Origin: a virus
Virus record (IMG/VR): IMGVR_UViG_3300034134_000009
Coordinates: 1 to 62,664 of that record
DNA: 62,664 bases
Reading direction: 5' to 3' (one strand)
Shown here: in pieces, positions 1-62,664 of the stretch
Layout of the letters: each line of letters starts with the position of its first letter
Position numbering within the stretch: position 1 is the stretch's first letter
Program-made: the position numbers and the translations under genes
Notes under the pieces: model-generated
Databases searched by the model: none
What the model was told of the DNA's origin: nothing
What the model saw: only the letters and a program-made list of their open reading frames with translations

Positions 1-127
1 TGCGTGCGAAGCCTGCGGACGACCGTTCCCAACCGTCGCCGACCACCTACGCGCCTCCATCGATTTCGTCGACAACGCCGGCCCGACGGTCGGCGACGAC
101 GTCGTGATCCAGTTCTATAGCCGGCTG
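1..127. repeat. 127-bp terminal direct repeat, identical to 62538..62664 (circular-assembly overlap or terminal redundancy)
   Basis: Compared by eye: tgcgtgcgaagcctgcggac...ccagttctatagccggctg is present at both window ends. An ORF reads through the junction in frame. Confidence 0.9.
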
Positions 128-586
128 TTCAGCATCGCCCCGGAACTGCGGGGGATCTTCCCGCCGGACCTGCTCGACGCGGAACGCGGCTCGGACACCC
201 GCGGGTTCCGGCAGCGTGACCAGCTGGTGTCGGCGCTGCGGACGGTGGGCCGGCTGTACGACCCGTTCAACCCGAAGTCCATGCAGGCACTCGACAGTTC
301 GCTGCAGCTGTGGGGCCGCCGGCATGCCGCGTTCCAGATGCCTGACGGGACGGTGCTGGTGCCGCGGCGGGCGCATTACGACGCGGTCGGGTCGTGCCTG
401 CTGGACACGCTGCATGATGTGGCGGGCCACGAGTGGGTGTCGGAGTGGGATGACGCGTGGGGTGAGGCTCTCGAGGTGGCGGGTGATTCGATGCGGCATT
501 ATGCCCGGCAGTGGCACGTGGGTATGGCGCGTCTGCCGCGCCGGTCGGCGGATCCGATGACGGTTCGGCGGCGTGACGAGGGCTGA
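2..586 (+). CDS. globin-domain protein, C-terminal part (continues the ORF starting at 62482 once the overlap is collapsed)
   Basis: Same frame as 62482. Globin-like motifs 'VIQFYSRLFSIAPELRGIFP', 'LQLWGRRHAAF' (candidate proximal His), 'HYDAVGSCLLDTL', 'WDDAWGEALEVAG'. Track ORF 104..586 is the internal-GTG version. Confidence 0.7.
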   Translation, partial: ACEACGRPFPTVADHLRASIDFVDNAGPTVGDDVVIQFYSRLFSIAPELRGIFPPDLLDAERGSDTRGFRQRDQLVSALRTVGRLYDPFNPKSMQALDSSLQLWGRRHAAFQMPDGTVLVPRRAHYDAVGSCLLDTLHDVAGHEWVSEWDDAWGEALEVAGDSMRHYARQWHVGMARLPRRSADPMTVRRRDEG

Positions 587-597
587 TCTGCGGGGCG

Positions 598-640
598 GGC
601 GAGGGCGGTGCACCGTTGGGTGTGCCGCCCTTCGCTTTTG
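598..640 (+). terminator. putative intrinsic terminator after the globin gene
   Basis: Imperfect GC-rich hairpin gggcgagggcggtgcac / gtgccgcccttcgc followed by tttt. Confidence 0.5.
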
Positions 641-659
641 GCGCACACGGCCCGTGACA

Positions 660-700
660 CCCTTGACAGTTAACCGCATTCGGTTAGTGTGGGGGGGGGT
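660..700 (+). promoter_or_regulatory. operator-promoter copy P1 (variant)
   Basis: cccTTGACAgttaaccgcattcggtTAGTGT. -35 and -10 are 16 nt apart with a degenerate TAACCGG-NN-CCGGTTA palindrome in the spacer. Followed by a G9 run (691..699). Confidence 0.6.
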
Positions 701-738
701 AGCCGAAACGAAAGGCACCGACCCGGAAGGGGCCAGCA

Positions 739-999
739 ATGACCACATCCACCATCCCCGAGCCGGCCGCATTCGCCGATCAGGTGTTCGCCACCGTCAC
801 CCAGCTCGCCGACGCCGGGGTTTACGTCGACGTCCGGCTGACCAGCAGCGGCGTCACCGTTGTCGAGGATCGCCGTGGCGCCCTGACTCCCGAGGCCACC
901 CGGACCCAGAGCGAGGTTCGGGCCCTGCGCGCGTTCCTCAGCTTCACCCCGAACGTGCAGTGGGAGCCCGCCGAACGAGCCATGTGGGGGAACCGATGA
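739..999 (+). CDS. hypothetical protein
   Basis: 86-aa ORF. ggaagggg RBS-like upstream. Stop overlaps the next start (ATGA). Confidence 0.6.
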   Translation: MTTSTIPEPAAFADQVFATVTQLADAGVYVDVRLTSSGVTVVEDRRGALTPEATRTQSEVRALRAFLSFTPNVQWEPAERAMWGNR

Positions 1000-1469
1000 A
1001 CAAGTACGAACATGGGCCCGACGGCGAGTGCTACTGCGACGACGCATGCCCCACAAGCCCCGGACTCTCGGCCGACGATGACCGAGTGCTGCAGATGCTG
1101 GCCGGCGCCAACTTCGGGCCCGACTCCGCCATCGTGTTGCCGTCCGGCGTAACGCTCGGAGGCGACGAGGCCCAGGCGCTGACGTCGGCCCACGCCCCGG
1201 CCCAGGGCGAACACCCGACCCCGCAACAACCCCAGGGAGAACCGATGAACAAGTACGACCACGACGAGCCCGACCAGAACGAGCCCGTGAAGGTCGCGCC
1301 CGCCGTCATCATGATGTGGGCCGTCGGATTCGTGTTCCTCATCATCGGCACCATCAAAAACGTGATCGAAGGCGACCTGTTCGTTGCGGTCGCGTTCGGG
1401 GCCTTCGCCGTCGTCGCGGGGGTCGCCATCGCCAAGGCTTTGATCACGCAGCCCCGGGGCCAGCGGTGA
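996..1469 (+). CDS. hypothetical membrane protein (Cys-rich N-terminus, 2 TM at C-terminus)
   Basis: ATG at residue 142 of track ORF 573..1469, ATGA-coupled to the upstream stop. Hydrophobic 'VIMMWAVGFVFLIIG' and 'FVAVAFGAFAVVAGVAIA'. An internal second copy of the start region lies at 1245. Confidence 0.55.
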   Translation: MNKYEHGPDGECYCDDACPTSPGLSADDDRVLQMLAGANFGPDSAIVLPSGVTLGGDEAQALTSAHAPAQGEHPTPQQPQGEPMNKYDHDEPDQNEPVKVAPAVIMMWAVGFVFLIIGTIKNVIEGDLFVAVAFGAFAVVAGVAIAKALITQPRGQR

Positions 1470-1756
1470 AACCCCACCTCATCGCCCAGCCCGCCGAGCA
1501 CATCGGCCACGCCCCGACCGCCGCGCTCATCACCGCGCTCGCCTCCGCTGACTGGCGCACCACCACCCTCGAGGACCACGGCCCGGCCGGTATCGCCGCT
1601 GTCGCCTACCACCCGGACGCTCCCGACGTGGTCACCGTGACCATGTCGCTCGAGGACACGTCACGGGTCGCGTCGGTGCAGATCGCTGGCCGGGATGTGC
1701 CGTTCCGCAGGGCTGTCGAGTATGTGTATTCCACCGCCACGGACAGGGAGCGCTGA
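1466..1756 (+). CDS. hypothetical protein
   Basis: GTG at residue 51 of track ORF 1316..1756. GTGA overlap with the upstream stop. Confidence 0.5.
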   Translation: MKPHLIAQPAEHIGHAPTAALITALASADWRTTTLEDHGPAGIAAVAYHPDAPDVVTVTMSLEDTSRVASVQIAGRDVPFRRAVEYVYSTATDRER

Positions 1757-1763
1757 GTTACCC

Positions 1764-2297
1764 GTGCCAATCCATGACCTGATCATCAGCTTCGTCGGCG
1801 GCTCCGACTGGGCCGACGTCGACGTGGAAATCAAGTGCCTCGGCATCACGGACGAGTGCGCCGAGTGGATCAACTGCGAGGTGCCCGAGTGCCCCGGCAG
1901 CACCGGCGGGGACGACACTCTGCACGACGTCAGCGACGTCGCTCACGGCCAGCAGCACAAGTACCTCGACGAGTCCTGGATGGTTCGCTCCGGCTCCTGC
2001 TACCTCGCGAACCACGGCCACGACATGGCCGGCCAAGTCGCCGAAAAGCTCGGCCTCGGTGACGGCCGGTACGAGGTCACCCCCGAGTTCGACGACGGCA
2101 CCCTCACTGACCTGGTGCTGGTTGATTGCCGTCCGAAGCCGTCGGACGACGAGCTGTTCGGGGATCTGCTCCCTGACCTCGATCCGCCTGACCTGCCGGT
2201 CCCATCCCGCTCATCCCGGAAGGTCCGGGTCCGTGTTCGCCGCGACCAGCGCACGCCGGGTACCGCGCCAAATTCATCGGCGGTGGACCGTGGCTGA
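1764..2297 (+). CDS. hypothetical protein (Cys-rich segment 'CLGITDECAEWINCEVPEC')
   Basis: GTG at residue 24 of track ORF 1695..2297, just after the upstream stop. gggag lies 13 nt upstream. Confidence 0.5.
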   Translation: MPIHDLIISFVGGSDWADVDVEIKCLGITDECAEWINCEVPECPGSTGGDDTLHDVSDVAHGQQHKYLDESWMVRSGSCYLANHGHDMAGQVAEKLGLGDGRYEVTPEFDDGTLTDLVLVDCRPKPSDDELFGDLLPDLDPPDLPVPSRSSRKVRVRVRRDQRTPGTAPNSSAVDRG

Positions 2298-3000
2298 GCC
2301 GTACTACAAAGACGAGCGAGTCACGCTGTACCACGGCGACTGCCGAGACATCCTGCCCCAACTTGATCCGGTGGACCTGGTGCTCACCGACCCGCCCTAC
2401 GGCATCAACTACGTCAGCAACTACACCACCGGCCGCGGCGCCAAGCCCATCACCAACGACGGGGCGCGCCTCTCCATCGCCCTCCAGCGGCAAGTGATCC
2501 CGCTGCTCTCCGGGCGCGCCCAGCACGTCCTTTGGTTCACGCGGTGGGATGTGTGGCCCGACGTGTGGGCCGAGCTCGGACCCTGGTTCCCGCTACGCGG
2601 CATGCTGATATGGGACAAGGCAGACCCTGGCATGGGCGACCTCAAGCACTGGGGGCCCTCTTACGAGATGATCGCCTCGGCAGGCTGGGGGAAGACGGTC
2701 GGTAGCCGGGACCAAAGCGTCCTGCGCCATTTCAAGCCGCCGGCCGCCGCCCGGGTGCATCCGACCGAGAAGCCGCAGGCGCTGCTGCGCTACCTGATCG
2801 GCAAGCTCGCCCCGACCACCGTCCTCGACCCCTTCGCTGGGGGCGGGTCTTCGCTTCTCGCCGCCCGCGACCAGGGATGCCGCGCGATCGGCATTGAGGT
2901 TCAAGAGTCGTACTGCGAGGCCATCGCCTCCCGCCTCAGCCAGGGCGTGCTTGACCTGGCCATGGTGGATAGCGGTTCTAAGCCGGGAGAGCCGTCATGA
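2290..3000 (+). CDS. DNA methyltransferase (N6-adenine/N4-cytosine type, DPPY motif)
   Basis: 'LVLTDPPYG' (motif IV) precedes 'VLDPFAGGGSS' (motif I), the beta-class order. 'HPTEKP'. GTG start overlaps the upstream stop (GTGGCTGA). Confidence 0.85.
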   Translation: MAEPYYKDERVTLYHGDCRDILPQLDPVDLVLTDPPYGINYVSNYTTGRGAKPITNDGARLSIALQRQVIPLLSGRAQHVLWFTRWDVWPDVWAELGPWFPLRGMLIWDKADPGMGDLKHWGPSYEMIASAGWGKTVGSRDQSVLRHFKPPAAARVHPTEKPQALLRYLIGKLAPTTVLDPFAGGGSSLLAARDQGCRAIGIEVQESYCEAIASRLSQGVLDLAMVDSGSKPGEPS

Positions 3001-3335
3001 GCACCGCGACCCTCCGCAGACTCGTCGCCGAACACTTCCGAGCCCGCCGCACCGGCAACCAGCCCGCATACAACCCCGCCGGCACCCGCCGTGGCGCGCC
3101 ACCCGCCGGCGACGACCAGCTCATCGCTGACCTGACGGCGGCAGGCGTGCCGATCGGCGGCGACTACCCGCGCGACGACGCCACCCGGGCGCTGGTAGCT
3201 GCGGCCCTGGCCGTCGCCGCCATCCTCGAACGCGAGGACCGGGCCGGGGTTGTCGAGCAAGCCCTGATGAAGGCTGCGGAGCGTTGGAAGTCCGCGCACC
3301 CGCCGGCCAAGGCGTACCAGAGGAGAAGGCCATGA
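2997..3335 (+). CDS. hypothetical protein
   Basis: 112-aa ORF. ATGA overlap with the methyltransferase stop. Confidence 0.6.
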   Translation: MSTATLRRLVAEHFRARRTGNQPAYNPAGTRRGAPPAGDDQLIADLTAAGVPIGGDYPRDDATRALVAAALAVAAILEREDRAGVVEQALMKAAERWKSAHPPAKAYQRRRP

Positions 3336-3814
3336 CCGAACAGTCCGTGTCGCGGGTGGCGGTGGCGCACCGTTTGATGACCGCCGCCCTGATGATCGAA
3401 ACCGAGGGGTGGGCGCGGCACAGCGTCCGCAGCCCGGAGGGTTGCTGGTGCGCCGCCGGGGCGATCATCTACGCGGGTGCACCGGCGGAGGCCGAGCGGC
3501 CCATCGTGCTGTTTGACCGGGAGGCGCGTGACGCGTTCGGGGATGCGGCGCTGTCGGCGTTCGCGGACTACCTGAACGCGCACCGCGACGAACTCGGCGT
3601 GGACCCGGTCGGTGAGTTGCCAGGCCCTGATCCTCTGTTCCGGCACGACACGATCGCCATGTGGAACGATCATTACGCGCGGTCGGCTGCGGAGGTGGTG
3701 GACCGCCTGGGGCAGGCCGCTATGTGGGTGTGGCGTGTGGGTGCGGTGGGCGAGCTGCCGGGTCAGAGCGTCCTGGAATTCACGCTCAAGCTGCCCGAAG
3801 CGAGCGCCTCATGA
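3332..3814 (+). CDS. hypothetical protein
   Basis: ATG at residue 17 of track ORF 3284..3814. gaggagaagg RBS. ATGA overlap with the upstream stop. Confidence 0.6.
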   Translation: MTEQSVSRVAVAHRLMTAALMIETEGWARHSVRSPEGCWCAAGAIIYAGAPAEAERPIVLFDREARDAFGDAALSAFADYLNAHRDELGVDPVGELPGPDPLFRHDTIAMWNDHYARSAAEVVDRLGQAAMWVWRVGAVGELPGQSVLEFTLKLPEASAS

Positions 3815-4005
3815 GCAACCGCTGGTTCGCGCTCGTGTTCGTGTGGCTCGCCGCGTCACTCGGATGGCTCTGGCAGATCGCCGACGACAGGGGCCTGCCG
3901 GTCGCGCCGCTCGGTTGCGGGTGTTTCCTGTCGCTGACGCTCTGGCTCTGGGCGCGCCTCGAGCGGATGCGTAAGCAGGGCGTTCCGGAGTCTCGGGATT
4001 CCTGA
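3811..4005 (+). CDS. small membrane protein
   Basis: ATG at residue 51 of track ORF 3661..4005. ATGA coupling. Two hydrophobic helices ('WFALVFVWLAASLGWLW', 'LGCGCFLSLTLWLWA'). Confidence 0.55.
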   Translation: MSNRWFALVFVWLAASLGWLWQIADDRGLPVAPLGCGCFLSLTLWLWARLERMRKQGVPESRDS

Positions 4006-4355
4006 TGGGCCGCCCCCGATTCCAACCCACCGACCTCAGCAAAGTCGACCACGCCATCGTCGAACGGCTCGTCACCCAGCCCACTACACTCGCCGTCAAA
4101 GACGTCGGCACCCCCAACATGGTCGCCGCAACCCGCCGCCTCGCGAAAGCCGGGTACTGCGACGGGCAGATCGCCGGCCGGCTCAACACGTCCCGCGTGC
4201 AGGTCGCCCGGTGGCGGAAAATGGGCGGCATCCCGGCGGCGCTACCGCCGACCGGGTCATGTAAGCGGCTCCGTGAAGACCTGCCGTCGATCCCCGACCT
4301 GAAACATCTGCGCGCGAAACGTCGCCGTGCAGCAGCGGAAGGAGCAGCCCGGTGA
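4005..4355 (+). CDS. putative helix-turn-helix DNA-binding protein
   Basis: 116-aa ORF. 'GYCDGQIAGRLNTSRVQVARWRK' resembles an HTH (sigma region-4/terminase-small-like). Basic tail. Confidence 0.55.
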   Translation: MGRPRFQPTDLSKVDHAIVERLVTQPTTLAVKDVGTPNMVAATRRLAKAGYCDGQIAGRLNTSRVQVARWRKMGGIPAALPPTGSCKRLREDLPSIPDLKHLRAKRRRAAAEGAAR

Positions 4356-4510
4356 GGCGGCAGAAGCCAACCTACTGGATCAAGCCCTGCGGTCGGTTTG
4401 CGTTCGTCGCCTACCTGACCGGCGACCCGGGCGCGCTGCGGCTGAACTGGTCCGCCGGGCCGGTGTTGAAGGTTGGACGCTACGTTCTGTGGGTGCGCCC
4501 GCAGCCCTGA
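4352..4510 (+). CDS. small hypothetical protein (52 aa)
   Basis: Hand-translated, below the track cutoff. GTG overlaps the upstream stop (GTGA): VRRQKPTYWIKPCGRFAFVAYLTGDPGALRLNWSAGPVLKVGRYVLWVRPQP. Ends just before the terminator. Confidence 0.35.
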   Translation: MRRQKPTYWIKPCGRFAFVAYLTGDPGALRLNWSAGPVLKVGRYVLWVRPQP

Positions 4511-4523
4511 CCTGCAGGCACGA

Positions 4524-4554
4524 AACGGCCCCGGGATCCGCTCCCGGGGCCGTT
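4524..4554. terminator. bidirectional terminator hairpin between convergent arms
   Basis: Perfect 13-bp stem aacggccccggga/tcccggggccgtt with a 5-nt loop, between the + arm end (4510) and the - arm end (4567). Confidence 0.7.
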
Positions 4555-4566
4555 CGCTGCGCGCGG

Positions 4567-4812
4567 TCAGACCTGGCGGGCCTTGTCCCGCCGCGCCTTG
4601 TACGCCGTCAACGCACCCAGGCCCGTCGCAATCGCCGCCGACGCCACCGTGGTCCACCACGAATTGGTGCCGGTCAGGTCGATCTCCGAGACCTGGGTGA
4701 TAACGCCGTCGAGGACCGCGTCGATCGCGATCGTGGCCAGACCGGTCACGGCCAGGCCGAGCTTCGAGTCGTTGAACAGACGGTTCTTTCCGTCCACGGT
4801 TTCACCGGGCAT
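4567..4812 (-). CDS. small 2-TM membrane protein (holin-like)
   Basis: Internal ATG 'MPGETVDGK' of track ORF 4567..4938, overlapping the upstream stop. TM segments 'LGLAVTGLATIAIDAVL' and 'WWTTVASAAIATGLGALTAY'. Confidence 0.5.
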   Translation of the reverse strand: MPGETVDGKNRLFNDSKLGLAVTGLATIAIDAVLDGVITQVSEIDLTGTNSWWTTVASAAIATGLGALTAYKARRDKARQV

Positions 4813-5434
4813 GGTCGGTTCCCTTTCGAGTGGTGCCGGCGGGACGACCCCGCCGGATTTTACGGACCGGCGGGGGCCCACCGGTTGCCCACGTTGCGAG
4901 CCGCACCAGTCCGAGAACGGCCAGTACCGGGATGGCACCGAACGCGACGGGCACGGCGATCAGGATGGTCATACCCAGAACCTGCGGTGCGTCCTGCACG
5001 AAGCCGCGGCCGTAGGCGCGGCGCGGGTTGAACAGGGCGGCCCAGCGTACGGCGGTCCACCCGGTCCACCGTTTGAGCCAGGGGACGCCGAGGTCGCGCA
5101 TGGCGGCCCGGAAGATCCCGTCAATGTCGTGGGAATCAGCCGGCGGATCTCCAGCTGGTTTCGGACCCGTTCGGTCGGACCGGGCCCAGTCGTTCAGGTC
5201 CCGCGTCCATGCGGCGAGTTCGACCAACAGCCAGTCATGCAGGACCGCAGCCCGGGTGTACGCCCCGTACGGCAGCCACAACCAATGCAGGAACCGGGGC
5301 ACCGTCGCGAAGTCCGTGACAAAACCCGATGGCACGGTAAAGGTGTCACCCTCCCGGCCGGTCCACGTCAACGGGGCAGTGGTCTCCCACGTGACCGGGC
5401 CGACCGCGCGGATCGACAACTCCGAATCGAACAT
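4802..5434 (-). CDS. DUF1353-like protein with C-terminal TM
   Basis: 'FTVPSGFVTDFATVPRF' and 'AAVLHDWL' match my memory of the DUF1353 signature. Hydrophobic 'ILIAVPVAFGAIPVLAVLGLV'. Confidence 0.65.
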   Translation of the reverse strand: MFDSELSIRAVGPVTWETTAPLTWTGREGDTFTVPSGFVTDFATVPRFLHWLWLPYGAYTRAAVLHDWLLVELAAWTRDLNDWARSDRTGPKPAGDPPADSHDIDGIFRAAMRDLGVPWLKRWTGWTAVRWAALFNPRRAYGRGFVQDAPQVLGMTILIAVPVAFGAIPVLAVLGLVRLATWATGGPPPVRKIRRGRPAGTTRKGTDHAR

Positions 5435-5473
5435 GCCCTGATTCTCTCACGAGTGTCTGACGTTCCGGGCCGG

Positions 5474-5896
5474 TCAGTCCTGCGGGTGCGCCGCCACGAA
5501 ATTCGTCGTCGCCGCCTGATACAGCTGCGACAACACGTACTGCGCCTCGGACAGGGTCACCCCACGCGCCAGCAACTGCGCACCGATCTCCCGGTACTTG
5601 TTGCGGGCCGCCGCAGACTTCCAGCCATCCGCACCCGGCACCGCATCCAACGCCTGCGCCGCCGGGTCCGGGGCCGGCTGCATCAACCACTCAAGACCGT
5701 TCACGCCCTGCCGCAGATACCCGGGCACCGACACCCCCGAAATGACCAGCGTGTGGAACTCGCCCATCGCAGGCAGCTGCACGTCCGGGCCGATCAGCAG
5801 TTTGAACACGCCCGCGTACTGCAGCAGGTTCGCCGGGGTGTTCGCGTCAGCGACGAACGAAACCAGCGGAACGTTACCGAGATCAATGGTTGCCAT
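5474..5896 (-). CDS. hypothetical protein (tail-module)
   Basis: 140-aa ORF directly downstream of the large minor tail protein. Confidence 0.55.
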   Translation of the reverse strand: MATIDLGNVPLVSFVADANTPANLLQYAGVFKLLIGPDVQLPAMGEFHTLVISGVSVPGYLRQGVNGLEWLMQPAPDPAAQALDAVPGADGWKSAAARNKYREIGAQLLARGVTLSEAQYVLSQLYQAATTNFVAAHPQD

Positions 5897-5909
5897 GCGG
5901 TGTCCTCTC

Positions 5910-8519
5910 TCAGGAAGTCCACGGGCCGGTGACCTGGCTGCCGTTCACGCCATGCCCCACCGCCCGATACTCGTACGGGGTGCGGCCGGCAACCCGCCAG
6001 TCGGTGATTGTCGCGTTCGCCGGGAGGTCCGCCCGGATCCTGGTGCCGTCGTCCGGGTTGTGGACCTGCAGCCGCAGCTCGTCGGCGTAGATCGCATCGG
6101 TGGGTGTCGGGGTGTTCGTCAGGCCGGCACCCACGCTGGCGCGGGCCGCGTTCGCCACCGATGACGGGTCCGCGATGAGGGTCAGGTACTGCCAGGCACC
6201 CGCCACCGGCGTCGACGATGTTGCCACGATCGACGACAGGTACACGCCGCCGGCGTCGTACAGGTTGATGTTGAGGCGGATGGGTTTGTTCGTGGTGTCC
6301 GGGCGGATCCACGCCGACGCGAACAGCGGCTTGGACGGGTCGATGGGCACGTGCGCCGATTCGATCTGCGGGAACTGTGAGGGGGACCCGGTGCCGGCGG
6401 GCACGTACCGGGCCGCGCCGGGTGAGGTCACGAACTGGGCGGTTGAGTAGGTCAGGGTGCCGGCGGTGCCGCCGCCCCCGACGACGTAGCCGGTGGTGTT
6501 CCCGTCGAAGGACGGGTTCGCGTTCAACGTCGGATTCGGTGCGGCGGCGCGCCGCCACAGGTCCACGGTTTGAATGGCGGGCTGGGTGCCGACGGGGGTG
6601 GGGTTGGTGATGGCCACACTGAACCAGCCGGACGCAGGCACGGGGGTTATCGCGACGGTCGGCACGGCCGCTTCGATGTAGTCGACGGTGAAGTTGCGGG
6701 CCGCGATCGTCGACGGCAAGCCTTCGTTGTTGCGGGTTTGAACGTGAACGGTCCATCCGGTGTTGTCGGCGAACCGGTACGGCGGAATGTCGGACGTGGT
6801 GACGGGGTCGGCTTGCCACCCCGACGAGTAGTAGATTTCGCCGCCGGGGTTGGTGAGCAGCGCGATCCGCCACGCCTTCTGCTCGGCGACCGTCCACGAC
6901 ACGTTGACGTAGTTCGTGGACAGGACCTGCGCGGCGGTGGGGGTGACGATGGTCGGGTCGACTTTCGCCGACGGGGTGAGAACCAGCGCGGCGGAGTACG
7001 GCGATTCGAGGGCGCCGGAGTCGCGGGTCTTCACCCGGAACGTGTAGGCCGCGTCGGTGGCGGCAGCCCAGCCGGCGGTGAGGGTCACCGACGACGTGCC
7101 GGACACGTTGATGATTTCGGTGGCACCCCACGTCGAGTTGCTGGCGTTCCAGTAGGTCAGCGCGCCGGCCCCGATTTGCCGGGACAGGGCGTACGACACT
7201 TGGACGTCGGCGGGGTTCGCGTCGTTGTGTTTCCACGCCAGGGTGAGCGCCGCGGCGACGTCGGCGGCGCCGCCGTTGGTGTAGGGCTGGGCGGACGTGT
7301 CCCACGTCGGGGCGGTCGGTGCGTAGTTCTGCTGCAGGTGAACCGACTTGATGGTCCACGGGCTGGTGGTGCCGGTGGTGTAGGCGATGTCGAACCGGGC
7401 GTTGCCGCCGGTGCCGCCGCGGCGGATGGTGAACTCATCGGGCGGGTTCGACGAGTTGATGAGGTCCGCGGACACCACTGTCCACGCACCCCACAGCGAC
7501 GTCGCCCGAACAAAGTCGACGTAGTAGAGCTGACTGTTCGAGGTGCCGATGGCGAAGATGCGCGGGTTGCGGGTCGAGAAGTCGTAGCCGATGCCCAAGG
7601 TGCGGATCACGCCGGCCGGGTGTTGCGGGGTTTTCCGGACCGTGGTCGCCGAGTTCGCCCGGTTCCGTTCGTACAGGTCTGCGGTGGTCGTGTCGTCGGT
7701 GTCGATGACGCACATGAGGAACCGTTCGCCGTCCCACTGCCCACTCACATAGTTCATCGCGGGGATCGACGAGTCGATGGTGACGACCGATGTCGGGGCG
7801 GTCCATCCGGAGCCGTTCCAGGCCATTTTCGCCATGTACAGCTTGGTGCGACCCCAGGTGATCCACAGGTTCGGGGTCAGGGACGTCAGCCCGTTGCCGA
7901 CGTGTTCGATGTCGATGGCGGGGGTGGTGCGGCCCGGGGAGGTGCCGGTCACCTGGTAGGACCGGTTCCCGGAGATCAGCCCGTTGGCCAGTTTGATCTC
8001 ACCCTGCGGGTTGATGGTGACCGCGTGAACGATCACCCCGTATTTCACGCCCACGTAGTTGCAGGACCCCACCACGGCGATCATGTAGTGGCCGCCCTCA
8101 GTGCGATGCACCGCCAGATCGACGCCCTGCCAAAATGACCCGGGCACGCCGCCGTTCGAGTCACCCGACCCGTTCGTCCCGGACACCTGAATGTTCGTCA
8201 AACCCCACGACGCGGTGTCCAGGTTCAGCCGGCGGTAGAACAGCCGGTCGAACTGGCTGTCCGAAAACCGGTAGGCGAGGTGGAGGAACCCCCACCGGTC
8301 GATCACCACGGACGACCATTCGACCTGACCGAACATGGTCGTCGTGACGAACGTTCCCCACGTGGACCCGCCGTCGGTGGACCGCCACACCCGGAACGCG
8401 TTCGACGCATCCGTGTTGCCGTACAGGTACAGGTAGCCGGTCCGCACATCCCGGGCGATCGTGCCGTGCGACGGATAGTCCAGCGGAATGGCGGTGGTGA
8501 CTGTTCCAACGGTGCCCAT
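5910..8519 (-). CDS. minor tail / receptor-binding protein with BNR (Asp-box) propeller-like N-terminus and carbohydrate-binding-like C-terminus
   Basis: 869 aa. 'RSTDGGSTW' Asp-box. Repeated Ig/FN3-like Thr/Ala-rich segments. C-terminal 'NANPSFDGNTTGY...WIRPD...LYDAGG...YADELRLQ' resembles a CBM jelly-roll. Confidence 0.75.
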   Translation of the reverse strand: MGTVGTVTTAIPLDYPSHGTIARDVRTGYLYLYGNTDASNAFRVWRSTDGGSTWGTFVTTTMFGQVEWSSVVIDRWGFLHLAYRFSDSQFDRLFYRRLNLDTASWGLTNIQVSGTNGSGDSNGGVPGSFWQGVDLAVHRTEGGHYMIAVVGSCNYVGVKYGVIVHAVTINPQGEIKLANGLISGNRSYQVTGTSPGRTTPAIDIEHVGNGLTSLTPNLWITWGRTKLYMAKMAWNGSGWTAPTSVVTIDSSIPAMNYVSGQWDGERFLMCVIDTDDTTTADLYERNRANSATTVRKTPQHPAGVIRTLGIGYDFSTRNPRIFAIGTSNSQLYYVDFVRATSLWGAWTVVSADLINSSNPPDEFTIRRGGTGGNARFDIAYTTGTTSPWTIKSVHLQQNYAPTAPTWDTSAQPYTNGGAADVAAALTLAWKHNDANPADVQVSYALSRQIGAGALTYWNASNSTWGATEIINVSGTSSVTLTAGWAAATDAAYTFRVKTRDSGALESPYSAALVLTPSAKVDPTIVTPTAAQVLSTNYVNVSWTVAEQKAWRIALLTNPGGEIYYSSGWQADPVTTSDIPPYRFADNTGWTVHVQTRNNEGLPSTIAARNFTVDYIEAAVPTVAITPVPASGWFSVAITNPTPVGTQPAIQTVDLWRRAAAPNPTLNANPSFDGNTTGYVVGGGGTAGTLTYSTAQFVTSPGAARYVPAGTGSPSQFPQIESAHVPIDPSKPLFASAWIRPDTTNKPIRLNINLYDAGGVYLSSIVATSSTPVAGAWQYLTLIADPSSVANAARASVGAGLTNTPTPTDAIYADELRLQVHNPDDGTRIRADLPANATITDWRVAGRTPYEYRAVGHGVNGSQVTGPWTS

Positions 8520-8527
8520 ACCGCCCC

Positions 8528-9253
8528 CTAGTTACTTGCCGTGCGGAACACTTCGTCGACCTCGATCGTCGTCACGTCCCGATTATCCTGGCGGATCTCA
8601 CCCGTGCCGTTCGTGCGCCGCCACCGGCCGGTGATCGTGTAATCCCCGGCGGGGATCTGCCGGCGCTGCGTACCGATCAGCGTGGCCCGAATGAACGCCG
8701 AGTCCAGCTGAATGTTCGCGATCGACACCTCGAGCGGCGTGAACGTCGACGCCGTTTCGGTGCCGGCCACCCCGGCGATGCGCACACCGATCTGCGCGTC
8801 CGTGTCAGCCACCGACGCCCACAACGTCGTCGACATGTTGATCCGGGTGGACGTGCCGTCATACCGCTTGTTATAGGTCAACTGCGCCGGGCCTGGCATG
8901 TCAACGTACGTGGCCGTGGTGATCGCCGTTGCCGGGTCCGTGCCGACCACCCGGGCCGCGCCCTCCGCGAGCTGCCGCCGAGCGAACGTGCCAGTCACAC
9001 ACCACGTGGTCTCCACCAACGTCAACGCCACCCGGTCGCCTTCGAACGCGTGCACGTGACCGAAGACTTTGCACTCCACAGCCACCGTGGACCCGTCGAA
9101 CGTGACCGTCGCGCCCGGCCCGGTCGTGGCCCGCGACGTCACCGTGCCGAACGCGTCATACCGGCGCGTGGCCCGCGCAATGCGCGCATCAACCATCCGG
9201 ATCAGACCCTCGTCGTACTGGGTCACGACCTCACCCCCGACAGCGCAGTCCAC
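8528..9253 (-). CDS. minor tail protein
   Basis: 241-aa ORF in the baseplate-position block downstream of the tape measure. Confidence 0.6.
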   Translation of the reverse strand: MDCAVGGEVVTQYDEGLIRMVDARIARATRRYDAFGTVTSRATTGPGATVTFDGSTVAVECKVFGHVHAFEGDRVALTLVETTWCVTGTFARRQLAEGAARVVGTDPATAITTATYVDMPGPAQLTYNKRYDGTSTRINMSTTLWASVADTDAQIGVRIAGVAGTETASTFTPLEVSIANIQLDSAFIRATLIGTQRRQIPAGDYTITGRWRRTNGTGEIRQDNRDVTTIEVDEVFRTASN

Positions 9254-10365
9254 TGGTGGGTCATCTCATCACCGTTCAACGGCAACGACCACGCCGTGCC
9301 CAGCACATCCGTCACCGGCCCGATATCCGGATCGTCGATCAGATAGCGGTCCATGTGCCACGCCAACGGCAACGGCCCCGTCGTCGTCGTGATCGTCGTG
9401 GGGACACTCATGTCAGCGTCAGCCATCGACTGGACCCGGGTCACCAAATCAGCCTGAGACACCACATCCAACGACTCCTGCCGGGTGATGACCAAATTGC
9501 GGCGCGCGGACACCGACGTCGGCCCCACATCGTCGTTGACGTACGTGTACACCCCGTCGCCCTCCACCGGTGTCGCGTCCTCAGGGTTGTTCGACCGGAT
9601 CCCCACCCACCTGTTCGGAGACTCGTGGAAATCGAACTCGATCTCAGCGTCATCGCCCAGGATCGAATCGAACGTCCCCGACGGCAGATACCACTCGTGG
9701 GCCCGGTCGTCGGGCCGCTGATACTTTTCGCAGCGCAGGAACCCGTCCCAGTCCGACCACGCACCCTGATAGCCGATCATGGCGAGTAGGTCGTTGACGA
9801 CGGTCAGCCACGTCACCGCCGGGTCCAGCGCCCACGTCCGGTTGTCGGGCACCAGGGCGTCGTAGCGGGCCCGGTCGATGATGTATTTCGTGTAGCCGCG
9901 CGACACGAGAATGTTCTCAACCTCTTCGAGGACCGTGGCACCCTTCGCGACACCGAACGAATCACCGACGGTCTGGTTGAGCCGGTACAGCAGGTCGTAC
10001 CCGGTCACCGCGTACGTCGGCGGGTGCTCTTTCGTGGGCCGCTTCGGCGTGTTCGTGAAGTAGGCGCCCAGGTTGAACCGGGCCACCAGCAGCCCATCAG
10101 TGATGGTCATGTAGGGCCGCACTACCGCCCACCCCCATTCCAGCGGGGTTGCGATGTCGAAATTCGCGGTGCCGTGCAGTGTCGCGTACCCGGACCGTTC
10201 GACGGTGCCGCCGGCAAAATCGCCGCCCAGGTCGGTGACGTCGTCCTGGGCTAGGTCGGTGATTTCGGCGCCGTGGCCGACGGTGATACCAGGCGCGCCT
10301 TGAATCAGCCACGCAACCTGCTCGGCGGTCAGATGGTCACGGACCGGTTCCACTGGTGGCTGCAC
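9223..10365 (-). CDS. minor tail protein
   Basis: 380-aa ORF. Its position, two genes after the tape measure, is typical of Tal/Dit-type proteins. Confidence 0.6.
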   Translation of the reverse strand: MQPPVEPVRDHLTAEQVAWLIQGAPGITVGHGAEITDLAQDDVTDLGGDFAGGTVERSGYATLHGTANFDIATPLEWGWAVVRPYMTITDGLLVARFNLGAYFTNTPKRPTKEHPPTYAVTGYDLLYRLNQTVGDSFGVAKGATVLEEVENILVSRGYTKYIIDRARYDALVPDNRTWALDPAVTWLTVVNDLLAMIGYQGAWSDWDGFLRCEKYQRPDDRAHEWYLPSGTFDSILGDDAEIEFDFHESPNRWVGIRSNNPEDATPVEGDGVYTYVNDDVGPTSVSARRNLVITRQESLDVVSQADLVTRVQSMADADMSVPTTITTTTGPLPLAWHMDRYLIDDPDIGPVTDVLGTAWSLPLNGDEMTHQWTALSGVRS

Positions 10366-10366
10366 G

Positions 10367-10750
10367 TCACACGCTCTCGTCGTAACTGACCAGCTGCAAC
10401 GTCAACGCCACGTCATACGTGTCGAGTTGGTCTTTCCACGCCGACCTGGGAACCTCGAGAACCACGCCGTACTCTTTGCGGCCCCGACTGTCGCGCACCA
10501 GGATCGTCTGACCCATCCACGACCGCAGCGTTGCCGTGTCCGCCGCCGACACCTGCGTCAGGGTGACCGGCCACGTACCCATCACCCCTTCCTGGGTGAC
10601 GGCGCGTTGCCGGCCACCGGAGTACGTGGCGACACGGCCCGCGACGGCCCGGGTATCTTCTCCGTTGTCGATGCGCTGCGCAGTGACGGACTCACCGGTC
10701 GTCGCCAGGTTGATCCAGCATTTGGTCAGGTTCAGTGTTGCCATCACCAC
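10367..10750 (-). CDS. minor tail protein (small, distal-tail position)
   Basis: 127-aa ORF overlapping the tape-measure stop. Confidence 0.5.
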   Translation of the reverse strand: MVMATLNLTKCWINLATTGESVTAQRIDNGEDTRAVAGRVATYSGGRQRAVTQEGVMGTWPVTLTQVSAADTATLRSWMGQTILVRDSRGRKEYGVVLEVPRSAWKDQLDTYDVALTLQLVSYDESV

Positions 10751-13700
10751 CGCCTCGCTTGTCGCATCAGACCGGCCGACGTGCCACCCATCGCCTTCGC
10801 GAACCCGGCCGGGTTGTCCTGCGTGGCCTGCAGGATTTGACGGAGCACGTCGAGCATTTCCCCGTTCGCCGTGTTCGGGTCGACGAGAGGTTCGGTCCGG
10901 CCCAGCCCGTTGTGAACCATGTTCCAGCCGCGCTGCAGGGTCACCGACCCGAAGTCTGCGGCGGTCACCTGGGAGATGCCGGAGTACGGGCCGACAAGCC
11001 CACCGTTCTGCGCCCCCCAGTGGACGTGAGCGTTCCCGCCCGCGAAATTGTGCTGGTTCCAGACGGGCCCGGTAAACCTGTGCGGCCGTCCGCGGAGCAG
11101 GTTCAGGTCATTCCACGGGGTGATCAGTTCCTGGGTTTGTTTGCCGTACACCGCCCGGATCCGCGCCGCCAACGCCCGCACCGGTGGGTAGTCCACGGCT
11201 AGGCCGTCGGCGTGCAACGACCGGTTACCGGACAACGTCACCGACCCGGGTCGCGGCCCGGAAATCATCTGCAAGCCGGGGAACCAGCGGGCAATGATGG
11301 CCCGTTTCGACTGCCACGACTCTGCGCCGCCGCCGGCCCCCAGCGCGGCGCCGCCCTCACCGGACAGCCAGTCACCGATCTTCCGGATCGCGGTGCGGCC
11401 CATGTTGACGAGCATGTCCCGGAAACCGCCCGCCCCGGGGATCCGCTCGAGCAACGCCGTCGCGGCCTTCGTCAGGGCAGCCTTGGGGTCGGCGATGAAC
11501 GAGCCGATACCCGACAGGCCACTCTTCAGCTTCCCGAAGAAATCCCCGATGCCGTCACCGATCGGCCCGCCGCCACGCTCGTACCCGTCCAAGTACGGGT
11601 CAATGTCACCGCGCCCGACCCGGCCTCGTTTCTCGTTGATGGCCTTCAGCAGCGGCAGGTTCGCCAGGGTGGACCGGGTGTTCGTGACGAACTCGCCGGC
11701 GGCGACCTTCAGCAGTCCTCCGGGGCCCTGGGCCAGCATGTTGTCCCGCAGCGACGGGACGCCAGGGATCTGGCCGCCCCGCTCAAACCCGGAGATCTTG
11801 TCGATTTTCGGGGTGCCGAACGTGCCCGCCAGTTTGTTGAACCCGCCGATCAGCGGGTTGATCACCGAGTTGACGACGAACGCCACCGGCTTGCGGGCCA
11901 GCTCCCGCAAACCCTCCCATGCTTTGCCGATCGCCCCAACCGCCGACTTGAACCCCGGTGCCAGGGTGTTTTTCATGAAGTCGCCGAACGAGCGGAGCAC
12001 CGGCCGGATACCGTTCTCCCACACGCCCCGGATGGTGTCACGGACCCCATTGAACACCGGCTTGACGACGTCGTTCCACAACGCCCGGATCACCGGGAAC
12101 AAGGTGAGCTTCAGCAACGTCACCCACGCCGCCAACGCCAGACGGATCACCGCCCATGCCGCTTTGACGATGAAACCGATCGTGGTGAACGCGGGCTGCA
12201 CCACGTTCTTCCACAAGAAGTTGACCGTCGGCACGAGCACGTTCCGAACGAACTGGTTGAGCCTCGTCAAGGCAGGCGATATGACGGTCAGCCACGTCGT
12301 TCTGATGATGTTCCCGACCGTGGTGATCGCCGACTTGATGTAGTCGCGGACCTGCGCCCACACCTTGTTCACGAGGTTCCGGAACGACTCGTTGTTCTTA
12401 TACGCCCACACCACCGCGGCGACGAGCGCACCGATCGCGGCGATGACCAAGCCGATGGGTCCGAGCGCGAACCGCATCGCCGCACCCAGCCCGTACTGCA
12501 CGGCGGTGAACGCCTTCCCAACACTCGACCCGGTGATCGTCGCCCGGGTCCACGCGGCGATCCCCCCGGCTGCCTGCACACCGGCGGCGGCGGCGGACAG
12601 TTTCGCGGCGACGATGAACGCGCCGATCGTGACCACAGCGACTTTCATGACGGTTTCGTTCTTCGCCAGCCACCCGGCGAGGACCGCCAGCGCGGGGGTG
12701 AGGGCGCTGACCACCGTCGCGGCGAGGCCGGCGACGAACGGCAGCAGCGGTGCGAGGGCGACGACGAGCTGCGCGGCCGGGCCGGCTAGTCCGGCGACGG
12801 CGGGGGCGAGGGCGGTGATGGACTGGGCGATGGCGGGCATGACTGCGGCGAGGCCGGTGCGCATGGCCGCACCGAGCTGGGCGAGGGTCGCGAACACGCC
12901 TTTCAGGGCGTCGCCGGCCTGCGCCGTTTGGAAGAACGCGGCGGCCTGCCCGGTCAGGTCGAGCAGGTTGGACAGCAGGTCGGATGATCCGGCGGTTGCG
13001 GCGCTGAACACGGTGCCGAGGATTGAGCCGACGTTGCGGAGGATCCCGCCGAGGTTCGACAGGGTGTCCTTCGCGTTCTGGAACACCTCATAGACCCGGC
13101 CGCTGTCCACGGCGTTCTGCACGAACGTGGCGAGGTTCGTGGCCATCCTCGCGAGCCCGTCAGCGATCCCGGGGAGTTCCGGGGCCGTGGCCGAGATGAG
13201 CGACGCGAACGTTGTCACCAGCGGGTCCACGGCACCGCGGAGCCGCACCACGGAAATCGATGACGCGTCGAACAGGTCGGACACGGCGCTCATCACGCTT
13301 GCGTCCCGCGCCGACCGCAGGAACTGTTCACCCAGCCCGCCCAGGGTGCCCGCCAGGTCACCCATCTGCGCCTTCAGCATGGGCAGGTACTGGTCCGCCA
13401 ACGGCCGCAGCTCCCCCACCAGGGGGGTGAAGAACCGCGACGACACCGACTTCTGCAACGCCACGACCTGAGGGCGCAGACCGATGACTTCCTTCGCGAA
13501 CGTCCGCGCCGACCCGGACAGCTTGTTCAGTTCCTCCGCAGCGGCCTTCGCATCCGAACCAAACCCAGCTTTGACGGCGTCACCGAACCCCATCACCGCA
13601 ACCCGGGCCGTGAGCGTCGCCGCCCGGATCGACAGCAGCGCCGCCGGCAACACCACCGCCGCACCGGCCGCAGGGGCGAGCGCCGCCGCCAGGTTCGCCA

Positions 13701-14022
13701 CCCCGGGCGCAGCTGCCCCGGCAGCCGCACCCATGATCGCCATGCGGGACGCCATCGTGGCGAGGGTTTTCGCGAACGTTGACGCCCCGGAAAACTCCGC
13801 CGAGAAACCCTTCCCCAGGTCCGCACCCAGTGACCGGCCCGCAGCAAGGAAACGGCCGCGGCTCCCACCGATCTCCTTGTCGACACCCGCAGTCAGCCCG
13901 GCGCCGAGTTTCTCGCCACCGGACCGGCCCGCGTCCACCGACGCTTTCTCGACGTCCGGGCGGAGCCTGTTCGTGTCCGCCCGGACCTGCAACGCAACTT
14001 CGGCCAGGGTCATGTCAGCCAT
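10744..14022 (-). CDS. tape measure protein with C-terminal LAS/M15-like peptidase motif
   Basis: 1092 aa, Ala/Gly-rich with long hydrophobic helices, downstream of the chaperone pair. 'SLHADGLAVD' and 'AHVHWG' near the C-terminus. Confidence 0.9.
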   Translation of the reverse strand: MADMTLAEVALQVRADTNRLRPDVEKASVDAGRSGGEKLGAGLTAGVDKEIGGSRGRFLAAGRSLGADLGKGFSAEFSGASTFAKTLATMASRMAIMGAAAGAAAPGVANLAAALAPAAGAAVVLPAALLSIRAATLTARVAVMGFGDAVKAGFGSDAKAAAEELNKLSGSARTFAKEVIGLRPQVVALQKSVSSRFFTPLVGELRPLADQYLPMLKAQMGDLAGTLGGLGEQFLRSARDASVMSAVSDLFDASSISVVRLRGAVDPLVTTFASLISATAPELPGIADGLARMATNLATFVQNAVDSGRVYEVFQNAKDTLSNLGGILRNVGSILGTVFSAATAGSSDLLSNLLDLTGQAAAFFQTAQAGDALKGVFATLAQLGAAMRTGLAAVMPAIAQSITALAPAVAGLAGPAAQLVVALAPLLPFVAGLAATVVSALTPALAVLAGWLAKNETVMKVAVVTIGAFIVAAKLSAAAAGVQAAGGIAAWTRATITGSSVGKAFTAVQYGLGAAMRFALGPIGLVIAAIGALVAAVVWAYKNNESFRNLVNKVWAQVRDYIKSAITTVGNIIRTTWLTVISPALTRLNQFVRNVLVPTVNFLWKNVVQPAFTTIGFIVKAAWAVIRLALAAWVTLLKLTLFPVIRALWNDVVKPVFNGVRDTIRGVWENGIRPVLRSFGDFMKNTLAPGFKSAVGAIGKAWEGLRELARKPVAFVVNSVINPLIGGFNKLAGTFGTPKIDKISGFERGGQIPGVPSLRDNMLAQGPGGLLKVAAGEFVTNTRSTLANLPLLKAINEKRGRVGRGDIDPYLDGYERGGGPIGDGIGDFFGKLKSGLSGIGSFIADPKAALTKAATALLERIPGAGGFRDMLVNMGRTAIRKIGDWLSGEGGAALGAGGGAESWQSKRAIIARWFPGLQMISGPRPGSVTLSGNRSLHADGLAVDYPPVRALAARIRAVYGKQTQELITPWNDLNLLRGRPHRFTGPVWNQHNFAGGNAHVHWGAQNGGLVGPYSGISQVTAADFGSVTLQRGWNMVHNGLGRTEPLVDPNTANGEMLDVLRQILQATQDNPAGFAKAMGGTSAGLMRQARRW

Positions 14023-14026
14023 GCAC

Positions 14027-14593
14027 TCACCGCCCCAACGTCAGCTGCCGCAATTCGGCACGTTCCATGTCTTCCGGGGTCAACGCCCGCTGTTCCGGCA
14101 TCTCCACCAGCCACCGATCAAACTCGGACTGCACCGTGTCGGCGTCCGGTAGTTTCTGCCGTTCCTTCGGGTCGAGCGTCAACGACTGGCCACGCAACGC
14201 ATCCACCTCACGCAGCAGCTGCTCAACCTGCACGACGTACGCGATGTCGCAGACCTCCGCCAACGACAGCCCGTACGCCGCACCTACAGACCCGCCCGCG
14301 CTTCCTGCGCGAGCATCAACTGATTGGCCCGGTCCGGCCGGCCCTCCGCCTCGAACCGGTCCACCCATTTCGCCGCGACCGGGTTGAACGGCACCGTTTC
14401 CGGCCACCAGTCCGCCCGCTCGGGGTCCGGCTGACGGGCCTGGACGGCGAGGTGTTCGGCGATGGTTGGTGCGTCGCCGCCCGGCGCGGATGCACCACGC
14501 GGCGAGTTCCGATTGGTGTCGGGCCGCCCAGCCGAGGAGTCGGAGGGCGGCGGGGTAGGGCGTTCCGCGATGCCCTCGAGGATCCCCCAGCAC
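14027..14593 (-). CDS. tail assembly chaperone, -1 frame extension (T part)
   Basis: ORF in the -1 frame relative to 14284..15006 and overlapping it. Only the part downstream of 14284 looks protein-like ('LSLAEVCDIAYVVQVEQLLREVDAL...'). Confidence 0.45.
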   Translation of the reverse strand: MLGDPRGHRGTPYPAALRLLGWAARHQSELAAWCIRAGRRRTNHRRTPRRPGPSAGPRAGGLVAGNGAVQPGRGEMGGPVRGGGPAGPGQSVDARAGSAGGSVGAAYGLSLAEVCDIAYVVQVEQLLREVDALRGQSLTLDPKERQKLPDADTVQSEFDRWLVEMPEQRALTPEDMERAELRQLTLGR

Positions 14594-15006
14594 AGCCGCA
14601 TGAGCGCGGTGACGTTCTGCCGTTTCTGTTTGGTGACCTGCCAGAACCGGTCGAAGTCGTCGGGGTGGATGTGCTCCCGCACGTAGTCCTTCGCCGCCGA
14701 GAACTGTTCCGGGTCGTCGACCTTGACGCGTTGCGCCTTCTCGAACAGGTCCACGACCACCGTTTCGGTGAGGTCCGGGTTGACGCGGAACCGTTCACCG
14801 AACCACACGAATGTCGCCTCGACGGGGTCGGCGACCTCACCGGACATGTCTCCGAGGTCCACGGCGTGGCCGCGGATGAACCCGCCGGCGGTCGTCTGCT
14901 TGACCTGTTCGCTCTGCGCGCGGCGCGTGAACTCGTCACGCAGCGCACCCCGGTCATCGGACTGCCGGTAGTACTGCACGCGGCGGGTGCCGCGACGGCC
15001 CGTCAT
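14284..15006 (-). CDS. tail assembly chaperone (G part)
   Basis: 240-aa ORF between the major tail and tape measure genes. Start overlaps the major tail stop. Confidence 0.6.
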   Translation of the reverse strand: MTGRRGTRRVQYYRQSDDRGALRDEFTRRAQSEQVKQTTAGGFIRGHAVDLGDMSGEVADPVEATFVWFGERFRVNPDLTETVVVDLFEKAQRVKVDDPEQFSAAKDYVREHIHPDDFDRFWQVTKQKRQNVTALMRLCWGILEGIAERPTPPPSDSSAGRPDTNRNSPRGASAPGGDAPTIAEHLAVQARQPDPERADWWPETVPFNPVAAKWVDRFEAEGRPDRANQLMLAQEARAGL

Positions 15007-15590
15007 CAGACGCCCACCCGGCCCGTGCCGGCGGTGTACACCTCGAACGTGTTACCGGCCGAGTCGACCTCGAAGCGGAACTCGCACGGCAGGACCGCGT
15101 ACGACGGGGCTTTCGCGAACGCCGATTCGACGTCGGCGATGTTCACCGTCTGGTACATGAAGATCCGCATGGTGGCGTCTTGGGACTCCCACATGATCGC
15201 CGCGCGGGTTTCCTGGCCCAGGCCGGGCGGCACGTACTTCGTGAGGGTCGTCGCGCCCGTGCCCGACACCGTGGACAGGGTGCCGCCGTTCAGGGCCCGC
15301 TGCAGGTTCTTCATGGTGTAGTCGGCCAAATTGAATGCGAAACTGCCCTCACGGGACACGGTCCGCCACTTCACCGGGTCAAGGAACTCGGCCACCGTGA
15401 CCGGCTCGATCGACGGCGAATACGAGAACGTCGACCCGTCCTCCGTCGCCCCGATCTCAACCCACGTCACGGACGGCGCGTCGGTGAACTTCGACCCGGC
15501 GACCGTGTTCACGGGGAACGTGGTCAGGGCCGGGGCCAGGTAGATGAACCCCGGGTCTTGCATGATGTTCGGCTGCGCAACGGTCGGCAT
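15006..15590 (-). CDS. major tail protein
   Basis: 194-aa beta-rich ORF immediately upstream of the chaperones and tape measure. Confidence 0.7.
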   Translation of the reverse strand: MPTVAQPNIMQDPGFIYLAPALTTFPVNTVAGSKFTDAPSVTWVEIGATEDGSTFSYSPSIEPVTVAEFLDPVKWRTVSREGSFAFNLADYTMKNLQRALNGGTLSTVSGTGATTLTKYVPPGLGQETRAAIMWESQDATMRIFMYQTVNIADVESAFAKAPSYAVLPCEFRFEVDSAGNTFEVYTAGTGRVGV

Positions 15591-15599
15591 GACGCCCCC

Positions 15600-16028
15600 T
15601 TACTTCTTTGCCCGGCGGGCGCTGGTGTCGACTGCCGTGCCGGACTCGTCGACGGAATCGGTGATGGTGCGCGGCTCACCCTCGGCCGGCGCGTCGCCCC
15701 GGTCGGACCGCATGCCACGCCGGGCGAGGTCCGGTGTCGCGACCCGCTTGACGTGGCCGGTGGCCTCAAGCTCGAACCGTTCGACGTGCTCGACCGGCAC
15801 CGGCGAACCCGCCGTGAAGATCAGCGCCGAGCCGTCCGGGTCGTAGATGTCGCCGATGGCCTCGAACTGGCCGTACGCCTCCCGCTGCGCCGCCCGGCGA
15901 CTCTGGTACGCCTTCCGGGCTTCCGGGTCACCGGTCGCTGCCACGCCCGTCGTCGGGCCGGAAAGCAGCGCCCGCTGCAGCTCGATCATTTCCTGATCGG
16001 CTGCCTTCCCTCCTGTGTTGCCGGCCAC
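15600..16028 (-). CDS. hypothetical head-tail/tail-terminator-position protein
   Basis: GTG at residue 43 of track ORF 15600..16154, 18 nt after the upstream stop, with gagagggg upstream. Confidence 0.45.
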   Translation of the reverse strand: MAGNTGGKAADQEMIELQRALLSGPTTGVAATGDPEARKAYQSRRAAQREAYGQFEAIGDIYDPDGSALIFTAGSPVPVEHVERFELEATGHVKRVATPDLARRGMRSDRGDAPAEGEPRTITDSVDESGTAVDTSARRAKK

Positions 16029-16045
16029 GATCGGGCCCCTCTCGC

Positions 16046-16375
16046 CTAGATCAAACCCCGCGCGGCTTCCCGCGCAGGCCGAAGGAACGGGCGGGCCGGC
16101 AGGTGCACCGTGCCGCGCTCGTGGAAATACATGTAGTAACGGGCCTTGGTCCACGACACCCGGGCTTCCCAGCCGTTCGGCCCGAGCCTGGTCACGGCCT
16201 GAATGGACCCGGCACCCGCGCCGGTGTCCTTCGGCGCATCCCCCGCGGCCTGTTCGGCGATCAGATCGCCGACCATCTCGACCAGGTCCCGGGCCTCCGG
16301 CGTGAACAACAGTTCACGCTCGATCTCAGGGTGATACGTGAAGATCGGGTTACCTGCGCGTTGGCGGGCCATCAC
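16046..16375 (-). CDS. HK97 gp10-family head-tail protein
   Basis: 109 aa. 'APKDTGAGAGSIQ' and 'YYMYFHERGT' resemble the gp10-family pattern as I remember it. Confidence 0.6.
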   Translation of the reverse strand: MMARQRAGNPIFTYHPEIERELLFTPEARDLVEMVGDLIAEQAAGDAPKDTGAGAGSIQAVTRLGPNGWEARVSWTKARYYMYFHERGTVHLPARPFLRPAREAARGLI

Positions 16376-16827
16376 GCACCCACATTCATCGACAACGCCA
16401 CCGTCAGACCGACGTTCACCGTCACCGACGGCTCCGGGCCCGGCATCAGCATCGTCGGATCCGAATCGACGGCGGCGACCAGGATCGACCCCATCGTCAG
16501 GCTCGGTTCGGCGGACACGGCGGACGCCACCACACTGGCGATGCCCTCCGCGATGCTCTCCGCAGCTGCGACGTCGTCGCCGAGTTCCACGACCCGGACC
16601 CGCACCTCAACGGTGATGTCTTCCCGGTACAGCACGTTGCGTTCTGCGGTCCGCGCGGTCCGGGACGTGCGGACCCGGCCGCCGTACACGCACACCCTGT
16701 CCGGTTCCGGCGGCAGGCTGTACGCCACCTCCACCCCGTCGAGAGGCTGGCCGGTGCCGGCCTGCGCGTCGGCCCACGCCTGAATCCGGGCGATCACCGA
16801 CCGTTTCGCTGCCCACGCCATCAACAC
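16372..16827 (-). CDS. head-tail connector-region protein
   Basis: 151-aa ORF. ATGA-type overlap with the downstream gene. Position only. Confidence 0.5.
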   Translation of the reverse strand: MLMAWAAKRSVIARIQAWADAQAGTGQPLDGVEVAYSLPPEPDRVCVYGGRVRTSRTARTAERNVLYREDITVEVRVRVVELGDDVAAAESIAEGIASVVASAVSAEPSLTMGSILVAAVDSDPTMLMPGPEPSVTVNVGLTVALSMNVGA

Positions 16828-16831
16828 GCGA

Positions 16832-17689
16832 TCACCCGAACCCTGGACGCGGCGCCGGGAACCGGCCGTAGATCGCGTCCACTGCCGGGATGCCCGTCCG
16901 GTCCGCTGACGGCGTCGCGAACTGAATCGTGCCGCCGTCCGTCTGCGTCACCACCCGCTCAGCCCGGTCCGGCAACGCCGACCGGCCCTCCAACAGCAGC
17001 GACTTGAAACGCAGCTTCGCGCCGCGCACCACATCCGGCGGCGGCCGATCCCAGCCATGCTCATACTCGACGACGATCCGCCGGCCACGAACCCACTCCC
17101 GCCCCCCGGTCACCACACCCGTGTCGGTGAACCCCAAACCGAGAACCTCCGCACCCGACAGCGCCGTCCCGGCAACCGTGACGGACCGGATGGCCCGGAC
17201 CAGCGGCCACCGCAACGTGAACGCCGTGCGGCCCGTCCCGGACAGTTCCTCCCGCGCAAACCGCGGCACGAACGCCTGACCGCAAATCCGTTCGCATTCG
17301 TCTTCGGTTTCGATGCGCCGCTCGATCAGCGCCGACGTCGGGAACTTCTCCGTCGACGACAAAGCAGGATCCACGGCCCGGCCCTCGGCCAGGCCGAACA
17401 GGAACCCGCCGACCACCTCGATACGGTCCTGGTCCAGAACGAACGCGTCACCACCAACCGACGCCGCCCACGACACCACCAGCTCATCAACAACGTCGAG
17501 GCCGGTGAACGTGTACGTGTACGCGTTGGCGCTGTCCGGGCCGGCGGCCTGCCCCGACTCGACCAGGGTGCCGTCAAGCCGGGACACGGCCACGGTGACA
17601 GACCCCGTCGCGCCTTCCGCTACCTCGTCGAGGTAGAAGGTGCGCGACAGGGTTGCCTTCGCGGTGCGGAGCACCCGGACAACAGCCAC
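16832..17689 (-). CDS. head-tail connector-region protein (putative adaptor)
   Basis: 285-aa ORF downstream of the capsid block. Position only. Confidence 0.5.
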   Translation of the reverse strand: MAVVRVLRTAKATLSRTFYLDEVAEGATGSVTVAVSRLDGTLVESGQAAGPDSANAYTYTFTGLDVVDELVVSWAASVGGDAFVLDQDRIEVVGGFLFGLAEGRAVDPALSSTEKFPTSALIERRIETEDECERICGQAFVPRFAREELSGTGRTAFTLRWPLVRAIRSVTVAGTALSGAEVLGLGFTDTGVVTGGREWVRGRRIVVEYEHGWDRPPPDVVRGAKLRFKSLLLEGRSALPDRAERVVTQTDGGTIQFATPSADRTGIPAVDAIYGRFPAPRPGFG

Positions 17690-17691
17690 GG

Positions 17692-18222
17692 TCAGCTCTT
17701 GGCGGTTCCGCCGGTACGGGAGCGGCCCTGCGGCGGCTGCCGCCTGGCCTCCTGTTCGCCCTGCTCGTCGGACTTCGCGGCGGACTTCTGCCGGGCCTGC
17801 GCCGCGACCTTGCGGGCCTGCTGACGGGCCTGCCGGCCGATCTCCGGATCCACACCGACTGCCTCATCGGCGGCCACGGACCGCTTCTCGTACGCCTTGT
17901 CCAGTTCGAGGTTCGCGTGAGCCGGCGGCGGGATCTCCACCCCGGTCGGGTCACCGATCGCGACGAGGGCCCGGCCGGACGCCGACACCTCCACACCACG
18001 GGCGGCCAGCTCGCCCATGTACGGCGAGTCGTCACCGTCGAGAAGCTCGTTCGTCGGATCGACCGGGTACGGGTCCTGGGTGCCCTTGCCCCTCTCGCCC
18101 TGCGACGCGTATGTCACCGCCGCGTCGTGAATGTCACCCTCGGGGGTGCGGGCCTCGGCCGGGTTCGGGCCCCCGGCAACGGTCTCGTTCATCGGGGACT
18201 TGTTCTGGTCGTTGTCAGCCAT
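17692..18222 (-). CDS. hypothetical acidic/basic-tailed protein
   Basis: ATG 'MADNDQNK' overlaps the methyltransferase stop (ATGGCTGA). The track ORF extends to 18246. Confidence 0.5.
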   Translation of the reverse strand: MADNDQNKSPMNETVAGGPNPAEARTPEGDIHDAAVTYASQGERGKGTQDPYPVDPTNELLDGDDSPYMGELAARGVEVSASGRALVAIGDPTGVEIPPPAHANLELDKAYEKRSVAADEAVGVDPEIGRQARQQARKVAAQARQKSAAKSDEQGEQEARRQPPQGRSRTGGTAKS

Positions 18223-18787
18223 GTCGGCGTGACCCTTCCGTGTCATGGATCATCATCAGTCCGTATCCCATAGGCAGCTCGGAGGCCACCAGTTCACGTG
18301 CGTCGTCGTCGCACAGTCCGTGCCAGAACGCGGCCACACCGGGCAGTTCGGGGTGGGCGATGCCGTACACCACGACCAGGCCACCGGGCCGGGCCAGCGG
18401 CGCATACACCGCCCAGTCGGCGCGGGCGTCCAGTTCGGTGCGGGCCGCGGCCAGCACCACCACGTCGGCTTTGTTGCCGGCGAGCTGGTCGGACACCCGC
18501 AGCGCGGTCGCCCGGTCCCGGTGGTCGCCGTCGACGGCGGTCACCGTCGACGGAAGGTCCGCGGTGCGGAACCCGCCACCCGTGGCGCCGGGCCCGGGAA
18601 CACCCACCACCCGGGAACCCAGGGACCACCACGCCCACCACACCGATTCACCCGATCCCACATCCACGACGAGTCGCGGGTGGAGGTCGTCGACGGTTTC
18701 GAGCAGTGCCCACAGTTCGTGCGGGTTCGCGGTCGCGCCGCGCTGGCACGCCTCGAACGCCACGTCTCGGCACAGCTCAGTGGGCAT
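18215..18787 (-). CDS. class I SAM-dependent methyltransferase-like protein
   Basis: 'RLVVDVGSGESVWWAW' (motif I G-x-G), 'ADVVVLAAA', 'RPGGLVVVYG' (Rossmann strand pattern). Confidence 0.6.
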   Translation of the reverse strand: MPTELCRDVAFEACQRGATANPHELWALLETVDDLHPRLVVDVGSGESVWWAWWSLGSRVVGVPGPGATGGGFRTADLPSTVTAVDGDHRDRATALRVSDQLAGNKADVVVLAAARTELDARADWAVYAPLARPGGLVVVYGIAHPELPGVAAFWHGLCDDDARELVASELPMGYGLMMIHDTEGSRRHG

Positions 18788-18790
18788 CAG

Positions 18791-19150
18791 TCAGTCCCCG
18801 AACACGATCACCGCGACGGCCCCGGTTGCTGACGGGGTGGTGCCCGCCAGCGTGAGGACGGTGCGCACGTAGTTCGCGGTCGCCACGACCATCACCTGCG
18901 CCGTGCCGGCCGCCGACAGGGCAACCGCCGTGGAGCCGGCCACTGTCGTCCAGCCGGACGAGCCGTTCGCCGACTGCTCGACCGACAGCGTCGCTGTCGG
19001 GGTGGTGCCGGTCAGCGCGGTCAGGTGCACCCCGGCGAGCACCACAGAGGCGTCACCGGGGTTACCGACCGGGCCGGACGTCACCGTGGCGGTGGCGTTC
19101 GTGAACTGCGAGGCAATGTCACCCCGCGCGTACTGCAAACCTGCCGGCAT
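18791..19150 (-). CDS. hypothetical protein (head-associated position)
   Basis: 119-aa Thr/Ala-rich ORF directly after the major capsid gene. Confidence 0.5.
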   Translation of the reverse strand: MPAGLQYARGDIASQFTNATATVTSGPVGNPGDASVVLAGVHLTALTGTTPTATLSVEQSANGSSGWTTVAGSTAVALSAAGTAQVMVVATANYVRTVLTLAGTTPSATGAVAVIVFGD

Positions 19151-19183
19151 GACCCCTCCTTTCTGAACCTGCTGGTAGCCGGA

Positions 19184-20632
19184 TCAGAAAACGGGGGTGA
19201 TGAGGCCGGTGCCGTCGATGCGCTGCACCGCGTTCGCGAACCGCCGCAGCGTGTACGCGAAGTAGCCGTAGAGAACCAGCTGAACGCCGAGGGTGCCTGC
19301 GGTGGGCTGCTCCGCCCGGATGAACACCGGCGCGTTCGGGTCCTCCCACAGGTGACACTCGTCGGACGACACCACGTAGATCCGGTCCTCGTTCGTGCCG
19401 GTGCCCAGGTTCGTCGCCACGTTGTTGTCGGTGATGACCACCATGCCGTTCGGCAGGACACCCCGCGCGCCGGCACCGTACCGGTTGCCGTTGTTCGACC
19501 CCATCGCGTTACCGGGAATGCCGGGCTGAGCGAACGCCGGCCACGCGGTGGTGAGCTGCGACTGCAGCCAGAACCAGCGCCGGGAGTGCATGACGACGAT
19601 GTCCGCCGACCCGAACCCGAGCAGCGCCGACTCCACACCTGCGGCAGCGCCGAGGATCTTCGGCCACAGCTCCGCCGCCGTCGGCGACGCGTCGGTGTAC
19701 GCGTTCGACACCGAAACGGCGTCGAGGCCCGTGGTGGCCTGCGTGAGGATCGTCTGGTCGAGGGCGGTCGCGTACCGGCGGAACAGGTCGTCCATGACGA
19801 CACCCTCCACGCCGGTGCCACGCTCGATGGCCTGACGGCTGAGGGTCTGCTGGCCGGCGGCGGTCTGGACGTTCTCCGTGAGCAGCGTGTCGTCGATGTC
19901 CTGGTTGACGACGGCCGTGTTCTCCGTGGTCTGCAGTCCGACACTCGTGGTGGTGGTGATGCGGGAGATGTTGACCGTCATGCCGTTCTCGGGCAGGTCG
20001 TGACGGTTCATCGCATCGGCGAACGGGCGCAGCGCCGCGGTCGCCGGGGCGTACATCTCCGTCAGGTACTGGGGGACGACCAGGCCGGCGAACGCGCCGG
20101 TACCCACGGCACGCTCGAGGTAGGCGCCACGCTCGACACGCTCCTCCTGCATGTGCCGCTGAAGGCGCTGCTCCGCTTCGATGTCACGGAACAGGGACTG
20201 GCGGATGATGTCCCGGACGAACGAGCCGCCCTTGCCGGTGTTCTGCCGGTTGTAGGTGCGGGGCTCCTCACCGATGCGGGCCACACCGTCGTACGCGGCC
20301 CGGGAGGTGCTGGCACCGCCGCCGGGCTGCGGCACAGGCCGCGGAGTCGCGCCACGCTCGACAAGAGCGGCGTCGGCTTCGAGTTCGGCGGCCTTGGTGC
20401 GCTGCGCGATCTCCATCTTCCGCTCGATGCCCTGCAGCTTCACCTTGGCGTCGGAGTCAGCGTCCATAGCGCGCTGAACGTCGGCGTCTTCCTGTTCGGT
20501 GAGGTTGGCTCGGCCTTCGGCCTTCGCGGCGGCGAGGATCGCCCGGACCTCGGCGCGGGAACGCTCACCGCGCCGCTTTTCCATGTCTCGCTCAGCCTCG
20601 AGGCTGATGATCAGGTCTTCGATGGTTGCCAT
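19184..20632 (-). CDS. major capsid protein (HK97 fold) with N-terminal coiled-coil delta/scaffold domain
   Basis: 482 aa. N-terminal charged coiled coil ('EAERDMEKRRGERSRAEV...'), then 'GLVVPQYLTEMY', 'MTVNISRITT', 'QTLSRQAIERG', typical of HK97-type capsids. Confidence 0.9.
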   Translation of the reverse strand: MATIEDLIISLEAERDMEKRRGERSRAEVRAILAAAKAEGRANLTEQEDADVQRAMDADSDAKVKLQGIERKMEIAQRTKAAELEADAALVERGATPRPVPQPGGGASTSRAAYDGVARIGEEPRTYNRQNTGKGGSFVRDIIRQSLFRDIEAEQRLQRHMQEERVERGAYLERAVGTGAFAGLVVPQYLTEMYAPATAALRPFADAMNRHDLPENGMTVNISRITTTTSVGLQTTENTAVVNQDIDDTLLTENVQTAAGQQTLSRQAIERGTGVEGVVMDDLFRRYATALDQTILTQATTGLDAVSVSNAYTDASPTAAELWPKILGAAAGVESALLGFGSADIVVMHSRRWFWLQSQLTTAWPAFAQPGIPGNAMGSNNGNRYGAGARGVLPNGMVVITDNNVATNLGTGTNEDRIYVVSSDECHLWEDPNAPVFIRAEQPTAGTLGVQLVLYGYFAYTLRRFANAVQRIDGTGLITPVF

Positions 20633-20684
20633 TACGGCTTGTCCTTACGGTCGCAGGGTGTGAGCCTGCCCCGCAGAACGGCAC

Positions 20685-20803
20685 CGGGTCTGATGGCGCG
20701 GCTGCGTCCTTTTCGCCGCCGGGTCTGACTGGCCGGTGTGGCGCGCGTGGCGTGTCTCGTGTCTGGCGCGGCCGGTCTGATTGCCGGTTTGGTCCGGTCT
20801 GAA
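20685..20803. repeat. four direct copies of C(C/G)GGTCTGA upstream of the capsid gene
   Basis: ggtctga at 20687, 20722, 20774 and 20796, each preceded by ccg/cgg, within the 245-bp gap between the capsid start and P2. Confidence 0.6.
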
Positions 20804-20877
20804 CGCCGGGCCGCTGTCGCACGTGTGGTCAGCTTACGGCCGATCACGGCACGTTGGGTAGAAACACTCTGATGCAA

Positions 20878-20914
20878 CCCTTGACAGTTAACCGCTTCCG
20901 GTTAGTATTGGGGT
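20878..20914 (+). promoter_or_regulatory. operator-promoter copy P2 (leaderless)
   Basis: cccTTGACAgttaaccgcttccggtTAGTATtggggtATG. The ATG of 20915 starts 6 nt after the -10. Confidence 0.7.
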
Positions 20915-21175
20915 ATGGACATGACCCCGCAGGCAACCCCGATGTACGCCGCCGGCGTCACCGGCAACCGCACCGGAAACGTGTACACCGTCATCGGATG
21001 GGTCCCCTACCACGACAACGCCCCCGACATCGGCCTCGCGCCCGTCATCGTCCCCATCGACGGCGGAGCGCTCGCCCAGAAATACCTCCCCGACAACGGC
21101 ATCGCCCGACTGTTCCCCAGCGTCGAAGAGGCCCGCGCCGTCGCGAGCGCCGCGAAGCCCCGCCAGAACGCCTGA
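20915..21175 (+). CDS. hypothetical protein (leaderless first gene of the antisense cassette)
   Basis: 86-aa ORF starting at the predicted transcription start. Confidence 0.55.
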   Translation: MDMTPQATPMYAAGVTGNRTGNVYTVIGWVPYHDNAPDIGLAPVIVPIDGGALAQKYLPDNGIARLFPSVEEARAVASAAKPRQNA

Positions 21176-21176
21176 C

Positions 21177-21791
21177 ATGAGCAGCGACCCCCAATTCGAA
21201 GTCCGACCTGTCGACTACGCCACGGTCAAGAAGGTGCTCGCAGAGGCCCACTACATCGGCAAGCCCGGATCCACGTCCGTCCGTCTCGGCCTCTACCTCG
21301 CTGGCGAACTGGCCGGCGTCATCACTTACGGGACCATCCCCCTGCCTAACGCCCGCGCGATCTGCGGGCCGGAGCACGAGCGGCAAGTCCTGGAGCTAAC
21401 CCGACTTGCCCTTTACGACTGGGCACCCCGCAACAGTGAATCTCGGCTCATCGCCGCGTCTTACCAACATGTTCTTGTCGCTCGACCCCAAACCCGGATC
21501 CTGATCTCCTACGCGGACGGGAGACAGGGTCATGTCGGCACCATCTACCAGGCATCCAACTGGCTTTACACCGGCGCAAGCACGGGGGACGTGGTGTACT
21601 GCTGCGACGACGGGCGCACATTACACCCTCGCACTGTCGGGTGGAAAGATCTTCCGCCGGGCCGATGGGTGCCGGCGGGAAACAAGTACCGCTATGTAAC
21701 TTTCATCGGCACACCCACAGACCGGCGGGTGCTCCGGAAGCGCCTACGCTGGCCGGTCCTTCCTGCCCCAAAGTTGTCCGAAGTCAAGTAG
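21177..21791 (+). CDS. GNAT-fold, Mom-like putative DNA-modification acyltransferase
   Basis: 'AHYIGKPGS', 'GLYLAGELAGVITYG', 'LELTRLAL', 'NSESRLI', 'ILISYADGRQGHVGTIYQASNWLYTG'. Family assignment is from memory, not searched. Confidence 0.55.
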   Translation: MSSDPQFEVRPVDYATVKKVLAEAHYIGKPGSTSVRLGLYLAGELAGVITYGTIPLPNARAICGPEHERQVLELTRLALYDWAPRNSESRLIAASYQHVLVARPQTRILISYADGRQGHVGTIYQASNWLYTGASTGDVVYCCDDGRTLHPRTVGWKDLPPGRWVPAGNKYRYVTFIGTPTDRRVLRKRLRWPVLPAPKLSEVK

Positions 21792-21825
21792 CCACCCGGA
21801 GCGTTTATCTAAACCGCAGCCCAGC

Positions 21826-21860
21826 AAAAATGCCCCACCCGGATCGGGTGGGGCATTTTC
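21826..21860. terminator. bidirectional intrinsic terminator
   Basis: caaaaa-atgccccaccc-ggatc-gggtggggcat-tttc: 11-bp stem with an A-run on one side and a T-run on the other. Confidence 0.7.
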
Positions 21861-21904
21861 GTCGCCCGCAGAGGCCACAACAGCGCTGGACACGCACCAA
21901 CAGC

Positions 21905-22921
21905 CTAGTCGAACCGGATGCCCTCCGCACGTGCCAACGCCTCCACCAACGCCAACGAACGACCACGCGGCACCGACCTCACCCCATCCGCCGGCACATC
22001 CACCACCCGCTCCGACGCCTCATCATCGACCACCACCGGTGCCGGCGTCGGATCCACCGTCGACGCGGCCTCCACGCCCGACTCGTCATGCTCGAACACG
22101 TCATCGTCGGCCAGATCCTCAGCGTCCGGGTCCGGCTCCGACGAACGGACCCGGGGCACGCCCGGCACCACGATCCGTTCCCGCTCGAGCAAGTCGATGC
22201 GCTGCCCTAGCCGGCGGTGAGCCTCCGCCAGCGCGCCCGGCGGCAAATGCTCAAGGTCGTTCAATACCTCACCGGCCCGGGCGGCGATGTCGGTGTACGG
22301 GTTCGCGCCGTAGTTCACCGCCGACACGTCCCCGCGGTGAATGTCGTAGGCGCGGATCTCGAACGTGCTGAAGTCTTCCGACCACCAGCCCCCATCGTCG
22401 GGGATGGTGAACGCGAACGACATCTGGTCAATGTTGCCGTCGTCGATTGCGACGATCAGGTCCCGGACGTCTTGGCGGGCCGGGTTCAGCCACGCCTCAT
22501 GCCAGGCCCCCTCGTCGCGTTCCTCGAGGACGAGGGAGCCGTTCGTGGTGCGGGCCATGGTCACACCCTTGTGGTTCACCAGGAACGCCACGTCCGGGTT
22601 GGCTGCCAGCGACTTCGCCCCGGCGCCCTGCGTCACGACCTCGTCGTACTCGCCGAACATGTCCCACATCGGGTAGGGGGTGTCGTACCGGGTGAACAGG
22701 CCGTACGTGTGGTACATCTCCCTGCCGCGCCACTGCGTGAGTTCCGACCGGATCAGTGTCTTCCCCGGCACCATCCGGGACCGGCCCACACCCTGCACCA
22801 GATTCCGGGGCACTACACCACCTGCACGGAACCGGGTCTGATACTCCACCTGGCGCCGTTCAGCCGCGGCGCGGCGCTCGGCGGCACCCTTCCGGGTCGT
22901 TGTCATCGCCTCTCCCCTCAC
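21905..22921 (-). CDS. prohead (capsid maturation) protease, HK97/S78 type
   Basis: 'AFLVNHKG', 'QMSFAF', 'HRGDVSAVNYGANP'. Acidic C-terminal extension. An alternative ATG at 22906 has a ggggagagg RBS. Confidence 0.8.
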   Translation of the reverse strand: MRGEAMTTTRKGAAERRAAAERRQVEYQTRFRAGGVVPRNLVQGVGRSRMVPGKTLIRSELTQWRGREMYHTYGLFTRYDTPYPMWDMFGEYDEVVTQGAGAKSLAANPDVAFLVNHKGVTMARTTNGSLVLEERDEGAWHEAWLNPARQDVRDLIVAIDDGNIDQMSFAFTIPDDGGWWSEDFSTFEIRAYDIHRGDVSAVNYGANPYTDIAARAGEVLNDLEHLPPGALAEAHRRLGQRIDLLERERIVVPGVPRVRSSEPDPDAEDLADDDVFEHDESGVEAASTVDPTPAPVVVDDEASERVVDVPADGVRSVPRGRSLALVEALARAEGIRFD

Positions 22922-24168
22922 GCTGCGGCCCCGGCCGGTGCCGGCGCGCCCTCATCCGTAGCGGCCGTCTGACCGCCACCCGTCCCGCCGATCTTCGGCG
23001 ACCCGTACAGATCACGCATCTCCGCCAACTGCTCCGCCGACAACGGCGCCCGGTTCTCCAACTCCCGGGCCTCCGTGTTCGTCAAGAACCACGACTCGAC
23101 ACGCGACCGCAACACGTCCTGCCTCGTCGCGTCATCCATGCGCAACAACGCCGACGTGTTCAGCTTCACGTACCGGGGCCGGGGCAGCAGCTTCGACAGG
23201 GTGTTCTCCCGCCGGATCACCGTCGGGCCCAAATGGTGGATCAGGTAGTCGAGGTTCCGCTGCGTGATGTTCGCGTACGTGATGCTCGCGCCGCCGCCCG
23301 GGTTCGCATCGACCATGTCCGCCGGGGTGTCCAGGAACCGGCAGATGTCCACGGCGGACAGCCTCCGGCCTTCGATGAACTCGATGCCGGCGGTCTGCGC
23401 CTGGATCATTTCGTATTCCCAGTCGTTACCCATGACGAGCAGGTCGCCGTTGGTGACGACGTCGGCGTACCACTGTTTCGCCTGCGCGATCCCGGCGGTC
23501 TCGAGTTTCTTCGCCGTGTTGCGCATCTTGCCCTTCGGCACGCCGCCACCGCCGAACCAGTCAAGGCCGAACTGCTGCATGCTCAACGACTCACCGATCG
23601 ACAGGGCGGCGTAGTTGAGCGTCGACAGACCCACCGGCAGGCCAGGAACCACGTTGCCGCGCTCATGCCACACATCGTCAAGGTGGTACAGGGTCCCGCC
23701 GATCCGCCACCGGTCCGGCTCCCCCGGCTTACGCACGTACGCGCACGCCGACGCGGGCTGCAACTCGATACGGTGCGGCAGACCGTCCGGATAGAGCGGT
23801 GTGCGGACCGTGTTGCGTTCCACGATCAACCCGACGGCGTTACCGGCCCGGTCCAAGTCGATCTGCGTCGCCGCCATGAAATCGATCATGTCCATGCGGA
23901 CGCCGCCCGGATCGGTGAGAATCGGAGGCTTCGACGGATACTCAGTCTGGGTGCCCAACACATCCCGGTACACGTCCACCGGGAACGTCGAAATCAGACC
24001 GGCGCGCAACCGCAGGCACGCCCACACCACCGAATGGCGCATCGCCCGGTCATCGGTGACCAGCTGCGAACCCACCTGCCGGCTGCCACCGGCCCGGCCC
24101 GGGATCAGATCCTCGGCACCGGTGATGCCGACGAAGTCGCGTGCCTCGTTGCGGGTGAACAGGCCCAT
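22918..24168 (-). CDS. portal protein
   Basis: 416 aa between the terminase and protease genes. 'VVWACLRLRAGLISTFP' N-terminal pattern typical of HK97-type portals. Confidence 0.8.
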   Translation of the reverse strand: MGLFTRNEARDFVGITGAEDLIPGRAGGSRQVGSQLVTDDRAMRHSVVWACLRLRAGLISTFPVDVYRDVLGTQTEYPSKPPILTDPGGVRMDMIDFMAATQIDLDRAGNAVGLIVERNTVRTPLYPDGLPHRIELQPASACAYVRKPGEPDRWRIGGTLYHLDDVWHERGNVVPGLPVGLSTLNYAALSIGESLSMQQFGLDWFGGGGVPKGKMRNTAKKLETAGIAQAKQWYADVVTNGDLLVMGNDWEYEMIQAQTAGIEFIEGRRLSAVDICRFLDTPADMVDANPGGGASITYANITQRNLDYLIHHLGPTVIRRENTLSKLLPRPRYVKLNTSALLRMDDATRQDVLRSRVESWFLTNTEARELENRAPLSAEQLAEMRDLYGSPKIGGTGGGQTAATDEGAPAPAGAAA

Positions 24169-24172
24169 GCGG

Positions 24173-24466
24173 TCAGCCCCTCACGTGCACAGTGCCCGGG
24201 TCCGACGGACCGGGCGGTGCAACTCGTTGCGGCTTCGCGACGGGCCGCCGGCGGGGACGCTGCCGGGCCTGCGCCAGACCGGAAAACAGGATCAGCACGG
24301 TTGCAGCGAACCCGAACCCGGCAACCGGGCCGGCCACATCCTGGCCGAGGAACCACACGGCGACCGCGAACAGGACAACACCTGCCGTGTCCAGCGCCGT
24401 GGTCGCCAACTCGTTGACGCGGCTCACCACCGGATCCGTGCGAGTCACCGCCGGCTGTTCATCCAC
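24173..24466 (-). CDS. small 2-TM membrane protein
   Basis: GTG at residue 21 of track ORF 24173..24526, just past the terminase stop. 'VVLFAVAVWFLG' and 'GFGFAATVLILFSGL'. Confidence 0.4.
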   Translation of the reverse strand: MDEQPAVTRTDPVVSRVNELATTALDTAGVVLFAVAVWFLGQDVAGPVAGFGFAATVLILFSGLAQARQRPRRRPVAKPQRVAPPGPSDPGTVHVRG

Positions 24467-24470
24467 CCTG

Positions 24471-26072
24471 TCACCCCAAACTGTCGCCGACGTCATACGA
24501 CCCGCCCAGCCATTCAACAGCCTCACCCGCAGCCCGGGCCAGCGTCACGCTATACAACGGCGACGCATCCCCCGCCTCACCCGAGCGCTGGAACCGCCAC
24601 TGATCCCCGAACCGGTACTGCACCGCATCCGCCACCGACTGATCCAACTGCCGCTGACCGATGTGCCTGATCCGCCGGCCAGTGTCCCCGTCATGGTCCC
24701 CTACCTGACCGGTTTCCGTGAAGAACTGCCCACACGCCCGCGCCACCTCCGGACCCTGCATGACCACCAATTCGGTGTCCAAGTTCCGTTTGTCGTCCCG
24801 CAGACCGCGCCGCAACGCCTCAATGATCGGCGCCGCCGGGCCGTGCGCCGCGACCCCAACCGCACACGGGCAGTACTTCGCGATCAAATCGAGCAGGTAG
24901 CTGACCGTCCAATCCAGGCCCGGCAGGCTTTCCACCAGCTCAACGTACGTGTCCCCGGTCGGGGTGCGGGCCGCCATGCCGATCGACGCCGTCACCTGCC
25001 CCGGCTGGGCATCCACCGCGAACGCCACCGGATCCCCGTACGGAATCCCGTCAAGCCGCGGCAGCTGCAAGGCCCGCCACGTCTGCTCCGAAATGACCGC
25101 CCACCGGGCCGCGTCCGCCGACGGCTCCCAGCCCAAATACTCGGCCTCAAAATCGGACAGGTTCCCCGCCCCGACCATCGCCTCATAATCCGACTGCACA
25201 CTCGACAACGGCACGTGATGACCCAGCGCGGGCATGCACGAAAACCAGGTCGCCGGATCCCCCGGATCCGAACCCTTCGGCGCCGACCACTCGAAATAGG
25301 CGACCCGGTCACGAATGTCGGCCTCAACGCGCTGTCGGCCGTTCTGCCGCTTCGCCCACATGTACGGCCACGACCCCGGCAAAGCGCGGGAGATGCCCGG
25401 CACCATCGACAGGGCCCACAGCTGACGCCACGGACGGGTCAACATGGCCGGCCGCAAGCCCAGTTCGGTGCGGTTGTCTTCCCGCGACCACATCTCGTCG
25501 ATGACCGGCATGTCCAGGGTGTCACCGGTACCGGCCGTCTTCCCGGTCGTTGACCCGGGTGACCACGTCGACCCGTTCGGGAAGCTGATCTGTTCCGCGT
25601 TCAGCCGGAGCCGGGTCCGGACCTGCGACTTCAACGGCGACTGCTCGAGACGTTTCACGTGCACGTCCCGCCACTTCTCCCGGGCGTTGTCTGCGGTCTG
25701 CGCCGTGTACAGCACTCGCTGGGGGCCCGGCAGGGGCACGTCGTGGCCCAATTCGCGGCGCACCCAGCGCACGAGAGCCTCATCGAAGCCGACGCACCGG
25801 TACGTCATGGCAGGCAGCATCAGTTCGGTCTTTCCGGTGACCTGGCGCGGCCCGACCACGGTCACTTCGTCGTAGGCCAGCATGCCCGTATCGGGGTTGA
25901 TCTCGAACGCCACGTCGTAGATCAGCCGCTGATGCGGCAACGGCGGCTTCCCCAGCGCCTCCGCGAGGCGCGACACCTGCGGGCCCAGGGTGGGCCGCTC
26001 CGGTGACCGGCGGGTGCCGAACATCGGCGGGCACGTCAAATCAGCCAGCGACCTCGTCATCGGCGCATCCAC
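24471..26072 (-). CDS. terminase large subunit
   Basis: 533 aa. Walker A-like 'VVGPRQVTGKT'. Followed by the portal gene. Confidence 0.85.
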   Translation of the reverse strand: MDAPMTRSLADLTCPPMFGTRRSPERPTLGPQVSRLAEALGKPPLPHQRLIYDVAFEINPDTGMLAYDEVTVVGPRQVTGKTELMLPAMTYRCVGFDEALVRWVRRELGHDVPLPGPQRVLYTAQTADNAREKWRDVHVKRLEQSPLKSQVRTRLRLNAEQISFPNGSTWSPGSTTGKTAGTGDTLDMPVIDEMWSREDNRTELGLRPAMLTRPWRQLWALSMVPGISRALPGSWPYMWAKRQNGRQRVEADIRDRVAYFEWSAPKGSDPGDPATWFSCMPALGHHVPLSSVQSDYEAMVGAGNLSDFEAEYLGWEPSADAARWAVISEQTWRALQLPRLDGIPYGDPVAFAVDAQPGQVTASIGMAARTPTGDTYVELVESLPGLDWTVSYLLDLIAKYCPCAVGVAAHGPAAPIIEALRRGLRDDKRNLDTELVVMQGPEVARACGQFFTETGQVGDHDGDTGRRIRHIGQRQLDQSVADAVQYRFGDQWRFQRSGEAGDASPLYSVTLARAAGEAVEWLGGSYDVGDSLG

Positions 26073-26223
26073 CCCGCATACCAGGCAACGTTCCCGACCC
26101 GCACATACAACCCCGACGGGCGGCCACCAGCAGACCGCACCGGCAGGACACTGCCCGGCCAGCGGGCCGTCCGGCCCTTCCTGGTGTCAGGCGTGGACCG
26201 GATCCGGCCGAAAATCAGCTGCC

Positions 26224-26838
26224 TCACGGCGCTGTCACCGGCTGACTGATCGCCTCCGTGAACGCCCCGAAATCCGACGCCGCATCACCATCCGCCGTCC
26301 GGCGCGTCAACGACTGCATCGCCTTCGTTAACTCACCCGCTAGCTTCGCCGTCACCGCCGGCCCCTCATCATCGCCGCGCTTGTCGATGACCCGGGCCAG
26401 CCACAGACACGTCGCCACATACGTGTGACCGCCCGGCACCCCCGACACGTCACCGATGCGGTCAAGGTCCGCCTGAACGGCCTTCAACATGGGGCCGCCT
26501 TCTTGCACAGGATTTGCGGAACGTGCAAACGGCGGGGCCCACGCACGCCCCGAGTGGACCTGGCCGCCTTTACACATCTCACCCGGCGGCCGGTCACAGA
26601 TCGGACACTGCTCATACCCGCCGAGGTCCACGTTCAGCTCCGTCGGGAACACCTTGACTTTCCCCCCGATCCGAGGGCGCCCCTCGTGCAACTTGCCGCC
26701 CTTGCACACCCAGCGCGGCGGTTTCGCGCACACCGGGCACTCGTCGTAATCGGCCCAGATGACGTCCGGGTCGTGGTACGTCTCCCCCGCCAACGAGTCC
26801 GCCACCCGTGACCGCTGGGGGCCGTAGTCGCGCATCAC
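26224..26838 (-). CDS. putative terminase small subunit with duplicated zinc-ribbon motif
   Basis: Position upstream of the large terminase. 'CPVCAKPPRWVCKGGKLHEGR' and 'CPICDRPPGEMCKGGQVHSGR' repeats. Helical C-terminus 'VATCLWLARVID...AKLAGELTKAM'. Confidence 0.4.
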   Translation of the reverse strand: MMRDYGPQRSRVADSLAGETYHDPDVIWADYDECPVCAKPPRWVCKGGKLHEGRPRIGGKVKVFPTELNVDLGGYEQCPICDRPPGEMCKGGQVHSGRAWAPPFARSANPVQEGGPMLKAVQADLDRIGDVSGVPGGHTYVATCLWLARVIDKRGDDEGPAVTAKLAGELTKAMQSLTRRTADGDAASDFGAFTEAISQPVTAP

Positions 26839-27710
26839 AGGCCCTTCGCGTCAAGCCACGCCCGCACCGCCGCACGCTGACGCGCCGACGTCACCGCCGT
26901 GTCCTTCCGCGCCCAGCTGCCGACCGCTGCGGCCAGCACCGCATCCGGATCCCCCACCGGTGCCGGGGCGGGCTCCGTCACCGGCACGAACACCGTCACG
27001 TCACCGTTCTGCGCGAGCAGATCCGCGAACTCCTCCGCCTGCATCGCGAACCGGCCACCCTTACCCCACGACGGCCCCCACGAATTCGTGAACCACACCA
27101 GGCCGCGCTCCGCGTCATACCCGTCACCCAGGTACTCGTGACCGCCCGCCGGGCGGCCCGTGGCGTGCACGATGCCGTCACCGTCGGGGTTGAACATGCC
27201 GTCGAACCACATCGTGCCCGTGATCCACGGCCGGTCCATGAGCGCCGCCAGGGCCGCCTCAAGGCCGAACGCGTGCTCATACCCCGAAATCGCGCCCGCA
27301 GCCTTCAACACCTTCGCCACAGACAGCCCATCCGAGCCCGTGTCGTCCGGCGGATACACCCCCCGGAACGGGTCGATCCTGGTGGCGTCCGAGTAGCAGC
27401 GCACCGCCGCCGCCTGATTCAACGGCCAGAACGGGGCATCCCGCTCGTTCATCGTCGCCCAGAACGGGCCCGTGCCCAGACACCCCACCGCCGCGTTGCC
27501 GGTACACGACCCCAGGTCACCCTGATCGAACACGCCCACATGCCGCTGATGCTGCACCGTCCGCAACACCGCCTTCCGCGGCACCCGGTACGGGTACGCC
27601 CGCGACATGCTGTCGTGGTTCAGGTGACGCCCCAACGGGAACGGGGTGCCCTCCCAGTCGAGGCGTTCCCGCGTGATCGTCCTGTCCGGCATGACGGCAA
27701 CTCCTGACAT
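26835..27710 (-). CDS. papain-like (C1-type) cysteine peptidase
   Basis: 'QGDLGSCTGNA' (Gln/Cys), 'GGHEY' (His), 'TNSWGPSWGKGG' (Asn-Ser-Trp). An alternative ATG at 27692 has an aggag RBS. Confidence 0.7.
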   Translation of the reverse strand: MSGVAVMPDRTITRERLDWEGTPFPLGRHLNHDSMSRAYPYRVPRKAVLRTVQHQRHVGVFDQGDLGSCTGNAAVGCLGTGPFWATMNERDAPFWPLNQAAAVRCYSDATRIDPFRGVYPPDDTGSDGLSVAKVLKAAGAISGYEHAFGLEAALAALMDRPWITGTMWFDGMFNPDGDGIVHATGRPAGGHEYLGDGYDAERGLVWFTNSWGPSWGKGGRFAMQAEEFADLLAQNGDVTVFVPVTEPAPAPVGDPDAVLAAAVGSWARKDTAVTSARQRAAVRAWLDAKGL

Positions 27711-27749
27711 GATGCGAGAGAGACACTTCCGAAACCTTGTGAGGTCATC

Positions 27750-28133
27750 ATGCCTGAAAACCCTGACGCAGAGACCATCGGAACAGTTGACGAACTAGTC
27801 GGACGCATGATCAGCGAGGGTCGGTCGCTGCTCAACGGGACGGCGGGCACCGACCCTAAATGGCGGTACCGGTGCACATTCCTGTACTCCAACACCGTCG
27901 CCCCGCCCGCCCAGGCCGGCGAGATCGCCATCCAAACCGTGCACACCGACTGGGACGGGGCCAGCGCTGAAGCTGCCGGGGGGCGGGACCGGGCCGACAT
28001 CGGACGCATCATGATCGAAGAACGGATGGGGGAAACCGTGATCCGGGGTGTGCAGGAACGCCGGGCCGAGTGGCGTGGTGTGGCGTCGTGGGTTCGGCAC
28101 GCGGACCGGCCGGCGGAATGGCGCAAGGGATGA
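27750..28133 (+). CDS. hypothetical protein
   Basis: 127-aa ORF divergent from the late operon. Confidence 0.55.
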   Translation: MPENPDAETIGTVDELVGRMISEGRSLLNGTAGTDPKWRYRCTFLYSNTVAPPAQAGEIAIQTVHTDWDGASAEAAGGRDRADIGRIMIEERMGETVIRGVQERRAEWRGVASWVRHADRPAEWRKG

Positions 28134-28243
28134 TCTGCCAGCCGTGTGGGCGCGGCAAACACCGCAAGTGCACCAACCCGAACACCTGCACCTGCCAACA
28201 CCGGCCACCGCCACAACCTGAACCAGGAGAACCCCAACCATGA
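28130..28243 (+). CDS. small Cys-rich protein (37 aa)
   Basis: Hand-translated MICQPCGRGKHRKCTNPNTCTCQHRPPPQPEPGEPQP. ATGA overlaps at both ends. Confidence 0.35.
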   Translation: MICQPCGRGKHRKCTNPNTCTCQHRPPPQPEPGEPQP

Positions 28244-28827
28244 GCGACTACGACAGTGCAGCCGACACCCTCCGCCACATCAACCGAGTCGCAACGCTCA
28301 TGACCCAGCCCATCACCGAACTCATCACCCGAGCCCCCCAGCACGACGCCAGCAAACTCAACCTGCCCGAGAAACACACATTCGACCGCATGACGCCCAG
28401 GCTCGCCACCACCACATACGGAACACCCGAATACGCGGCGAACCTCGCCGAGATGAAACCCGCCCTCGATCACCATTACGCCCACAACCGGCACCACCCC
28501 GAACACTTCGGCGCAGCCGGCGTCAACGGCATGACCCTCGTTGACCTGATCGAGATGCTCGCAGACTGGAAAGCCGCCACCGAACGGCACGCAGAGGGCA
28601 GCCTCAAACGCAGCCTCGCCATCCAGGCGTCACGGTTCAACCTGTCCGCCCAGACCACCGACATCCTGACCGCAACCGCCCGGCACTTCGGATGGCTCGA
28701 CTGCGCCGCCGAACACACCGCCCCCGACGGCACCAAAATGCGCTGCAACCGGCTCGACCAGCACCCCGACAACCACGTGGACGGGCATTACGAACCATAC
28801 GACTGGGCAGGCCAGGTGCAGCCATGA
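28240..28827 (+). CDS. HD-like metal-binding protein (DUF5662-like)
   Basis: 'QHDASKLNLPEK' and 'HHYAHNRHHPEHF'. Family name recalled from memory. Confidence 0.5.
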   Translation: MSDYDSAADTLRHINRVATLMTQPITELITRAPQHDASKLNLPEKHTFDRMTPRLATTTYGTPEYAANLAEMKPALDHHYAHNRHHPEHFGAAGVNGMTLVDLIEMLADWKAATERHAEGSLKRSLAIQASRFNLSAQTTDILTATARHFGWLDCAAEHTAPDGTKMRCNRLDQHPDNHVDGHYEPYDWAGQVQP

Positions 28828-29156
28828 CCGACCGGTACGGGTACGCCAACCAAGGCTTCGGGAGCCGCTCCCTGCGCCCCCGCCACCACGACGACAACCA
28901 ACGCCCCATCGACCCACTCACCGACTCCGCCATCGGACGGGGCATCGGCATGGGCAACCGGGTCCGCTTCCACCTGTGGGGCGAAGACGCCCCGTTCGAT
29001 GTGCACCTGCTCGACCTGGTTGATGTGGCGAACTGGCGTGACGTCACCGACCATGTCCGGCACGGCGCCGATCTCGAGGTGCGTCCGCCGAACTGTGCGC
29101 TGATCAAAGGGAACGCGTACCGGTGGGTTGAGCTGCTCCCGCCCGAAGACGGGTGA
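28824..29156 (+). CDS. hypothetical protein
   Basis: ATG at residue 45 of track ORF 28692..29156. ATGA overlap. Confidence 0.5.
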   Translation: MTDRYGYANQGFGSRSLRPRHHDDNQRPIDPLTDSAIGRGIGMGNRVRFHLWGEDAPFDVHLLDLVDVANWRDVTDHVRHGADLEVRPPNCALIKGNAYRWVELLPPEDG

Positions 29157-29188
29157 AGGGCCCGGGGGTAGGAAACCCCAGGCCCTTC
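29155..29188 (+). terminator. terminator-like hairpin
   Basis: gaagggcc...ggcccttc 8-bp stem with an inner gggg/cccc, overlapping the stop codon. Confidence 0.45.
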
Positions 29189-29414
29189 GTCACCCTAGCC
29201 AGATCGAGCAGATCAACCACAGGAAGGCAGTTCAGCGGGTTGCACCCCCGCTACCGTCCGGAGCGTTGCAGCGCTTCATGGTCGGCCTGCCCAGTGTACC
29301 GGATGTTGCACGTGGAGAACGGTGCGCGATGCGACTGGCAGGGCACCAGGGACCGATCAGCCCGTCCCCGTCACACCGCGACCTACCCGGCTGCCCGACC
29401 GAACCCCACGAACG

Positions 29415-29554
29415 TGCCTGCGGCGGGATTTGAACCCGCAGGCGGCCAGACGCAGGACGGACAACCCCACACCCACCCGCTCTTGCACGATCCCCCGGAG
29501 CGTCCCACTCCAGAGCAACCGGCTCACCCGATAGGCCACTACGGGGACACAGGC
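29415..29554 (-). ncRNA. tRNA-like element C (canonical T-arm, acceptor and D-loop-like box; 140 nt, not a standard cloverleaf)
   Basis: Minus strand ends ...gcgggTTCAAATcccgc-cgcaggc-a. 5' gcctgtg (29554..29548) pairs with cgcaggc. 'tagtggcctat' D-loop-like box flanked by cccg/cggg. Roughly 65 extra nt in the middle. Confidence 0.35.
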
Positions 29555-29587
29555 ACAAGCGGCAGCATAACCGCCGGGTGCGACAAC

Positions 29588-29782
29588 CTACGCGCCATGC
29601 CCCAGAGCTTCGCGGTGCTCCCCGCGTGTGTCCCAACCCTCCGCGCGGAAAAACCCCTGATTACAGCGCATCGGCGCACACACCGACATCAGAATGTCCT
29701 GATGCCGCACGAGCCTGTCGATCCGGGCCTGATACCGGCGCCACCGCAGGTACCTGCGCTCACGCCTCCGCCGGCTCACCAT
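29588..29782 (-). CDS. small Arg-rich hypothetical protein
   Basis: 64-aa ORF whose start overlaps the upstream stop by 1 nt. Confidence 0.35.
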   Translation of the reverse strand: MVSRRRRERRYLRWRRYQARIDRLVRHQDILMSVCAPMRCNQGFFRAEGWDTRGEHREALGHGA

Positions 29783-30156
29783 CAGAGGCCCCCCTTCATC
29801 TGCCGCGTCAACGCCTCAATGTCCCGGGCCTGCTGCTCAATCGTGGCCTGCTGTTCCCGAGACACCCGACGCAACTCACCCGGCGTCGCCGGAGTCATCC
29901 CCGCCACCACCTGCGCCGCCAACACCACCGGCCACGCCAAACCGATCAGCGCCGCCAACAGGACATCCCCCAGGTGCCGCTCCCGCAACTCGCCCACCGG
30001 CACCGGTTTGTGCTTCCGGCTGTGGTACTCGCGGCAGATGTCGAGGAACTCGCTCCCCTCCGGGCACTTCAGCCGGCCCATCAGCGACCGCATCGCAATC
30101 CGCGACGCCAACACCCAGCCCGCCACAAACACCGCCGTGAACGCCCAGCCCATCAC
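29782..30156 (-). CDS. membrane protein with C-terminal coiled coil
   Basis: 124 aa. 'WAFTAVFVAGWVLA' and 'VLLAALIGLAWPVVLAAQVVAG'. Confidence 0.55.
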   Translation of the reverse strand: MMGWAFTAVFVAGWVLASRIAMRSLMGRLKCPEGSEFLDICREYHSRKHKPVPVGELRERHLGDVLLAALIGLAWPVVLAAQVVAGMTPATPGELRRVSREQQATIEQQARDIEALTRQMKGGL

Positions 30157-30494
30157 AACGACTCCTCCCCCGCCAGCGCACCATCCACCCCGTCATCCCA
30201 GAAGCGGTTGAACACCCCGTACACCAGGCACTCATAGATCACATTCGTGGCGGCGTAATCCGGGGACGTCAACTCACTGAACCCGCCCGCCCAATACGCA
30301 GCCTTCGCCGCATCGGCGATCGGCAGGCGCACCACACCCGCAGCCTCAAGCCACACCGCCCCGAGACAGGCCCGCAGCTGCGCGACCACGTCCTCACTGG
30401 CGCACACGGTCACAGCGCTGACGTGGTCGTGCTCGTCGAAGTGAATGGCATGACGCCTCATCAAGGCAGCGGTCACGGTGCCACCTCCCAGCAC
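30153..30494 (-). CDS. hypothetical protein
   Basis: 113-aa ORF. 4-nt overlap with the downstream gene. Confidence 0.5.
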   Translation of the reverse strand: MLGGGTVTAALMRRHAIHFDEHDHVSAVTVCASEDVVAQLRACLGAVWLEAAGVVRLPIADAAKAAYWAGGFSELTSPDYAATNVIYECLVYGVFNRFWDDGVDGALAGEESL

Positions 30495-30730
30495 AGGGAC
30501 AGATCCTCACCATCCACCATGCCCTCCCACACATCGCCAGAGGTCAGAGCCTGCAGCTCGGCCACCGCCTCAACACACTGGGCCAAGCAATGACCACACG
30601 TGTCATCGCGATACGCCTCGATCAGGTAGCTGACCAGCGCATCCCTCGCCGCAGCCCACGTGCCACGAGTAATGGGGCCGTCATCAGGACTGCGCTCCCT
30701 GTAAGCGCACCACTGCGCCTGCTCAGCCAT
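30473..30730 (-). CDS. hypothetical protein
   Basis: 85-aa ORF in the same operon. Confidence 0.5.
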   Translation of the reverse strand: MAEQAQWCAYRERSPDDGPITRGTWAAARDALVSYLIEAYRDDTCGHCLAQCVEAVAELQALTSGDVWEGMVDGEDLSLCWEVAP

Positions 30731-30959
30731 CGAGAAGAGTCACCGCCCTCGCCAGGATCCGACGGATGTCATCCGACGAATGCACCGCACCGCCGGCATT
30801 CACCCGCAGAACAGCACCGCCCTCAGCCTCAGTGTCCGCAACCACGAACACCCAGGGTTCACCGCCTGCGAGCAGGTCCAACATGTCCTGCTTCAGGTCG
30901 GTGCCAGGGTCGATGATCTCTTCACTGCGCTCGATACTGCCTGTCTCATCTGTGGCCAC
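30723..30959 (-). CDS. hypothetical acidic protein
   Basis: 78-aa ORF (GTG start). Confidence 0.5.
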   Translation of the reverse strand: MATDETGSIERSEEIIDPGTDLKQDMLDLLAGGEPWVFVVADTEAEGGAVLRVNAGGAVHSSDDIRRILARAVTLLDG

Positions 30960-31107
30960 GGGATGATCCTTCCGTCAGGGCCGGCCTTTCGTCTGCATGG
31001 TTCCGCTCTCCACGCTCACTGCGGTCAGCGACCATCCGCCGGCCCGACGTGTCCCTGTACTTGGTGTACGTCACCGCGCGACGCTTCGGCTTCCTCTTGC
31101 TAGGCAT
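30946..31107 (-). CDS. small basic protein (53 aa)
   Basis: Hand-translated MPSKRKPKRRAVTYTKYRDTSGRRMVADRSERGERNHADERPALTEGSSRGHR. Starts 5 nt after the upstream stop. Confidence 0.3.
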   Translation of the reverse strand: MPSKRKPKRRAVTYTKYRDTSGRRMVADRSERGERNHADERPALTEGSSRGHR

Positions 31108-31111
31108 GCGC

Positions 31112-31387
31112 TCAGCCCTTCAGTAGGGAACGGGGATCGACAGGTGCATCAGGGTTGAACCGGTACAACCGGCGCACAGCCCTACCCTGCACCGCCTCAC
31201 GGTCCTCCCAGCGCCACAACAACAGGCCCTCATTAGCCCACCGCTGCAGCATCAGCGAGATGGTCGGACGCTGCACACCTGTGCGCTTACTCAGGTCATA
31301 CGCGTACCACTCACGTGTGAGCGAGGGATCCTCGCTGGTCATGGTGGTCAGTACCAGAGTGCTGGTGCGCGTCTTGCGTATCGGCAT
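31112..31387 (-). CDS. winged-helix transcriptional regulator (candidate repressor)
   Basis: 91 aa. 'YAYDLSKRTGVQRPTISLMLQRWANEGLLLWRWE' resembles a PadR/MarR-type wHTH. First gene after the AT-rich region. Confidence 0.55.
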   Translation of the reverse strand: MPIRKTRTSTLVLTTMTSEDPSLTREWYAYDLSKRTGVQRPTISLMLQRWANEGLLLWRWEDREAVQGRAVRRLYRFNPDAPVDPRSLLKG

Positions 31388-31742
31388 GGCCTAACCGTAC
31401 CTAGGTAATGGGACATGTGCAACGACTGAGACATTGCATAAGTATGCATGGGCCGCATGAAGCCGAGTAACCGAACGTGACCAGTGACCAGGGGGCAAGA
31501 GGGCCCGAGTGGCAGTCACTAAGCGTCACGCGTTACGGAACGTAGTAATGCCTGGTCAGAGGCCTGTTTTTTAGTGGATCAAGCAAAGAAAGCACGCCGC
31601 GCCGCCCGGATTTTTCTCTGTCAAGAAAAAACTGGGGGTAACTTTCTGTGACTGCCCTCTGGGAGGCTGCATAATGCCTGGTCAGCGGCTTGCGCGGTAT
31701 GCATAAAACATTTGGCACATTCGGGCCGAGGATCTCAGAGTG
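31388..31742. promoter_or_regulatory. 355-bp AT-rich non-coding region with direct and palindromic repeats
   Basis: taatgcctggtcag at 31546..31559 and 31672..31685. tatgcat at 31443 and 31698. TTGACA on the minus strand (31624..31619). T/A runs. Visibly lower G+C than its surroundings. Confidence 0.6.
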
Positions 31743-32018
31743 TTACTCGGCGTGCCGATCTTCGCTCACGGTCACCGATTGCGATGTGTGACGGTGGCGG
31801 CGGTGCGGGTGTCGCGGATTGTCACCGGTGAGGGCGGATTTCACGCCGCGTGATGCCCAGCCGGCGGTCAGGTGGATCACGAGGGCGACGGATCCGAGGG
31901 TGATGACGAACGTGGCTTCGGGTGCGGTGATGACGCCGGGTGTCGCACCGTAGTACGTCCACCCGGCGGCGCCGCCGGTGACGGCGACGCCGAACGCACG
32001 GATCGCCAGGGTGTTCAT
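31743..32018 (-). CDS. small membrane protein
   Basis: ATG at residue 108 of track ORF 31743..32339 (TGATG overlap). 'AIRAFGVAVTGGAAGW' and 'FVITLGSVALVIHLTAGW'. Confidence 0.5.
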   Translation of the reverse strand: MNTLAIRAFGVAVTGGAAGWTYYGATPGVITAPEATFVITLGSVALVIHLTAGWASRGVKSALTGDNPRHPHRRHRHTSQSVTVSEDRHAE

Positions 32019-32233
32019 CAGCGAGGCCGGTGGTTGTCGCAGAACCAGCCGGTTGGATACATGCGGGCGGTGTCGGCCTTGCACATGACGCAGGTGCCGG
32101 CGTGCGCGGTGGCCCATTCGTCTTCGGGGATGGCGGTGACGATTTCGGTGCGGGAGAGTGCGCCGATTTGGTCTTGGAGGTTGGTGTGTTGTTCGAGGAT
32201 GGCGGCGACGGCTTGTTGCCGGGTGCTGGTCAT
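32018..32233 (-). CDS. hypothetical protein (Cys motif 'CVMCK...FCDNH')
   Basis: 71-aa ORF, ATGA-coupled. Confidence 0.5.
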   Translation of the reverse strand: MTSTRQQAVAAILEQHTNLQDQIGALSRTEIVTAIPEDEWATAHAGTCVMCKADTARMYPTGWFCDNHRPR

Positions 32234-32616
32234 GGCATGTCCTCGTGCTCGAGGTTGCGGGCGGGCACGGCATGACCGGCTTGCAGCAGGTCGGCAGCCA
32301 GGTCATGTGTGGTGCCGGTCGAGTCGACCCATCGGACATCGCCGAGGACCCGGCCGTACTTGTCGAGGCTGTGGGATACGACAGTAATGGGCCGCCACTC
32401 GACGGAGTGGGTCAGAGTGTCCGCGAGGGCGGTGAGTTGCCGGACTGCCCAGTCGCGGGCCGCGCGCCCGACGTCGGTACTGAGCTCGGGGGCGTTGACC
32501 CGGGCTAGGCGGACTTTCGCACGGTAGGTGATGCGCCAGCCCAAGTCGAGGTCTACCTCGATGGTGTCGCCGTCGAGGATGCGGATGATGCGGGCGGGAA
32601 CAGTCCAGGTGGTCAT
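32230..32616 (-). CDS. thermonuclease (SNase-like)
   Basis: 'ILDGDTIEV' and 'VRLARVNAPE' are SNase-type motifs. ATG at residue 60 of track ORF 32230..32793. Confidence 0.65.
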   Translation of the reverse strand: MTTWTVPARIIRILDGDTIEVDLDLGWRITYRAKVRLARVNAPELSTDVGRAARDWAVRQLTALADTLTHSVEWRPITVVSHSLDKYGRVLGDVRWVDSTGTTHDLAADLLQAGHAVPARNLEHEDMP

Positions 32617-32966
32617 GGTTTCCACTCTTCGCGGTAGCCGGGGCGGTGGGCGTAGGGCAGGGCGAGCAGGCAGATGACGTCTGTCTTCGCTTCGTAGTAG
32701 CCGCTGGGGTATCCGCCGTCTGCACCGTCGCAGGTGAGTGCGATGATGCGCCGTTTGGCGTCGATCTCGGCCAGCACGCGGGCCGGGTCCCACTCAGCAA
32801 CATGCCGCGCTTGGAGATGTGCGCCCAGCGCACCGGTTCCGAGAACCTCAGTCACGATCGCCCGGTGGCGGTCAGGTCTTGCCGCACGTGCGACCTTTTC
32901 GTCCTGGTCGAGTTGTTCGGTAAGCCAGGGGATCAGTTCGCTCAGAATGTCTGACACCCCTGCCAC
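32613..32966 (-). CDS. hypothetical protein (DUF6221-like)
   Basis: 'HVAEWDPARVLAEIDAKRRII' resembles that actinobacterial family as I remember it. Confidence 0.5.
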   Translation of the reverse strand: MAGVSDILSELIPWLTEQLDQDEKVARAARPDRHRAIVTEVLGTGALGAHLQARHVAEWDPARVLAEIDAKRRIIALTCDGADGGYPSGYYEAKTDVICLLALPYAHRPGYREEWKP

Positions 32967-32975
32967 TTTACGGCA

Positions 32976-33380
32976 CTACTCGGGCAGACGGTCCCGCAAC
33001 GCATTCAACTCCGGCGGCCCACCGTTCACTATCTGCCGGAACCGGGCATCCGACACGTCCGGGTCATGTGCCACCCGGACGATGCCCTCAATCCACCGCA
33101 GCAGCGACGCGGTCTGCGCGGTCACCTCCCGCAGGTTCATCTCCGCGGAGTGCGCTTCGCTCACCGCTTCCTTGGCCTCTTTGCGGGCTGCCGCCGCTTC
33201 GGTCTTCGCTTCTTTCGCGTCGGCCTGAGCTTGCGTCACCCACTCCCGGGCCTCACTGGAAAGAGCGACGTCCTGTTGGCCGGCGTTGGCGCGGCGGGTG
33301 ACCCGGGCGGTGACGATCACCGAAACCACCGACGAGAACGCCAGCACAGCAGCGATCAGCCACGACGTGGTGCCGTTCAT
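32976..33380 (-). CDS. N-terminally anchored coiled-coil protein (lysis-cassette position)
   Basis: ATG at residue 84 of track ORF 32976..33629. 'WLIAAVLAFSSVVSVIV' TM followed by 'QAQADAKEAKTEAAAARKEAKEAV'. Confidence 0.5.
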   Translation of the reverse strand: MNGTTSWLIAAVLAFSSVVSVIVTARVTRRANAGQQDVALSSEAREWVTQAQADAKEAKTEAAAARKEAKEAVSEAHSAEMNLREVTAQTASLLRWIEGIVRVAHDPDVSDARFRQIVNGGPPELNALRDRLPE

Positions 33381-33805
33381 GGCTGCCCTCCCGGTTCCCG
33401 CAGTTTCCCCCGCCTGGTGGGCTCCGACAGACCCGCCACCACGAAGATCAGCAGAGCGTAACCCGCCCAGATCAGCGCGGGCCGGTATCCCTGAGCGATG
33501 GCCCCGGACAGCCAGCCGGATAGCTCGAGCACCGACCAGGTGACCTTCAGACCGACGGCCGGCGCGAAACCGGGGGTGTCGTTGCGGAAGAACGCGGCGG
33601 TGAGACAGCACAACCCCACGACGATCCACAGCGCTCCCCAGAATTCGGTGGGGGCCAGGGAGTCACGCCACTGCGCTGACTGGGACGCCGCTGTCTCGGC
33701 GGTGGGGAAGATGTAGGACAGGCCGACGCCGATGTCTACGGCGGCGAGGATGAGCAGGACAGCGCCGCGCCTCCCGACGCGGCGCCGTGCCTGCTCGCCC
33801 GTCAC
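33377..33805 (-). CDS. 4-TM membrane protein (holin candidate)
   Basis: 142 aa immediately downstream of the endolysin. Four hydrophobic segments. Confidence 0.55.
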   Translation of the reverse strand: MTGEQARRRVGRRGAVLLILAAVDIGVGLSYIFPTAETAASQSAQWRDSLAPTEFWGALWIVVGLCCLTAAFFRNDTPGFAPAVGLKVTWSVLELSGWLSGAIAQGYRPALIWAGYALLIFVVAGLSEPTRRGKLREPGGQP

Positions 33806-35631
33806 GCCTGGGCCGGGCCGTCAGCCCGGTCGAACGCTTCGCCATACACCGACCGCAGCACGTCGCGCAGCATGTCGGGGGTGACACCGGCCTGGTCGAG
33901 CTGGGTGAGCCGGTCGAGTACCTGCCGCAGCATCACCGTGTCGCGTTCGGTTTCGGCGGCGCGTTCCGCGGCGAGCTGCCGCGCGTAGTCGGCTTTCAGG
34001 TCGGCGGTGGCCTTGTTGACCGCGGCGACGATCTCGGCGGAGTCGTCGGCACTCTTGGTGGCGGCGAGGATCGCGGCGAGCTGAACCTTCACCTGGTCAA
34101 GGGCGACCTTGTTGGCTTCGGACGCGACACGGGCGTAGTGCGCGTCGTCCCAGCCGTAGATCAGCGCGGAGCCGGCAGTGACCTTCGGGTTGGTGGCGAT
34201 GTCGGGTCGCCACGGACGGTTGTTCAGGGCGTTGTCGGTGTTGAACACCTTGATGGCGTCGGCGTCGGTGAGTGCCATGTCCACTGCCTTCCAGAGGTGG
34301 GGCCGCTCGTCGGCCCGGGACCGGGTGATGGAGATGTGGGACCACAGGTCGTGGCCGGAGCCGGTGTACTCGCGCAGGTTTTTGACGCCTTCCCAGCGTG
34401 CCCAGTACATGACGGGTTTGCCGGCGTCGGGCTGCACGATCATTTCGCAGATCATCGGGAACGCGCCGTTCATGAGCAACGCGAGGACACCTTTGTGCAG
34501 CTTCCGCAGCTCGGGGTTGCCGCCGTGGTGGTAGTCCCCGGCGCACGCCCAGTTGCCGTTGACGAACGGCCCGTCGGCGCCGTTGGGGTCGCGGCGGCGG
34601 CTGTAGTCGCTGGCGGGCACAAAGTTGGCTCCGCGGTGGAATCCGGTGCCGTGTCGGGCGTCGCCGACGCACCCGGATGACTTCCCGCCGAGGGCGATCC
34701 AGTCGGCCATGTCGGCGGTGATGACGGGCGCGCACACTTCGGTTGCGCCGCGGGGCACCAGGCCGAGCGGGTCGGGGACGACGGTTTCGGCTTGCAGGTT
34801 GACGGCCGTCACCAGGGCTTCGAGGTCGTCGCTGCCGGTGGCCCGGTGTGCCATGTCCCGGGCCATCGTGTCCAGCTCGTTCATGAGGGCGGCGGGGGCG
34901 GGTGCCCCTGCCCATGCTTCTGGTTGCGCGTTGCCGGGGTCTGCCTGCGGCATCAGCGCATCACCTCCTGTCAGGTCGGCCCATACCCCGTGGTCACGGA
35001 TGACCGACAGGGAACAGTCTCCCGTACCGGGCAGGGATGCCACACCCCATTGCATGATCGCGAGCTGGGTCCAGCCGCCGTACGTCGCCGACCAGGTGGG
35101 GTCGGTGTCGGCGGGTGGGGTGTCGCGGTAGCCGCCCATGGGTGCGCCCATGAGCCACGGGGTGAGGGTGGATCCGGGCCAGCTGCGGGGCTGCCACCAC
35201 CACCGGCCGGAGTAGATGGCGATGTGCCGGCCGAGTTCGTCTTGCATGGCGGTGACGTAGTCGCGGACGTGTTCCCAGGTGGGCGGGGTTATACCGTGCT
35301 GGCCGGTTTCTTCTATGTCGACGCAGTGCCCGAACCCGCCAAGTCCGGTTCCGAACATGCCGCGCATCCGGGCAACCTGGGTGCGGGCTTGTGCGGCGCC
35401 GGGGGTGCGTCCGTCGAGCCAGTGGTAGGTGGAGACGCCCATGCCGAGCGTGCGGGCCTGTTCGGTGTAGTCGACGGCCCATTCGCCGGAGATGTAGCCC
35501 TGGCCGCCGGTGAGGGCGATGTTCGCGACCTGGTAGCCGGCGGCGTGGGCTTTGGCGAGGTTGAGGGGTTTCGGTATTTCGACCTGATAGCGGGAGACGT
35601 CGACGAGACGAAGCATCCCCCGATCATCCAC
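33802..35631 (-). CDS. endolysin: GH25 muramidase N-terminus plus additional C-terminal domains
   Basis: 'LVDVSRYQ', 'STYHW' and 'CVDIEE' are typical GH25 motifs. 609 aa. Followed by membrane proteins. Confidence 0.75.
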   Translation of the reverse strand: MDDRGMLRLVDVSRYQVEIPKPLNLAKAHAAGYQVANIALTGGQGYISGEWAVDYTEQARTLGMGVSTYHWLDGRTPGAAQARTQVARMRGMFGTGLGGFGHCVDIEETGQHGITPPTWEHVRDYVTAMQDELGRHIAIYSGRWWWQPRSWPGSTLTPWLMGAPMGGYRDTPPADTDPTWSATYGGWTQLAIMQWGVASLPGTGDCSLSVIRDHGVWADLTGGDALMPQADPGNAQPEAWAGAPAPAALMNELDTMARDMAHRATGSDDLEALVTAVNLQAETVVPDPLGLVPRGATEVCAPVITADMADWIALGGKSSGCVGDARHGTGFHRGANFVPASDYSRRRDPNGADGPFVNGNWACAGDYHHGGNPELRKLHKGVLALLMNGAFPMICEMIVQPDAGKPVMYWARWEGVKNLREYTGSGHDLWSHISITRSRADERPHLWKAVDMALTDADAIKVFNTDNALNNRPWRPDIATNPKVTAGSALIYGWDDAHYARVASEANKVALDQVKVQLAAILAATKSADDSAEIVAAVNKATADLKADYARQLAAERAAETERDTVMLRQVLDRLTQLDQAGVTPDMLRDVLRSVYGEAFDRADGPAQA

Positions 35632-35681
35632 CGGCGCGGGACGATGGCATTACCACCACGTAATTCTGACGAAGGAGCACC

Positions 35682-35936
35682 ATGCCGAAGTTCCGCAAGA
35701 AGCCCGTCGATATCGAGGCCGTGCTTTGGGACGGTGGCAACACCGCCGAGGTGGCCGACTTCATGGCCAGCAGCCCGCGTTTCGGCAGCAACGGCCAGGG
35801 CGCTCACTGGGTCGAGATCGACACCCTCGAGGGAACCATGCGCGGAGACAAGGGAGACTGGATCATCCGAGGCATCCAGGGCGAGTTCTACCCCTGCAAG
35901 CCGGAGATCTTCGAGGCGTCGTACGACCGGGTCTGA
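35682..35936 (+). CDS. hypothetical protein (isolated plus-strand gene)
   Basis: 84 aa. gaaggag RBS. 'KKPVDIEAV...GDWIIRGIQGEFYPCKPEIF'. Flanked by the divergent endolysin gene and a strong terminator. Confidence 0.6.
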   Translation: MPKFRKKPVDIEAVLWDGGNTAEVADFMASSPRFGSNGQGAHWVEIDTLEGTMRGDKGDWIIRGIQGEFYPCKPEIFEASYDRV

Positions 35937-35963
35937 ACTACGACACCGTAACCGGGAACGCAG

Positions 35964-35994
35964 AACGCCCCACCTCGGCAAAGGTGGGGCGTTC
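35964..35994. terminator. bidirectional terminator hairpin
   Basis: gaacgccccacc / ggtggggcgttc 12-bp stem between convergent genes. Confidence 0.7.
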
Positions 35995-36012
35995 GTGGTG
36001 CGGGGTGAAAGG

Positions 36013-36267
36013 TCAGGCGGGAACCGGGGCGTCTTCGAGGTCGCCGGCCTCCGCCTTGGCGAGCGCGTACATCTCGTCGAACCCTCCGCGCTTGACGTCT
36101 TCGACGAAGTGAACGAACTCGCCGTAGGTGACCAGGACCCGGCCGTGGTTCTCGGGAATGTCCGAGTCGATCAGAACGCCCTGGCCGGGCACGTCGGTGG
36201 TGCGGACGCAGTTGGTCTGGCCGCTGCGGGCGGTGTAGGTGTACGGCTTCGCGGTGGTCTCCGGCAT
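36013..36267 (-). CDS. DUF397-like protein
   Basis: ATG with ggagg RBS (residue 77 of the track ORF). 'SGQTNCVRT...VLIDSD...FVHFVEDVKRGGFD' resembles DUF397. Confidence 0.55.
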   Translation of the reverse strand: MPETTAKPYTYTARSGQTNCVRTTDVPGQGVLIDSDIPENHGRVLVTYGEFVHFVEDVKRGGFDEMYALAKAEAGDLEDAPVPA

Positions 36268-36485
36268 GTGAACCTCCATTGCGGGCGGAACAACTGGAAC
36301 ACCCGCAACCCTAGCCACATTGGCGGGCAGTGCGCCAGACCCCGACGACGAATGGCACACCGGCCTGCAACTTGCACGAAACCCCCGGAAACGAGGATCG
36401 GCGCAGGGCCGCCCGCCCCGCGCCGATCTGCCCGCCAGTGCGTGTCTGCTTCGCCGGAAGACACAACAGGGCAGGACACCCAGCA

Positions 36486-36824
36486 TCATAGCCACTGACG
36501 CGACTGCGGGCGCACCTCACGCCGCGACCGCCGCCCATCACCCTTCGACTGGTTGCACAACCGGTGACACGTCGGGCACGGATTCGCCGGCTGATACGGG
36601 CCCATCGTCCCGTGCGCGGGCTGCAAATTCCCCAGCTCGTCAAACCCGGGCAGGCGCTTCCCCGTCATCGGGTCGCGGGGCCACAACGGATCACTGATGA
36701 TGTGGTCCGCAGTCCTCGAGCCGGGATGCCCGCAAATCGCGCACACGTCACTGTGGGCCAGCAGCACCTCCCGGTTACGGCGGTACCGGCGGTTCCCCGT
36801 CCCGCCCCGCCCGGGGCCGCTCAC
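36486..36824 (-). CDS. HNH endonuclease
   Basis: 'CAICGHPG..ADHII', 'NLQPAH', 'CHRLCNQSK'. Confidence 0.8.
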   Translation of the reverse strand: MSGPGRGGTGNRRYRRNREVLLAHSDVCAICGHPGSRTADHIISDPLWPRDPMTGKRLPGFDELGNLQPAHGTMGPYQPANPCPTCHRLCNQSKGDGRRSRREVRPQSRQWL

Positions 36825-37816
36825 TCCACACCCGCCACCGCGAGCACACCCGGATCGGTGAGGCCCACCGACAGGGCACCGGACGGGGCGTCGGCGGTCA
36901 CCACACGGGTGATGGCGTCCACAACCCGGAAATCGACCACATCGGACGCCAGGAACCCATCCACGACCATCACGGCCAGGGCGGGCAGGGACACCGCTGC
37001 GAATGACGGCACCGCCCCGCCTGCGCTCAGCCCGGCGGTCGCGGCGAGCGCGGCGGCGGGCCGCTGCTCGAGACGGCCTGCGGCGGCCAGAGTTGCGGCG
37101 GCGGAGACGGTGGCAGCTGCGTCAGCGGTGCGGGCCGGCATCGTCGTCAGCGCCACCGTGACGGCCAGAACAGTGCCGGTGGTGGACGGCACCACCGGTT
37201 CAGGTGCCAGGGCCGCAACGGCGACCAGAGCCGCCCCTGCGGGCCGTACGGGAGTGCCTGCCGGGGTCAGGGTGGCGGTTGCGGGGAGCGTGGCAGCCGC
37301 GAAGTCCGTTACGGGCCCTGCTGTGGTCAGCGTTGCCGTGGCGGCGAGGGTGGCGGCGGCGAGTTGCGGGGCGACACCCACAACCCCGGCCGGGGTCAAC
37401 GTCGCGACAGCAGCCACACCCCCTGCCACCGGTTTCGTTCCGGTACCGCCGGCGGTCAAGGTGGCGGTCGCGACCAGGCCCGTGGTGGCGGGTTTCGCGC
37501 CTGTCGCCGCGGTAGACAGGTCCGCTGCAACGGCCAACGCGGCGGCGGCGGTCGGGGCACCCGTCGACTCGGGTGTCAGGGCCGCAACGGCGGTGATACC
37601 GGCCTCGGCGATGCCCGCAACGGTCTGACCGGCCGCCAGCCCGGCAGCCGCGGCGAGCGTGACAGCGGCAGGCTGTACCCGAACCCCGCCCGGGGCCAAG
37701 GCCGCGACTGCGGCAACGGAACCGTCGCCGGTCTGCACAGCCGGGCCGGCGGCGAGCCGGCCCCGCCGCAACGTCCAGCTGCGTACCGGACGGCCGCGGC
37801 CTAGGCGGCGACCCAC
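36821..37816 (-). CDS. Ala/Thr-rich protein made of ~12 degenerate ~20-aa repeats
   Basis: Repeats of the type 'AAATL(A/P)ATATLT(P/T)AG...'. Start abuts the upstream stop and its stop overlaps the HNH start. Competing-frame ORFs look like shadows. Confidence 0.5.
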   Translation of the reverse strand: MGRRLGRGRPVRSWTLRRGRLAAGPAVQTGDGSVAAVAALAPGGVRVQPAAVTLAAAAGLAAGQTVAGIAEAGITAVAALTPESTGAPTAAAALAVAADLSTAATGAKPATTGLVATATLTAGGTGTKPVAGGVAAVATLTPAGVVGVAPQLAAATLAATATLTTAGPVTDFAAATLPATATLTPAGTPVRPAGAALVAVAALAPEPVVPSTTGTVLAVTVALTTMPARTADAAATVSAAATLAAAGRLEQRPAAALAATAGLSAGGAVPSFAAVSLPALAVMVVDGFLASDVVDFRVVDAITRVVTADAPSGALSVGLTDPGVLAVAGVE

Positions 37817-37817
37817 C

Positions 37818-38279
37818 TCAGCACCGCTCGAACCGCATGATTGCCCGCACGTTCACCGCCGCCGGAGCCGTACACCGGATCAGGAACCCCTGACCGGCCG
37901 GACAGTCCGGGGTTTGGCCCAGCGCATAGTCCCGGGCGTAGTGACATTTGTACGGGTCAAGCCAAATCGTCGCCCACGGGGTGATGACCGTCGGCTCAAC
38001 CGTGTAGTTCCGGGTCGCCGTGCCACCCCACGTGATGACCCGCCCATACCGGGTGTCGACCGTCGCCGCCGACGACGTGCCCGCCGTCGCCGCCGTGTAC
38101 TGGCAGATCTCCACCAGCACCGGCAGAGCCGTGGACGTGGTGCCGTCCATCGACAACGACCAGGCGATCAGGTCCACACCGTGCGTCGCCGGCCCCGTCA
38201 CCGCGAGAACCGTTTTCGCGGTCGCCGCGGCCAACGCCACCACGCCCTCAGTTTCGATCGAATATCCGGTCTTCGCCAC
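37818..38279 (-). CDS. hypothetical beta-rich protein
   Basis: 153-aa ORF, tightly packed in the operon. Confidence 0.55.
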   Translation of the reverse strand: MAKTGYSIETEGVVALAAATAKTVLAVTGPATHGVDLIAWSLSMDGTTSTALPVLVEICQYTAATAGTSSAATVDTRYGRVITWGGTATRNYTVEPTVITPWATIWLDPYKCHYARDYALGQTPDCPAGQGFLIRCTAPAAVNVRAIMRFERC

Positions 38280-38291
38280 AGCCGGCCCCTT

Positions 38292-39008
38292 TCACCAACG
38301 ACTCGCGCGGAGGACCGCGTTGCGGTTCTCCACGGACGCCCGGCCTTTGGGCGCCGCAGCGACCACCGGGGACTCTTTGAACGCCATCATCAACTGTTGC
38401 CGGTTCGTTGCCTCGTTCGTCCACGACGCCGACGTGGAGTACAGGGCTGCGGTGGTCACGATCCGCTCGCCCATGTCGATGTGCTGCCGGAAAAACGTGC
38501 CCGACGTGGCACCGGTGTTTCCCGACGATGCTGTCACGAACCCGTTGGCCCACGTCAGCCCGGTGATCGGGGACGGCAGGACACCGAGGCACGCAAAAAC
38601 CACGATCAGGTCGTTCGCTGCGGTTGTCGTGACCGAGGTGGCGCTGGTCGTCGTGCCGGCGGTGTTCGCGATCTGCGACGAGTTCTGCGCATCGAACGGG
38701 GCGCCGGTGACGCCGGAGTATTCGGCGACGGTGAACACTGTGTCGGTGGACGCGTTCGGGGTGGCCGTGAGCGACGTTTCGGTGCCGGCGGCGACTTTCC
38801 ACCAGGCGTATGCGGCGTTCGTGTCGACGACTGCCGGGCCGGCGGTGAATCCGGCCGGGGTGAGGGTTACTGTTCCGTCGGAGCTTGCGCCGACGACGAT
38901 CAGGTTCCCTGCGGTGGGGGCGGCCCAGCCGTCCCCGGATCCGATCGTCACGGAGGCCGCCGCACCGGGTGACCCTTTCGTGACGGCCTGGACCCGGGAG
39001 ATGGGCAC
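38292..39008 (-). CDS. hypothetical Thr/Ala-rich protein
   Basis: 238-aa ORF. Confidence 0.55.
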   Translation of the reverse strand: MPISRVQAVTKGSPGAAASVTIGSGDGWAAPTAGNLIVVGASSDGTVTLTPAGFTAGPAVVDTNAAYAWWKVAAGTETSLTATPNASTDTVFTVAEYSGVTGAPFDAQNSSQIANTAGTTTSATSVTTTAANDLIVVFACLGVLPSPITGLTWANGFVTASSGNTGATSGTFFRQHIDMGERIVTTAALYSTSASWTNEATNRQQLMMAFKESPVVAAAPKGRASVENRNAVLRASRW

Positions 39009-39009
39009 G

Positions 39010-39345
39010 CTAGCCGGCCCAGTCGATCGTGAGGCCGTTGAAGTCGGTTTGGGTGGTGTAGCCCTGCGCGGCGCACTGCGCGACGGTCAGCGCCGCACCG
39101 GTTTTCGGGATGCGGACTTCACGTTCGGGGCCGCCGTCGGGGTCGGCGAGAACCATGCGGATCGCCTGGTCGGTTTGGTTGTCGACGATGAGGGCGCCGG
39201 TGCGGGGCCCATCGGTGGTGTCCACGGTTCGGGCCATCAGGGCGCGTGCCGGGTCGGTGTCGTCGTAGTTGATGAAGATGCGCAGGGCGACCGAGCCGTC
39301 TGCTTTCGTCAACGTCATGATGATCTGTCCGATGAGGGCGGGCAT
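39010..39345 (-). CDS. hypothetical protein
   Basis: 111-aa ORF. Confidence 0.55.
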   Translation of the reverse strand: MPALIGQIIMTLTKADGSVALRIFINYDDTDPARALMARTVDTTDGPRTGALIVDNQTDQAIRMVLADPDGGPEREVRIPKTGAALTVAQCAAQGYTTQTDFNGLTIDWAG

Positions 39346-39346
39346 G

Positions 39347-39751
39347 TCACGCCGCCAGCGGGGTCAGCGAGAACGTGAACGTCGAAATGGTGAGCGTGTC
39401 ACCGGTGTTCACCGTTTTCGGGGTGGTGAGCTGCGCGGACGCGTAGAACGTGCCGGCCGAGTTCGCGGACCACACGGACACGTCGGTGACGATCTCCCCG
39501 TTGGTGCCGGCCCACGTCGTCCACGACGGGGACGTGGTCAACGCCATAGACCCGGCGGACGGGGCACCGAACGCCATCGCCTGCCGGGTGGTCGTGGATG
39601 ACACGGCCGTGGTGCCGGCCGCGCCCGGGTCGCCGGTGTGGATTTGCGCGAACAGGGTGGCGGGGGCCGTGAACGTGGTGCCGGCGCCGCCGCCGCGCAT
39701 CGAGGACAGCCACGCGTTGGCGAGGTTCACCGTGGACAGGCCGCGGGCCAT
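39347..39751 (-). CDS. hypothetical Thr/Ala-rich protein
   Basis: 134-aa ORF. Confidence 0.55.
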   Translation of the reverse strand: MARGLSTVNLANAWLSSMRGGGAGTTFTAPATLFAQIHTGDPGAAGTTAVSSTTTRQAMAFGAPSAGSMALTTSPSWTTWAGTNGEIVTDVSVWSANSAGTFYASAQLTTPKTVNTGDTLTISTFTFSLTPLAA

Positions 39752-39752
39752 G

Positions 39753-40121
39753 TCACGCCCCCTTCATGATGTGGTTGAGCATGGCCGCGCCGGGTTTGCC
39801 GTTCCAGCCCTCGAGGAGGGTGGCGCATTCGCCGGTGGGGCAGCCCTGGTCGCGGCAGCAGTCACGGTGAAGGGTGAGGCTTCCGGTGTCGAGCAGGTCG
39901 GCGATCAGCCGGTCGGAGTCCTCATCGGGCGCACTGGTCATGACCTTCCGGATGATCTCCGGGGTGGGGGTGCCGGTGATGGCCCCTGCCGATCCGGCGA
40001 TGACGTGCCGGGGGTGGTCGTCGACGCCGCCGCACGCGTCACACACCTGCAGCGCCCTGCCTTTGCCGATGTTCGCCATGCGTCGCCCGATCTGTCGCGT
40101 GTCTGCCGCCGATAATCGCAC
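39753..40121 (-). CDS. hypothetical Cys-rich protein
   Basis: 122 aa. 'CDACGG...HRDCCRDQGCPTGEC'. Start uncertain (alternative ATG at 40079). Confidence 0.45.
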   Translation of the reverse strand: MRLSAADTRQIGRRMANIGKGRALQVCDACGGVDDHPRHVIAGSAGAITGTPTPEIIRKVMTSAPDEDSDRLIADLLDTGSLTLHRDCCRDQGCPTGECATLLEGWNGKPGAAMLNHIMKGA

Positions 40122-40232
40122 GGCCCGGCCGTGCGCGCCATCACCCGGGTATGGGAACGGCCCGCCGGTGGGGCAGATCCCGACTGCGGCGGGACCCCGG
40201 CGGGCCGTTCGTGCGCGGAGGCGCTGGGACGG

Positions 40233-40598
40233 TCAGGGAATGTACGTTGCTTCGATCGTCAGGGTGGTGACGCTCGAGTAGGTCAGGTTCAGGTAGCCGA
40301 TGTTGCCGCTGGTCTGCCGGAACCGGTTGTCGACCTTGATGGGGACGTACTGGACGGCGGTGGCGCCGAGGGTCACGGCCACGTTGACGTCGGTGCCGAA
40401 GTTCGACATGGGCACCGAGTCGAGGGTGATGGTGGCGCCGGTGCCGGCGGTGGCGATGCGCAGGATCACGTACGAGCCGGTGAGGGCGATGGAGTCGCCG
40501 CCGATGTTCGGTGTGATGGTGACTGCGGCCTGGCCGGCGGTGGGGGAGCCGTAGGACTCGGAGAGGGGCTGCAGGCCGAGCGGTGAGTACGTCGCCAC
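40233..40598 (-). CDS. hypothetical beta-rich protein
   Basis: 121-aa ORF. Confidence 0.55.
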   Translation of the reverse strand: MATYSPLGLQPLSESYGSPTAGQAAVTITPNIGGDSIALTGSYVILRIATAGTGATITLDSVPMSNFGTDVNVAVTLGATAVQYVPIKVDNRFRQTSGNIGYLNLTYSSVTTLTIEATYIP

Positions 40599-40668
40599 GG
40601 TGGGCCGCCTTCCGGGTCCGGTGTTGTCTGGTCAGAGCTTGGCACGGCGGGGCAAGCGCCGCAACAGG

Positions 40669-41121
40669 TCAGGGCTGGCAGCGGTGCGCGCGGAACGCGG
40701 CGAGGGCGAGCTGCCCGGATTCGTGGCCGACGCCGCTGGCGTGTGCTTCGTTGCCGGTGAGGGCGCAGCCGGCGCAGATCCATGTCCACAGGTGCACGCC
40801 GTGGCGGAGGATCGCCGCCGGGTGGGTGTGGCCGGGTTCGGCGGTGGACAGCACCACGGCGTGCCCGCTGCTGGCGACGTGGGCGACGGCCCAGGCGTCG
40901 CGGGCGGTGGCGTCGAGGAACGGCTGAGAGAGGTCTTCGCCGCAGCGGTGGCAGGTGGCGAGGTGCCATACGGGGCCGGGCATGGTGTCACCGGCGAGTG
41001 GGCCGCCGCTGTCGAACAGTTCGACGAGGGCTGCGTCGGTGCCGAGCATCCGGGCGAGGTTGCGGGTTTGGGTGGCGGTTGGCGAAGTCACGCCGGGCAG
41101 CATAGCGGACATGTTTGCCAC
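40669..41121 (-). CDS. hypothetical His/Cys-rich protein
   Basis: 150 aa. 'CHRCGED' and 'WICAGC'. Confidence 0.45.
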   Translation of the reverse strand: MANMSAMLPGVTSPTATQTRNLARMLGTDAALVELFDSGGPLAGDTMPGPVWHLATCHRCGEDLSQPFLDATARDAWAVAHVASSGHAVVLSTAEPGHTHPAAILRHGVHLWTWICAGCALTGNEAHASGVGHESGQLALAAFRAHRCQP

Positions 41122-41261
41122 TTTCCATCCCTTCGGTGAGTCGCACAGTCGGGGAGTGTCCCGACCGGGCGGGTAGGTGTCAACGACCGGGGCTCGCTGT
41201 TACGCGCTGTGACCGGCCCGGGTGGGGGCTCGGGCCGGTGCCAGCGGGCGGGCCTCACAGG

Positions 41262-41392
41262 CGATCTAACAGTCTCCCCACGTACCAACAAGCGTGAGTT
41301 AGGTGATACCCGTTAGTCTTCTAACACATATAACCTAACTAATATCTAACAAGTCTCCAGAGAGGTGTTAGGTCCGGGCGTTAGTCAGACGG
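41262..41392. repeat. AT-rich iteron cluster (candidate origin or operator array)
   Basis: atctaaca(a)gtctcc at 41264 and 41344. gttaggt-N6/7-cgttagtc at 41298 and 41367. Further ctaac/gttag units between them. Confidence 0.6.
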
Positions 41393-42604
41393 CCGCCGGG
41401 GATGCCGGTACAGGCCCAAAGTCGGCCTCTCGATCTCCCCCGCCTTCACCATGCGTGACAGGGTCATGTCCACGTTCGTCATCTTCGATGAAGAGAACTG
41501 GTCGTGGATCTCCTTCACCGGAACGAGATCATCACGCTCCCGCAGGTACGCCAAAATCTCGGACCGCAGGTTGCCCTTCGGCCGCTTGACCTGACTCGCT
41601 TCCTCAAGCACGTCACCCGCCCGGCGAGAGTCCGTCCCGCCCCACGCCACCCGTGATGTCGGCACCCGGAACAGTCCGCCCTCATCGTCAGTGGCCTCCA
41701 GCATCACCTGAGAGATGCCGTACTGCTGAGACATCTGCTTCGGGCCCAGGTTGCACTTCTCCTGCGTGAACAGGTACGTGTCGGGCCCTTCGACGCCCTC
41801 GATCTGTGGGGTGCGGATGCAGAACAGCACGGACCGGGCAACGGCGGAGAACGCGCGGGAACCCATCAACGAGTTCAGCGGGTCGGTGCCGGAACTCTTG
41901 TTGACGTGGATCAGGCCGAGGACCGCAACGCCGGCCGCCGACGCGAACCGGGACAGCGGGTCGAGCGCCTGTCGGACTTCGCGGTCTTTATGGGTGTCGA
42001 GCTTCCCGTCGATGATCGACATGATGGGGTCGAGAACAACCATCGCCACGTCGTGTTCCTTGCACTGGGCGGCCAGACGCACCAAATCCCGGGGAAAAGA
42101 GATCCAATCCTTCTCGCCGGTCTCCTCGTACGCGTCGGCCTGAAACACCCTGGTCACATCGGCATCGGCGGCGATCAGGCGGGGCAGAATCACCGGCTCC
42201 CACTCATCTTCCGTGGCGTACACCAGCACGCCGCGAGGGTCGCCGTGGAACTCCCCGGGCAGGGTGCCGCGGGTGATCTTCGCGATGATGTCGTACGAGA
42301 TCGTGGACTTGCCGATGCCCTCACGGCCTGCGAGCAGAGTGATACCGCCGACGGGGATGTGTCCACCGGCTTCCTGGCCCCACACCCACCTGATCCGCTT
42401 GATGGCCATCCCGGATGCCGCGCGGAGCACGATCCGACGCCCGCCGGGTTCGGCGCCTTCGCGTTCCTCGGCTTCGGCGACGTCTTGTTGCAGCGCGGCG
42501 GCGGCGGTTTCGTCTTCAGCCCAGAACCCGGGGTCTTCGTCGGGTGGGGTGAGTGACGCCCAGTAGGCGGGCTCGTTGGTGTCGTCCCACTCTTGAGCGT
42601 TCAT
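41381..42604 (-). CDS. RepA-like AAA/RecA-fold ATPase (replicative helicase candidate)
   Basis: Walker A 'LLAGREGIGKST', Walker B 'AMVVLDPI', 'LGLIHVNKS'. C-terminal wHTH-like tail. Confidence 0.75.
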   Translation of the reverse strand: MNAQEWDDTNEPAYWASLTPPDEDPGFWAEDETAAAALQQDVAEAEEREGAEPGGRRIVLRAASGMAIKRIRWVWGQEAGGHIPVGGITLLAGREGIGKSTISYDIIAKITRGTLPGEFHGDPRGVLVYATEDEWEPVILPRLIAADADVTRVFQADAYEETGEKDWISFPRDLVRLAAQCKEHDVAMVVLDPIMSIIDGKLDTHKDREVRQALDPLSRFASAAGVAVLGLIHVNKSSGTDPLNSLMGSRAFSAVARSVLFCIRTPQIEGVEGPDTYLFTQEKCNLGPKQMSQQYGISQVMLEATDDEGGLFRVPTSRVAWGGTDSRRAGDVLEEASQVKRPKGNLRSEILAYLRERDDLVPVKEIHDQFSSSKMTNVDMTLSRMVKAGEIERPTLGLYRHPRRPSD

Positions 42605-42954
42605 TTCCGGTCACCGGCCTCGAGCCCGGGGAAATCGTTCTCGCGCACGTACCGTTCGTCGACGCGCATCCGGGCGCGGTGCACGCGGACGGCGTCTTCT
42701 CGGGCGGTGGCGGCGAGGTTCAGTCGTGGCGGCGGGTAGGCGGCGTTCTCTTCGGCGACGCGCGCCCAGTAGCCGGCGTCGTATCCGGCCCGGTAGGCGG
42801 GGCTGTCCCATTCGGAGGTTTCGCGTCCCCATCGGCTGGCGGTTGCCATGAGGAAGGCGACCTGTTCGCGGTTGAACCGGGCGGCTGGGTCGTTCAGTTT
42901 GGCGACGAGCGCGGCGGTGGCGTCGCGCTGTGGTTCAGGCGGTGACAGGCTCAT
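42601..42954 (-). CDS. hypothetical protein
   Basis: 117-aa ORF, ATGA-coupled to the helicase gene. Confidence 0.5.
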   Translation of the reverse strand: MSLSPPEPQRDATAALVAKLNDPAARFNREQVAFLMATASRWGRETSEWDSPAYRAGYDAGYWARVAEENAAYPPPRLNLAATAREDAVRVHRARMRVDERYVRENDFPGLEAGDRK

Positions 42955-43192
42955 TGTGGGCGGGCTCCTGTGCGGCGTGGGCGGTGGGGGACGTGCGCGC
43001 TCTCAGGTAGGCGCGTAGGTCTTCCCGGGGGTATCGGACGAGTCCCCGTGGCCCGGGGGTCACCTTGGTCCAGGGCGGCCCGATTTCCTTGTGGCGCCAC
43101 TGCTGGAGCCGTTCGGCGCTGGTGCCCAGATACTCGGCGACCTGGTCGGGGCTCATCATGGCGGGGTATGAGGTGAGTGGATCGTCTGCCAT
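42935..43192 (-). CDS. excisionase-family/MerR-like HTH DNA-binding protein
   Basis: ATG with aggaagaaagagg RBS (residue 19 of the track ORF). 'MSPDQVAEYLGTSAERLQQWR'. Confidence 0.55.
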   Translation of the reverse strand: MADDPLTSYPAMMSPDQVAEYLGTSAERLQQWRHKEIGPPWTKVTPGPRGLVRYPREDLRAYLRARTSPTAHAAQEPAHNEPVTA

Positions 43193-43270
43193 GCCTACCT
43201 CTTTCTTCCTTACGTTGCCTTTGCATCCTACGGCATGGGTGGTCAAGGTCCAAGCGCTGGCCGGGTACGC

Positions 43271-43305
43271 GAAACGGCCCGCGCTGCGAGTGCAACGCGG
43301 GCCGT
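43271..43305 (-). terminator. terminator-like hairpin
   Basis: acggcccgcg / cgcgggccgt 10-bp stem, followed on the minus strand by tttc. Confidence 0.5.
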
Positions 43306-43323
43306 ACGGGCGATCAGAAACGG

Positions 43324-43593
43324 TCAGATCAGGATGGTCGGGAGGATGTCCGGGCAGGCGTCACAGCACCGCTCCGCCTCCCCGGCGTCGATGTGCCCGG
43401 CGCAGCACAGATCACCCCGGGCTGCGGCCATTGACCGGCCGCACGCCTCTCCCAACGCAATCGATACGGCCTCAACCCTGTCCGGGTTCTCCCGCGCCCA
43501 GACGGGCACCTCCCCGGTCCGGGCGATGGCGCGAAGCAGGTTCTCCGCGTAGTTCGCGGCCTGGCGCGGCACGCGGGCCATCGGATCAGGCAT
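43324..43593 (-). CDS. hypothetical protein (Cys cluster at C-terminus)
   Basis: 89-aa ORF. Confidence 0.5.
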   Translation of the reverse strand: MPDPMARVPRQAANYAENLLRAIARTGEVPVWARENPDRVEAVSIALGEACGRSMAAARGDLCCAGHIDAGEAERCCDACPDILPTILI

Positions 43594-44020
43594 TGGGCCG
43601 GCTCACGATGCGCACGTTCCGCGCCGCCGTGTTCACGTACGCGCCCTCATCCCACTCAGCGCGAGTGAGCAGGACCAGCGAATCGCCCGGGTTTGCCGCG
43701 CTCACCGGAACCGCCATCACGGTCCAGTCATCGTGCTCCCCGAACTCCCGATCGACGTAGTGCACGACGTCCCCCCGTTCGACCTGCGGCACCGCAGGCG
43801 GGTTCGGGTCGACCTCCCACTCACCGTGCACCACCAGCCGGCGCACCGGCACACCCGCCGCGTTCACGTCCTGCACGAACTGGGCCGACGGGAACGCCTC
43901 AAGCATTAGCCGGATCCGGTCGCCGGCACCGAACGCCGCGTCGGTCACATCCGTCAGCACCGAGCGGAACCGCTCAACAGCCATCACATCAGGGACAGGA
44001 ACACCCGGGTCCGTGGTCAT
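43586..44020 (-). CDS. hypothetical protein
   Basis: 144-aa ORF overlapping both neighbours. Confidence 0.5.
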   Translation of the reverse strand: MTTDPGVPVPDVMAVERFRSVLTDVTDAAFGAGDRIRLMLEAFPSAQFVQDVNAAGVPVRRLVVHGEWEVDPNPPAVPQVERGDVVHYVDREFGEHDDWTVMAVPVSAANPGDSLVLLTRAEWDEGAYVNTAARNVRIVSRPNA

Positions 44021-45159
44021 CAGGAACCTCCCAAATCTCGAATCGGCATAACCAGATGCCGCCAGGACTCCACGCCCGGCAACATCACCATGATCGGTTT
44101 GTAGCTGCCCGGCTCAAACAACAACCGGACCTTGTCATCCGCGGCCACCCCCACCGCGCCCTGCAGCCGACCCGCGTTCACGAACATCACCGCAGCCGGC
44201 CCGTTGTAATCGACGTCCACCACGGAAGCACCGCCACCGGACTGGCCGGCAACCGACACGCGCATCTCACCCGGGGCGAACTCCACCCGCAACTTCATCG
44301 TGTTCTTGTCGTCGTGGAAACTCCGCAACGTCCGCAACGGCTCTCCCAGCGCTGCCGCCGACACGATCGCCGTCGCTGACAGGTCTGCGGCGAACCCCTG
44401 GTCGAGCTGCGGCGCCGGGAACGTCGACATGTCGACCGTCCGCGACACCAGCGTGCGCCGGTCGTCGCGCATCGAGAACCGGCCGCCCGACAAACCCACC
44501 TCGAGCGTGCCGCTCATCTCGGCGACCGCGTCGAGTAGGCCCGCGGCGAACACCAGACACGACCCGCCAGCCTGCGGGCCCGGTGACCAGTCCACGACCT
44601 GACGGCCCGCCTGATACCGGTCCGTGGCCGACACCGTCAACGAGCCGCCCGGATCGAACCGCAAATGCACCGACCGCAGAGCCGGCGGCTTGTCGGTGTC
44701 ACGTTCCGCAGCCACACCCACCCGTTTCACCGCGTCCGCGAACACGACGGCGTCCACCGACCCGATCGGCGCCGCCGGCACGGCCAGTTCGGGGAAATCC
44801 CGCACAGGCATCAGCGGCAACGTCACCGCCGTCCGCCCCGCAGTCATCGCGACCGCCGGGCCACCGCCCTGCTCGACCCGGACCGGCCCGGCCGGGAACG
44901 TGTCCACCAGCGCCGACAGCAGGCGGCCCGCGACCACGAACGACCCGGACACCCCGGCATGGTTGTCCACGACAGCTTCGGCCACGGCGGTGGTGTTCTC
45001 GTTCAGCCCGGCCACCGCCAGAACCTCACCGTTGACGGTGCAGCGCAGACACGCGTGGATCGGTGTGACCGGACGGCCGGCGATCTGCCGGGCCGCGTAC
45101 TTCACCGCCGTTTTCAGGGCGGCACCGTCAACGACGAACGACCCGTTCACGGCACTCAC
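44020..45159 (-). CDS. dnaN: DNA polymerase III beta-subunit-like sliding clamp
   Basis: 379 aa, three-domain length. 'LTVSATDRYQAG' resembles the clamp 'ATDGHRLA' motif. 'LLSALVDTFP'. Confidence 0.7.
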   Translation of the reverse strand: MSAVNGSFVVDGAALKTAVKYAARQIAGRPVTPIHACLRCTVNGEVLAVAGLNENTTAVAEAVVDNHAGVSGSFVVAGRLLSALVDTFPAGPVRVEQGGGPAVAMTAGRTAVTLPLMPVRDFPELAVPAAPIGSVDAVVFADAVKRVGVAAERDTDKPPALRSVHLRFDPGGSLTVSATDRYQAGRQVVDWSPGPQAGGSCLVFAAGLLDAVAEMSGTLEVGLSGGRFSMRDDRRTLVSRTVDMSTFPAPQLDQGFAADLSATAIVSAAALGEPLRTLRSFHDDKNTMKLRVEFAPGEMRVSVAGQSGGGASVVDVDYNGPAAVMFVNAGRLQGAVGVAADDKVRLLFEPGSYKPIMVMLPGVESWRHLVMPIRDLGGS

Positions 45160-45422
45160 CGCACACCGTCGATGCGCTTGTCGATCCCGGCCCGGTACTC
45201 GGGCAGGTCGAACCGACCCATCGGGTACGGGGTGACCGTCACCAGCTTCGCGAGCAGCTCACTCCGGTCGTATCGGGCCATGTGCCGGGCCGCCGCCTTC
45301 TCCGCCCCGGCCCGGGTCCAGTACCGGCCCGTCGCGGTGAACTGGTGAACGACACCGCCGGTGACGCTGTGCCGAAGGGTGAACACGTTCGCCCAGCGGC
45401 GTCGCGGCCAGAACAGTTTCAC
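45156..45422 (-). CDS. hypothetical protein
   Basis: GTG start with GTGA overlap to the upstream stop. 88 aa. Confidence 0.45.
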   Translation of the reverse strand: MKLFWPRRRWANVFTLRHSVTGGVVHQFTATGRYWTRAGAEKAAARHMARYDRSELLAKLVTVTPYPMGRFDLPEYRAGIDKRIDGVR

Positions 45423-45700
45423 GGCGTGCCGCCTTCCTCGTAGTCGCTGACGTCTGCCTGGTAGTGGGGGTTGTCGGCGAGCAGGACGACGGCGGCGAGA
45501 AGGGCGTTGCGTTGCCGTTCCCTGCAGAGCCGGGCGTCGAGCGTCATGCCGACGGTGGGTAGTGCGAGGGCGTCGGGGTGCCGCGCCCGGACCGACCGGT
45601 ACAGGGCGACGATGCGGCGCAGGTCGTCGGCGGCGCGGGCCATGACTTGGTCGATGCGGGCGATGTCGCGGGGTGCCGGTGCGGGCCAGTCGCTGGCCAT
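45419..45700 (-). CDS. hypothetical protein
   Basis: 93-aa ORF. Confidence 0.5.
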   Translation of the reverse strand: MASDWPAPAPRDIARIDQVMARAADDLRRIVALYRSVRARHPDALALPTVGMTLDARLCRERQRNALLAAVVLLADNPHYQADVSDYEEGGTP

Positions 45701-46107
45701 CAGCCGAACACCGGGCGGAAGCCCGCCCCTTCGATCTCTTCGGGATTCGCGTTGGCGAACACGTGAACCAGCCCGCCGTCAGGGTCTTTCCAGACGCCGC
45801 AGTACCGGTCGCCCGGCGTCCCTTCGATCCCAACAGAGCGCATGGCCCGTACTGCCTGGACTGCCTGGGAGGCGGTCGCTGCTGCGGTGGCGGGGATGGT
45901 GGCTATCGCGATGCCCTGCAGCGGTTCGGTGGCGGGAATCCCGGCCCAGACCGCGATACGGGCCAGAAGGTGAACGTCTTCAGTGCTCATGTCAGCGGGC
46001 AGCAGATGCCCGACCTGATCGCCGAGTGCGGTGTCGATGCGTCCCCAGATCTTGGCCTGCTCGGCGGTCATGCCGCGGGTCTGGCGTGCGCGGGTGTCGT
46101 CGGTCAT
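45700..46107 (-). CDS. hypothetical protein
   Basis: 135-aa ORF. Confidence 0.5.
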   Translation of the reverse strand: MTDDTRARQTRGMTAEQAKIWGRIDTALGDQVGHLLPADMSTEDVHLLARIAVWAGIPATEPLQGIAIATIPATAAATASQAVQAVRAMRSVGIEGTPGDRYCGVWKDPDGGLVHVFANANPEEIEGAGFRPVFG

Positions 46108-46835
46108 CAGTCGACCTGGTCCGGGTCGGAGGACTCGCCCGGGGAGCCGGCGTGACCCCCGCTGGTCATCCCGTCCGCGTCATACGGGATGACCTGGTCG
46201 CCGGCCGCGTCGATCTCGTCGTCGGACATGCCCGCGAACGCGTATTCCTCGGCCTGGATCTCCGCGAGTTCCAGATCCGCGCGCGACCAGCCGATCCAGC
46301 CCGGCTCGTGACGCAACGCCTCCGGCAGGACCGCACCGCCGTCAGCGTGGTCCGCGTCGTGCGCCGCCCGCGCCTCGGCCTCCGTCATGCCCGCAGTGCC
46401 GTCGGTGCCGTGCACCACCCGCAGATGCTGCCGCAGCTCATCCGCAGCGGTCATCGTCTCCCGCTGCAATGCCTGGTCCTCGTCGATCTGCTCCGCCGTC
46501 TTCGGGAGATCCCCGAACGTCTGCCGCAGCAGCAAGTCCAGTTCGAACGGCAGCGACAGGGCACCGGTCTGCGCGCAGTACTCGTCCCTCAGCATCACCT
46601 CGAGCTGCCGGCGGTTGTCCTTCCCCACGACCGGGAGGACCTGCAGGGCCCGGACCGTCACGCTGGTCGTCGAGTCCGGCTTGACTTCGATCCCGGCGTC
46701 GAACACGAGCAGCGCGACCCGGGGGCGGACCTGCCGGCCGGACAGCACGGTTTCGACGATGTTCGTGGCCAGGTCGCCTTCGAGGCCGTTCCCGTCGTCC
46801 TTGGGCAGGGCCATCGACGTTTTGACTTTGTACAT
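46107..46835 (-). CDS. hypothetical protein with acidic C-terminal tail
   Basis: 242-aa ORF. The acidic tail 'SDDEIDAAGDQVIPYDADG...SSDPDQVD' is reminiscent of SSB-type tails, but that is weak evidence. Confidence 0.55.
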   Translation of the reverse strand: MYKVKTSMALPKDDGNGLEGDLATNIVETVLSGRQVRPRVALLVFDAGIEVKPDSTTSVTVRALQVLPVVGKDNRRQLEVMLRDEYCAQTGALSLPFELDLLLRQTFGDLPKTAEQIDEDQALQRETMTAADELRQHLRVVHGTDGTAGMTEAEARAAHDADHADGGAVLPEALRHEPGWIGWSRADLELAEIQAEEYAFAGMSDDEIDAAGDQVIPYDADGMTSGGHAGSPGESSDPDQVD

Positions 46836-46919
46836 GGTGAGTGTCTCGCTTCCGGTTGGGTGTGTGCGGCGGGTGGAGTAGGCTGATCTCTATTCGGATC
46901 GGTGGTATGGCCGGTGGAA

Positions 46920-46952
46920 CCGCCCGGGGCGTTGTGGTCGCGCCCCGGGCGG
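46920..46952 (-). terminator. strong hairpin between the resolvase and the next gene
   Basis: ccgcccggggcg / cgccccgggcgg 12-bp perfect stem with a 7-nt loop. Confidence 0.5.
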
Positions 46953-46975
46953 CACTATGTCAGCCCCAGGTGAAG

Positions 46976-47665
46976 TCACGCATCCGGCTCACCTCCCTTC
47001 GCTGTGGTTTTCCGGCGGGTGGTCTTCGGTTTCTCGCACACGGTCATGTCACCGAACGCGTGTAGCCAGCGCCCCGCGTTGCGCATGACCACCATCTTGT
47101 GGCCGCACAGTTTCGGCTCACCGCTCTTGTCCGGGGTCAGATCGCCCCACGGCTTCACCGGTGGTGGCCACTCCACCTTTGCGAGAGTGTCCCGGCGGGC
47201 GTCGGTCATCGCCACGGGCCAGTCGCCCAGGGCTGCCAGGCCCATCGCGCGGAGCCACCACGCGTCGGCCTGGTTGTCGTCGGCGGGCACCACCCCGATC
47301 GCCGCTGTCACGGCGGCGATCATCTGTTCTTTGTCGGCGGTGCCGTGGCCGGTGGCGAACAGTTTCAGCGCGGTCGGGTAGACGGTGGTGTACGGGATCC
47401 GGAAGTCGTTGAGGAGGATGCGGGCGGAGGCGTGGACCATGCCCATCTGGAACATGCCGTTGGCGCTGAATGCGGGGCCTTCGATGACGGCGAGGTCGAT
47501 CTGAACGCTTTTCACGATGTGGCGGATGATGTCGCGGGTGTGGTTGAGGCGGTGGTCGCCGTCGATGTTGGTTTTGGCGTAGTCGATGCTTGCCATGTCG
47601 ACGGCCCGGTTGCCGAACGCGAAGCCAGGGAAGGTGAGGGACAGGTCGAGGCCGAGGACGTTCAC
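46976..47665 (-). CDS. RuvC-like Holliday junction resolvase
   Basis: 'VLGLDLSLTFPGFA', 'AVIEGPAF', 'LKLFATGHGTADKEQM', 'DDNQADAWWL'. Confidence 0.7.
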   Translation of the reverse strand: MNVLGLDLSLTFPGFAFGNRAVDMASIDYAKTNIDGDHRLNHTRDIIRHIVKSVQIDLAVIEGPAFSANGMFQMGMVHASARILLNDFRIPYTTVYPTALKLFATGHGTADKEQMIAAVTAAIGVVPADDNQADAWWLRAMGLAALGDWPVAMTDARRDTLAKVEWPPPVKPWGDLTPDKSGEPKLCGHKMVVMRNAGRWLHAFGDMTVCEKPKTTRRKTTAKGGEPDA

Positions 47666-47916
47666 GCCGGCCCCTCCAGTGCCGGACCGGCCTGCTCAGG
47701 GCTGGTCTTGTCACGGTCGGCGGCCCGCAGGTATTCGTTCAGCACGCGGGCATGCGCAACAACGTCAGCCGGCACCTTTCCCAGGGTGCTGCAGGGACAC
47801 CGGTCGTATGGGGCCGTGCCCTCAAAAGCACCGGAGGTGAAAAGCAGTTGAGGGTGGTCTTCCTGATCGACTAGGTCCCGCACGACGTCGAGCACCCAGT
47901 TCGGAAGGTTGGTCAT
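47662..47916 (-). CDS. hypothetical protein
   Basis: ATG at residue 31 of the track ORF. ATGA overlap. Confidence 0.45.
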   Translation of the reverse strand: MTNLPNWVLDVVRDLVDQEDHPQLLFTSGAFEGTAPYDRCPCSTLGKVPADVVAHARVLNEYLRAADRDKTSPEQAGPALEGPA

Positions 47917-48191
47917 GACCCGCTGCCAGTGAGTCCAGGCGCGGTAGCCGCGAGCGGCTCGACGACCAGGCCCGGCGCGCTCAGCCAAGTGACATGCGTC
48001 GAGCACCGGTAGAGCCAGAGTCCCTCAACCATGCCGAGGGCTCGGTACCGGTGGGTGGGCCGCTCGGAGCACGGCTGTTGGTAAACGGCAGGCTCGGACG
48101 GATCGGGGTAGGCGTAGTCGCCGCCGATGTCGCAGCGCTGAGTGATGAGCCGGATGGGCTCGGGGGTGTTCGGGCTGGTCATGGCGGGCAC
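47913..48191 (-). CDS. hypothetical protein
   Basis: 92-aa ORF. Confidence 0.5.
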   Translation of the reverse strand: MPAMTSPNTPEPIRLITQRCDIGGDYAYPDPSEPAVYQQPCSERPTHRYRALGMVEGLWLYRCSTHVTWLSAPGLVVEPLAATAPGLTGSGS

Positions 48192-48194
48192 CTT

Positions 48195-48425
48195 TCAGGA
48201 CGGAATGTCAGTGGATGCGTAGTCGTCGGCGTCTTCGATGTGCCACCCGGACGACACGTAGTTCGCCACGAAGTCCTCGGTTACCGAGTCGGCGAGGTCG
48301 TTCCGCTGCTGCGGGGTCATCGCCTCCCACTCGTCGCGGTCAACGGTGAACGTCTCGTCCCGGCTGTCAGCGAACGCCTCGACGTGCAGGTTGATGACGA
48401 CCGGGGGACGGCTGGGACTGGTCAT
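48195..48425 (-). CDS. hypothetical acidic protein (first gene downstream of P3)
   Basis: ATG with gagg RBS (residue 22 of track ORF 48195..48488). Confidence 0.5.
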   Translation of the reverse strand: MTSPSRPPVVINLHVEAFADSRDETFTVDRDEWEAMTPQQRNDLADSVTEDFVANYVSSGWHIEDADDYASTDIPS

Positions 48426-48485
48426 AGTGACCGCCTCTCGAACGGGTTTGGGGTGTACGCGGTGCCCGTTGCCGGACGTTGCGTA

Positions 48486-48523
48486 CACCCCAATACTAAC
48501 CGGATCCGGTTAGGTGTCAAGAG
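48486..48523 (-). promoter_or_regulatory. operator-promoter copy P3
   Basis: Minus sense ctcTTGACAcctaaccggatccggtTAGTATtggggt. The leader can form an 11-bp stem ggggtgtacgc/gcgtacacccc (48450..48491). Confidence 0.65.
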
Positions 48524-48539
48524 TGGCGGACGTGCCACC

Positions 48540-49436
48540 TCACGCCAACGGAACCTCCTGATCATCCCAAGGGGCCCGCTCACCCGACGGCGGACGATCC
48601 CCGCCCAGCGCCTCCCGGGCACTCGACGTCCGTGCAGGCTTACCCGCCGCCTGCTTCGCGTCAGGATTCGCCACTGCCGCCGCAGGCGCAGCGGCGGCAG
48701 GTGCCGCGTAGCGCCCGTCCTGCCCAATGCGGGTCAGCATCTCCCCCAGCCCCTCCGCATCACCCAGTTCGTTACTCGCAACCTCGGCCCGTCGCTCCGG
48801 CCCGAGTTCCTTCCAGATCTGCTGCAGCCGGGCCGGCGAAGTGCCCTCCGCCGTGATCTCCCGCGCATACGACGCCGCCGACCGGAACGACTCACCCCGC
48901 TCCACATCCACCGACTCCGGATCCGGCTCGTTCATCGACGCGAACACCGTCTCGAGCACGAACACCCGCAACGCGATCGACTGGGCCTTGCTCGTCGCCT
49001 TGTCGCCGGTGTCCTGAGCCTCCCCCGCAGCCTGGCCCTCAAAGAAGTCGCCGCGGGGGCCGTACACGCGGAACGTCACCAGGGCCGTGCACTCCCGCAT
49101 CACCGACCCCTTAGCCGACTTCGTGTCCCGGTACGTGGTCTCCGTGCGGAACGGAACCACCATCACCCCGTGACGCCGCAACGCCGGCCCCACGTAGCCG
49201 TACACCTCGTTGATGCCCCGGAACCGGATCCGGCCGCCACCGCCCCCGCCGAACGACGGCATGTCGCTGAGCTTCGCGATGGACTTGACGTCACGCATCA
49301 CCCGGCCCCACGCCTCGAACACGGGCACGTCCGCCACCTCGGCGATCGGCGCGTCGTACACCACCTCCGGCAACTCCGCCGCCGCGGGCTGCCCGCCCTG
49401 CCGGTCCCCGCCACTGCGGCTCAGCTCCCGCCCCAT
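48540..49436 (-). CDS. ERF-family single-strand annealing protein
   Basis: 'FRGINEVYGYVGPALRRHGV' and 'GEAQDTGDKATSKAQSIALR' fit the ERF pattern. Adjacent to the exonuclease gene. Confidence 0.7.
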   Translation of the reverse strand: MGRELSRSGGDRQGGQPAAAELPEVVYDAPIAEVADVPVFEAWGRVMRDVKSIAKLSDMPSFGGGGGGRIRFRGINEVYGYVGPALRRHGVMVVPFRTETTYRDTKSAKGSVMRECTALVTFRVYGPRGDFFEGQAAGEAQDTGDKATSKAQSIALRVFVLETVFASMNEPDPESVDVERGESFRSAASYAREITAEGTSPARLQQIWKELGPERRAEVASNELGDAEGLGEMLTRIGQDGRYAAPAAAAPAAAVANPDAKQAAGKPARTSSAREALGGDRPPSGERAPWDDQEVPLA

Positions 49437-49840
49437 CAGTTGCCCCCCTGTCGGTCCCGGATTGCCTGTGCCTGCTGCCGTTCCTCATCCGTGAGCGGCG
49501 TCGGGTTGCCCATCGACTCGTGGATGCGCTCGTAGACGCCGCTCAGAATCAGATCAACGGAGACGTGTCTCCACGAGAGCGGGCCGACTAGGCGGGTGAG
49601 CCCCACGATGCGGCTGACCTGCCCGTCACACTTCATCGACCAGCGACCACCCAGCGCCCGTTCCTGCGCGCGGCGCAGGTCATCCCACGCCAGTTCGAGT
49701 AGCCAGCGCAGAGCAGAGTCCGGCGTCGCGAACTCGTCATCCTCCGCAGCTGCAGACACTGCCGCGTCGACGTACTCGGAGACCGGCCGGGTGCGCCACC
49801 GGTGGGCCAGATCGGCTTCCGTCAATTCCACGTACTCCAT
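49436..49840 (-). CDS. hypothetical protein
   Basis: 134-aa ORF between the exonuclease and ERF genes. Confidence 0.5.
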   Translation of the reverse strand: MEYVELTEADLAHRWRTRPVSEYVDAAVSAAAEDDEFATPDSALRWLLELAWDDLRRAQERALGGRWSMKCDGQVSRIVGLTRLVGPLSWRHVSVDLILSGVYERIHESMGNPTPLTDEERQQAQAIRDRQGGN

Positions 49841-50856
49841 CAGGCCCGCCCCTTCCCCAGGTTCAACTTCCGTGTCGTCTTCGCCGTCACACAGTCCTCA
49901 TACGCGGCACGGTGCCGCTCGAACAGCTTCTCCAGATCCACACCCGGGGCCTGGTTCACCTCGTCGTACGAGAACAGCTTGTTGCCGGCCCCGTCCACCG
50001 CGACCTCGTTGCCGCCCAGCAGCGACAGCAGCCCAGCCCGGGCGTTCTTCCGGGCCCGCTCGTGAACGCCCCGCTCCCGGGACGCATCCCGGTACTCGCG
50101 GATCAGGTCATACGCGTTCAGGGACTGTTCGATGTCGAGGCGGGCGATGCCGTCCCGGTTCGGGTGGAGCAGGCCGTACAGGTCGCCGTCGAACTCGCCG
50201 CCCTGATCCATCGACTCCGGCGCCACCCCGGCTTGCATGTGATCCGTCCAGAACGCGTCGACTTCCCGGGCGACCTCGGCGAACGGCTCGGGTTCGTCTT
50301 CCGGCCGGACCGTGAACTGTCGGTAGTCGTAATCGCCGACAATCACCGCGACGTGCGCATGATCGTCGCCGGTCACCCGCAACTGGTGAGCGACCTGCGC
50401 CAGGACCGGATCGGGGAGCATGCGCCGCCACCGGCCCGCCATGAAGTAGTTCGTCTTCTTGCACTCGAGCAGGCACCGGTTACGGCCACCCTCAGGGCAC
50501 TCCACCACCCGCCGGTCCACCGTGGCCCGCAGCCACGGCTTGTCGACGTTCTCGACCAGACCCATGCGCCGGGTCACCGCCCGGTTCCGCATCGTCCACT
50601 CAGCGGCCACGAACCCTTCCCAGTGGTGGCCGGCCCGCAGCTGAATGGAGGTGCGTTCCTCGATGTCGGGTTCGGGTAGCTCGCCGCGCTTGTCGTACCA
50701 GACCCGCAGCGGCGACGGGTACAGGCCGAGGATGCGGGGGACGTCGGACGAGCCGATACCAGCACGGCGGGCGGCGAGCCATTCGTCGCGGGGTGCGTCG
50801 GCGGGTAGGACGAGTTGGGCGGCGGCGGTTGCGCGGCGCCGGGTTGGTGCGGTCAC
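49840..50856 (-). CDS. YqaJ/lambda-Exo-like PD-(D/E)XK exonuclease
   Basis: 'GIGSSDVPRILG', 'LLECKK', 'HVAVIVGD'. Confidence 0.75.
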   Translation of the reverse strand: MTAPTRRRATAAAQLVLPADAPRDEWLAARRAGIGSSDVPRILGLYPSPLRVWYDKRGELPEPDIEERTSIQLRAGHHWEGFVAAEWTMRNRAVTRRMGLVENVDKPWLRATVDRRVVECPEGGRNRCLLECKKTNYFMAGRWRRMLPDPVLAQVAHQLRVTGDDHAHVAVIVGDYDYRQFTVRPEDEPEPFAEVAREVDAFWTDHMQAGVAPESMDQGGEFDGDLYGLLHPNRDGIARLDIEQSLNAYDLIREYRDASRERGVHERARKNARAGLLSLLGGNEVAVDGAGNKLFSYDEVNQAPGVDLEKLFERHRAAYEDCVTAKTTRKLNLGKGRA

Positions 50857-51185
50857 AGGTAGTCCTCTCTTACGTCTGCCCAGGTGAATGTGGCGGGGCG
50901 GCTGTTGTTGCGGCGGCCCACCATGATCAGCCAGCCTGCCCAGTTGGAGCGTGCCCGCTCGAACTCTTCCCGCACCTCAAGGTGCACGGGAAGGCCGTAC
51001 GTGACGTTCTGGTGGATGGCCTGCTCGTATGCGCACGCGGCCTGCCAGAACGCCAGCTGCGCCCGGTACAGGCCCTGCTGCCATCCGTTCATCTCCGACA
51101 CGAGTTGGCTGCGGATGCCGTGGCCGCGCTGGTTGGCGACCTCGGCGGGTCGCCGGTCCCGGATGTCGCGCCGCCGACTGTTCAT
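50853..51185 (-). CDS. hypothetical protein
   Basis: 110-aa ORF, ATGA-coupled. Confidence 0.5.
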   Translation of the reverse strand: MNSRRRDIRDRRPAEVANQRGHGIRSQLVSEMNGWQQGLYRAQLAFWQAACAYEQAIHQNVTYGLPVHLEVREEFERARSNWAGWLIMVGRRNNSRPATFTWADVREDYL

Positions 51186-51580
51186 GGCTGGGGGTCGCGT
51201 CCGTGACGCTCAGCGTCGGCGATCATGAAGATTGCTGCGGCGCGTGCCTCCCCAGCGAAGCGGATCAGATCGGCCAGGTCGGCGATGACGAATTCGGGAT
51301 GGGTGTGTCGCAGGTCGGCCAGGTTGGTGGCCCGCTTAGCAACCTCACGGAGCCGTTCCTGGGCGCGGAGGATGACAGCTTCGTCGTCGTGGATGGATGC
51401 GATGTGGCTTCCGCAGCGGGTTACGTGCCGCCTGTTGGATGTGTACCAGCGCTCCGCGTTGCTGGTGACGTACAGGAACGCGGTGGCCTGGGTGACGTAC
51501 ATGATCGAGCCGAGTTTGCGGGTGTCGCCGGTGGCGATGATCTCAACGACCCGATCGCCTTCTTTCAGCGGGGCGGTCAT
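51182..51580 (-). CDS. hypothetical protein
   Basis: ATG with gaaagggga RBS. 132 aa (C-terminal part of track ORF 51182..52195). Confidence 0.5.
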   Translation of the reverse strand: MTAPLKEGDRVVEIIATGDTRKLGSIMYVTQATAFLYVTSNAERWYTSNRRHVTRCGSHIASIHDDEAVILRAQERLREVAKRATNLADLRHTHPEFVIADLADLIRFAGEARAAAIFMIADAERHGRDPQP

Positions 51581-51630
51581 CGGTGTCCCCTTTCGTCGCT
51601 GGTAGCGGCCGGTCAGGGTGATCGGCTCAG

Positions 51631-51714
51631 TATCGGCGGCGGGAGTCGAACCCGCTCGGTAGGGATGCCGCCCCGCCGTTCCCGCCCTCTGGCATGAGAG
51701 TGTCTGCCGCCGAA
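51631..51714 (-). ncRNA. tRNA-like element B (canonical T-arm and acceptor end; body does not fold as a cloverleaf by hand)
   Basis: Minus strand ...gcgggTTCGACTcccgc-cgccgat-a. 5' ttcggcg pairs 6/7. Contains ctCATgc but a G-rich unpaired middle. Confidence 0.3.
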
Positions 51715-51804
51715 CCCCACGTGTTTTTGACCTGGTAGCCAGTACACCCCGACACCCAAGATGGGCCGTAAGACCAGCGGTCCGCTCAACGTGGATTGCT
51801 CCCG

Positions 51805-51846
51805 TATCCCGGCCAGGGCTCGAACCTGGCAGCAGCCGTGCGGGAT
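51805..51846 (-). ncRNA. tRNA minihelix-like element A (acceptor plus T-arm only)
   Basis: Minus strand atcccgc-acggctgctg-ccaggTTCGAGCcctgg-ccgggat-a. 6-bp acceptor-like stem stacked on a canonical T-arm. No D or anticodon arms. Confidence 0.3.
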
Positions 51847-51849
51847 GCG

Positions 51850-51882
51850 GTCGCCGCCCCGCCCCCTCGACAGGGCGGCGAC
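51850..51882 (-). terminator. hairpin after 51895..52254
   Basis: gtcgccgcc / ggcggcgac 9-bp stem with a 15-nt loop. No T-run. Confidence 0.35.
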
Positions 51883-51894
51883 CAGGGCGGTGCG

Positions 51895-52254
51895 TCAGGC
51901 AGGCCGGGGCCCGAAGATGTCCACGACCTGCTCGCACAGGTCGTCCATGCTGTTGTTGGCATCGAACAGGCCGAACGCGTCCCAGCTGGTGATGTCGAGC
52001 AGCTCCGTTGCCCGGTCGGAGACGCACACGCTGTCTGGGCTCTGCGCCGCCGTCACAACGTCGGTGACTTCCCCGCCGTGCGCGGGCCAGCCCTCCGACC
52101 AGTTCGGCCGGTCGCCGGAGAGGAGAACCGTCCATCCCGCGAAGCAGGCGGCGGTGCCGCAGTGGTCCTTCCGCAAGTAGATTGTCTGGTTCCATTCCTT
52201 CGGGTGGGCGGTGATGTGGTCGAGCACTCGGTACGCGAGTTCAGCATTCGGCAT
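51895..52254 (-). CDS. hypothetical protein
   Basis: 119-aa ORF. 'HCGTAACFAGW'. Confidence 0.55.
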   Translation of the reverse strand: MPNAELAYRVLDHITAHPKEWNQTIYLRKDHCGTAACFAGWTVLLSGDRPNWSEGWPAHGGEVTDVVTAAQSPDSVCVSDRATELLDITSWDAFGLFDANNSMDDLCEQVVDIFGPRPA

Positions 52255-52275
52255 GACGGTCGGTTCCTTTCCGAG

Positions 52276-52776
52276 TCAGCGGGTCAGTGAGCCAGGCAGG
52301 GCGTGATGGTCGGTGACGTCCCGGTCCGTGTGGTACCAGCCGGACGTCTCGTCGCTGCCCTCGGTGACGTATTCGATCGGCCGGGCGCACGGCCCGTTGT
52401 CGGTCCCCTGCGCGCAGACTGCGTTGTCGTGGAACTCCCGGTTGCAGGTGATGATCCCGTACGCTTCCGGGTCGAGTTTCCAGCGCACAGCCCGGTCCGG
52501 GCTCCCGCATGTCGGGCATCGGTCTTCGTTGCGGATGGCCTCAGCGATGACGTCGGCCGGGTCCAGCTGTAGGACCGCGCAGTATGTACGCAGGTCTTCG
52601 GAGATCGTGAACAGGGGCCGGGTTGAGGACGGGGTCAGCCGGCGGGACACGTTCTGTTCGTTGTAGGGACGGCCGAGCAGTCGCCCGACCCGGTTCGCGA
52701 GTTCACGGCCGCTTAGGGACTGAGCCTTCATCGCTTGTCGGATTGTCGCGGCGAGTCGAGCGGCTGCGCCGTGCAT
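52276..52776 (-). CDS. XRE-type HTH protein with Cys-rich C-terminal domain
   Basis: ATG with aaggagg RBS. 'QSLSGRELANRVGRLLGRPYNEQNVSR' HTH. 'CPTCGSP...CNREFHDNAVC'. Confidence 0.6.
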   Translation of the reverse strand: MHGAAARLAATIRQAMKAQSLSGRELANRVGRLLGRPYNEQNVSRRLTPSSTRPLFTISEDLRTYCAVLQLDPADVIAEAIRNEDRCPTCGSPDRAVRWKLDPEAYGIITCNREFHDNAVCAQGTDNGPCARPIEYVTEGSDETSGWYHTDRDVTDHHALPGSLTR

Positions 52777-52829
52777 GTCTCGCCTCCTTTCGCTGGTGGT
52801 TGGGTGTTCCGGGACGGTCCGGCCCGGGG

Positions 52830-53036
52830 CTACTTGACGAACAGTCCGGAGTGCGCGAAGTAGGGCCGCCCGTTGATCAGGGTCATGGCCTTGCCGGTCT
52901 GCCAGTGCGGCTCCGTCGGCTCGACGTCGGTGACCCGGATGTCGTCGTTCGGGTTCGCGCCGATGATGATGTCGCCGGCGACGACCTGTCCGGCGGTCTT
53001 GAAGGTGCTTTTGCGGGTGCGGTCCAGGATGTCCAT
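52830..53036 (-). CDS. hypothetical protein (leaderless from P4)
   Basis: 68-aa ORF whose ATG follows the -10 by 6 nt. Confidence 0.55.
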   Translation of the reverse strand: MDILDRTRKSTFKTAGQVVAGDIIIGANPNDDIRVTDVEPTEPHWQTGKAMTLINGRPYFAHSGLFVK

Positions 53037-53075
53037 ACCCCAATACTAACCGGTTCCGGTTAACTGTCAAGGGTT
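53037..53075 (-). promoter_or_regulatory. operator-promoter copy P4 (leaderless)
   Basis: Minus sense cccTTGACAgttaaccggaaccggtTAGTATtggggtATG. Confidence 0.7.
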
Positions 53076-53285
53076 TCAGGCACGGGATCTGCGGCGACCC
53101 GAACGAGCCGGCCGCGACACCTTCCGCACCGCCGACCAGCCCCCGATCGCCATCACCGCCACGACCGCCAAAACCACGGCCCGGGTCGGCAGCAGCGACG
53201 CCAACGCCACATCGAACACCAGCAACAGCACGACCAGCAGGGCCGAGGACTTCCGCGACGCCCTGCCACGCCGACGGCCCGCCAT
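53076..53285 (-). CDS. small membrane protein
   Basis: ATG at residue 26 of the track ORF (TGATG overlap). 'ALLVVLLLVFDVALASLL' and 'VVLAVVAVMAIGGW'. Confidence 0.4.
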   Translation of the reverse strand: MAGRRRGRASRKSSALLVVLLLVFDVALASLLPTRAVVLAVVAVMAIGGWSAVRKVSRPARSGRRRSRA

Positions 53286-53497
53286 CACGCCTTCTCCCAG
53301 CGCTCGTGCCAGCTGATGTGCCACACCGCCGCGTCCATGGCGGGCTCCATCGATAGCCATCGGCCACCGGGGTCAAGGTGAACGCACGCGAAACCGCCGT
53401 CACTGCAGGTGAGCTGGTAGCCCTCCATGTCGGGCGTCTCCTGAACGGTGACGACGGCGGACGCGTAGTCGCTGGTGACCTGGATCTGCGCGGTCAT
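53285..53497 (-). CDS. hypothetical protein
   Basis: ATG at residue 24 of the track ORF. ATGA overlap. Confidence 0.4.
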   Translation of the reverse strand: MTAQIQVTSDYASAVVTVQETPDMEGYQLTCSDGGFACVHLDPGGRWLSMEPAMDAAVWHISWHERWEKA

Positions 53498-53763
53498 GAC
53501 CGCGCCTCCGGGTTCGCCTCGAGCACTGCGGTCCCCTCGGCGGTCGGAACCCACTGCCGCTGCCACCGATCGCCGGGGGACTGCAGGCGCAGGAGGTCAG
53601 CGCTTTTCAGCGCTTGCACTTGGCGGCTGACGCTTCGCGGTCTGCCGCTGCCGCCCCTGGGGTGCGACCGGTCGCCTCGGCCACCCCAGGTCGACCGGTA
53701 GACGTCGCCGCGGGCGGCTTCGCGGAGGACGGCGAGTTGGGCGGGGGTCAGCTTGGTGGGCAT
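53494..53763 (-). CDS. putative winged-helix DNA-binding protein
   Basis: 89 aa. 'LTPAQLAVLREAARGDVYR' and 'RQVQALKSADLLRLQ'. Confidence 0.45.
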   Translation of the reverse strand: MPTKLTPAQLAVLREAARGDVYRSTWGGRGDRSHPRGGSGRPRSVSRQVQALKSADLLRLQSPGDRWQRQWVPTAEGTAVLEANPEARS

Positions 53764-53778
53764 CGCCTTGTCTCCTTG

Positions 53779-54024
53779 TCAGTTCGTGCGGGCCGGGCAC
53801 CAGGCCCACACGGTGGTCATCTGTACCGACGTCTCGCACAGCACGCACCATTCGGTGTGGCCGTCGGCGTTCATCGGGTCGTATTCGCGGCCCGTGCCGG
53901 CGTGGTCACAGAGGATCCATCCGGCCCCGGCGCAGGTGGTGCAGTCGTCGGTGTCGCAACCCAGGTCCCGGGTGTTCGGGGTGATTCCGAAGGCGTCGGG
54001 GGTTTTGGTCTGCGTCGTTGTCAT
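53779..54024 (-). CDS. Cys-rich hypothetical protein (leaderless from P5)
   Basis: 81 aa. 'CDTDDCTTCAGAGWILCDH...WCVLCE'. ATG 6 nt after the -10. Confidence 0.55.
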   Translation of the reverse strand: MTTTQTKTPDAFGITPNTRDLGCDTDDCTTCAGAGWILCDHAGTGREYDPMNADGHTEWCVLCETSVQMTTVWAWCPARTN

Positions 54025-54076
54025 ACCCCAATACTAACCGGTTCCGGTTAACTGTCAAGGGTGTCGAGTGTGACAA
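54025..54076 (-). promoter_or_regulatory. operator-promoter copy P5 (leaderless) with 18-bp upstream extension
   Basis: 54023..54076 is identical to 55683..55736 (54 bp), including gggtgtcgagtgtgacaa. Confidence 0.7.
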
Positions 54077-54118
54077 AAAGGGTGGGGCGGCCAGCGTCAC
54101 GCGCCGACCGCCCCACCC
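54075..54118 (-). terminator. intrinsic terminator after 54130..55641
   Basis: gggtggggcgg / ccgccccaccc 11-bp stem followed on the minus strand by ttttt. Confidence 0.7.
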
Positions 54119-54129
54119 CTGCCCGCAAC

Positions 54130-55641
54130 TCAGTACGGACCCGGCACCAGCCTCGCCCTGTCCCCGGCCCGCAACCGCGACCACAACGCATCCGCGTCGC
54201 CCACATCCACACCCGCCGCCGACAGGGTTTTCGTCGTCACCTCAGCGATGACCGCCCGCAGCAACGCCACCTCGTCCGCCGACAGCGTCAGACCCTCCTC
54301 GGCGGGCACCGCAGCCGACGCCGCGCGGAACGCCTCACTCGCCTTGCACGCCGCGCAGCTCACTTCCGCCGGTACCGGCGACCCCGACGTGTACGGGGTC
54401 CGCATGATGTCGATGTCGCACCCCGTCGGCAGGGACGGGTCGGTGTCAGGCCAGAAGTGCACAACCTCTTCATTGTCGTCCTCGGTGGACGCCGGGGTCG
54501 GCTTCGTGTGTGCCGGGTCGTTCGCGTACGCGCCGCACCGCTCGAACTCGTCGTCTCCGTTGTTCGCCGCGATCGCCGCCTTCACCTCGAGCGGCCGGTA
54601 CTCGAACTCATGCGGCAACCCGAACGAAACCGCCGTGCACGTCCCCTCCACGTCAGGATCGATGACACTGAGGCTCTCGTCCCGGCACTCCGGATCGAGA
54701 TCCCCGCTGTCAAGCCGGGCCTGCCGCATGTGCCCGACGTGCCGGCCATCCGTGCGCAGACACAGCAACGGGCGCTGACCCACCCGCAGACTGGGGGTTT
54801 CTGCCGGGGCCTGCTCCACCACACGCTTCTCCACCGATGCCTTCGCCGCGTCCCGGGACGACCAGCCCGACGAGATGATCTCACCGTTGCGGTGAACCAC
54901 CGCCCCGTCGGACCGCCACGCCACCGTGTACGTGTCCATGCCGACGCGAACTGACTCCCGGACCGAGCCTTCGTCCGTCCATGCCAGCTTCGGCGGGTTC
55001 GCGAGAGTGGCCTTGCGCCGCGCGATGGCGCTCTGGACGCGCCCGAGGTCCTCGAGCACCAGCCCGTACCAGCCCGGGGCCTTCGTCTCGAGCGTGGCCA
55101 CCGACGAAGAGATCAGCAGGACGGTCCGGCCGAGAGCGCCGACCTCCGACGCCTCCCGCTCGATCACGTCGAGGTGCTCCGCGATGGCCTCCGTCTGGGC
55201 TTCCGCCAGAGCGAACCGGCCAGTGTTGACGATCCAGAACGTGGCGTCGTCCTTCGCCTGGGTGAGAGTGCGCCGGTTGACCTCGATCCCGATCAGGCTG
55301 CCCGTCTGGGTGACCCGGTAGGCCCGGTATGGGGTGGGGCCGTAGGTGCGGATAATGACGGCCCCGGTCTCATGGTTGGTCCACTGGTTGTCGCCGGTCT
55401 TCGGGAAGGTGATCGCTCGCTTCGACATGTTGTGGTCTCCGTTCGGCTCGGCCTCCTCGGCGGGTGCCTCAGTGAAGGTGACGCCGTGCGGGTCGCGGTA
55501 GCGAACCCGCATGACCCGACCGCTTCCGCGCCACTTCACGTCGGCGTAGGTCGCGCCGGTGGCGATGACGTCGCCGATGGCGGTCTCGTTGCCCTCAACG
55601 GCCCATTCGGCGGTGATCGGGTTCTTCGGCGTCTTCGGCAT
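54130..55641 (-). CDS. large early hypothetical protein
   Basis: 503-aa ORF with ggaaagg RBS, the only gene between P6 and the terminator. Confidence 0.65.
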   Translation of the reverse strand: MPKTPKNPITAEWAVEGNETAIGDVIATGATYADVKWRGSGRVMRVRYRDPHGVTFTEAPAEEAEPNGDHNMSKRAITFPKTGDNQWTNHETGAVIIRTYGPTPYRAYRVTQTGSLIGIEVNRRTLTQAKDDATFWIVNTGRFALAEAQTEAIAEHLDVIEREASEVGALGRTVLLISSSVATLETKAPGWYGLVLEDLGRVQSAIARRKATLANPPKLAWTDEGSVRESVRVGMDTYTVAWRSDGAVVHRNGEIISSGWSSRDAAKASVEKRVVEQAPAETPSLRVGQRPLLCLRTDGRHVGHMRQARLDSGDLDPECRDESLSVIDPDVEGTCTAVSFGLPHEFEYRPLEVKAAIAANNGDDEFERCGAYANDPAHTKPTPASTEDDNEEVVHFWPDTDPSLPTGCDIDIMRTPYTSGSPVPAEVSCAACKASEAFRAASAAVPAEEGLTLSADEVALLRAVIAEVTTKTLSAAGVDVGDADALWSRLRAGDRARLVPGPY

Positions 55642-55684
55642 CGTGGTCTGCCTTTCCGGTGGGGTGCCTGTGTGGCTGGCTGAT

Positions 55685-55736
55685 ACCCCAATACTAACCG
55701 GTTCCGGTTAACTGTCAAGGGTGTCGAGTGTGACAA
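55685..55736 (-). promoter_or_regulatory. operator-promoter copy P6 with 18-bp upstream extension
   Basis: Identical to P5. Overlaps the last codons of 55708..56031. About 40-nt leader to 55641. Confidence 0.7.
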
Positions 55737-56031
55737 CCCCCGGCGAAGCGTTGTGCTCCGCCAACGCCCGCCGCACCGACGCCTCCGACACCCGCCGATG
55801 CCCCTGCAACACCCGACCCAGACTGTCCACCGACTTCGCCCCCCACGTCTTCTTCCGCCGCGACACCAACACCTCCTGATCCGCAAGCCGGCGAACCGTC
55901 GACGGCGACGCACCCAAAATCTTCGCGGCCTGACCCGTCGTCAACCACACCTCATCCTCCGAGAAATTTTCGCCAGGCTCCTCGCGAACATTTCCGCCCG
56001 TCACAGCCAACTCTTCGCTTCCGTTGCTCAT
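55708..56031 (-). CDS. HTH DNA-binding protein (MerR/excisionase-like)
   Basis: 107 aa. 'WLTTGQAAKILGASPSTVRRLADQ'. Divergent from the plus arm. Confidence 0.55.
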   Translation of the reverse strand: MSNGSEELAVTGGNVREEPGENFSEDEVWLTTGQAAKILGASPSTVRRLADQEVLVSRRKKTWGAKSVDSLGRVLQGHRRVSEASVRRALAEHNASPGVVTLDTLDS

Positions 56032-56098
56032 GTCTTCCGAACCTTTCGCTTCGCATCAGGTGTGCCAAGAGTACCGAACGTGTCGTACGCTGTCTCCC

Positions 56099-56965
56099 AT
56101 GAGTCTTCGCCGACTCGTTCGCCGCCTTCGTTTCGCGAAGCCTGCGAACGAAACCCAGACCTTCGCGAAACACCCGCCCACACCTTCGCCCAGCGAAGCG
56201 AAACTCTTCGCCCGCGAAGCCCGGGTAGTTTTCGCTGTCCTTTCGCTGTCCGCCGTCACCGCCTTCGCCATCCAGGCGTGGATGACGTTCGGCTTCGCGA
56301 AAGAAGTCTGGGGGATGCCCGTCGAACTGTGCTTCGCCCTGGTCTTCGCACTCGACGTCTTCGCCGTCATGTGGATGATCCTTTCGTACTTGCTTCGCAA
56401 CACCGGATGGCCACGCTTCATCGCCTTCGTCGTCTTTCTCTTCGCGATCGGCGCGCAAGTCCTCGCCGCTGAAATGTTCGGTGCCCACCGCGGCTGGTCC
56501 GAGGAAGTCCGCTGGTTCTCCGCTGTCCCGGCCCTTCTCCTGGCGCTGTCGCAGGAAGGTGTGATCCTGTGGCGCACCTACCGGAGCCGACGGATGCTCC
56601 GCACACAGCCGCCGGCCACTGTCGCGCCGCCGGCCGTAACGCGTGAACCCCGGAAGACCACCACCACCCCGCCTGTGCCGCCCGCCCCGCGCCCGCCGGC
56701 ACCCGCAGCAACTGCGGCCCCGGCTGGCGGGAAACGCGAAACCGCCAGAGCAGAACACGACAAGGTCGCCCAGCGTGTCATCGCAGGTCAGGTGACCAAA
56801 GAGCAGGCCGCAACCGACACCGGCAAAAGCATCCGAGCCGTCGAGCTGTGGATCGCCGACTACCGGAAACGTCACCCCGCCGGCCCGCAACTCGGCACAT
56901 TCCAGCTCCCCGCCCCGACCGTGAACCCGCAGGTGAACGGCACAGCCCGACAGGAGGTGAACTAA
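56099..56965 (+). CDS. DUF2637-like polytopic membrane protein
   Basis: Four TM segments ('VVFAVLSLSAVTAFAIQAW', 'LCFALVFALDVFAVMWMI', 'FIAFVVFLFAIGAQVLA', 'FSAVPALLLALS'), a Pro-rich linker and a C-terminal HTH-like segment. Start uncertain (the track ORF starts at 56024). Confidence 0.55.
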   Translation: MSLRRLVRRLRFAKPANETQTFAKHPPTPSPSEAKLFAREARVVFAVLSLSAVTAFAIQAWMTFGFAKEVWGMPVELCFALVFALDVFAVMWMILSYLLRNTGWPRFIAFVVFLFAIGAQVLAAEMFGAHRGWSEEVRWFSAVPALLLALSQEGVILWRTYRSRRMLRTQPPATVAPPAVTREPRKTTTTPPVPPAPRPPAPAATAAPAGGKRETARAEHDKVAQRVIAGQVTKEQAATDTGKSIRAVELWIADYRKRHPAGPQLGTFQLPAPTVNPQVNGTARQEVN

Positions 56966-56968
56966 GGC

Positions 56969-59212
56969 ATGGCCCGCACCGACGTCAACGTGCGCAGGGA
57001 AACCAACCCCTCCACCCACGACGACGAGAAACGCTCCAGGAAATTCCGTGGACCGCTGTTCGTCGGGCTGCTCGTCGTGCCCGCGTTTGGCCTGCTCCTG
57101 CGCTTCATCATCTTCTGGGCACCCGAAATGCTGTGGCTCGTCGCCGGGCTCTCCCTCACCACCGGATTCATCTACGCGTCCGCCGCCGTCGCCATCGGAT
57201 ACAAGGTCAGCAAGCGGGTTCCGCTGGTCATCTGGCACGTCGCCGCCACCGGGTTCCTGTTCGGCGGGGCCCTGTACATCACAACCGTGGTGCGCTGGCC
57301 TGCGGAAACAGCGCCCTGGTATCACCGGCTACTCGCGGTCGTCAACTGGCCGGCGTGGTGGGTCATCGTCCACCTGTTCGGCGCGATCATCGTCGGCGGG
57401 TCGTGGCTGCTGTACCGCATCGACGCGTTCCGGGCCGCGACCGGCGCCGACGAGTTCAGCGGCTCCGGCCTCGACAAGCTGCTCAAGGTGCCGCTGGGAA
57501 TGAAGGTCCGCGACAACACCATCACCGCCGACGAGTTCGCCATCGAAGCCGAGATCGCCCACCCCGGCATCCCCGTCGCCCAAGTTCAAGGCGTGCTGCA
57601 GCCACTCGTCGAGCAGGCCGGCGCAATTCGCGGCCGTTCCACGATCGTGCCTGGCGACGTCGGCGGGAAGTCCCAACTTCGCCTCGTCATGAAGGACCCC
57701 CTCGATGAGTGGAAAACCTTCCCCGGACTTTCGCACCCCGGCGAAAGCTTCGCGTACCCCATCCGCACCGCGTACTACGTCGCCGGGAAGAACGGCCAGC
57801 CGCTCCCCCAGTGGTATTCCTTCGCGCAGACCCCGAACTCTTCGGTGCTGAGACCTTCGCGGCTCGCCCCGAACTTTTCGGCCCCGAACGATGCAAGCTT
57901 CGGCCGGCAGGGCGCAACCCGCGCGGGGAAGAGTGGCGACAACGCCATCGAGATCGCCGAAGTTGCTTCGCGCTGCGACGCCGGCCTGTTCCTCGTGAAC
58001 ACGGCGAAACTTTTGCAGGACATCGGCTGGGCGTTGGACTTCGCGGTCGCCGCCGCCGACACGAAACCGAAAGCTTCGGTCCTGTTCGAGGCGGTGCGAA
58101 GGATCGGCGAGTACCGGTCGAACCAGATGGGTCACCCGAAGTGGCAGGGCAGGCACCGCACATGGTCACCACTCACCTACGCCGAACTCGGGTTCATGGC
58201 GATCGTCGTCGAGGTTGACGAAGGTGACCAGGTGTTGAACTCGGCGACGGCGACGTGGCTCGCCACGAAGGGTCTGTCGCTGGGGATTTTCCTGAGCGTC
58301 ATGATTTCCCGCGCCGCCACCGACGGCATGGCCTCGACGTTGCGGTCTGCGGTCACGCAGTGGAAGGCGTTCGGGGCTGGGCAGGCGTACGACGGCGGGT
58401 TCGTGCTGTCCGACGAGACGATCGCCGCGGGCGCCGACGTGGGTTCCCTGTCGACCCGGTTCCCCGGTTCCCACTACCTCGACAAGGCGCAGGGCGTCGA
58501 CGAGACGATGTATCCGCAGCTCGCCCGGTCGTATAAGACGGAACGGGACTTCAGTGACCTGCGCCGCGCGGTCGAGGCAGCGCGGGCCGCGTTCACCCCG
58601 CCGGTGTTGACGCCGGGGGAGATCGAGGCGGCGGGCGGTGCGGAGACGCTGCGCATGTTGTCGCCGCAGACGCTGCTCGCAGCGTTTGACCAGGAAGACA
58701 CCGGGCCGGCACCTGCCGGCACGGTGACCAGCACAGAAAGGACGACCGTGGAAACTGCGATCCTGTCGACGGCCGGGGACCGGCCGGACGACACCGGTGA
58801 CCTCGAGGTGGATGCGCTGCTCGCGAAGCCCCGCGCTGACCTCAGTGACCTTGAGAAGGAGTACGGGCCGCTTCCGGCCCCGGGTGAGTCGCTTCCGGAC
58901 CGTTCGAACCCGGACCTGCCGTCGCTGGAACTGGCTTCCGGTGATGACCGGCCGTCGGTGTCGCCGGACGAGTTGACGGGGGAGGCGAACGCGGCGCTGA
59001 TCCGGATGGCTCAGCGCGGCGTGACCCGGTTCGGCAACAAGGAACTCATGGATGAGATGCGGGTGGACCCGACACCGACGCAGATGAGTCGCTGGCTGAA
59101 GGGCCTGTGTGATGACGGGAAGCATGTGGCACCGCCGGGGGTGACGGTGGAGCGGGAGCCGGGCCGGCAGGGTCGGTACGTGTTGGTGTGGCTGGCCGCT
59201 GAGGGGGTGTGA
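56969..59212 (+). CDS. FtsK/SpoIIIE (TraB-like) membrane DNA translocase
   Basis: 747 aa. N-terminal TM helices. Walker A 'GRQGATRAGKSG'. Walker B 'MAIVVEVDEGD'. Confidence 0.8.
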   Translation: MARTDVNVRRETNPSTHDDEKRSRKFRGPLFVGLLVVPAFGLLLRFIIFWAPEMLWLVAGLSLTTGFIYASAAVAIGYKVSKRVPLVIWHVAATGFLFGGALYITTVVRWPAETAPWYHRLLAVVNWPAWWVIVHLFGAIIVGGSWLLYRIDAFRAATGADEFSGSGLDKLLKVPLGMKVRDNTITADEFAIEAEIAHPGIPVAQVQGVLQPLVEQAGAIRGRSTIVPGDVGGKSQLRLVMKDPLDEWKTFPGLSHPGESFAYPIRTAYYVAGKNGQPLPQWYSFAQTPNSSVLRPSRLAPNFSAPNDASFGRQGATRAGKSGDNAIEIAEVASRCDAGLFLVNTAKLLQDIGWALDFAVAAADTKPKASVLFEAVRRIGEYRSNQMGHPKWQGRHRTWSPLTYAELGFMAIVVEVDEGDQVLNSATATWLATKGLSLGIFLSVMISRAATDGMASTLRSAVTQWKAFGAGQAYDGGFVLSDETIAAGADVGSLSTRFPGSHYLDKAQGVDETMYPQLARSYKTERDFSDLRRAVEAARAAFTPPVLTPGEIEAAGGAETLRMLSPQTLLAAFDQEDTGPAPAGTVTSTERTTVETAILSTAGDRPDDTGDLEVDALLAKPRADLSDLEKEYGPLPAPGESLPDRSNPDLPSLELASGDDRPSVSPDELTGEANAALIRMAQRGVTRFGNKELMDEMRVDPTPTQMSRWLKGLCDDGKHVAPPGVTVEREPGRQGRYVLVWLAAEGV

Positions 59213-59262
59213 CGGTACGGAGTGTGACGGTGGGGTGGATGTTGTGGGCCTGGTTTTTGCGT

Positions 59263-59400
59263 GGCCTGCAAAGAGGGCCGGACGCCTATGGGGATGAAGA
59301 TCTTTTGCAGCCTGATATGTCCGTTGCAACGTGCCTGCAATATCCGCTTTGACCGCATAAGTTTTGCGGCGCAACGACCCGCAAAGCCCTGCAATATCAC
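59263..59400. repeat. CCTGCAA(T/A)A direct repeats in an AT-richer gap
   Basis: ggcctgcaaagag (59263), gcctgcaatatcc (59333), ccctgcaatatca (59387), plus ttgcag/ttgcaa/ttgcgg units. Confidence 0.55.
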
Positions 59401-59440
59401 CTGAAAAATCACGCACCGTAACCGCAAAAGGAGGTGAACC

Positions 59441-59773
59441 ATGACCACAGCCGCCGACCAGGCACTCAACGAAGCCCGCGAAGCACACGCCGGCATGAAC
59501 GCCCGCACCAAAGCAGCCGGCGAGCTTGCACGCCACTACGCCAGCGTCATCACCCGGGACCTGGCCACAGCCCTACAGGCCGCGCACCACGACCCCGCCA
59601 CCGTCAACGCCCGGACCGCGCGACTCTGCCGCATCGCTGGCAGCCTCGACGCCCGACTGAACGAGGTCGAAACCCTGGTGTCAGCGTTCGGCACCGCTGT
59701 TTCCCAGGCCGAAGCCGACCTCGGCGAGAACCGCGCACGCCAGGCATCCCACGGCCCTACCCTCGACATCTGA
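59441..59773 (+). CDS. small helical protein ending ...GPTLDI
   Basis: 110 aa. aaaggagg RBS. Confidence 0.6.
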   Translation: MTTAADQALNEAREAHAGMNARTKAAGELARHYASVITRDLATALQAAHHDPATVNARTARLCRIAGSLDARLNEVETLVSAFGTAVSQAEADLGENRARQASHGPTLDI

Positions 59774-59810
59774 CCGCACGCCGACACCACCAACCGAAAG
59801 AAGACAGACC

Positions 59811-60182
59811 ATGCCGCAGATGCCGCCCTCCATCGACGTCACCAACGACACCACCATGAAGGCATTCGCTGACGCCTACCGGGGTGCCGCGTTCCAGGGA
59901 GCCGACTTCCTCGCCACCACCGCCACCTACCTGCACCCCCGAATGGTCAACACCCTCCGGAAGTACGGCCTGGACGGCACCAACCGGTTCGGGTACGGCT
60001 CCGACGCCATCAAGTCCGCGAACAAGGTCGTCAACCTGCTGAAGCGGGCCGCCGAACACCTCGTGGACTCCGGCCAGTGCGTGGGCTACGCCTACCAGGC
60101 ATTCATGTCGGAAGTGTGGGAGCCCGCCCAGCGTGCCAAGGCTGAGCAGAAGAACCACGCACAGTCGACCCTGGACGTGTGA
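59811..60182 (+). CDS. small protein ending ...STLDV
   Basis: 123-aa ORF. Confidence 0.6.
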   Translation: MPQMPPSIDVTNDTTMKAFADAYRGAAFQGADFLATTATYLHPRMVNTLRKYGLDGTNRFGYGSDAIKSANKVVNLLKRAAEHLVDSGQCVGYAYQAFMSEVWEPAQRAKAEQKNHAQSTLDV

Positions 60183-60186
60183 CGAC

Positions 60187-60507
60187 ATGACGAACCTCGG
60201 ACTGGAAACCCTCGAAAAGATCGTCGCGAAGGCGGAGCACGACATCCGCCACGTCCGGATGGCCGTCGTCGACAACGGTCCCGAGTTCAACGCCGCTGTC
60301 GTTGACGCGCACACCGCAGCGGGGCAGGGATTCGGGGCCGGCACACAAGGGGCCCGCGTTCAGCACCTCTCCGCCCGGGCCGCGCAGTCCCTGATCGACG
60401 CGGAACAGTTGCTGGCCGCACTGAAACGCGAACTGATGAAGACGGCCGATGTGGTCGACAACGCGCGGGCCCGGGAGCGTTCCTGGGGCCCGACACTGGA
60501 CATCTGA
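60187..60507 (+). CDS. small helical protein ending ...GPTLDI
   Basis: ATG at residue 19 of track ORF 60133..60507, 5 nt after the upstream stop. Confidence 0.55.
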   Translation: MTNLGLETLEKIVAKAEHDIRHVRMAVVDNGPEFNAAVVDAHTAAGQGFGAGTQGARVQHLSARAAQSLIDAEQLLAALKRELMKTADVVDNARARERSWGPTLDI

Positions 60508-60525
60508 CAGAAGGGGGGCGGGGCG

Positions 60526-60909
60526 GTGTTCGACACTCAGGGGCGGGCCGACCGTCGGCGGCGCGACAGGGAACAGCAGCGCGCCGCCGCGAACCGGCGT
60601 ATCGGCCACGACATGGCGTATTGGATCGTTGCGGCTCCGATGATCTGCTGGGGCATTGCCGCCCTGGCCGTCGCGGTGGCTGTGCTGTGGGCGTGGACGT
60701 ACGTTCCGCACGAGAACATCGCCCGCTACCTCCTCGGTGCCGCCCTCATCCTGTGCGGAGTGTGGGCGGCCCGGAACCTGATCAGCGACACGCCGTCGGC
60801 CCGGGTCGCCGCGCGGGCGTCGGGTGTGACCCGCAACGGATGGCACCCGGTCGGTGTCGCCGGGCTGGTGTTGCTGGCCGCAGCGTTCGTGGTGTGGCGG
60901 ACCCTGTGA
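60526..60909 (+). CDS. membrane protein (3-4 TM)
   Basis: 127 aa. 'YWIVAAPMICWGIAALAVAVAVLWAW', 'LLGAALILCGVWAA', 'VGVAGLVLLAAAFVVW'. Confidence 0.55.
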   Translation: MFDTQGRADRRRRDREQQRAAANRRIGHDMAYWIVAAPMICWGIAALAVAVAVLWAWTYVPHENIARYLLGAALILCGVWAARNLISDTPSARVAARASGVTRNGWHPVGVAGLVLLAAAFVVWRTL

Positions 60910-61325
60910 CCGTCATCGTGGTGATCGCGGCGCTGTGGCTGACCGGGGCGCTGATCGCCCGAGCGTTCCGGTACCGGCCACGCCCCGCCCCCGTCATGGC
61001 ACCGTCCACGCGGCGCCGGATCCGGGCGAACATGCCCCACGACCTGTACCGGTACGAACACGTCGACCGGCCCGGCCTGCCGTGGTACATCGGCATCAGC
61101 GTCGAGCCGCTGGCCCGGCACCGCCGGCACGGCCGCGACGAAAAGGACCGCTGGTGGTACACCCAGTCCACCGGCGAAATGATCGTCATCGCCCGATTCC
61201 CGAACCGGGCGCAAGCCCTCGCTGCGGAACGTGCCGCCATCCAGTCGGCGGTCCGGCACCGCATCCCACTCGCGAACACGCAGCATGTGCCGTCCTGGCA
61301 TCGTCTGCGCACCACGACCCGCTGA
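60906..61325 (+). CDS. N-terminally anchored GIY-YIG-like protein
   Basis: GTGA overlap start. TM 'VIVVIAALWLTGALIA'. 'LYRYEH...LPWYIGIS...R..H...E' loosely fits GIY-YIG. Confidence 0.4.
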   Translation: MTVIVVIAALWLTGALIARAFRYRPRPAPVMAPSTRRRIRANMPHDLYRYEHVDRPGLPWYIGISVEPLARHRRHGRDEKDRWWYTQSTGEMIVIARFPNRAQALAAERAAIQSAVRHRIPLANTQHVPSWHRLRTTTR

Positions 61326-61343
61326 CCCGGAAAGGGGCCTCGC

Positions 61344-61667
61344 ATGACCACGAACGCCCGCCCGGCCCCGCCGTGCACCTGCCGATCGACCGGTGGCGTC
61401 TACCTCCTGTCGGCAAAACTTGCCGAGCTGTCCGGCAACGACCCCGCCAGGACTGCGGGGCTGTCGTGCGATGACGTGCACGGGCTGCTGCGGCAGCTAC
61501 TGGACATTCACCAGTTGACCGGGCTTGACGGTCGGCTCATCGCCGAACTCGACCCGCACACCCCGCGTTTCGAGCGGGGGTCGGAGCGTCTGGCGGTGGC
61601 GGTCATGCTGGCGACGGTCGCCGCGTTCTGCGGGTTGTGCGGCTTTTTCACGTGGGTGCTGTTCTGA
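61344..61667 (+). CDS. tail-anchored hypothetical protein
   Basis: 107 aa. C-terminal 'LAVAVMLATVAAFCGLCGFFTWVLF'. Confidence 0.5.
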   Translation: MTTNARPAPPCTCRSTGGVYLLSAKLAELSGNDPARTAGLSCDDVHGLLRQLLDIHQLTGLDGRLIAELDPHTPRFERGSERLAVAVMLATVAAFCGLCGFFTWVLF

Positions 61668-61708
61668 CCGCAGCCCCACCTTCTGCGACCGCTTCCGAAA
61701 GGCTGACC

Positions 61709-62281
61709 ATGAAAACGATCCGTGAACTGACCGCCGAGATTCGTGACATCAACGTTGAGAAGGGCTGGCGGCCGGCTGAGGGCGGCCCCGGCGAGAACAC
61801 CTGGGGTGACTATGTCGCCCTGCTGCACTCCGAGGTCTCCGAGATGCTCGAGGCGTACCGGGACTACCGGCTAGAGGACGGGACCGTGTACTGCGGCGCA
61901 GGCGAGAACCCGAAGCCTGAGGGTGTCGGTGCGGAAGCTGCTGACGTGCTGATCCGCCTGCTCGACATGTGCGATGTGTTCGACATCGAGCCGTTCGACA
62001 TGGACATGGAACTCCCCGACGTGTCCCCCGCCCTGACAACCCCGGGAGACCTGGAGTCCTTCGGCGACCGGGTGACGTGGCTGCACGGGATCATCACCTA
62101 CATGGGCCGTTCCGCTGGGGGCGAGGGAACCCCCGCCCTCGTTCTGCGTGCGCTGGTCGCCGTCTGCGAGCACTACGGCATCGACCTGGCCGCCGAGTGC
62201 GAGCGGAAGATCGCCTATAACCGGACGCGGGCTTTCCAGCACGGCGGCCGGACACTGGCCGGGAACCCTCGGTCTGCCTGA
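61709..62281 (+). CDS. mazG: MazG-like nucleotide pyrophosphohydrolase
   Basis: 'LHSEVSEMLEAYR' and 'GAEAADVLIRLLDM' are the EXXE/EXXD helices. ATG at residue 25 of the track ORF with a gaaagg RBS. Confidence 0.7.
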   Translation: MKTIRELTAEIRDINVEKGWRPAEGGPGENTWGDYVALLHSEVSEMLEAYRDYRLEDGTVYCGAGENPKPEGVGAEAADVLIRLLDMCDVFDIEPFDMDMELPDVSPALTTPGDLESFGDRVTWLHGIITYMGRSAGGEGTPALVLRALVAVCEHYGIDLAAECERKIAYNRTRAFQHGGRTLAGNPRSA

Positions 62282-62481
62282 TGGGCATGCGTGACCGGTG
62301 GCCGCTGCGACGCCGCCCCACCCCGCCCGGGTTCACGCCCGCCACCCCGTCCCCGTCCGTCCCCGACCGGGACTCAATCGTGGCCTGGCAACGAGCCACC
62401 CCCGTCGAGGGGTGGATGACTGTTCCCACCGACCCGCGACTGCCGTCCCCGGCGGTCGCCGACACAACGGAGGTTCCGCCC

Positions 62482-62664
62482 ATGACCGAATCAGACACCG
62501 ACCGGCCCGAGCCCGGCCCGCCGCCGCTACGCAAACCTGCGTGCGAAGCCTGCGGACGACCGTTCCCAACCGTCGCCGACCACCTACGCGCCTCCATCGA
62601 TTTCGTCGACAACGCCGGCCCGACGGTCGGCGACGACGTCGTGATCCAGTTCTATAGCCGGCTG
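62482..62664 (+). CDS. globin-domain protein, N-terminal part (runs off the window; continues at 128)
   Basis: ATG with acggagg RBS 8 nt upstream. The same frame is open back to an ATG at 62281, which overlaps the MazG stop, so the true start may be earlier. 'CEACGRPF' Cys pair. Confidence 0.6.
   Translation, partial: MTESDTDRPEPGPPPLRKPACEACGRPFPTVADHLRASIDFVDNAGPTVGDDVVIQFYSRL
62538..62664. repeat. 127-bp terminal direct repeat, identical to 1..127
   Basis: See feature 1..127. Confidence 0.9.

Follow-up and report, generated by a model that had tools for sequence, protein, structure and literature searches.

Mom of bacteriophage Mu is the founding example of a GNAT protein that uses a charged tRNA to hypermodify DNA, and its mechanism was worked out only in 2026 (PMC13219725). 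Mu Mom moves glycine from Gly-tRNA(Gly) onto the N6 position of adenine in double-stranded DNA, and the resulting adduct rearranges to N6-carbamoylmethyl-dA (Silva et al. 2026, PMC13219725). According to the same work, H58, Y59, R111, S124, D149, R151, and Y159 line the active site, and a helix-turn-helix (HTH)-like insertion (Mu residues ~175-209) is needed, since its deletion kills Mu Mom; W48, located at the dimer interface, and W181 are important in Mu and are not given as family-defining. Mom homologues are counted in thousands in viromes, with more than 8,000 from metagenomes, and the metagenomic homologues tested were active and likewise carry an insertion; the authors also stated that the structure could not predict the co-substrate and the substrate (PMC13219725). 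Untimely expression of Mom is described as toxic in E. coli (PMC3378877).

The Mom family, Mom annotations in actinophages, and the moron concept, which is textbook knowledge, are all already established. In lambdoid phages, for example HK97, a moron is reportedly a gene with its own promoter and terminator that lies between two genes of the late operon. Classical morons are often expressed from prophages. In the actinophages phiC31 and mycobacteriophage L5, repressor operators are repeated as a protein-binding motif (the stoperators of L5).

Here we analysed a stretch of 62,664 nt from an IMG/VR virus record (hereafter, the window), for which a Mom-like cassette, antisense to the head genes, had been predicted from the sequence. 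Our results indicate that the cassette is very probably a moron with a Mom-family payload, inserted backwards between the prohead protease and the major capsid genes. Only the placement and the wiring of the Mom gene are unusual here.

Results

Genome and flanking head genes

The window is a circular assembly with an exact 127-nt overlap of both ends, and the identical sequence was found in the ENA, JGI, and Logan assemblies as a contig of 62,678 nt. It represents the complete genome, approximately 62.5 kb, of a phage of soil origin with a high-GC actinobacterial host; the GC content was 67.7%. The minus strand carries nearly all genes, from ~55.7 kb down to 4.5 kb, and the leftward order is small early genes, recombination and replication genes (YqaJ, AAA_25 helicase-like, and beta clamp), lysis genes, and structural genes. 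No integrase, partition gene, or immunity repressor was detected among approximately 30 window ORFs scanned, and the phage genome carries no tRNA gene, tRNA(Gly) included. Megablast searches with the cassette, and also with the 24 kb around it, found no close nucleotide relative among isolated phages.

The cassette is a plus-strand unit (20876..21859) lying between two minus-strand genes. Its upstream flank in the direction of the late operon is the gene for an S78 prohead protease (21905..22921; PF04586, 1.4e-17), the 3' end of which is intact, with a C-terminal tail, GRSLALVEA, conserved with relatives. The downstream flank is the major capsid protein gene (19184..20632), identified by tblastn, with a product showing 30% identity to the capsids of cluster J mycobacteriophages (1e-35). 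The original prediction described the cassette as a promoter, an ORF of 86 aa, an ORF of 204 aa, and a terminator, and every one of these elements was found in its predicted place.

Promoter and operator of the cassette

The promoter/operator repeat unit at the head of the cassette (20876..20922, plus strand), one of six copies in the genome, includes the -35 box, the -10 box, and the start codon of the 86-aa ORF (orf86). A promoter scan classified it as a near-consensus promoter of the sigma-70 type, with TTGACA as the -35 box (20881-20886), a 16-nt spacer, and TAGTAT as the -10 box (20903-20908), matching 10 of the 12 consensus positions. It was the sole sigma-70-like match in 18000..24000, where 0.3 would be expected. 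A search allowing at most three mismatches found a 38-mer around this promoter in three copies, including 53071..53034 and 54059..54022, with zero expected. Alignment and blastn gave six promoter/operator copies in the window, at 20880(+), 53071(-), 54059(-), 55741(-), 48521(-), and 659(+).

The copy most similar to that of the cassette (53029..53075, minus strand) was 93.6% identical to it over 47 nt when 53075..53029 was aligned by blastn-short, and is followed by a predicted leaderless ORF of 68 aa. The minus-strand copies at 54022..54062 and 48487..48521 are likewise followed by predicted leaderless ORFs, one of 81 aa and one starting with GTG (48488..48195), respectively, and that at 55683..55722 (minus strand) heads the leftward early arm upstream of a 503-aa ORF. 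These four fall within the initial 7 kb of the leftward arm, which leads to the recombination and replication genes. The fifth (659..688, plus strand) belongs to the rightward arm and precedes an operon with an N6/N4 DNA methylase gene (2059..3000), the second DNA-modification gene of the genome. This distribution supports the earlier description of the promoter as early-type. The phage has an early promoter/operator family of its own with six members, and the cassette promoter is one of these copies.

In four of the six copies, an ORF begins with an ATG or GTG placed at a constant offset from the -10 box, so that the start codon is part of the repeat. In the cassette, the ATG of orf86 lies 6 nt past the -10 box, and a leaderless mRNA is therefore predicted, which fits the sequence.

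The spacer between the -35 and -10 boxes contains a palindrome, AACCG-CTTC-CGGTT (20890..20903), with its right arm abutting the -10 box. The pattern AACCG-N4-CGGTT occurred six times in the window, against 0.1 expected. The 5-nt arms did not vary among the six copies of the window or the two full ones of a phage of the same family (L008), and the 4-nt centre had six sequences, being CTTC in the cassette copy as opposed to GAAC in three early copies; a third L008 copy had a truncated right arm. Fixed arms with a variable centre would be expected where a protein dimer binds, and AACCG-N4-CGGTT is accordingly regarded here as a putative repressor operator. Among the HTH proteins of the phage, one of 107 aa with an HTH_17 domain (55711..56031) is a candidate for binding to it. 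Operator control of the cassette fits the sequence, with the promoter timing and the operator function as predicted properties.

Mom-family protein

The second gene of the cassette (21177..21791, plus strand) encodes a protein of 204 aa, predicted to be a tRNA-dependent DNA adenine N6 hypermodification enzyme. Its translation contains the peptides 'AHYIGKPG', 'LELTRLAL', and 'NSESRLI' that had been quoted in the original prediction. The only Pfam match was the Mom family PF25680 (E=1.6e-38, 132.8 bits, profile positions 2-152 of 202), 105 bits above the curated cut-off of 27.1 bits. The protein also matched phrog_1384, 'Mom-like DNA modification protein' (3e-42), and had no match in NCBIfam. 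The identity to Mu Mom was 26-29% over the methods used; tblastn gave 27.6% with 97% of the protein covered (7e-14), and phmmer against the PDB returned the crystal structure of Mu Mom, 8bv8, as the sole match (1.6e-14).

An AlphaFold2 model built on 73 homologues had a pLDDT of 94.4. When this model was searched with Foldseek, 8bv8_B and 8bv8_A took ranks 1 and 2 (E 1e-14 and 2.5e-13; TM 0.73-0.78), followed by other GNATs with E ~1e-5 and TM <=0.54. The seven residues of the Mu active site, H58, Y59, R111, S124, D149, R151, and Y159, correspond to H25, Y26, R76, S89, D114, R116, and Y124, respectively, and all seven are conserved; among the 73 homologues, H25, Y26, R76, S89, and Y124 were invariant and D114 nearly so. 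W48 and W181 of Mu are not conserved, being aligned with A15 and T148 in columns that were both variable among the homologues. An HTH-like insertion is present but 10 residues shorter, as the segment between the conserved Y and the K/QxR anchor comprises 32 residues here versus 42 in Mu. A short segment (32-35 residues) is common to the whole close clade, and the model shows only one short helix there.

We assigned the 204-aa protein to the Mom family because the profile, the fold, and the seven active-site residues match, with differences at W48, W181, and the insertion; as judged from sequence and model, it is a member of this family. The Mom/GNAT identity originally proposed was thus upheld by Pfam, by PHROG, and by 8bv8 in both sequence and fold, whereas the accompanying term 'acyl-modification' is outdated, as Mu Mom uses Gly-tRNA(Gly) to form N6-carbamoylmethyl-adenine (PMC13219725). 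Chemistry of the Mu type is likely for the protein studied here, and the host tRNA(Gly) would serve, because the phage genome encodes no tRNA.

orf86

The first gene of the cassette, orf86 (20915..21175, plus strand), encodes 86 aa and has a GC3 of 0.91. An exhaustive HMMER search of 1.84 billion representative proteins found two homologues, with 52% and 47% identity, and a word-indexed protein search matched only orf86 itself. Both homologues belong to arrays of small early genes that have no Mom in the vicinity; one of them lies two genes upstream of a homologue of an early gene of the window (49457..49837). No match to orf86 was obtained in Pfam, PHROG, or NCBIfam, and its AlphaFold2 model was uninformative (pLDDT 43). 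Judging from its GC3 and the two homologues, orf86 is a real gene, as yet uncharacterised.

A role of orf86 as a dedicated regulator or partner of Mom, like Com in the com-mom operon of Mu, had been suggested by analogy. The Mom ATG lies 1 nt past the TGA of orf86 (TGAcATG) with no Shine-Dalgarno sequence, and such a tight junction on one shared, predicted transcript would suit a partner; com of Mu likewise lies directly upstream of mom and overlaps it. However, orf86 contains no cysteine, so that a Com-type zinc finger is not possible, its only two homologues are unlinked to Mom, and the genes adjoining Mom in seven loci of close homologues, those upstream included, are mutually unrelated, leaving no conserved partner. 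We therefore dropped the suggestion, a Com-like role being very unlikely. Most likely, orf86 is a passenger early gene, the predicted leaderless translation of which probably feeds Mom translation by coupling.

Insertion of the cassette

An IMG/VR scan with the capsid protein gave 80 related loci, 64 of which allowed both the protease and capsid genes to be placed. The protease-capsid gap was 258 nt or less in 60 of these 64 loci (median, 158 nt), compared with 1,272 nt in the window, where it holds the plus-strand cassette. Neither Mom nor orf86 was found between the two genes in any of the 80 related loci. The cassette has its own predicted promoter and terminator, and its flanks are adjacent in related phages; this synteny agrees with the moron-like acquisition originally proposed.

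In the closest relatives, the gap is ~200 nt long and has three components: GGCAGTCAGACC in four copies, a GCCACGCG box, and, immediately ahead of the capsid start, a hairpin. All of these are retained in the window at 20633..20815, which places the cassette between this native array and the protease stop. Alignment with five relatives placed the native intergenic repeats, in which GGCAnTCAGACC occurs four times ahead of the capsid gene (20679..20809, minus strand), at the capsid-side edge of the insertion. In many relatives, the repeat motif clustered within the 300 nt preceding the capsid gene, and the RNA structure of the capsid-proximal intergenic region was no stabler than that of shuffled sequences (z = 0.22). 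No direct repeats or target-site duplications flank the window cassette. The right flank and the terminator showed no homology to related loci, and the left flank showed only native intergenic similarity.

The GC3 of the Mom gene was 0.74 as against 0.86-0.91 for its neighbours, with orf86 (0.91) being native-like. The same dip was found for Mom in all seven other genomes checked, which ruled out a low GC3 as a sign of recent acquisition; it fits an often-exchanged gene and is silent on recency in this genome.

Other genes were also seen at the protease-capsid junction of related loci, namely, a low-GC antisense ORF (L064) and extra co-directional ORFs (L053 and L029).

Terminator

The cassette ends in a predicted intrinsic terminator hairpin (21826..21859), which reads as a terminator on both strands because it is flanked by A5 and T4; a simple terminator scanner missed it because only four T are present. 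The folding energy was -31.4 kcal/mol on the plus strand (z = -4.3), and the minus strand folded better, at -40.3 kcal/mol (z = -7.3). An Rfam search of 20400..22100 returned a sole sub-threshold match, a chance match on the terminator, and no counterpart of the hairpin was present in related loci. The cassette transcript is predicted to end 45 nt short of the protease stop codon.

Given its strength on the minus strand and the A5/T4 flanks, the hairpin should also end late transcripts between the protease and capsid genes, unless late transcription is antiterminated or a capsid promoter lies in the conserved repeat array. The predicted block of late transcripts ahead of the capsid gene is a cost that the moron model leaves unexplained.

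Mom genes in related phages

The closest Mom homologues (60-77% identity) were all on soil metagenome contigs. One homologue occurs in a Terrabacter genome under the NCBI name 'Mom family adenine methylcarbamoylation protein', and those of isolated actinophages are annotated as 'acetyltransferase' in many phage records. Two phages of the same family as the window (L008/L023, which are the same contig, and L114) have a co-directional Mom in their leftward early operon, at a distance of a few kb from the divergent control region. In L008, copies of the promoter/operator in the version of that phage lie on both sides of Mom, a truncated one upstream and a full one downstream, suggesting gene shuffling in this phage family by recombination at promoter repeats.

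Isolated actinophages and other phage types have Mom within early or replication modules and in the direction of those modules, with DNA methyltransferase genes as occasional neighbours (e.g., L103). In one unrelated type (L107-L109), a Mom with 64% identity also lies antisense among the structural genes, and the 25-nt direct repeat on its flanks is a duplicate of the 3' end of a neighbouring gene; the backwards placement thus arose at least twice. A neighbour-joining tree grouped the window Mom with those of other phage types and not with the early-operon copies of its own family, at a bootstrap support of 42-53%, which cannot separate a move within the genome from arrival via another phage.

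Discussion

On the basis of these findings, we propose the following working of the cassette. Transcription by host RNA polymerase would begin with the A of the orf86 ATG or with an adjoining base and produce a leaderless mRNA. A phage DNA-binding dimer at AACCG-N4-CGGTT would switch the cassette promoter together with the other five, and Mom would be made with the early genes, a timing that matches the usual position of Mom in the early or replication modules of actinophages. Translation of Mom would follow that of orf86 by termination-reinitiation at TGAcATG, where no Shine-Dalgarno sequence is present, which would hold a potentially toxic enzyme low, and the terminator would keep antisense transcripts out of the protease gene. 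The enzyme would act like that of Mu and transfer glycine from Gly-tRNA(Gly) to the N6 of adenine in double-stranded DNA, with rearrangement to N6-carbamoylmethyl-adenine. Adenines would be modified in the replicating phage DNA, and the genome would be packaged in a restriction-resistant form. Through the shared palindrome and promoter, Mom would keep its early expression class despite its address in the late region.

Other readings of the payload concern what the enzyme does. It may be a Mom-family enzyme with chemistry or specificity unlike that of Mu Mom, involving another aminoacyl-tRNA or acyl donor, another context, or another base, in which case the cassette would still be an anti-restriction moron and the DNA adduct would be new. 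We consider this unlikely: the identity to Mu Mom of only 26-29%, the DNA-binding insertion 10 residues shorter throughout the clade, the lack of conservation at W48 and W181, and the failure of structure to predict the co-substrate or substrate (PMC13219725) leave room for it, but all seven active-site residues are kept, the overall fold match is high, and the metagenomic homologues of that study were active and carry an insertion as well. A combined proposal, that the short-insertion Mom clade of soil actinophages installs a non-Mu adduct and that the backwards cassette is a timing device, is distinctly doubtful. Under this proposal, the donor could be another aminoacyl-tRNA or the target context could be another one; the bidirectional terminator and the convergent early promoter would uncouple capsid-gene expression from the upstream head genes, and Mom would be shut off once late transcription starts. 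An ordinary GNAT acetyltransferase acting on a protein, a small molecule, or an antibiotic, with no role in DNA, would agree with the bare name 'acetyltransferase' in many phage records and with the generic GNAT structures among the Foldseek results (E ~1e-5). Such an enzyme is highly improbable here, since the only Pfam match is a Mom-specific model at 105 bits over the cut-off, Mu Mom leads the structural matches by nine orders of magnitude in E-value and by ~0.2 in TM-score, the residues specific to the Mom active site are conserved, and some homologues lie among DNA methyltransferases (L103).

Two further readings concern the use and the origin of the cassette. Its promoter might evade repression and work in the prophage or in a carrier state, so that host DNA is modified to the benefit of the host or the prophage, in the manner of a lysogenic-conversion moron. 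Expression from prophages is common for classical morons, and the palindrome centre CTTC, compared with GAAC in three early copies, could alter the affinity for the repressor. Nevertheless, the palindrome arms are intact and the scanned ORFs include no integrase or partition gene, and untimely Mom is toxic in E. coli (PMC3378877), making this use improbable. An ancestral arrangement, with the cassette lost from the relatives, would accommodate insert boundaries that are not definable at the nucleotide level and the lack of flanking direct repeats; it is extremely unlikely, because the cassette occurs in none of the 80 relatives, the junction is compact in 60 of 64, two relatives of the same family have Mom elsewhere, and the cassette promoter is 93.6% identical to an early-region copy.

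The reading that we prefer, a phage-serving Mom moron inserted backwards among the head genes, does not overturn current understanding. It would offer a clean natural example of a counter-defence gene moving within a phage family, from an early operon to a recurrent site between head genes, where the accompanying copy of an early promoter native to the phage would preserve its expression class; from the comparison of related loci, the protease-capsid junction seems to be a recurrent landing site. The locus also contributes the Mom of a high-GC actinophage, a member of a distinct clade with a short insertion and a sensible choice for probing the reach of the Gly-tRNA chemistry. What is instructive is the reuse of an early promoter, the probable coupling in place of Com, the bidirectional terminator predicted to split the head operon, and the short-insertion Mom clade itself.

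Compared with known systems, the protein shares with Mu Mom (8bv8) the Pfam family, the GNAT fold with an extra insertion, the seven active-site residues, and presumably the role of shielding phage DNA from restriction; it differs in sequence (26-29% identity), in the insertion that is 10 residues shorter, and in the non-conserved W48 and W181. The mom gene of Mu is described as a late gene at the genome end under the control of C, Dam/OxyR, and Com. The gene studied here, by contrast, has an early-type promoter, lies antisense between head genes, and is probably coupled in translation to an unrelated small ORF in place of Com. BarnCat gp63 (Microbacterium phage), Ohno789 gp40 (Mycobacterium phage), and Martha gp71 (Arthrobacter phage) belong to the same family (31-37% identity) and have hosts of the same phylum, but the Mom-like gene of BarnCat and Ohno789 is co-directional in the DNA-replication module beside DNA polymerase, whereas it is stand-alone and antisense in the head module here.

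Like the conserved inverted repeats of phiC31 and the stoperators of mycobacteriophage L5, AACCG-N4-CGGTT is a short conserved motif repeated genome-wide at or near promoters. In the present phage, however, the entire promoter of 38-47 nt, including a predicted leaderless start codon, is repeated, and the palindrome lies within the spacer. As in the HK97-type morons of lambdoid phages, the cassette has its own predicted promoter and terminator, lies between adjacent late genes, and is absent from relatives; a GC content below that of its neighbours may be a further likeness, being found in the Mom gene (GC3) but not in orf86. In contrast to these morons, its promoter is copied from the phage's own early family and is not foreign, its terminator is bidirectional and is thus predicted to interrupt the host operon as well, and its payload would serve the phage in counter-defence rather than the lysogen.

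Extra ORFs at the protease-capsid junction and the surroundings of Mom

The junction between the prohead protease and major capsid genes, where the Mom cassette lies in the window, carried extra ORFs in three relatives (L064, 5466..6026; L053, 2118..2789; L029, 590..769), one of them antisense and low in GC and two co-directional. None of the three had a Pfam match. This site appears to be a hotspot for insertions. Within the long minus-strand arm of the window, the DUF5662 gene (28240..28827, plus strand; 8e-37) is another plus-strand gene and may therefore be a second antisense insert.

In L008, a phage contig of the same family as the window with Mom in its early operon, copies of the promoter/operator repeat were found on both sides of Mom (5976..6003 and 6598..6637); the upstream copy was truncated after the operator, and the downstream copy contained the Mom stop codon. 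This bracketing of Mom points to recombination at the promoter repeats as a process that shuffles genes.

A Mom gene with 64% identity was also observed in an unrelated phage type with a Mu-like portal (L107, likewise L108 and L109), where it lies antisense within the structural module. In these three contigs, Mom was flanked by a 25-nt direct repeat (5922..5947 and 6675..6699 in L107), which duplicates the 3' end of a neighbouring gene (NWPTEVI*), and was preceded by a promoter-like repeat that recurred at the adjacent gene.

The GC3 of Mom was compared with that of neighbouring genes in the window and in L008, L101, L102, L103, L107, L114, and L115. In every genome checked, it was below that of most or all neighbours, typically by 0.05-0.2. 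Low GC3 is a family-wide compositional signature of this Mom clade.

Transcription signals around the capsid gene

The cassette terminator (21826..21859) has an A5-stem-T4 layout and is thus bidirectional, its more stable orientation (-40.3 kcal/mol) being that on the late-gene strand. Transcription of the head operon should accordingly be cut just before the capsid gene by this terminator, for which no counterpart was found in the relatives.

Directly 5' of the major capsid gene, the minus strand contained an array of GGCAnTCAGACC together with a GCCACGCG box and a hairpin (20679..20809). In the window, as in L021-L026 and other loci, GGCAnTCAGACC was present in 3 or 4 copies per array within the last 300 nt before the capsid gene. 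The array was kept in many related phages and was nearly absent elsewhere in those loci; the stability of its RNA fold was not unusual. This array could be a late promoter or an activator site.

Other genes and completeness of the genome

An N6/N4 DNA methylase gene (2059..3000, plus strand) lies approximately 1.4 kb downstream of a promoter/operator copy (659..688). Since this copy is of the same type as that preceding Mom, both DNA-modification genes may be co-regulated. The copy heading the early arm includes the TAA stop of a gene for a 107-aa HTH_17/MerR-like (excisionase-type) DNA-binding protein (55711..56031, minus strand), which is a candidate for the palindrome-binding factor. A 160-aa ORF (104..586, plus strand) gave a match to Pfam Globin, unusual in a phage, that was weak though above threshold (6e-06; 27.2 bits vs a 22-bit cut-off).

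The ends of the window (1..127 and 62538..62664) overlapped exactly over 127 nt, and the ENA assembly is a permuted contig of equal length, indicating that the window is a complete, circularly assembled genome of approximately 62.5 kb. It had no tRNA genes, and no integrase was found among the approximately 30 ORFs scanned.

Comparison with the proteases of the closest relatives

In the closest relatives, L021 (4001..5797), L023 (4103..5785), and L026 (3810..5807), the prohead protease is a double enzyme: a single fused chain, 560-665 aa long, in which an S78 prohead protease domain is followed by a ClpP domain. In contrast, the window protease (21905..22921, 338 aa) is without the ClpP part, whereas its C-terminal tail is common to the fused enzymes.

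Follow-up and report, generated by a model that had tools for sequence, protein, structure and literature searches.

The genome examined here raises the question of why one promoter, with the same palindrome set between its -35 and -10 hexamers, is repeated six times in front of scattered genes, and which protein would act upon it. The window, that is the whole stretch of DNA analysed (62,664 nt), is the complete, circularly assembled genome of about 62.5 kb of a siphovirus-like actinophage recovered from a metagenome. Its clade, which is known from metagenomes alone, comprises at least 58 relatives, none of them cultured, whose genomes measure about 57-72 kb, and a comparison with the INPHARED phages found none with sequence similarity to this phage.

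The pattern CTTGACA-N2-TAACCG-N4-CGGTTA-GT(A/G)T is present in six near-identical copies, named P1 to P6 in Table 1. An exact 37-mer, CCCTTGACAGTTAACCGGAACCGGTTAGTATTGGGGT, is found on the minus strand at 55721..55685, 54061..54025 and 53073..53037, and variant copies of the promoter are located at 48520 (-), 20881 (+) and 663 (+). A first-pass annotation of this DNA had already described the six copies and the palindrome between their hexamers, and they were recovered at the places it gave; its end coordinates for the 37-mer were right, while its start coordinates lay 1-2 nt too far out. A 28-mer searched with up to 3 mismatches matches five of the six sites, for an expectation of 0.00 derived from 100 shuffles. 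With the same tolerance, the palindrome TAACCGGNNCCGGTTA has 10 matches in the genome versus 2.0 expected. The promoter sites account for the 6 matches that have 0-2 mismatches, the dyad at this stringency being located genome-wide inside promoters only, and the remaining 4 all carry 3 mismatches. A genome-wide scan for TTGACA (at most 1 mismatch)-N16-18-TANNNT returned exactly the six sites and none besides, where a Markov model predicts 2. All six display a perfect TTGACA, the 16-nt spacing announced by the annotation and a -10 hexamer reading TAGTAT or TAGTGT, and therefore have the hexamers and the spacing of the sigma-70/SigA type. To judge from the sequence, they are the only strong promoters of this type in the genome. 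The core TAACCG-N4-CGGTTA is invariant over the six copies, positions 7 and 10 of the 16-mer differing in P1 and P2. The identity of P5 and P6 over 54 bp (54023-54076 = 55683-55736) was confirmed as well.

Table 1. Promoters, transcription units, terminators and candidate regulators (positions in the window)
Feature	Position	Strand	Description
Terminator 5' of P1	598..641	+	intrinsic hairpin and U tract, just 5' of P1; -33 kcal/mol, z -4.3
P1	660..700	+	-35 663-668; operator TAACCGCATTCGGTTA 671-686; -10 TAGTGT 685-690
P1 target	739-999	+	with downstream + strand genes; leader of ~40 nt
P2	20878..20917	+	-35 20881-20886; operator TAACCGCTTCCGGTTA 20889-20904; -10 20903-20908; ATG 20915, predicted leaderless
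P2 operon	20915..21791	+	within the virion-gene block, on the opposite strand
P2 operon, gene 1	20915-21175	+	86-aa protein
P2 operon, gene 2	21177-21791	+	Mom-like DNA-modification protein; PF25680 Mom, E 1.6e-38
P3	48486..48523	-	-35 48520-48515; fully palindromic operator TAACCGGATCCGGTTA 48512-48497; -10 48498-48493
P3 target	48195-48425	-	DUF7167 gene, then replication genes; leader of ~60 nt
Cro/C1 (XRE)-like HTH protein, divergent	52276..52776	-	166 aa, Cys-rich C-terminal part; from P4; candidate regulator
P4 first gene	52830-53036	-	68 aa, predicted leaderless
P4	53034..53074	-	-35 53070-53065; operator 53062-47; -10 53048-43; ATG 53036
P5 first gene	53779-54024	-	81-aa Cys-rich protein, predicted leaderless
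P5	54022..54076	-	upstream block TTGTCACACTCGACACCC; -35 54058-53; operator 54050-35; -10 54036-31; ATG 54024
Terminator 5' of P5	54072..54123	-	strong, intrinsic; ends the P6 unit, just 5' of P5; -44 kcal/mol, z -5.6, then UUUUU
P6 target	54130-55641	-	503-aa gene; leader of ~48 nt
P6	55683..55736	-	same 54 bp as P5; -35 55718-13; operator 55710-695; -10 55696-91
HTH_17 protein (Xis/Cox/BldC-like, MerR-superfamily winged helix)	55708..56031	-	107 aa; candidate regulator
Divergent intergenic region	56032..56098		conserved leaderless promoter for the + arm: GTGCCA-N18-TACGCT-N7-ATG at 56099

The annotated downstream genes bear out the proposal that all six copies face non-structural genes. These encode the 503-aa protein, small early proteins, recombination and replication functions, the Mom-like DNA-modification protein and the second half of the divergent arm. 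The strong terminators directly 5' of P1 and P5 argue for separate transcription units. The HTH_17 gene runs at its 3' end into P6, where its TAA stop codon is the TAA of the operator, and the promoter of this gene presumably lies in the divergent intergenic region as well. At P2, P4 and P5, the ATG begins at the 7th nucleotide after the -10 box, with 6 nt between them and no room for a Shine-Dalgarno sequence. This layout, which the first-pass annotation had pointed out at 20915, 53036 and 54024, recurs at homologous promoters in six relatives (L010, L019, L023, L026, L028 and L031) and fits leaderless mRNAs initiated at the predicted start sites of these three promoters.

Scanning the genome and its relatives with the palindrome, as had been suggested, gave the six promoter sites and, in 14 related contigs compared over 22-kb stretches, a common frame consisting of the -35 hexamer, 2 nt and a 16-bp dyad whose last TA opens the -10 box. 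The spacer of the relatives measures 16 nt at nearly all sites and 18 nt at a few. Four palindrome classes are observed among them, TAACC-N6-GGTTA, TATCC-N6-GGATA, TACCGC-N4-GCGGTA and TAACGC-N4-GCGTTA, and the letters A to D designate the classes below. Over 36 aligned sites, the complementarity of the arms amounts to 94.3% versus 80.6% after shuffling (0 of 500 shuffles as high), and 28 double-sided arm changes, affecting three of the seven arm positions, are counted where 8.5 are expected; pairing in slid registers of the aligned dyads is limited to 22-44%. The 2 nt between the -35 hexamer and the dyad vary freely, but the arms do not. The conserved frame and the compensatory changes in both arms support the earlier reading of the palindrome as an operator: on this comparative evidence, it is a selected dyad whose arms co-vary. 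Its symmetry suggests the site of a dimeric DNA-binding protein, probably encoded by the phage, that would block RNA polymerase. The genomes L026 and L023 belong to classes B and C, respectively, despite 73% identity in a neighbouring 747-aa protein, and such a switch between close genomes argues for a fast-evolving partner of phage origin rather than for a host factor.

The mechanism proposed on this basis is that host RNA polymerase of the SigA/sigma-70 type would use the six sites to start six non-structural transcription units, three of them beginning directly at the ATG. A dimeric, phage-encoded helix-turn-helix protein would occupy the 16-bp dyad TAACCG-N4-CGGTTA that fills each 16-nt spacer and whose final TA also belongs to the -10 hexamer. 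Since the spacer and the first bases of the -10 box both lie within the dyad, its occupation would shut the six promoters simultaneously, and the outcome would be a one-regulator circuit for the shut-off or the timing of the early genes. The model as a whole, namely six SigA promoters, a dyad operator and a single dimeric phage repressor, likeliest the Cro/C1-like protein, is considered probable, the start sites, the repression, its timing and the identity of the binder being its predicted parts. The spacer of 16 nt is 1 nt under the optimum, which makes an activating role possible.

This arrangement has well-known counterparts. In phages lambda, 434 and P22, dimeric helix-turn-helix proteins bind dyad operators of 14-18 bp that overlap the -35 and -10 elements of strong early promoters. 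The lambdoid relatives differ in the specificity of operator and protein, and the Cro-type protein shuts the promoter from which it is made. The lambdoid OR and OL regions, with Cro and CI, resemble the present system by their dyad operators overlapping early promoters and by the switching of classes among related phages. They differ from it in that tandem cooperative sites serve two promoters, whereas here a single dyad per promoter is distributed over six dispersed promoters in a fixed frame sharing TA with the -10 hexamer, in an actinobacterial host, with several mRNAs predicted to be leaderless and no CI/lysogeny module found. The stoperators of Cluster A mycobacteriophages are likewise many dispersed copies of one site that co-evolve with their regulator among relatives; a stoperator, however, is an asymmetric site of 13-14 bp to which a monomer binds, and most of them lie inside transcribed regions, in the direction of transcription, and stop elongation (PMC6550527, PMC9283540). 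The sites described here are symmetric and inside promoters only, and do not constitute a stoperator system. The set of six is a predicted early regulon of the known operator-in-promoter kind, which confirms familiar principles of phage early control and overturns none, and the example itself is new. It provides, for a large metagenome-only clade, a clear regulatory map in which six consensus promoters have one operator in common, early genes are predicted to be leaderless and terminators adjoin promoters. The four natural operator classes, set in one fixed promoter frame, lead to specific and testable binding predictions, and would yield orthogonal repressor/promoter pairs for actinobacterial genetics if the cognate proteins were identified.

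Two DNA-binding families only, the Cro/C1-like and the HTH_17 proteins, are universal in the early region of the relatives. Both were among the four repressor candidates of the first-pass annotation, whereas another of these, 53494-53763, has no orthologue in any relative; the fourth, 31112-31387, lies beyond the region that the loci of the relatives span. The most likely candidate for the operator binder is the Cro/C1-like protein, with the HTH_17 protein second. Production of the former from P4 would give negative feedback, and its proposed cognate site is TAACCGGAACCGGTTA. All 12 genomes in which this part of the early region is covered have an orthologue. Its recognition helix reads VWVSRR in all three class-B genomes carrying the protein and has Q or M at the same position in all genomes of classes A and D. 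When L026 and L028, both of class B, are compared, no real protein is better conserved than this one. Sub-threshold matches to HTH_31 were obtained for 5 of 11 orthologues (best E 0.0033) and to HTH_26 for one (E 0.0015). A weak match to phrog_4583, a 'transcriptional repressor', was obtained as well (E 6e-4). The protein has no Pfam match above threshold and no match in the PDB, and its single-sequence AlphaFold model is unusable (mean pLDDT 39). The helix of L014 (class A) is almost equal to that of L031 (class D), and the two class-D genomes have identical operators, yet both of their candidate proteins differ. The ratios of same-class to different-class identity are near 1 for both candidates (1.08 and 0.98), neither of which cleanly tracks the operator class. 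The binder gene could lie outside the 22-kb stretches of the relatives.

A less likely, though serious, possibility is that the dyad is bound by the HTH_17 protein, which would repress the promoters or, in the MerR style, activate them from the spacer, and which would be produced first, from a promoter of its own just 5' of P6. The gene is found immediately 5' of the first operator-promoter in every relative, often overlapping the site. The protein passes the Pfam cut-off for HTH_17 (32.8 bits versus 27) and matches the MerR HTH model weakly (22.7, under the cut-off of 28.2), which leaves it outside the MerR family proper. A dyad between the -35 and -10 hexamers is the hallmark of MerR-type promoters, and one candidate does have a MerR-superfamily winged helix-turn-helix. 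In the closest pair of different class, L026 and L023, the HTH_17 recognition helices are very different (LKEVRT versus VAAARR), and the class-B genomes L010 and L030 have the helix ASVRRR in common. Against this, L021 (A) and L027 (D) have the same helix, that of L014 (A) is almost identical to that of L028 (B), and class B contains three unrelated helices. In MerR systems the promoter spacer measures 19-20 bp, and the regulator, which dimerises via a long C-terminal coiled coil, activates by distorting the DNA. The six promoters, with spacers of 16 nt throughout, are not of the MerR type, and neither a MerR effector or coiled-coil region after the wing nor any Pfam domain C-terminal to the HTH_17 region (residues 29-92) was detected in the 107-aa protein.

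Among PDB entries, the profile of the HTH_17 protein matches Pukovnik Xis, P2 Cox, RacA and BldC, and the homologues of known function argue for another kind of target: Pukovnik Xis, P2 Cox and BldC bind direct-repeat arrays. So does gp36 of the lytic mycobacteriophage D29, a small MerR-like protein that represses phage genes and binds GC-rich direct repeats (PMC12266134). A dense TTCGC array, which adjoins the HTH_17 gene at 55950-56450, would by analogy offer this protein a more natural target than the six dyads, and D29 gp36 is a better analogue for HTH_17 on the array than for a regulator of the six operators. It seems rather unlikely that an HTH_17 dimer on the spacer dyad constitutes a minimal MerR-like switch devoid of the MerR dimerisation helix, in which the wing would partly set the specificity of at least four orthogonal operator classes. 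If true, a fold known from its characterised members to bind direct-repeat arrays would here control promoters in a new way, with a natural orthogonal toolbox for high-GC Gram-positive bacteria as a further result.

Binding of the dyad by a host transcription factor, the phage borrowing a host operator in order to sense the state of its host, is improbable. It would account for the retention of TAACC-N6-GGTTA in many relatives whose proteins are just 40-60% identical, and for the lack of a clean co-variation between either phage candidate and the operator class. Such a factor is difficult to reconcile with four operator classes in one phage clade, including the switch between L026 and L023, and a search of 185,579 species, each represented by one genome, gave no match to the 26-nt promoter pattern in which any base was allowed at four operator positions.

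More doubtful still are operators of a temperate-phage immunity repressor, as in lambda or in the mycobacteriophage BPs. The layout of BPs is comparable, with multiple dispersed operator-promoters and one repressor, and this actinophage also has a palindromic core site. Its repressor gp33 is, however, a tetramer whose full site combines a 12-bp palindrome with a variable second half-site, in a temperate phage with integration-dependent immunity (PMC4557955), whereas the dyads described here are simple 16-bp sites confined to the spacer. Among about 100 ORFs scanned with Pfam, none was recognised as an integrase, a recombinase or a partition gene (ParA included). The 747-aa protein, a hallmark of the clade, has no relative in 185,579 reference species genomes, so that no prophage copies were found there. 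The phage is probably virulent, and the absence of an integrase from these scans makes a timing or shut-off circuit likelier than the regulon of a lysogeny repressor.

Lastly, recent duplication or gene conversion of a single promoter cassette, with an incidental symmetry and no operator, would fit the identity of P4, P5 and P6 to one another over 41-54 bp but is very improbable, being contradicted by the arm co-variation that maintains the symmetry in 14 other genomes, by the free variation of the 2 nt next to the constrained arms and by P3, in which the flanks differ and the palindrome is perfect.

The first-pass annotation had described a six-copy promoter with an operator palindrome in its spacer, and this description was borne out by a systematic scan of the window. 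The 37-mer CCCTTGACAGTTAACCGGAACCGGTTAGTATTGGGGT occurs in three exact copies on the minus strand (P4 to P6), and three variant copies are also found (P1 to P3). In transcription sense, all six sites share C-TTGACA-N2-TAACCG-N4-CGGTTA-GT(A/G)T, with a 16-nt spacer and a palindrome whose final TA also opens the -10 hexamer. A 28-mer allowing up to three mismatches recovers five of the six sites for 0.00 expected (100 shuffles). A whole-genome scan for TTGACA (one mismatch at most)-N16-18-TANNNT returns these six only, for a Markov expectation of about 2, and the palindrome with zero to two mismatches does not occur in the window beyond the promoter sites. Even if three of the start coordinates proposed initially were off by 1-2 nt, the description was otherwise accurate. 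P5 and P6 are indeed identical over 54 bp (P4 and P5 share 41 bp), the ATG begins 6 nt past the -10 box at P2, P4 and P5, and all six sites face non-structural genes. Since the -35 box is perfect and the -10 box good, these promoters should be strong when unaided.

Coordinates of the six operator-promoters and of other features of the window
Feature	Position (strand)	Description
P1	-35 box 663 (+)	Past a -33 kcal/mol terminator; restarts the plus arm
P2	-35 box 20881 (+)	Within the virion block, opposite strand; faces an 86-aa gene and a Mom-like DNA-modification gene (PF25680, E 1.6e-38)
P3	-35 box 48520 (-)	Faces a DUF7167 gene and replication genes
P4	53070 (-); 37-mer 53073..53037	Faces a 68-aa gene (predicted leaderless), the Cro/C1-like gene and recombination genes
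P5	37-mer 54061..54025 (-)	Directly past the -44 kcal/mol terminator; faces four small genes, the first predicted leaderless
P6	37-mer 55721..55685 (-)	Overlaps the 3' end of the HTH_17 gene (stop TAA = operator TAA); faces the 503-aa gene, then the -44 kcal/mol terminator
Terminal direct repeat	1-127 = 62538-62664	
Mom-like gene and small ORF	20915-21791 (+)	Opposite strand, between the capsid protease and major capsid genes, behind P2
Low-GC stretch	30000-32000	GC 62.8%; small ORFs
PadR/MarR-like winged-helix gene	31112-31387 (-)	
Cro/C1-like gene	52276-52776 (-)	166 aa
503-aa gene	54130-55641 (-)	
HTH_17 gene	55708-56031 (-)	107 aa, Xis/Cox-like; C-terminus at 55708-55725
TTCGC/GCGAA array	55950-56450	Divergent intergenic region and 5' ends of the HTH_17 and 288-aa genes
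Divergent promoter	56032-56098	GTGCCA-N18-TACGCT-N7-ATG
288-aa gene	56099-56965 (+)	Membrane/HTH protein
747-aa gene	56969-59212 (+)	

The first-pass annotation had also proposed to look for the palindrome in related phages, where its frame is conserved: the frame (GACAC[C/T])C-TTGACA-N2-[16-bp dyad TA...TA]-NNNT was found in all 14 related stretches of the comparison set, at two to four copies per 10-20 kb. One of these contigs, L031, carries a shifted variant with a TTGCGC -35 box and an 18-nt spacer. In the relatives, the first copy is invariably found where the HTH_17 gene ends, a number of copies stand behind terminators, and several have an ATG as the seventh nucleotide past the -10 box. 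Relatives gathered through the large terminase subunit TerL (L001-L006) are short, distant and without the motif, and exact degenerate motif scans of viral, genome and metagenome contig collections gave no match.

The palindromes fall into four classes: A, TAACC-N6-GGTTA (the window, L009, L011, L013, L014, L019, L021 and L029); B, TATCC-N6-GGATA (L010, L026, L028 and L030); C, TACCGC-N4-GCGGTA (L023); and D, TAACGC-N4-GCGTTA (L027 and L031). Over 36 aligned sites, 94.3% of the arm cells are complementary versus 80.6% after shuffling (0 of 500 shuffles as high), with 28 double-sided changes versus 8.5 expected and compensatory change at half-site positions 3, 5 and 6. Slid registers are only 22-44% complementary, and the 2 nt separating the -35 box from the dyad vary freely. 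The dyad is most readily read as the site of a symmetric DNA-binding protein. An RNA hairpin does not explain it, because the transcript starts only downstream of it; this reading is also ruled out by the terminators ahead of P1 and P5 and by an impossible 2-nt loop. A restriction site (CCGG, ACCGGT) was rejected as well, these sequences being missing from the other classes. L026 and L023 share 73% identity in the 747-aa protein and yet belong to classes B and C, a rapid switching that argues for a phage-encoded partner. The placing of an operator inside the promoter, as first read from the window, is thus well supported by the conserved frame and the co-varying classes. What these alignments add is a cassette conserved throughout the clade, with four co-varying operator classes.

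A protein bound to the dyad would lie over the spacer and the beginning of the -10 box, and the covered promoter would be shut by occlusion of RNA polymerase. Given the extent of the site and the strength expected of the promoter when unaided, such repression would be the most economical reading. A MerR-type promoter was ruled out, since its spacer measures 19-20 nt, against 16 nt here, and a usual immunity system was set aside because Pfam scans of about 100 ORFs detected no lysogeny genes (integrase, recombinase and partition gene all absent). Lambdoid operators with Cro follow the same regulatory logic. In actinophages, there is a resemblance to gp33 of mycobacteriophage BPs, a repressor with five binding regions and four promoters under its control (PMC4557955). 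Cluster A stoperators, likewise dispersed and co-evolving with their regulator, differ in being asymmetric, monomer-bound and mostly intragenic (PMC6550527, PMC9283540).

Across the genomes compared, the early region has just two universal DNA-binding families. The Cro/C1-like protein is the somewhat likelier binder of the two, a tentative assignment that draws on its predicted expression from P4, on the VWVSRR motif common to all three class-B orthologues (Q or M there in classes A and D), and on its conservation between L026 and L028, both of class B, where it ranks first among real proteins. However, its helices are nearly the same in L014 (class A) and L031 (class D), and differ between L027 and L031, whose operators are identical. 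Its matches to HTH_31 and HTH_26 are sub-threshold, a weak match links it to a PHROG annotated 'transcriptional repressor', its family profile has no significant match in the PDB, and a single-sequence AlphaFold model has a mean pLDDT of 38.7, too low to be of use.

The HTH_17 protein is a rather unlikely binder of the dyad, even if its synteny with the first operator is constant and the recognition helices of the L026/L023 pair are very different. It scores 32.8 bits (cut-off 27) against Pfam HTH_17, and its profile matches Pukovnik Xis, P2 Cox, RacA and BldC in the PDB. Its helices are nevertheless identical in L021 (class A) and L027 (class D), near-identical in L014 (A) and L028 (B), and of three unrelated kinds within class B. 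Moreover, its characterised relatives bind direct repeats, as Xis, Cox and BldC do. The same is described for D29 gp36 (PMC12266134). A more natural target is the TTCGC/GCGAA array around its gene start, which holds 21 pentamers in 300 bp versus 1.2 expected (genome mean 3.9 per kb) and may be the binding array of this Xis/Cox-like protein; like arrays stand at the same location in L009, L010, L013, L027 and L030.

Co-variation gives no clear pick between the two candidates: identity within a class relative to that between classes gives ratios of 1.08 for the Cro/C1-like protein, 0.98 for the HTH_17 protein and near 1.0 for controls, and nearest-neighbour tests do not separate them. The remaining probability goes to another phage protein encoded beyond the available stretches, or to a host factor. 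The product of 53494-53763, an early candidate, was rejected as general binder for want of an orthologue in any relative, and the PadR-like protein, also proposed, has no relative in IMG/VR and stays a candidate, its gene lying beyond the loci compared between relatives.

The terminal repeat of 127 bp indicates that the assembly is circular and, with the repeat counted once, 62,537 bp long, so the plus arm runs on from 62.5 kb into 1-4.5 kb. Between 56031 and 5474, almost every gene is on the minus strand, with the early genes first, then those for replication, lysis, packaging and the virion; the divergent plus-strand arm starts at 56099, crosses the assembly junction and reaches about 4510. 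The phage, whose GC content is 68% and which has no tRNA genes, encodes a tape measure protein, major capsid protein, portal, large terminase subunit and capsid protease, together with a RecE-like exonuclease, an Erf-like annealing protein, a primase/helicase and a sliding clamp. Identity to Gordonia, Arthrobacter and Mycobacterium phage counterparts is only 28-30% for TerL and the major capsid protein. INPHARED gave no match by megablast with 48-56.5 kb, nor by tblastn with the HTH_17 and 747-aa proteins, and the latter has no relative among 185,579 species (one genome each). From this gene content, the distant actinophage matches, and the lack of lysogeny genes and of reference-genome relatives, the phage is probably virulent with an actinobacterial host. 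The 30000-32000 stretch may be recently acquired DNA.

The window matches the ENA metagenome contig ERZ27253106:k141_778806. The HTH_17 and 503-aa proteins have one distant homologue each, on the short Logan contigs L009 and L010, and the 747-aa protein has 58, all metagenomic, many on contigs of 57-72 kb. Judging from these homologues, this protein is the hallmark of a sizeable uncultured phage clade. It has hydrophobic N-terminal segments and a Walker A motif (GATRAGKSGD) without a Pfam match, and may be FtsK/TraB-like.

Several minor features accompany the cassette. The HTH_17 C-terminus, ...DTLD(S/T)-stop, is encoded by the upstream element, -35 box and operator of the next promoter, the TAA stop being operator bases 1-3; this overlap recurs in L009, L019 and L027. 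The C before TTGACA is invariant at 36/36 sites in 14 genomes (the window and 13 relatives), and a (T)GACAC(C/T)C element, which may be UP-like or a second protein site, fills the 8 nt that abut the -35 box on its upstream side (for example 54066-54059, 55726-55719 and 655-662). The divergent promoter, near-identical in the closest relatives (L009 526-556, L011, L029), would yield a leaderless mRNA for the 288-aa protein. Finally, GTAAGGCAAG stands at leader starts (5' UTRs) in several relatives (conserved-motif loci L011 ~5600, L014 ~5550, L019 ~4460 and L026 ~8480), and GTGTACGCAACG is common to P3 (48492-48475) and L011_1081, near the leader start.

Follow-up and report, generated by a model that had tools for sequence, protein, structure and literature searches.

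In mycelial actinomycetes, and particular to them, double-stranded DNA is conjugated by a single FtsK-like pump. To our knowledge, there is no known mechanism for the small proteins encoded around the pump gene traB, TraA included, and in the literature on plasmid TraA we found neither a function nor a tail motif described. In the traA-traB(-clt) modules of Streptomyces plasmids (pSN22, pJV1, pWTY27), the translocase is FtsK-like, is anchored in the membrane and carries a winged helix at its C-terminus; a repeat array stands right behind its gene and a small TraA-type helical protein adjoins it, and TraA ends with a basic stretch and a hydrophobic-x-hydrophobic motif. Small proteins encoded by pSVH1 bind TraB in two-hybrid assays (PMC4447253). 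A related arrangement is the binding of EsxB, a small helical hairpin, by the FtsK-family ATPase EccC through a flexible C-terminal signal peptide (PDB 4n1a). Plasmid-type modules also occur in phages: the plasmid-phage pZL12 has a phage-borne TraB/clt module, as it is cited in PMC3583192, and homologues of SpdB2 occur in actinophages (PMC4447253). The presumed use of such modules is the spread of phage DNA from one hyphal compartment or cell to another. Reports on them concern their presence, and among these we found none on a shared C-terminal motif or on covariation with the pump.

The window, namely the whole 62.7-kb stretch of DNA that was analyzed, is a complete phage genome with terminal repeats, and the setting is a soil actinomycete phage carrying a plasmid-type DNA pump. 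Behind the pump gene lie three small genes, hereafter A, B and C, whose products have a common C-terminal tail. The best explanation that we can offer, to which we give roughly even credence as a whole, is that the phage carries a DNA-transfer module of plasmid type, to which A, B and C belong as accessory subunits, and that they would dock on its TraB-like pump by means of their tail. No close match was found when the region and the ATPase were used as queries, as DNA and protein, against phage and plasmid collections; scanning viral contigs with the single ATPase or with its homologue P0003 gave no match either, and no prophage relatives were found in the genome contigs scanned.

The pump (56969..59212, plus strand, 747 aa) was assigned as a membrane-anchored, TraB/FtsK-type translocase of double-stranded DNA by an NCBIfam match, tblastn, an AF2 model and Foldseek. 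The NCBIfam model NF041214 (plasmid_TraB) matched residues 230-720 with 129.9 bits (E 1.1e-37), a score under its 800-bit equivalog cut-off and hence outside membership at that level, and tblastn against TraB of Streptomyces and Amycolatopsis plasmids gave 24-29% identity; judged from its sequence, the protein is a clear relative of TraB and not an equivalog. Walker A (GATRAGKSG, residues ~315-323) and Walker B (VDEGD, 416-420) were invariant across 41 aligned sequences, i.e. the window's protein and 40 homologues. The AF2 model (pLDDT 81) has transmembrane helices at 19-156, a beta domain at 179-283, the RecA core at 311-521 and, at 666-741, a C-terminal winged helix made of three helices and a beta hairpin, which is the TraB-type architecture of an N-terminal membrane anchor, an FtsK-type motor and a C-terminal winged helix. 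With this model the best Foldseek match was the FtsK motor 6t8b (E 5e-12), followed by EssC/EccC and TcpA, and among the matches was 4n1a, the complex of EccC with a signal peptide; the profile of the ATPase gave no match when searched against PDB sequences. Directly upstream, the ORF list has a multi-pass membrane protein whose linker is Pro-rich (56024..56965, plus strand), for which no Pfam or NCBIfam family was found and which is a possible Spd-like partner of the translocase.

The first-pass annotation had placed the three small genes immediately downstream of the ATPase gene, but a repeat-rich, non-coding gap of 228 bp (59213..59440, GC 0.55) intervenes. Eight of the 42 copies of YGCAAW in the genome are in this gap, in both orientations, and CCTGCAATATC is present twice in the array. 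Nine related loci have a gap of 200-257 bp at the equivalent place, each with its own lineage-specific repeat word. As a short-repeat locus beside a traB-type gene, the YGCAAW array is, from sequence alone, a candidate clt. The combination of a plasmid-type DNA pump and a repeat array within an actinophage genome is also that of the phage-borne TraB/clt modules.

For the three ORFs themselves, the coordinates, the lengths of 106-123 aa and the C-termini of that annotation were reproduced. All three lie on the plus strand. A (59441..59773, 110 aa) has the tail ...RARQASHGPTLDI, its C-terminal residues being ...ENRARQASHGPTLDI, with the TLDI codons at 59759-59770. B (59811..60182, 123 aa) has the tail ...AKAEQKNHAQSTLDV and ends with NHAQSTLDV, with the TLDV codons at 60168-60179, and C (60187..60507, 106 aa) has the tail ...RARERSWGPTLDI and ends with RERSWGPTLDI, with the TLDI codons at 60493-60504. 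They look like real genes, with a third-position GC of 0.79-0.90 as against 0.65-0.68 in the antisense overlapping ORFs, a strong Shine-Dalgarno sequence ahead of A, and the start of C only 4 nt past the stop codon of B. From the traB-like gene through the hairpin genes everything is on the same strand, and a scan predicted no promoter or terminator between the genes or at their ends. The last gene of the small-gene block encodes a conserved small membrane protein (60526..60909, plus strand, 127 aa); it likewise comes last in the block in eight related loci, namely those with enough sequence to show it, and is 35-56% identical between loci (BLASTP). Its conservation in the module is on par with that of B. 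Some related phages (L004, L008) carry a single hairpin gene.

The AF2 model of B (pLDDT 82.6) is a helical hairpin of helices 13-51 and 66-114, between which lies a loop with the conserved GLDGTNRFGYGS; Foldseek with this model returned generic hairpins only. The description of the small proteins as all-helical is borne out for B, while for A and C we infer hairpins from their collinear profile alignment to B. The tail of B (115-123) was modelled at low confidence, with a mean pLDDT of ~50 over the last residues, which fits what is expected of a linear motif.

Profile comparison identifies B as a remote TraA homologue: the B family (43 members including B) aligned to 10 plasmid TraA proteins in hhalign with a probability of 95.6% (E 1.2e-8) over 102 columns covering both helices. 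The TraA model NF041213 gave B 13.8 bits (E 0.046), without reaching its 80-bit cut-off, and matched 9/45 B-family members (best E 2e-4), every one under the same cut-off; it did not match A or C. For these two, Pfam, PHROG and NCBIfam returned no family. Searching proteins by shared words with A as the query gave no match but A itself, although the A/C family profile gives it 105 bits. By hhalign, a shallow A/C alignment gave nothing against TraA, and the deep A/C profile matched the B family at 82.7% probability (E 9.5e-6) in a collinear alignment of 107 columns; the A/C family probably consists of distant, faster-evolving paralogues of B. The hairpin bodies share 11-26% identity among A/C relatives, and overall the bodies have diverged to 11-27%.

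Compared with the traA-traB plasmids, the present module resides in a tailed phage with terminal repeats, and it has three hairpin genes, two of them of the faster-evolving family. B adjoins the traB-like gene in one transcription unit as TraA does, but here traB and the repeat array come first and the TraA-like genes follow them, whereas traA is annotated directly upstream of traB or of an unnamed long ORF in 9/10 fetched plasmid loci. There is no GntR-type TraR neighbour, identity is low, and both HMM scores are far under the equivalog cut-offs.

The first-pass annotation had looked at the locus in the frame of type VII secretion. We abandoned this frame, since the ATPase is a TraB/FtsK-type translocase with a single motor and a winged helix, next to a clt-like array, and B is a TraA homologue. 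Could the hairpins nevertheless be exported, the tail being a secretion signal that the FtsK-family ATPase reads as EccC reads that of EsxB? The likeness is there: the hairpins are helical, measure ~100 aa and have a flexible tail at the C-terminus, the fold of the ATPase has EssC and EccC, 4n1a included, among its further matches, and there are weak EsxA and WXG100 matches amid coiled-coil noise. In detail, when the A/C family profile was searched against the PDB, coiled-coil noise came back, in which EsxA stood at E ~0.01; EsxA chains gave non-significant matches only, and the WXG100 models matched 2/86 A/C relatives at E ~0.05 and, with TIGR03930, 1/11 at E 0.021. A WXG100 identity of the three proteins was rejected, PF06013 and TIGR03930 having no match to A, B or C. 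By inspection, W-x-G is absent from the hairpin loop and YxxxD/E from behind helix 2, the sole WG of C lying in its tail (SWGPTLDI). EccC has three motor domains and the present pump one, a single P-loop domain, and this pump, with its DNA-binding winged helix and the clt-like array, is best matched in sequence and fold by the DNA pumps TraB and FtsK. The neighbouring genes gave no T7SS families, so that the module has no further T7SS core gene, and we found nothing that indicates secretion of A, B or C. Peptide binding by an FtsK-family P-loop ATPase is demonstrated for EsxB-EccC and proposed here, and we regard export as quite improbable.

The tail itself is conspicuous. A ends with GPTLDI, B with QSTLDV and C with GPTLDI, and among 2151 stop-to-stop ORFs in the six frames just these three end with LD[IVLM], which makes chance no explanation for the common tail; the claim that otherwise diverged neighbours share it was right. 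A and C can barely be aligned except over their last ~39 aa, where they are 44% identical (E 7e-4). For the identical peptide GPTLDI they differ synonymously in three of six codons (CCT/CCG, ACC/ACA, CTC/CTG), and this, together with the restriction of the ending to these three ORFs, argues for selection at the protein level. A tail without function, merely inherited among tandem paralogues or formed by a DNA element at gene ends, would be in keeping with the probable distant paralogy of A/C and B. The other TLD ORF ending in the genome is indeed a DNA repeat: VTLDTLDS, at ORF ends at 55708 and 54048 on the minus strand, belongs to a six-copy early promoter, and we rejected these endings as kin of the A/B/C tails. 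A DNA-level origin of the A/B/C tails by gene conversion, promoter or terminator was rejected likewise, because the synonymous codons of A and C differ, the tail words vary between phages with no shared DNA motif, and the scan of the gene ends was empty. The class of the tail has also been kept in about 130 proteins although the bodies diverged to the low identities given above. The conservation statistics below largely refute a functionless tail, and we consider it extremely unlikely.

As to conservation in homologues, the class of motif is kept and the literal TLD[IV] is not: the latter was absent from the relatives searched and is specific to the present phage. The class consists of a basic helix end, a short G/S/P linker and hydrophobic-x-hydrophobic at the C-terminus. 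Of the B relatives 38/42 have such an end, and of the A/C relatives 60/92 (98/134 together), as compared with 13/607 (2%) of the ORFs of at least 60 aa in the genome, and an additional 21 A/C relatives end with [KRH][LI]G(x). Counting the last residue as 0, position -2 is occupied by L, Y, I or M among the relatives of B (38/42) and by L, Y or I among those of A/C (82/92), and position 0 is mostly V or I; L-D-I, L-D-V and L-D-I of A, B and C likewise put hydrophobic residues at -2 and 0 of a flexible C-terminus. In plasmid TraA, a basic stretch is followed by hydrophobic-x-hydrophobic 0-3 residues from the end, as in PFKF (pSN22), M-x-W-xxQ (six plasmids), FDIKG and FDLGS. Because the plasmid motif is not always at the extreme end, a free carboxylate would not be universally needed. 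The pattern of evolution is that of a conserved, selected short motif and fits a docking or recognition peptide, as had been proposed.

Tails from the two families agree better when they come from one genome than when they come from different genomes, the observed score being reached in 4/720 permutations; the pairs are TLDV/TLDI/TLDI in the present phage and TLKV/RLKI, SYTV/TYRV and RIKV/RIRV in others. Such matching would also arise if each tail entered the groove of a neighbouring hairpin and thereby assembled A-B-C hetero-oligomers or filaments, the groove being shared. The three proteins are probable paralogues with a common architecture, a small soluble protein encoded beside TraB on pSVH1, Orf140, self-associates into higher oligomers (PMC4447253), and even the phages with one hairpin gene (L004, L008) could form a homo-oligomer. 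On the other hand, a conserved groove is hard to see in A/C bodies of 11-26% identity, and assembly leaves unexplained why residues 533 and 536 of the ATPase vary together with the tail, as described next. We hold this alternative to be unlikely, if somewhat less so than export.

The adjacent-ATPase link, which the first-pass annotation had called purely hypothetical, received statistical support when tails were compared with pump sequences in 19 pairs of ATPase and B. Six pairs came directly from loci (the window, P0007, P0018, P0024, P0038, P0051) and the rest were paired indirectly, through the lengths of their contigs; for P0007, P0018 and P0024 the direct and indirect pairings were compared and agreed. 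The charge at tail position -1 was complementary to that of ATPase residue 533 (r = -0.80): tails with D or E go with R or K at 533 in 5/5 cases, and tails with K go with E or Q in 5/5. Residue 536 correlated with the same tail position at r = +0.82, being E in all 14 non-K lineages and S, T or L in all K lineages. In max-statistic permutations, which ignore phylogeny, the correlations of 533 and 536 were reached in 1/300 and 0/300. The switch arose in four independent lineages, and 28/3060 choices of four lineages yield any such perfect column. The clade with Gly-containing tails (LDGA, KLG; tails known for P0007, L009 and L011) has Ala533 in 6/6 ATPase sequences. One exception to the charge rule was found, the A/C-type tail TYRV of L010, in which Arg at -1 meets Lys533; Asn at -1 with Glu533 in L006 is neutral to it. 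Leu versus Tyr at -2 is clade-specific, a single event, and has no power for covariation.

Both residues lie in helix 529-541 (58553..58591, plus strand; DLR-R533-AV-E536-AARAAFTP) at the end of the motor domain. This segment is near-invariant among 61 homologues, 533 and 536 being its sole variable positions, and residues 529-539 were modelled with a pLDDT of 97-98. The two share one face of this confidently modelled helix. From the covariation, we regard this helix as a candidate docking surface. Since 533 and 536 also covary mutually, both could be tracking something else.

The strongest competitor of docking on the pump is that the tail docks on another common partner, namely a host PDZ-type or tail-specific protease, a ClpX-type unfoldase, the sliding clamp or one of the membrane proteins at 56024-56965 and 60526-60909, and that the covariation with the ATPase is an artefact of small sample or phylogeny. 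We think this improbable, yet the most serious of the alternatives. In its favour, the covariation consists of four independent events only, with one exception. C-terminal hydrophobic-x-hydrophobic is the generic pattern of class II PDZ ligands. The tails fit it at a free C-terminus, and the variability of their middle residue agrees with a strand-like mode of binding, every second side chain pointing toward the pocket; however, no PDZ-type partner was identified, the covarying residues are on a helix of a P-loop ATPase, and the plasmid relatives have 2-3 residues beyond the motif. The clamp-binding motif has the hexapeptide form Q-x-x-L-x-hydrophobic. QSTLDV of B fits this form, but its Gln is not kept in the family. 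As for the membrane partners, the protein at 60526-60909 is conserved in the module as much as B, but an alignment of five informative loci only showed in it no column complementary in charge to the tail and no covariation. More generally, a conserved host pocket explains neither the differences of tails between phages nor their match within a phage, and a phage ATPase residue that switches charge with the tail would also be left unexplained.

Docking on the pump could work as follows. Each of A, B and C would be an antiparallel helical hairpin of ~11-13 kDa, in which the basic end of helix 2 (RA[RK]...) is followed by a linker of 3-5 G/S/P residues and T-L-D-[I/V]. A putative conserved pocket of one common partner would take up the side chains of Leu(-2) and Ile/Val(0), and the residue between the two hydrophobics (Asp here) would sit at the pocket rim and set specificity. 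The likeliest partner would be the TraB/FtsK-type translocase encoded upstream, with a candidate site beside helix 529-541, where Asp(-1) would lie opposite Arg533; in phages with Lys(-1), this position is taken by Glu or Gln and 536 is no longer Glu. Several different hairpins would thus share one site on a hexameric pump, and, once docked, they may act as regulators or as adaptors to membrane partners and not as cargo. The pSVH1 proteins that bind TraB and the binding of EsxB by EccC are precedents for such an interaction. What counts against it is that the translocase's small neighbours are dispensable for laboratory transfer in pSVH1 and pWTY27 (PMC4447253, PMC3583192).

The C-terminal tail and its covariation with the pump are new here. 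Extended beyond this phage, they suggest, tentatively and with clearly less confidence than we have in docking itself, that the TraB-type pumps of actinomycete plasmids and phages might be controlled through a site by helix 529-541, plugged by the co-evolving tails of TraA-like hairpins, with a one-residue charge code (Asp/Arg533, Lys/Glu533) keeping the hairpins specific for their own pump. Dozens of metagenomic phages offer a check of the rule that relates 533 and 536 to the tail. If this reading is true, TraA, whose gene has been known since 1991 without a mechanism, would gain a concrete role, and being switched by tails on small helical hairpins would be a logic common to DNA pumps of the FtsK family and the ATPases of type VII secretion. 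Docking, if it holds, would also explain how one pump is shared among different accessory proteins and how related elements in one host avoid cross-talk between their transfer machines. The picture that soil actinophages retain a working plasmid-type module for the spread of DNA would be strengthened.

The complete phage record of 62,664 bp has 127-bp direct terminal repeats and a GC content of about 68%. Three small plus-strand genes, ORF A (59441-59773, 110 aa, ending ...HGPTLDI), ORF B (59811-60182, 123 aa, ...AQSTLDV) and ORF C (60187-60507, 106 aa, ...WGPTLDI), carry the common C-terminal tail that the first-pass annotation had described, and the endings read from the ORFs bear it out: only these three among 2151 six-frame ORFs end in LD[IVLM]. 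Their third-position GC is 0.79-0.90, versus 0.65-0.68 in antisense shadow ORFs. GPTLDI is identical in A and C, yet its six codons show three synonymous differences, and therefore the identity is kept at the protein level. Two minus-strand ORFs end in VTLDTLDS (55708-55731 and 54048-54071) because the early promoter TTGACAGTTAACCGGAACCGGTTAGTAT, itself repeated, overlaps their 3' ends; we rejected them as further members of the set, this being a DNA-level repeat that mimics the common tail and is unrelated to it.

The genes had been placed immediately downstream of the FtsK-like ATPase gene (56969-59212, plus strand), but a 228-bp non-coding gap (59213-59440, GC 0.55) separates it from ORF A. 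The 747-aa ATPase has no Pfam match; it matches NCBIfam plasmid_TraB with an E of 1e-37, far under the equivalog cut-off, and is 24-29% identical to TraB of Streptomyces and Amycolatopsis plasmids. Its AlphaFold2 model (pLDDT 81) consists of 4-5 N-terminal membrane helices, a beta-rich domain and a RecA-type core, followed by a short conserved helix (residues 529-539) and, beyond a disordered linker, a winged helix at the C-terminus, and Foldseek ranked FtsK motor domains at the top (E 5e-12), then EssC/EccC and the coupling protein TcpA. Of the 42 YGCAAW sites genome-wide, eight fall in the gap, in both orientations. The gap adjoins the ATPase gene in the layout of the plasmids pWTY27 and pJV1, in which the clt locus, a cis-acting repeat locus, lies next to the traB-type translocase gene (described for pWTY27 and reviewed for pJV1, PMC3583192). 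From these matches, the model and this layout, we conclude that the ATPase is a TraB-type DNA pump and not a type VII secretion ATPase. A rival, improbable reading is that the tail is a true secretion signal.

Loci related to this one were fetched with an ATPase profile; viral contigs supplied two useful ones and metagenomes seven. Prokaryote genomes yielded no relatives. The 58 ATPase homologues (37-61% identity) come from metagenomic contigs whose length reaches 85 kb and in many cases is 60-70 kb. A gap of 200-257 bp occupies the equivalent place in all nine related loci (among them L003:8170-8379, L004:2746-2964, L006:3555-3754, L007:2547-2767, L008:7221-7450, L009:1744-1949, L010:7245-7501 and L013:1320-1562), and in most of these gaps a short word, specific to the lineage, is plainly repeated: CGGAAAGTC, CTGGAAC/TTGGAAG, TGCAACG/CGCAATTG, TGGAAGC in up to about 15 copies, or CAGGAAC in about 10. 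The gap is described here as a clt-like array. TraB of pSVH1 binds repeated 8-bp motifs (PMC4447253). Words that differ between lineages fit co-evolution with the winged helix of the pump.

Downstream of the ATPase gene and gap, all but one of the loci have a B-type gene, 30-58% identical to B; the exception is L006, whose contig ends after one A/C-type gene. The B-type gene is followed or flanked by 0-3 fast-diverging genes of about 110 codons each that resemble A and C, and a conserved small membrane protein comes next in the loci that reach that far. After this membrane protein, a small ORF of the phage at 60906-61325 (in the frame of ORF 60621-61325) has a GIY-YIG-like look by eye (…LYRYEHVDRPGLPWYIGIS…) and no family-search match; its relatives in other loci end …GEPIVNDHHNP….

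The B family has 43 members. In the AlphaFold2 model of B, helices 13-51 and 66-114 pair as an antiparallel hairpin whose loop is conserved; confidence is low over the last nine residues. The NCBIfam TraA model matched 9 of 45 B-family members weakly. When profiles of the B family and of ten TraA proteins from plasmids were compared, the match spanned both helices with a probability of 95.6% (E 1.2e-8), which makes B a remote homologue of TraA. Most of the fetched plasmids carry traA immediately before traB, whereas the TraA-like genes here lie downstream of the traB-like gene. A profile from eleven A/C-type proteins gathered 96 representatives among 1.84 billion proteins; the resulting deep alignment is collinear with the B family end to end (probability 82.7%, E 9.5e-6), and thus A and C are probably distant paralogues of B, with no direct A/C match to TraA. 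None of the tests run placed A, B or C among the WXG100 proteins. The plasmid gene that best matches the phage ATPase is immediately preceded by one for an unannotated 111-aa TraA-family protein (L016:4234-4569, Amycolatopsis plasmid NZ_CP108429; NF041213, E 2.4e-16). Since this protein has the ending ...KRNFDLGS, both the pairing of traA with traB and the tail motif reach beyond Streptomyces.

As to conservation of the tail in homologues, the literal TLD[IV] is confined to this phage and occurs in none of the relatives; what is conserved is the motif class, in which helix 2 ends in basic residues (A-[KR]-R-...) and is followed by 3-5 small residues, hydrophobic-x-hydrophobic and the stop codon. 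The hydrophobic-x-hydrophobic ending is found in 38 of 42 B relatives (e.g. TLKV, TLNV, SYTV, SYDI, RIKV) and 60 of 92 A/C relatives, another 21 of which end in [KRH][LI]G(x), against a background of 13 in 607 ORFs. Plasmid TraA proteins end in ...PFKF, ...M-x-W-x-x-Q, ...FDIKG or ...FDLGS, and therefore the motif is ancient but not always terminal. Within one phage the B-type and A/C-type tails are alike (TLDV/TLDI/TLDI, TLKV/RLKI, SYTV/TYRV, RIKV/RIRV/SLRL), a similarity equalled in only 4 of 720 permutations when genomes were shuffled. Mere ancestry is a rival, and unlikely, explanation of the shared tail. The codon differences between A and C argue against recent gene conversion, and the matching within phages is expected if a single partner, varying slightly from one phage to the next, is bound by all the hairpins that a phage encodes.

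Across 61 homologues the pump helix at residues 529-541 (DLRRAVEAARAAFTP, 58553-58591, plus strand) hardly varies outside positions 533 and 536. Its 529-539 part (DLR-x-AV-x-AARATFTP) is confidently modelled, with these two residues one turn apart. We paired ATPases with B tails in 19 cases, six directly from loci and the remainder indirectly, by equal lengths of the longest contig; the homologues P0007, P0018 and P0024 could be paired both ways, in agreement. The charge at the penultimate tail residue (-1, the last being 0) correlates with the charge at residue 533 (r = -0.80) and with residue 536 (r = +0.82); Asp/Glu tails go with Arg/Lys at 533 in 5/5 cases and Lys tails with Glu/Gln in 5/5, while at residue 536 each of the 14 non-Lys lineages has Glu and each Lys lineage Ser, Thr or Leu. 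With the max statistic taken over all columns, permutations reached these correlations in 1/300 for 533 and 0/300 for 536. The Lys state has four separate origins on the ATPase tree, and residue 536 is the sole column invariant outside these four lineages and altered in all four. If four lineages are chosen in any of 3060 ways, only 28 of the sets give any such column. Residues 533 and 536 switch jointly among R/K..E, E/Q..L/S/T and A..I/V/D/E states, with Ala at 533 in the clade of Gly-containing tails. One exception to the charge rule is the A-type tail TYRV beside Lys533 in L010.

Because the sample is small and the permutations ignore phylogeny, we rank binding of the tail to the ATPase first among the hypotheses, with roughly an even chance. 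Each hairpin's tail would dock beside helix 529-541, with its hydrophobic residues at -2 and 0 buried and residue -1 contacting residue 533 to give specificity; differing hairpins could share the six sites of the pump hexamer, and, once docked, may tune the pump or connect it to membrane partners. Small pSVH1 proteins bind TraB by two-hybrid (PMC4447253), and the EccC-EsxB complex is a structural precedent for tail docking in the same ATPase superfamily. The tail might instead, less probably, serve to bind a host or membrane partner other than the pump, or in self-assembly of the hairpins; docking on the pump is the reading that the covariation at 533 and 536 points to.

Both pZL12 (PMC3583192) and the SpdB2 homologues in actinophages (PMC4447253) foreshadow phage-borne traA-traB-clt modules. 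Our literature search found no account of the C-terminal motif, its matching within phages or its covariation with the pump. The tail finding makes the role of TraA directly testable.
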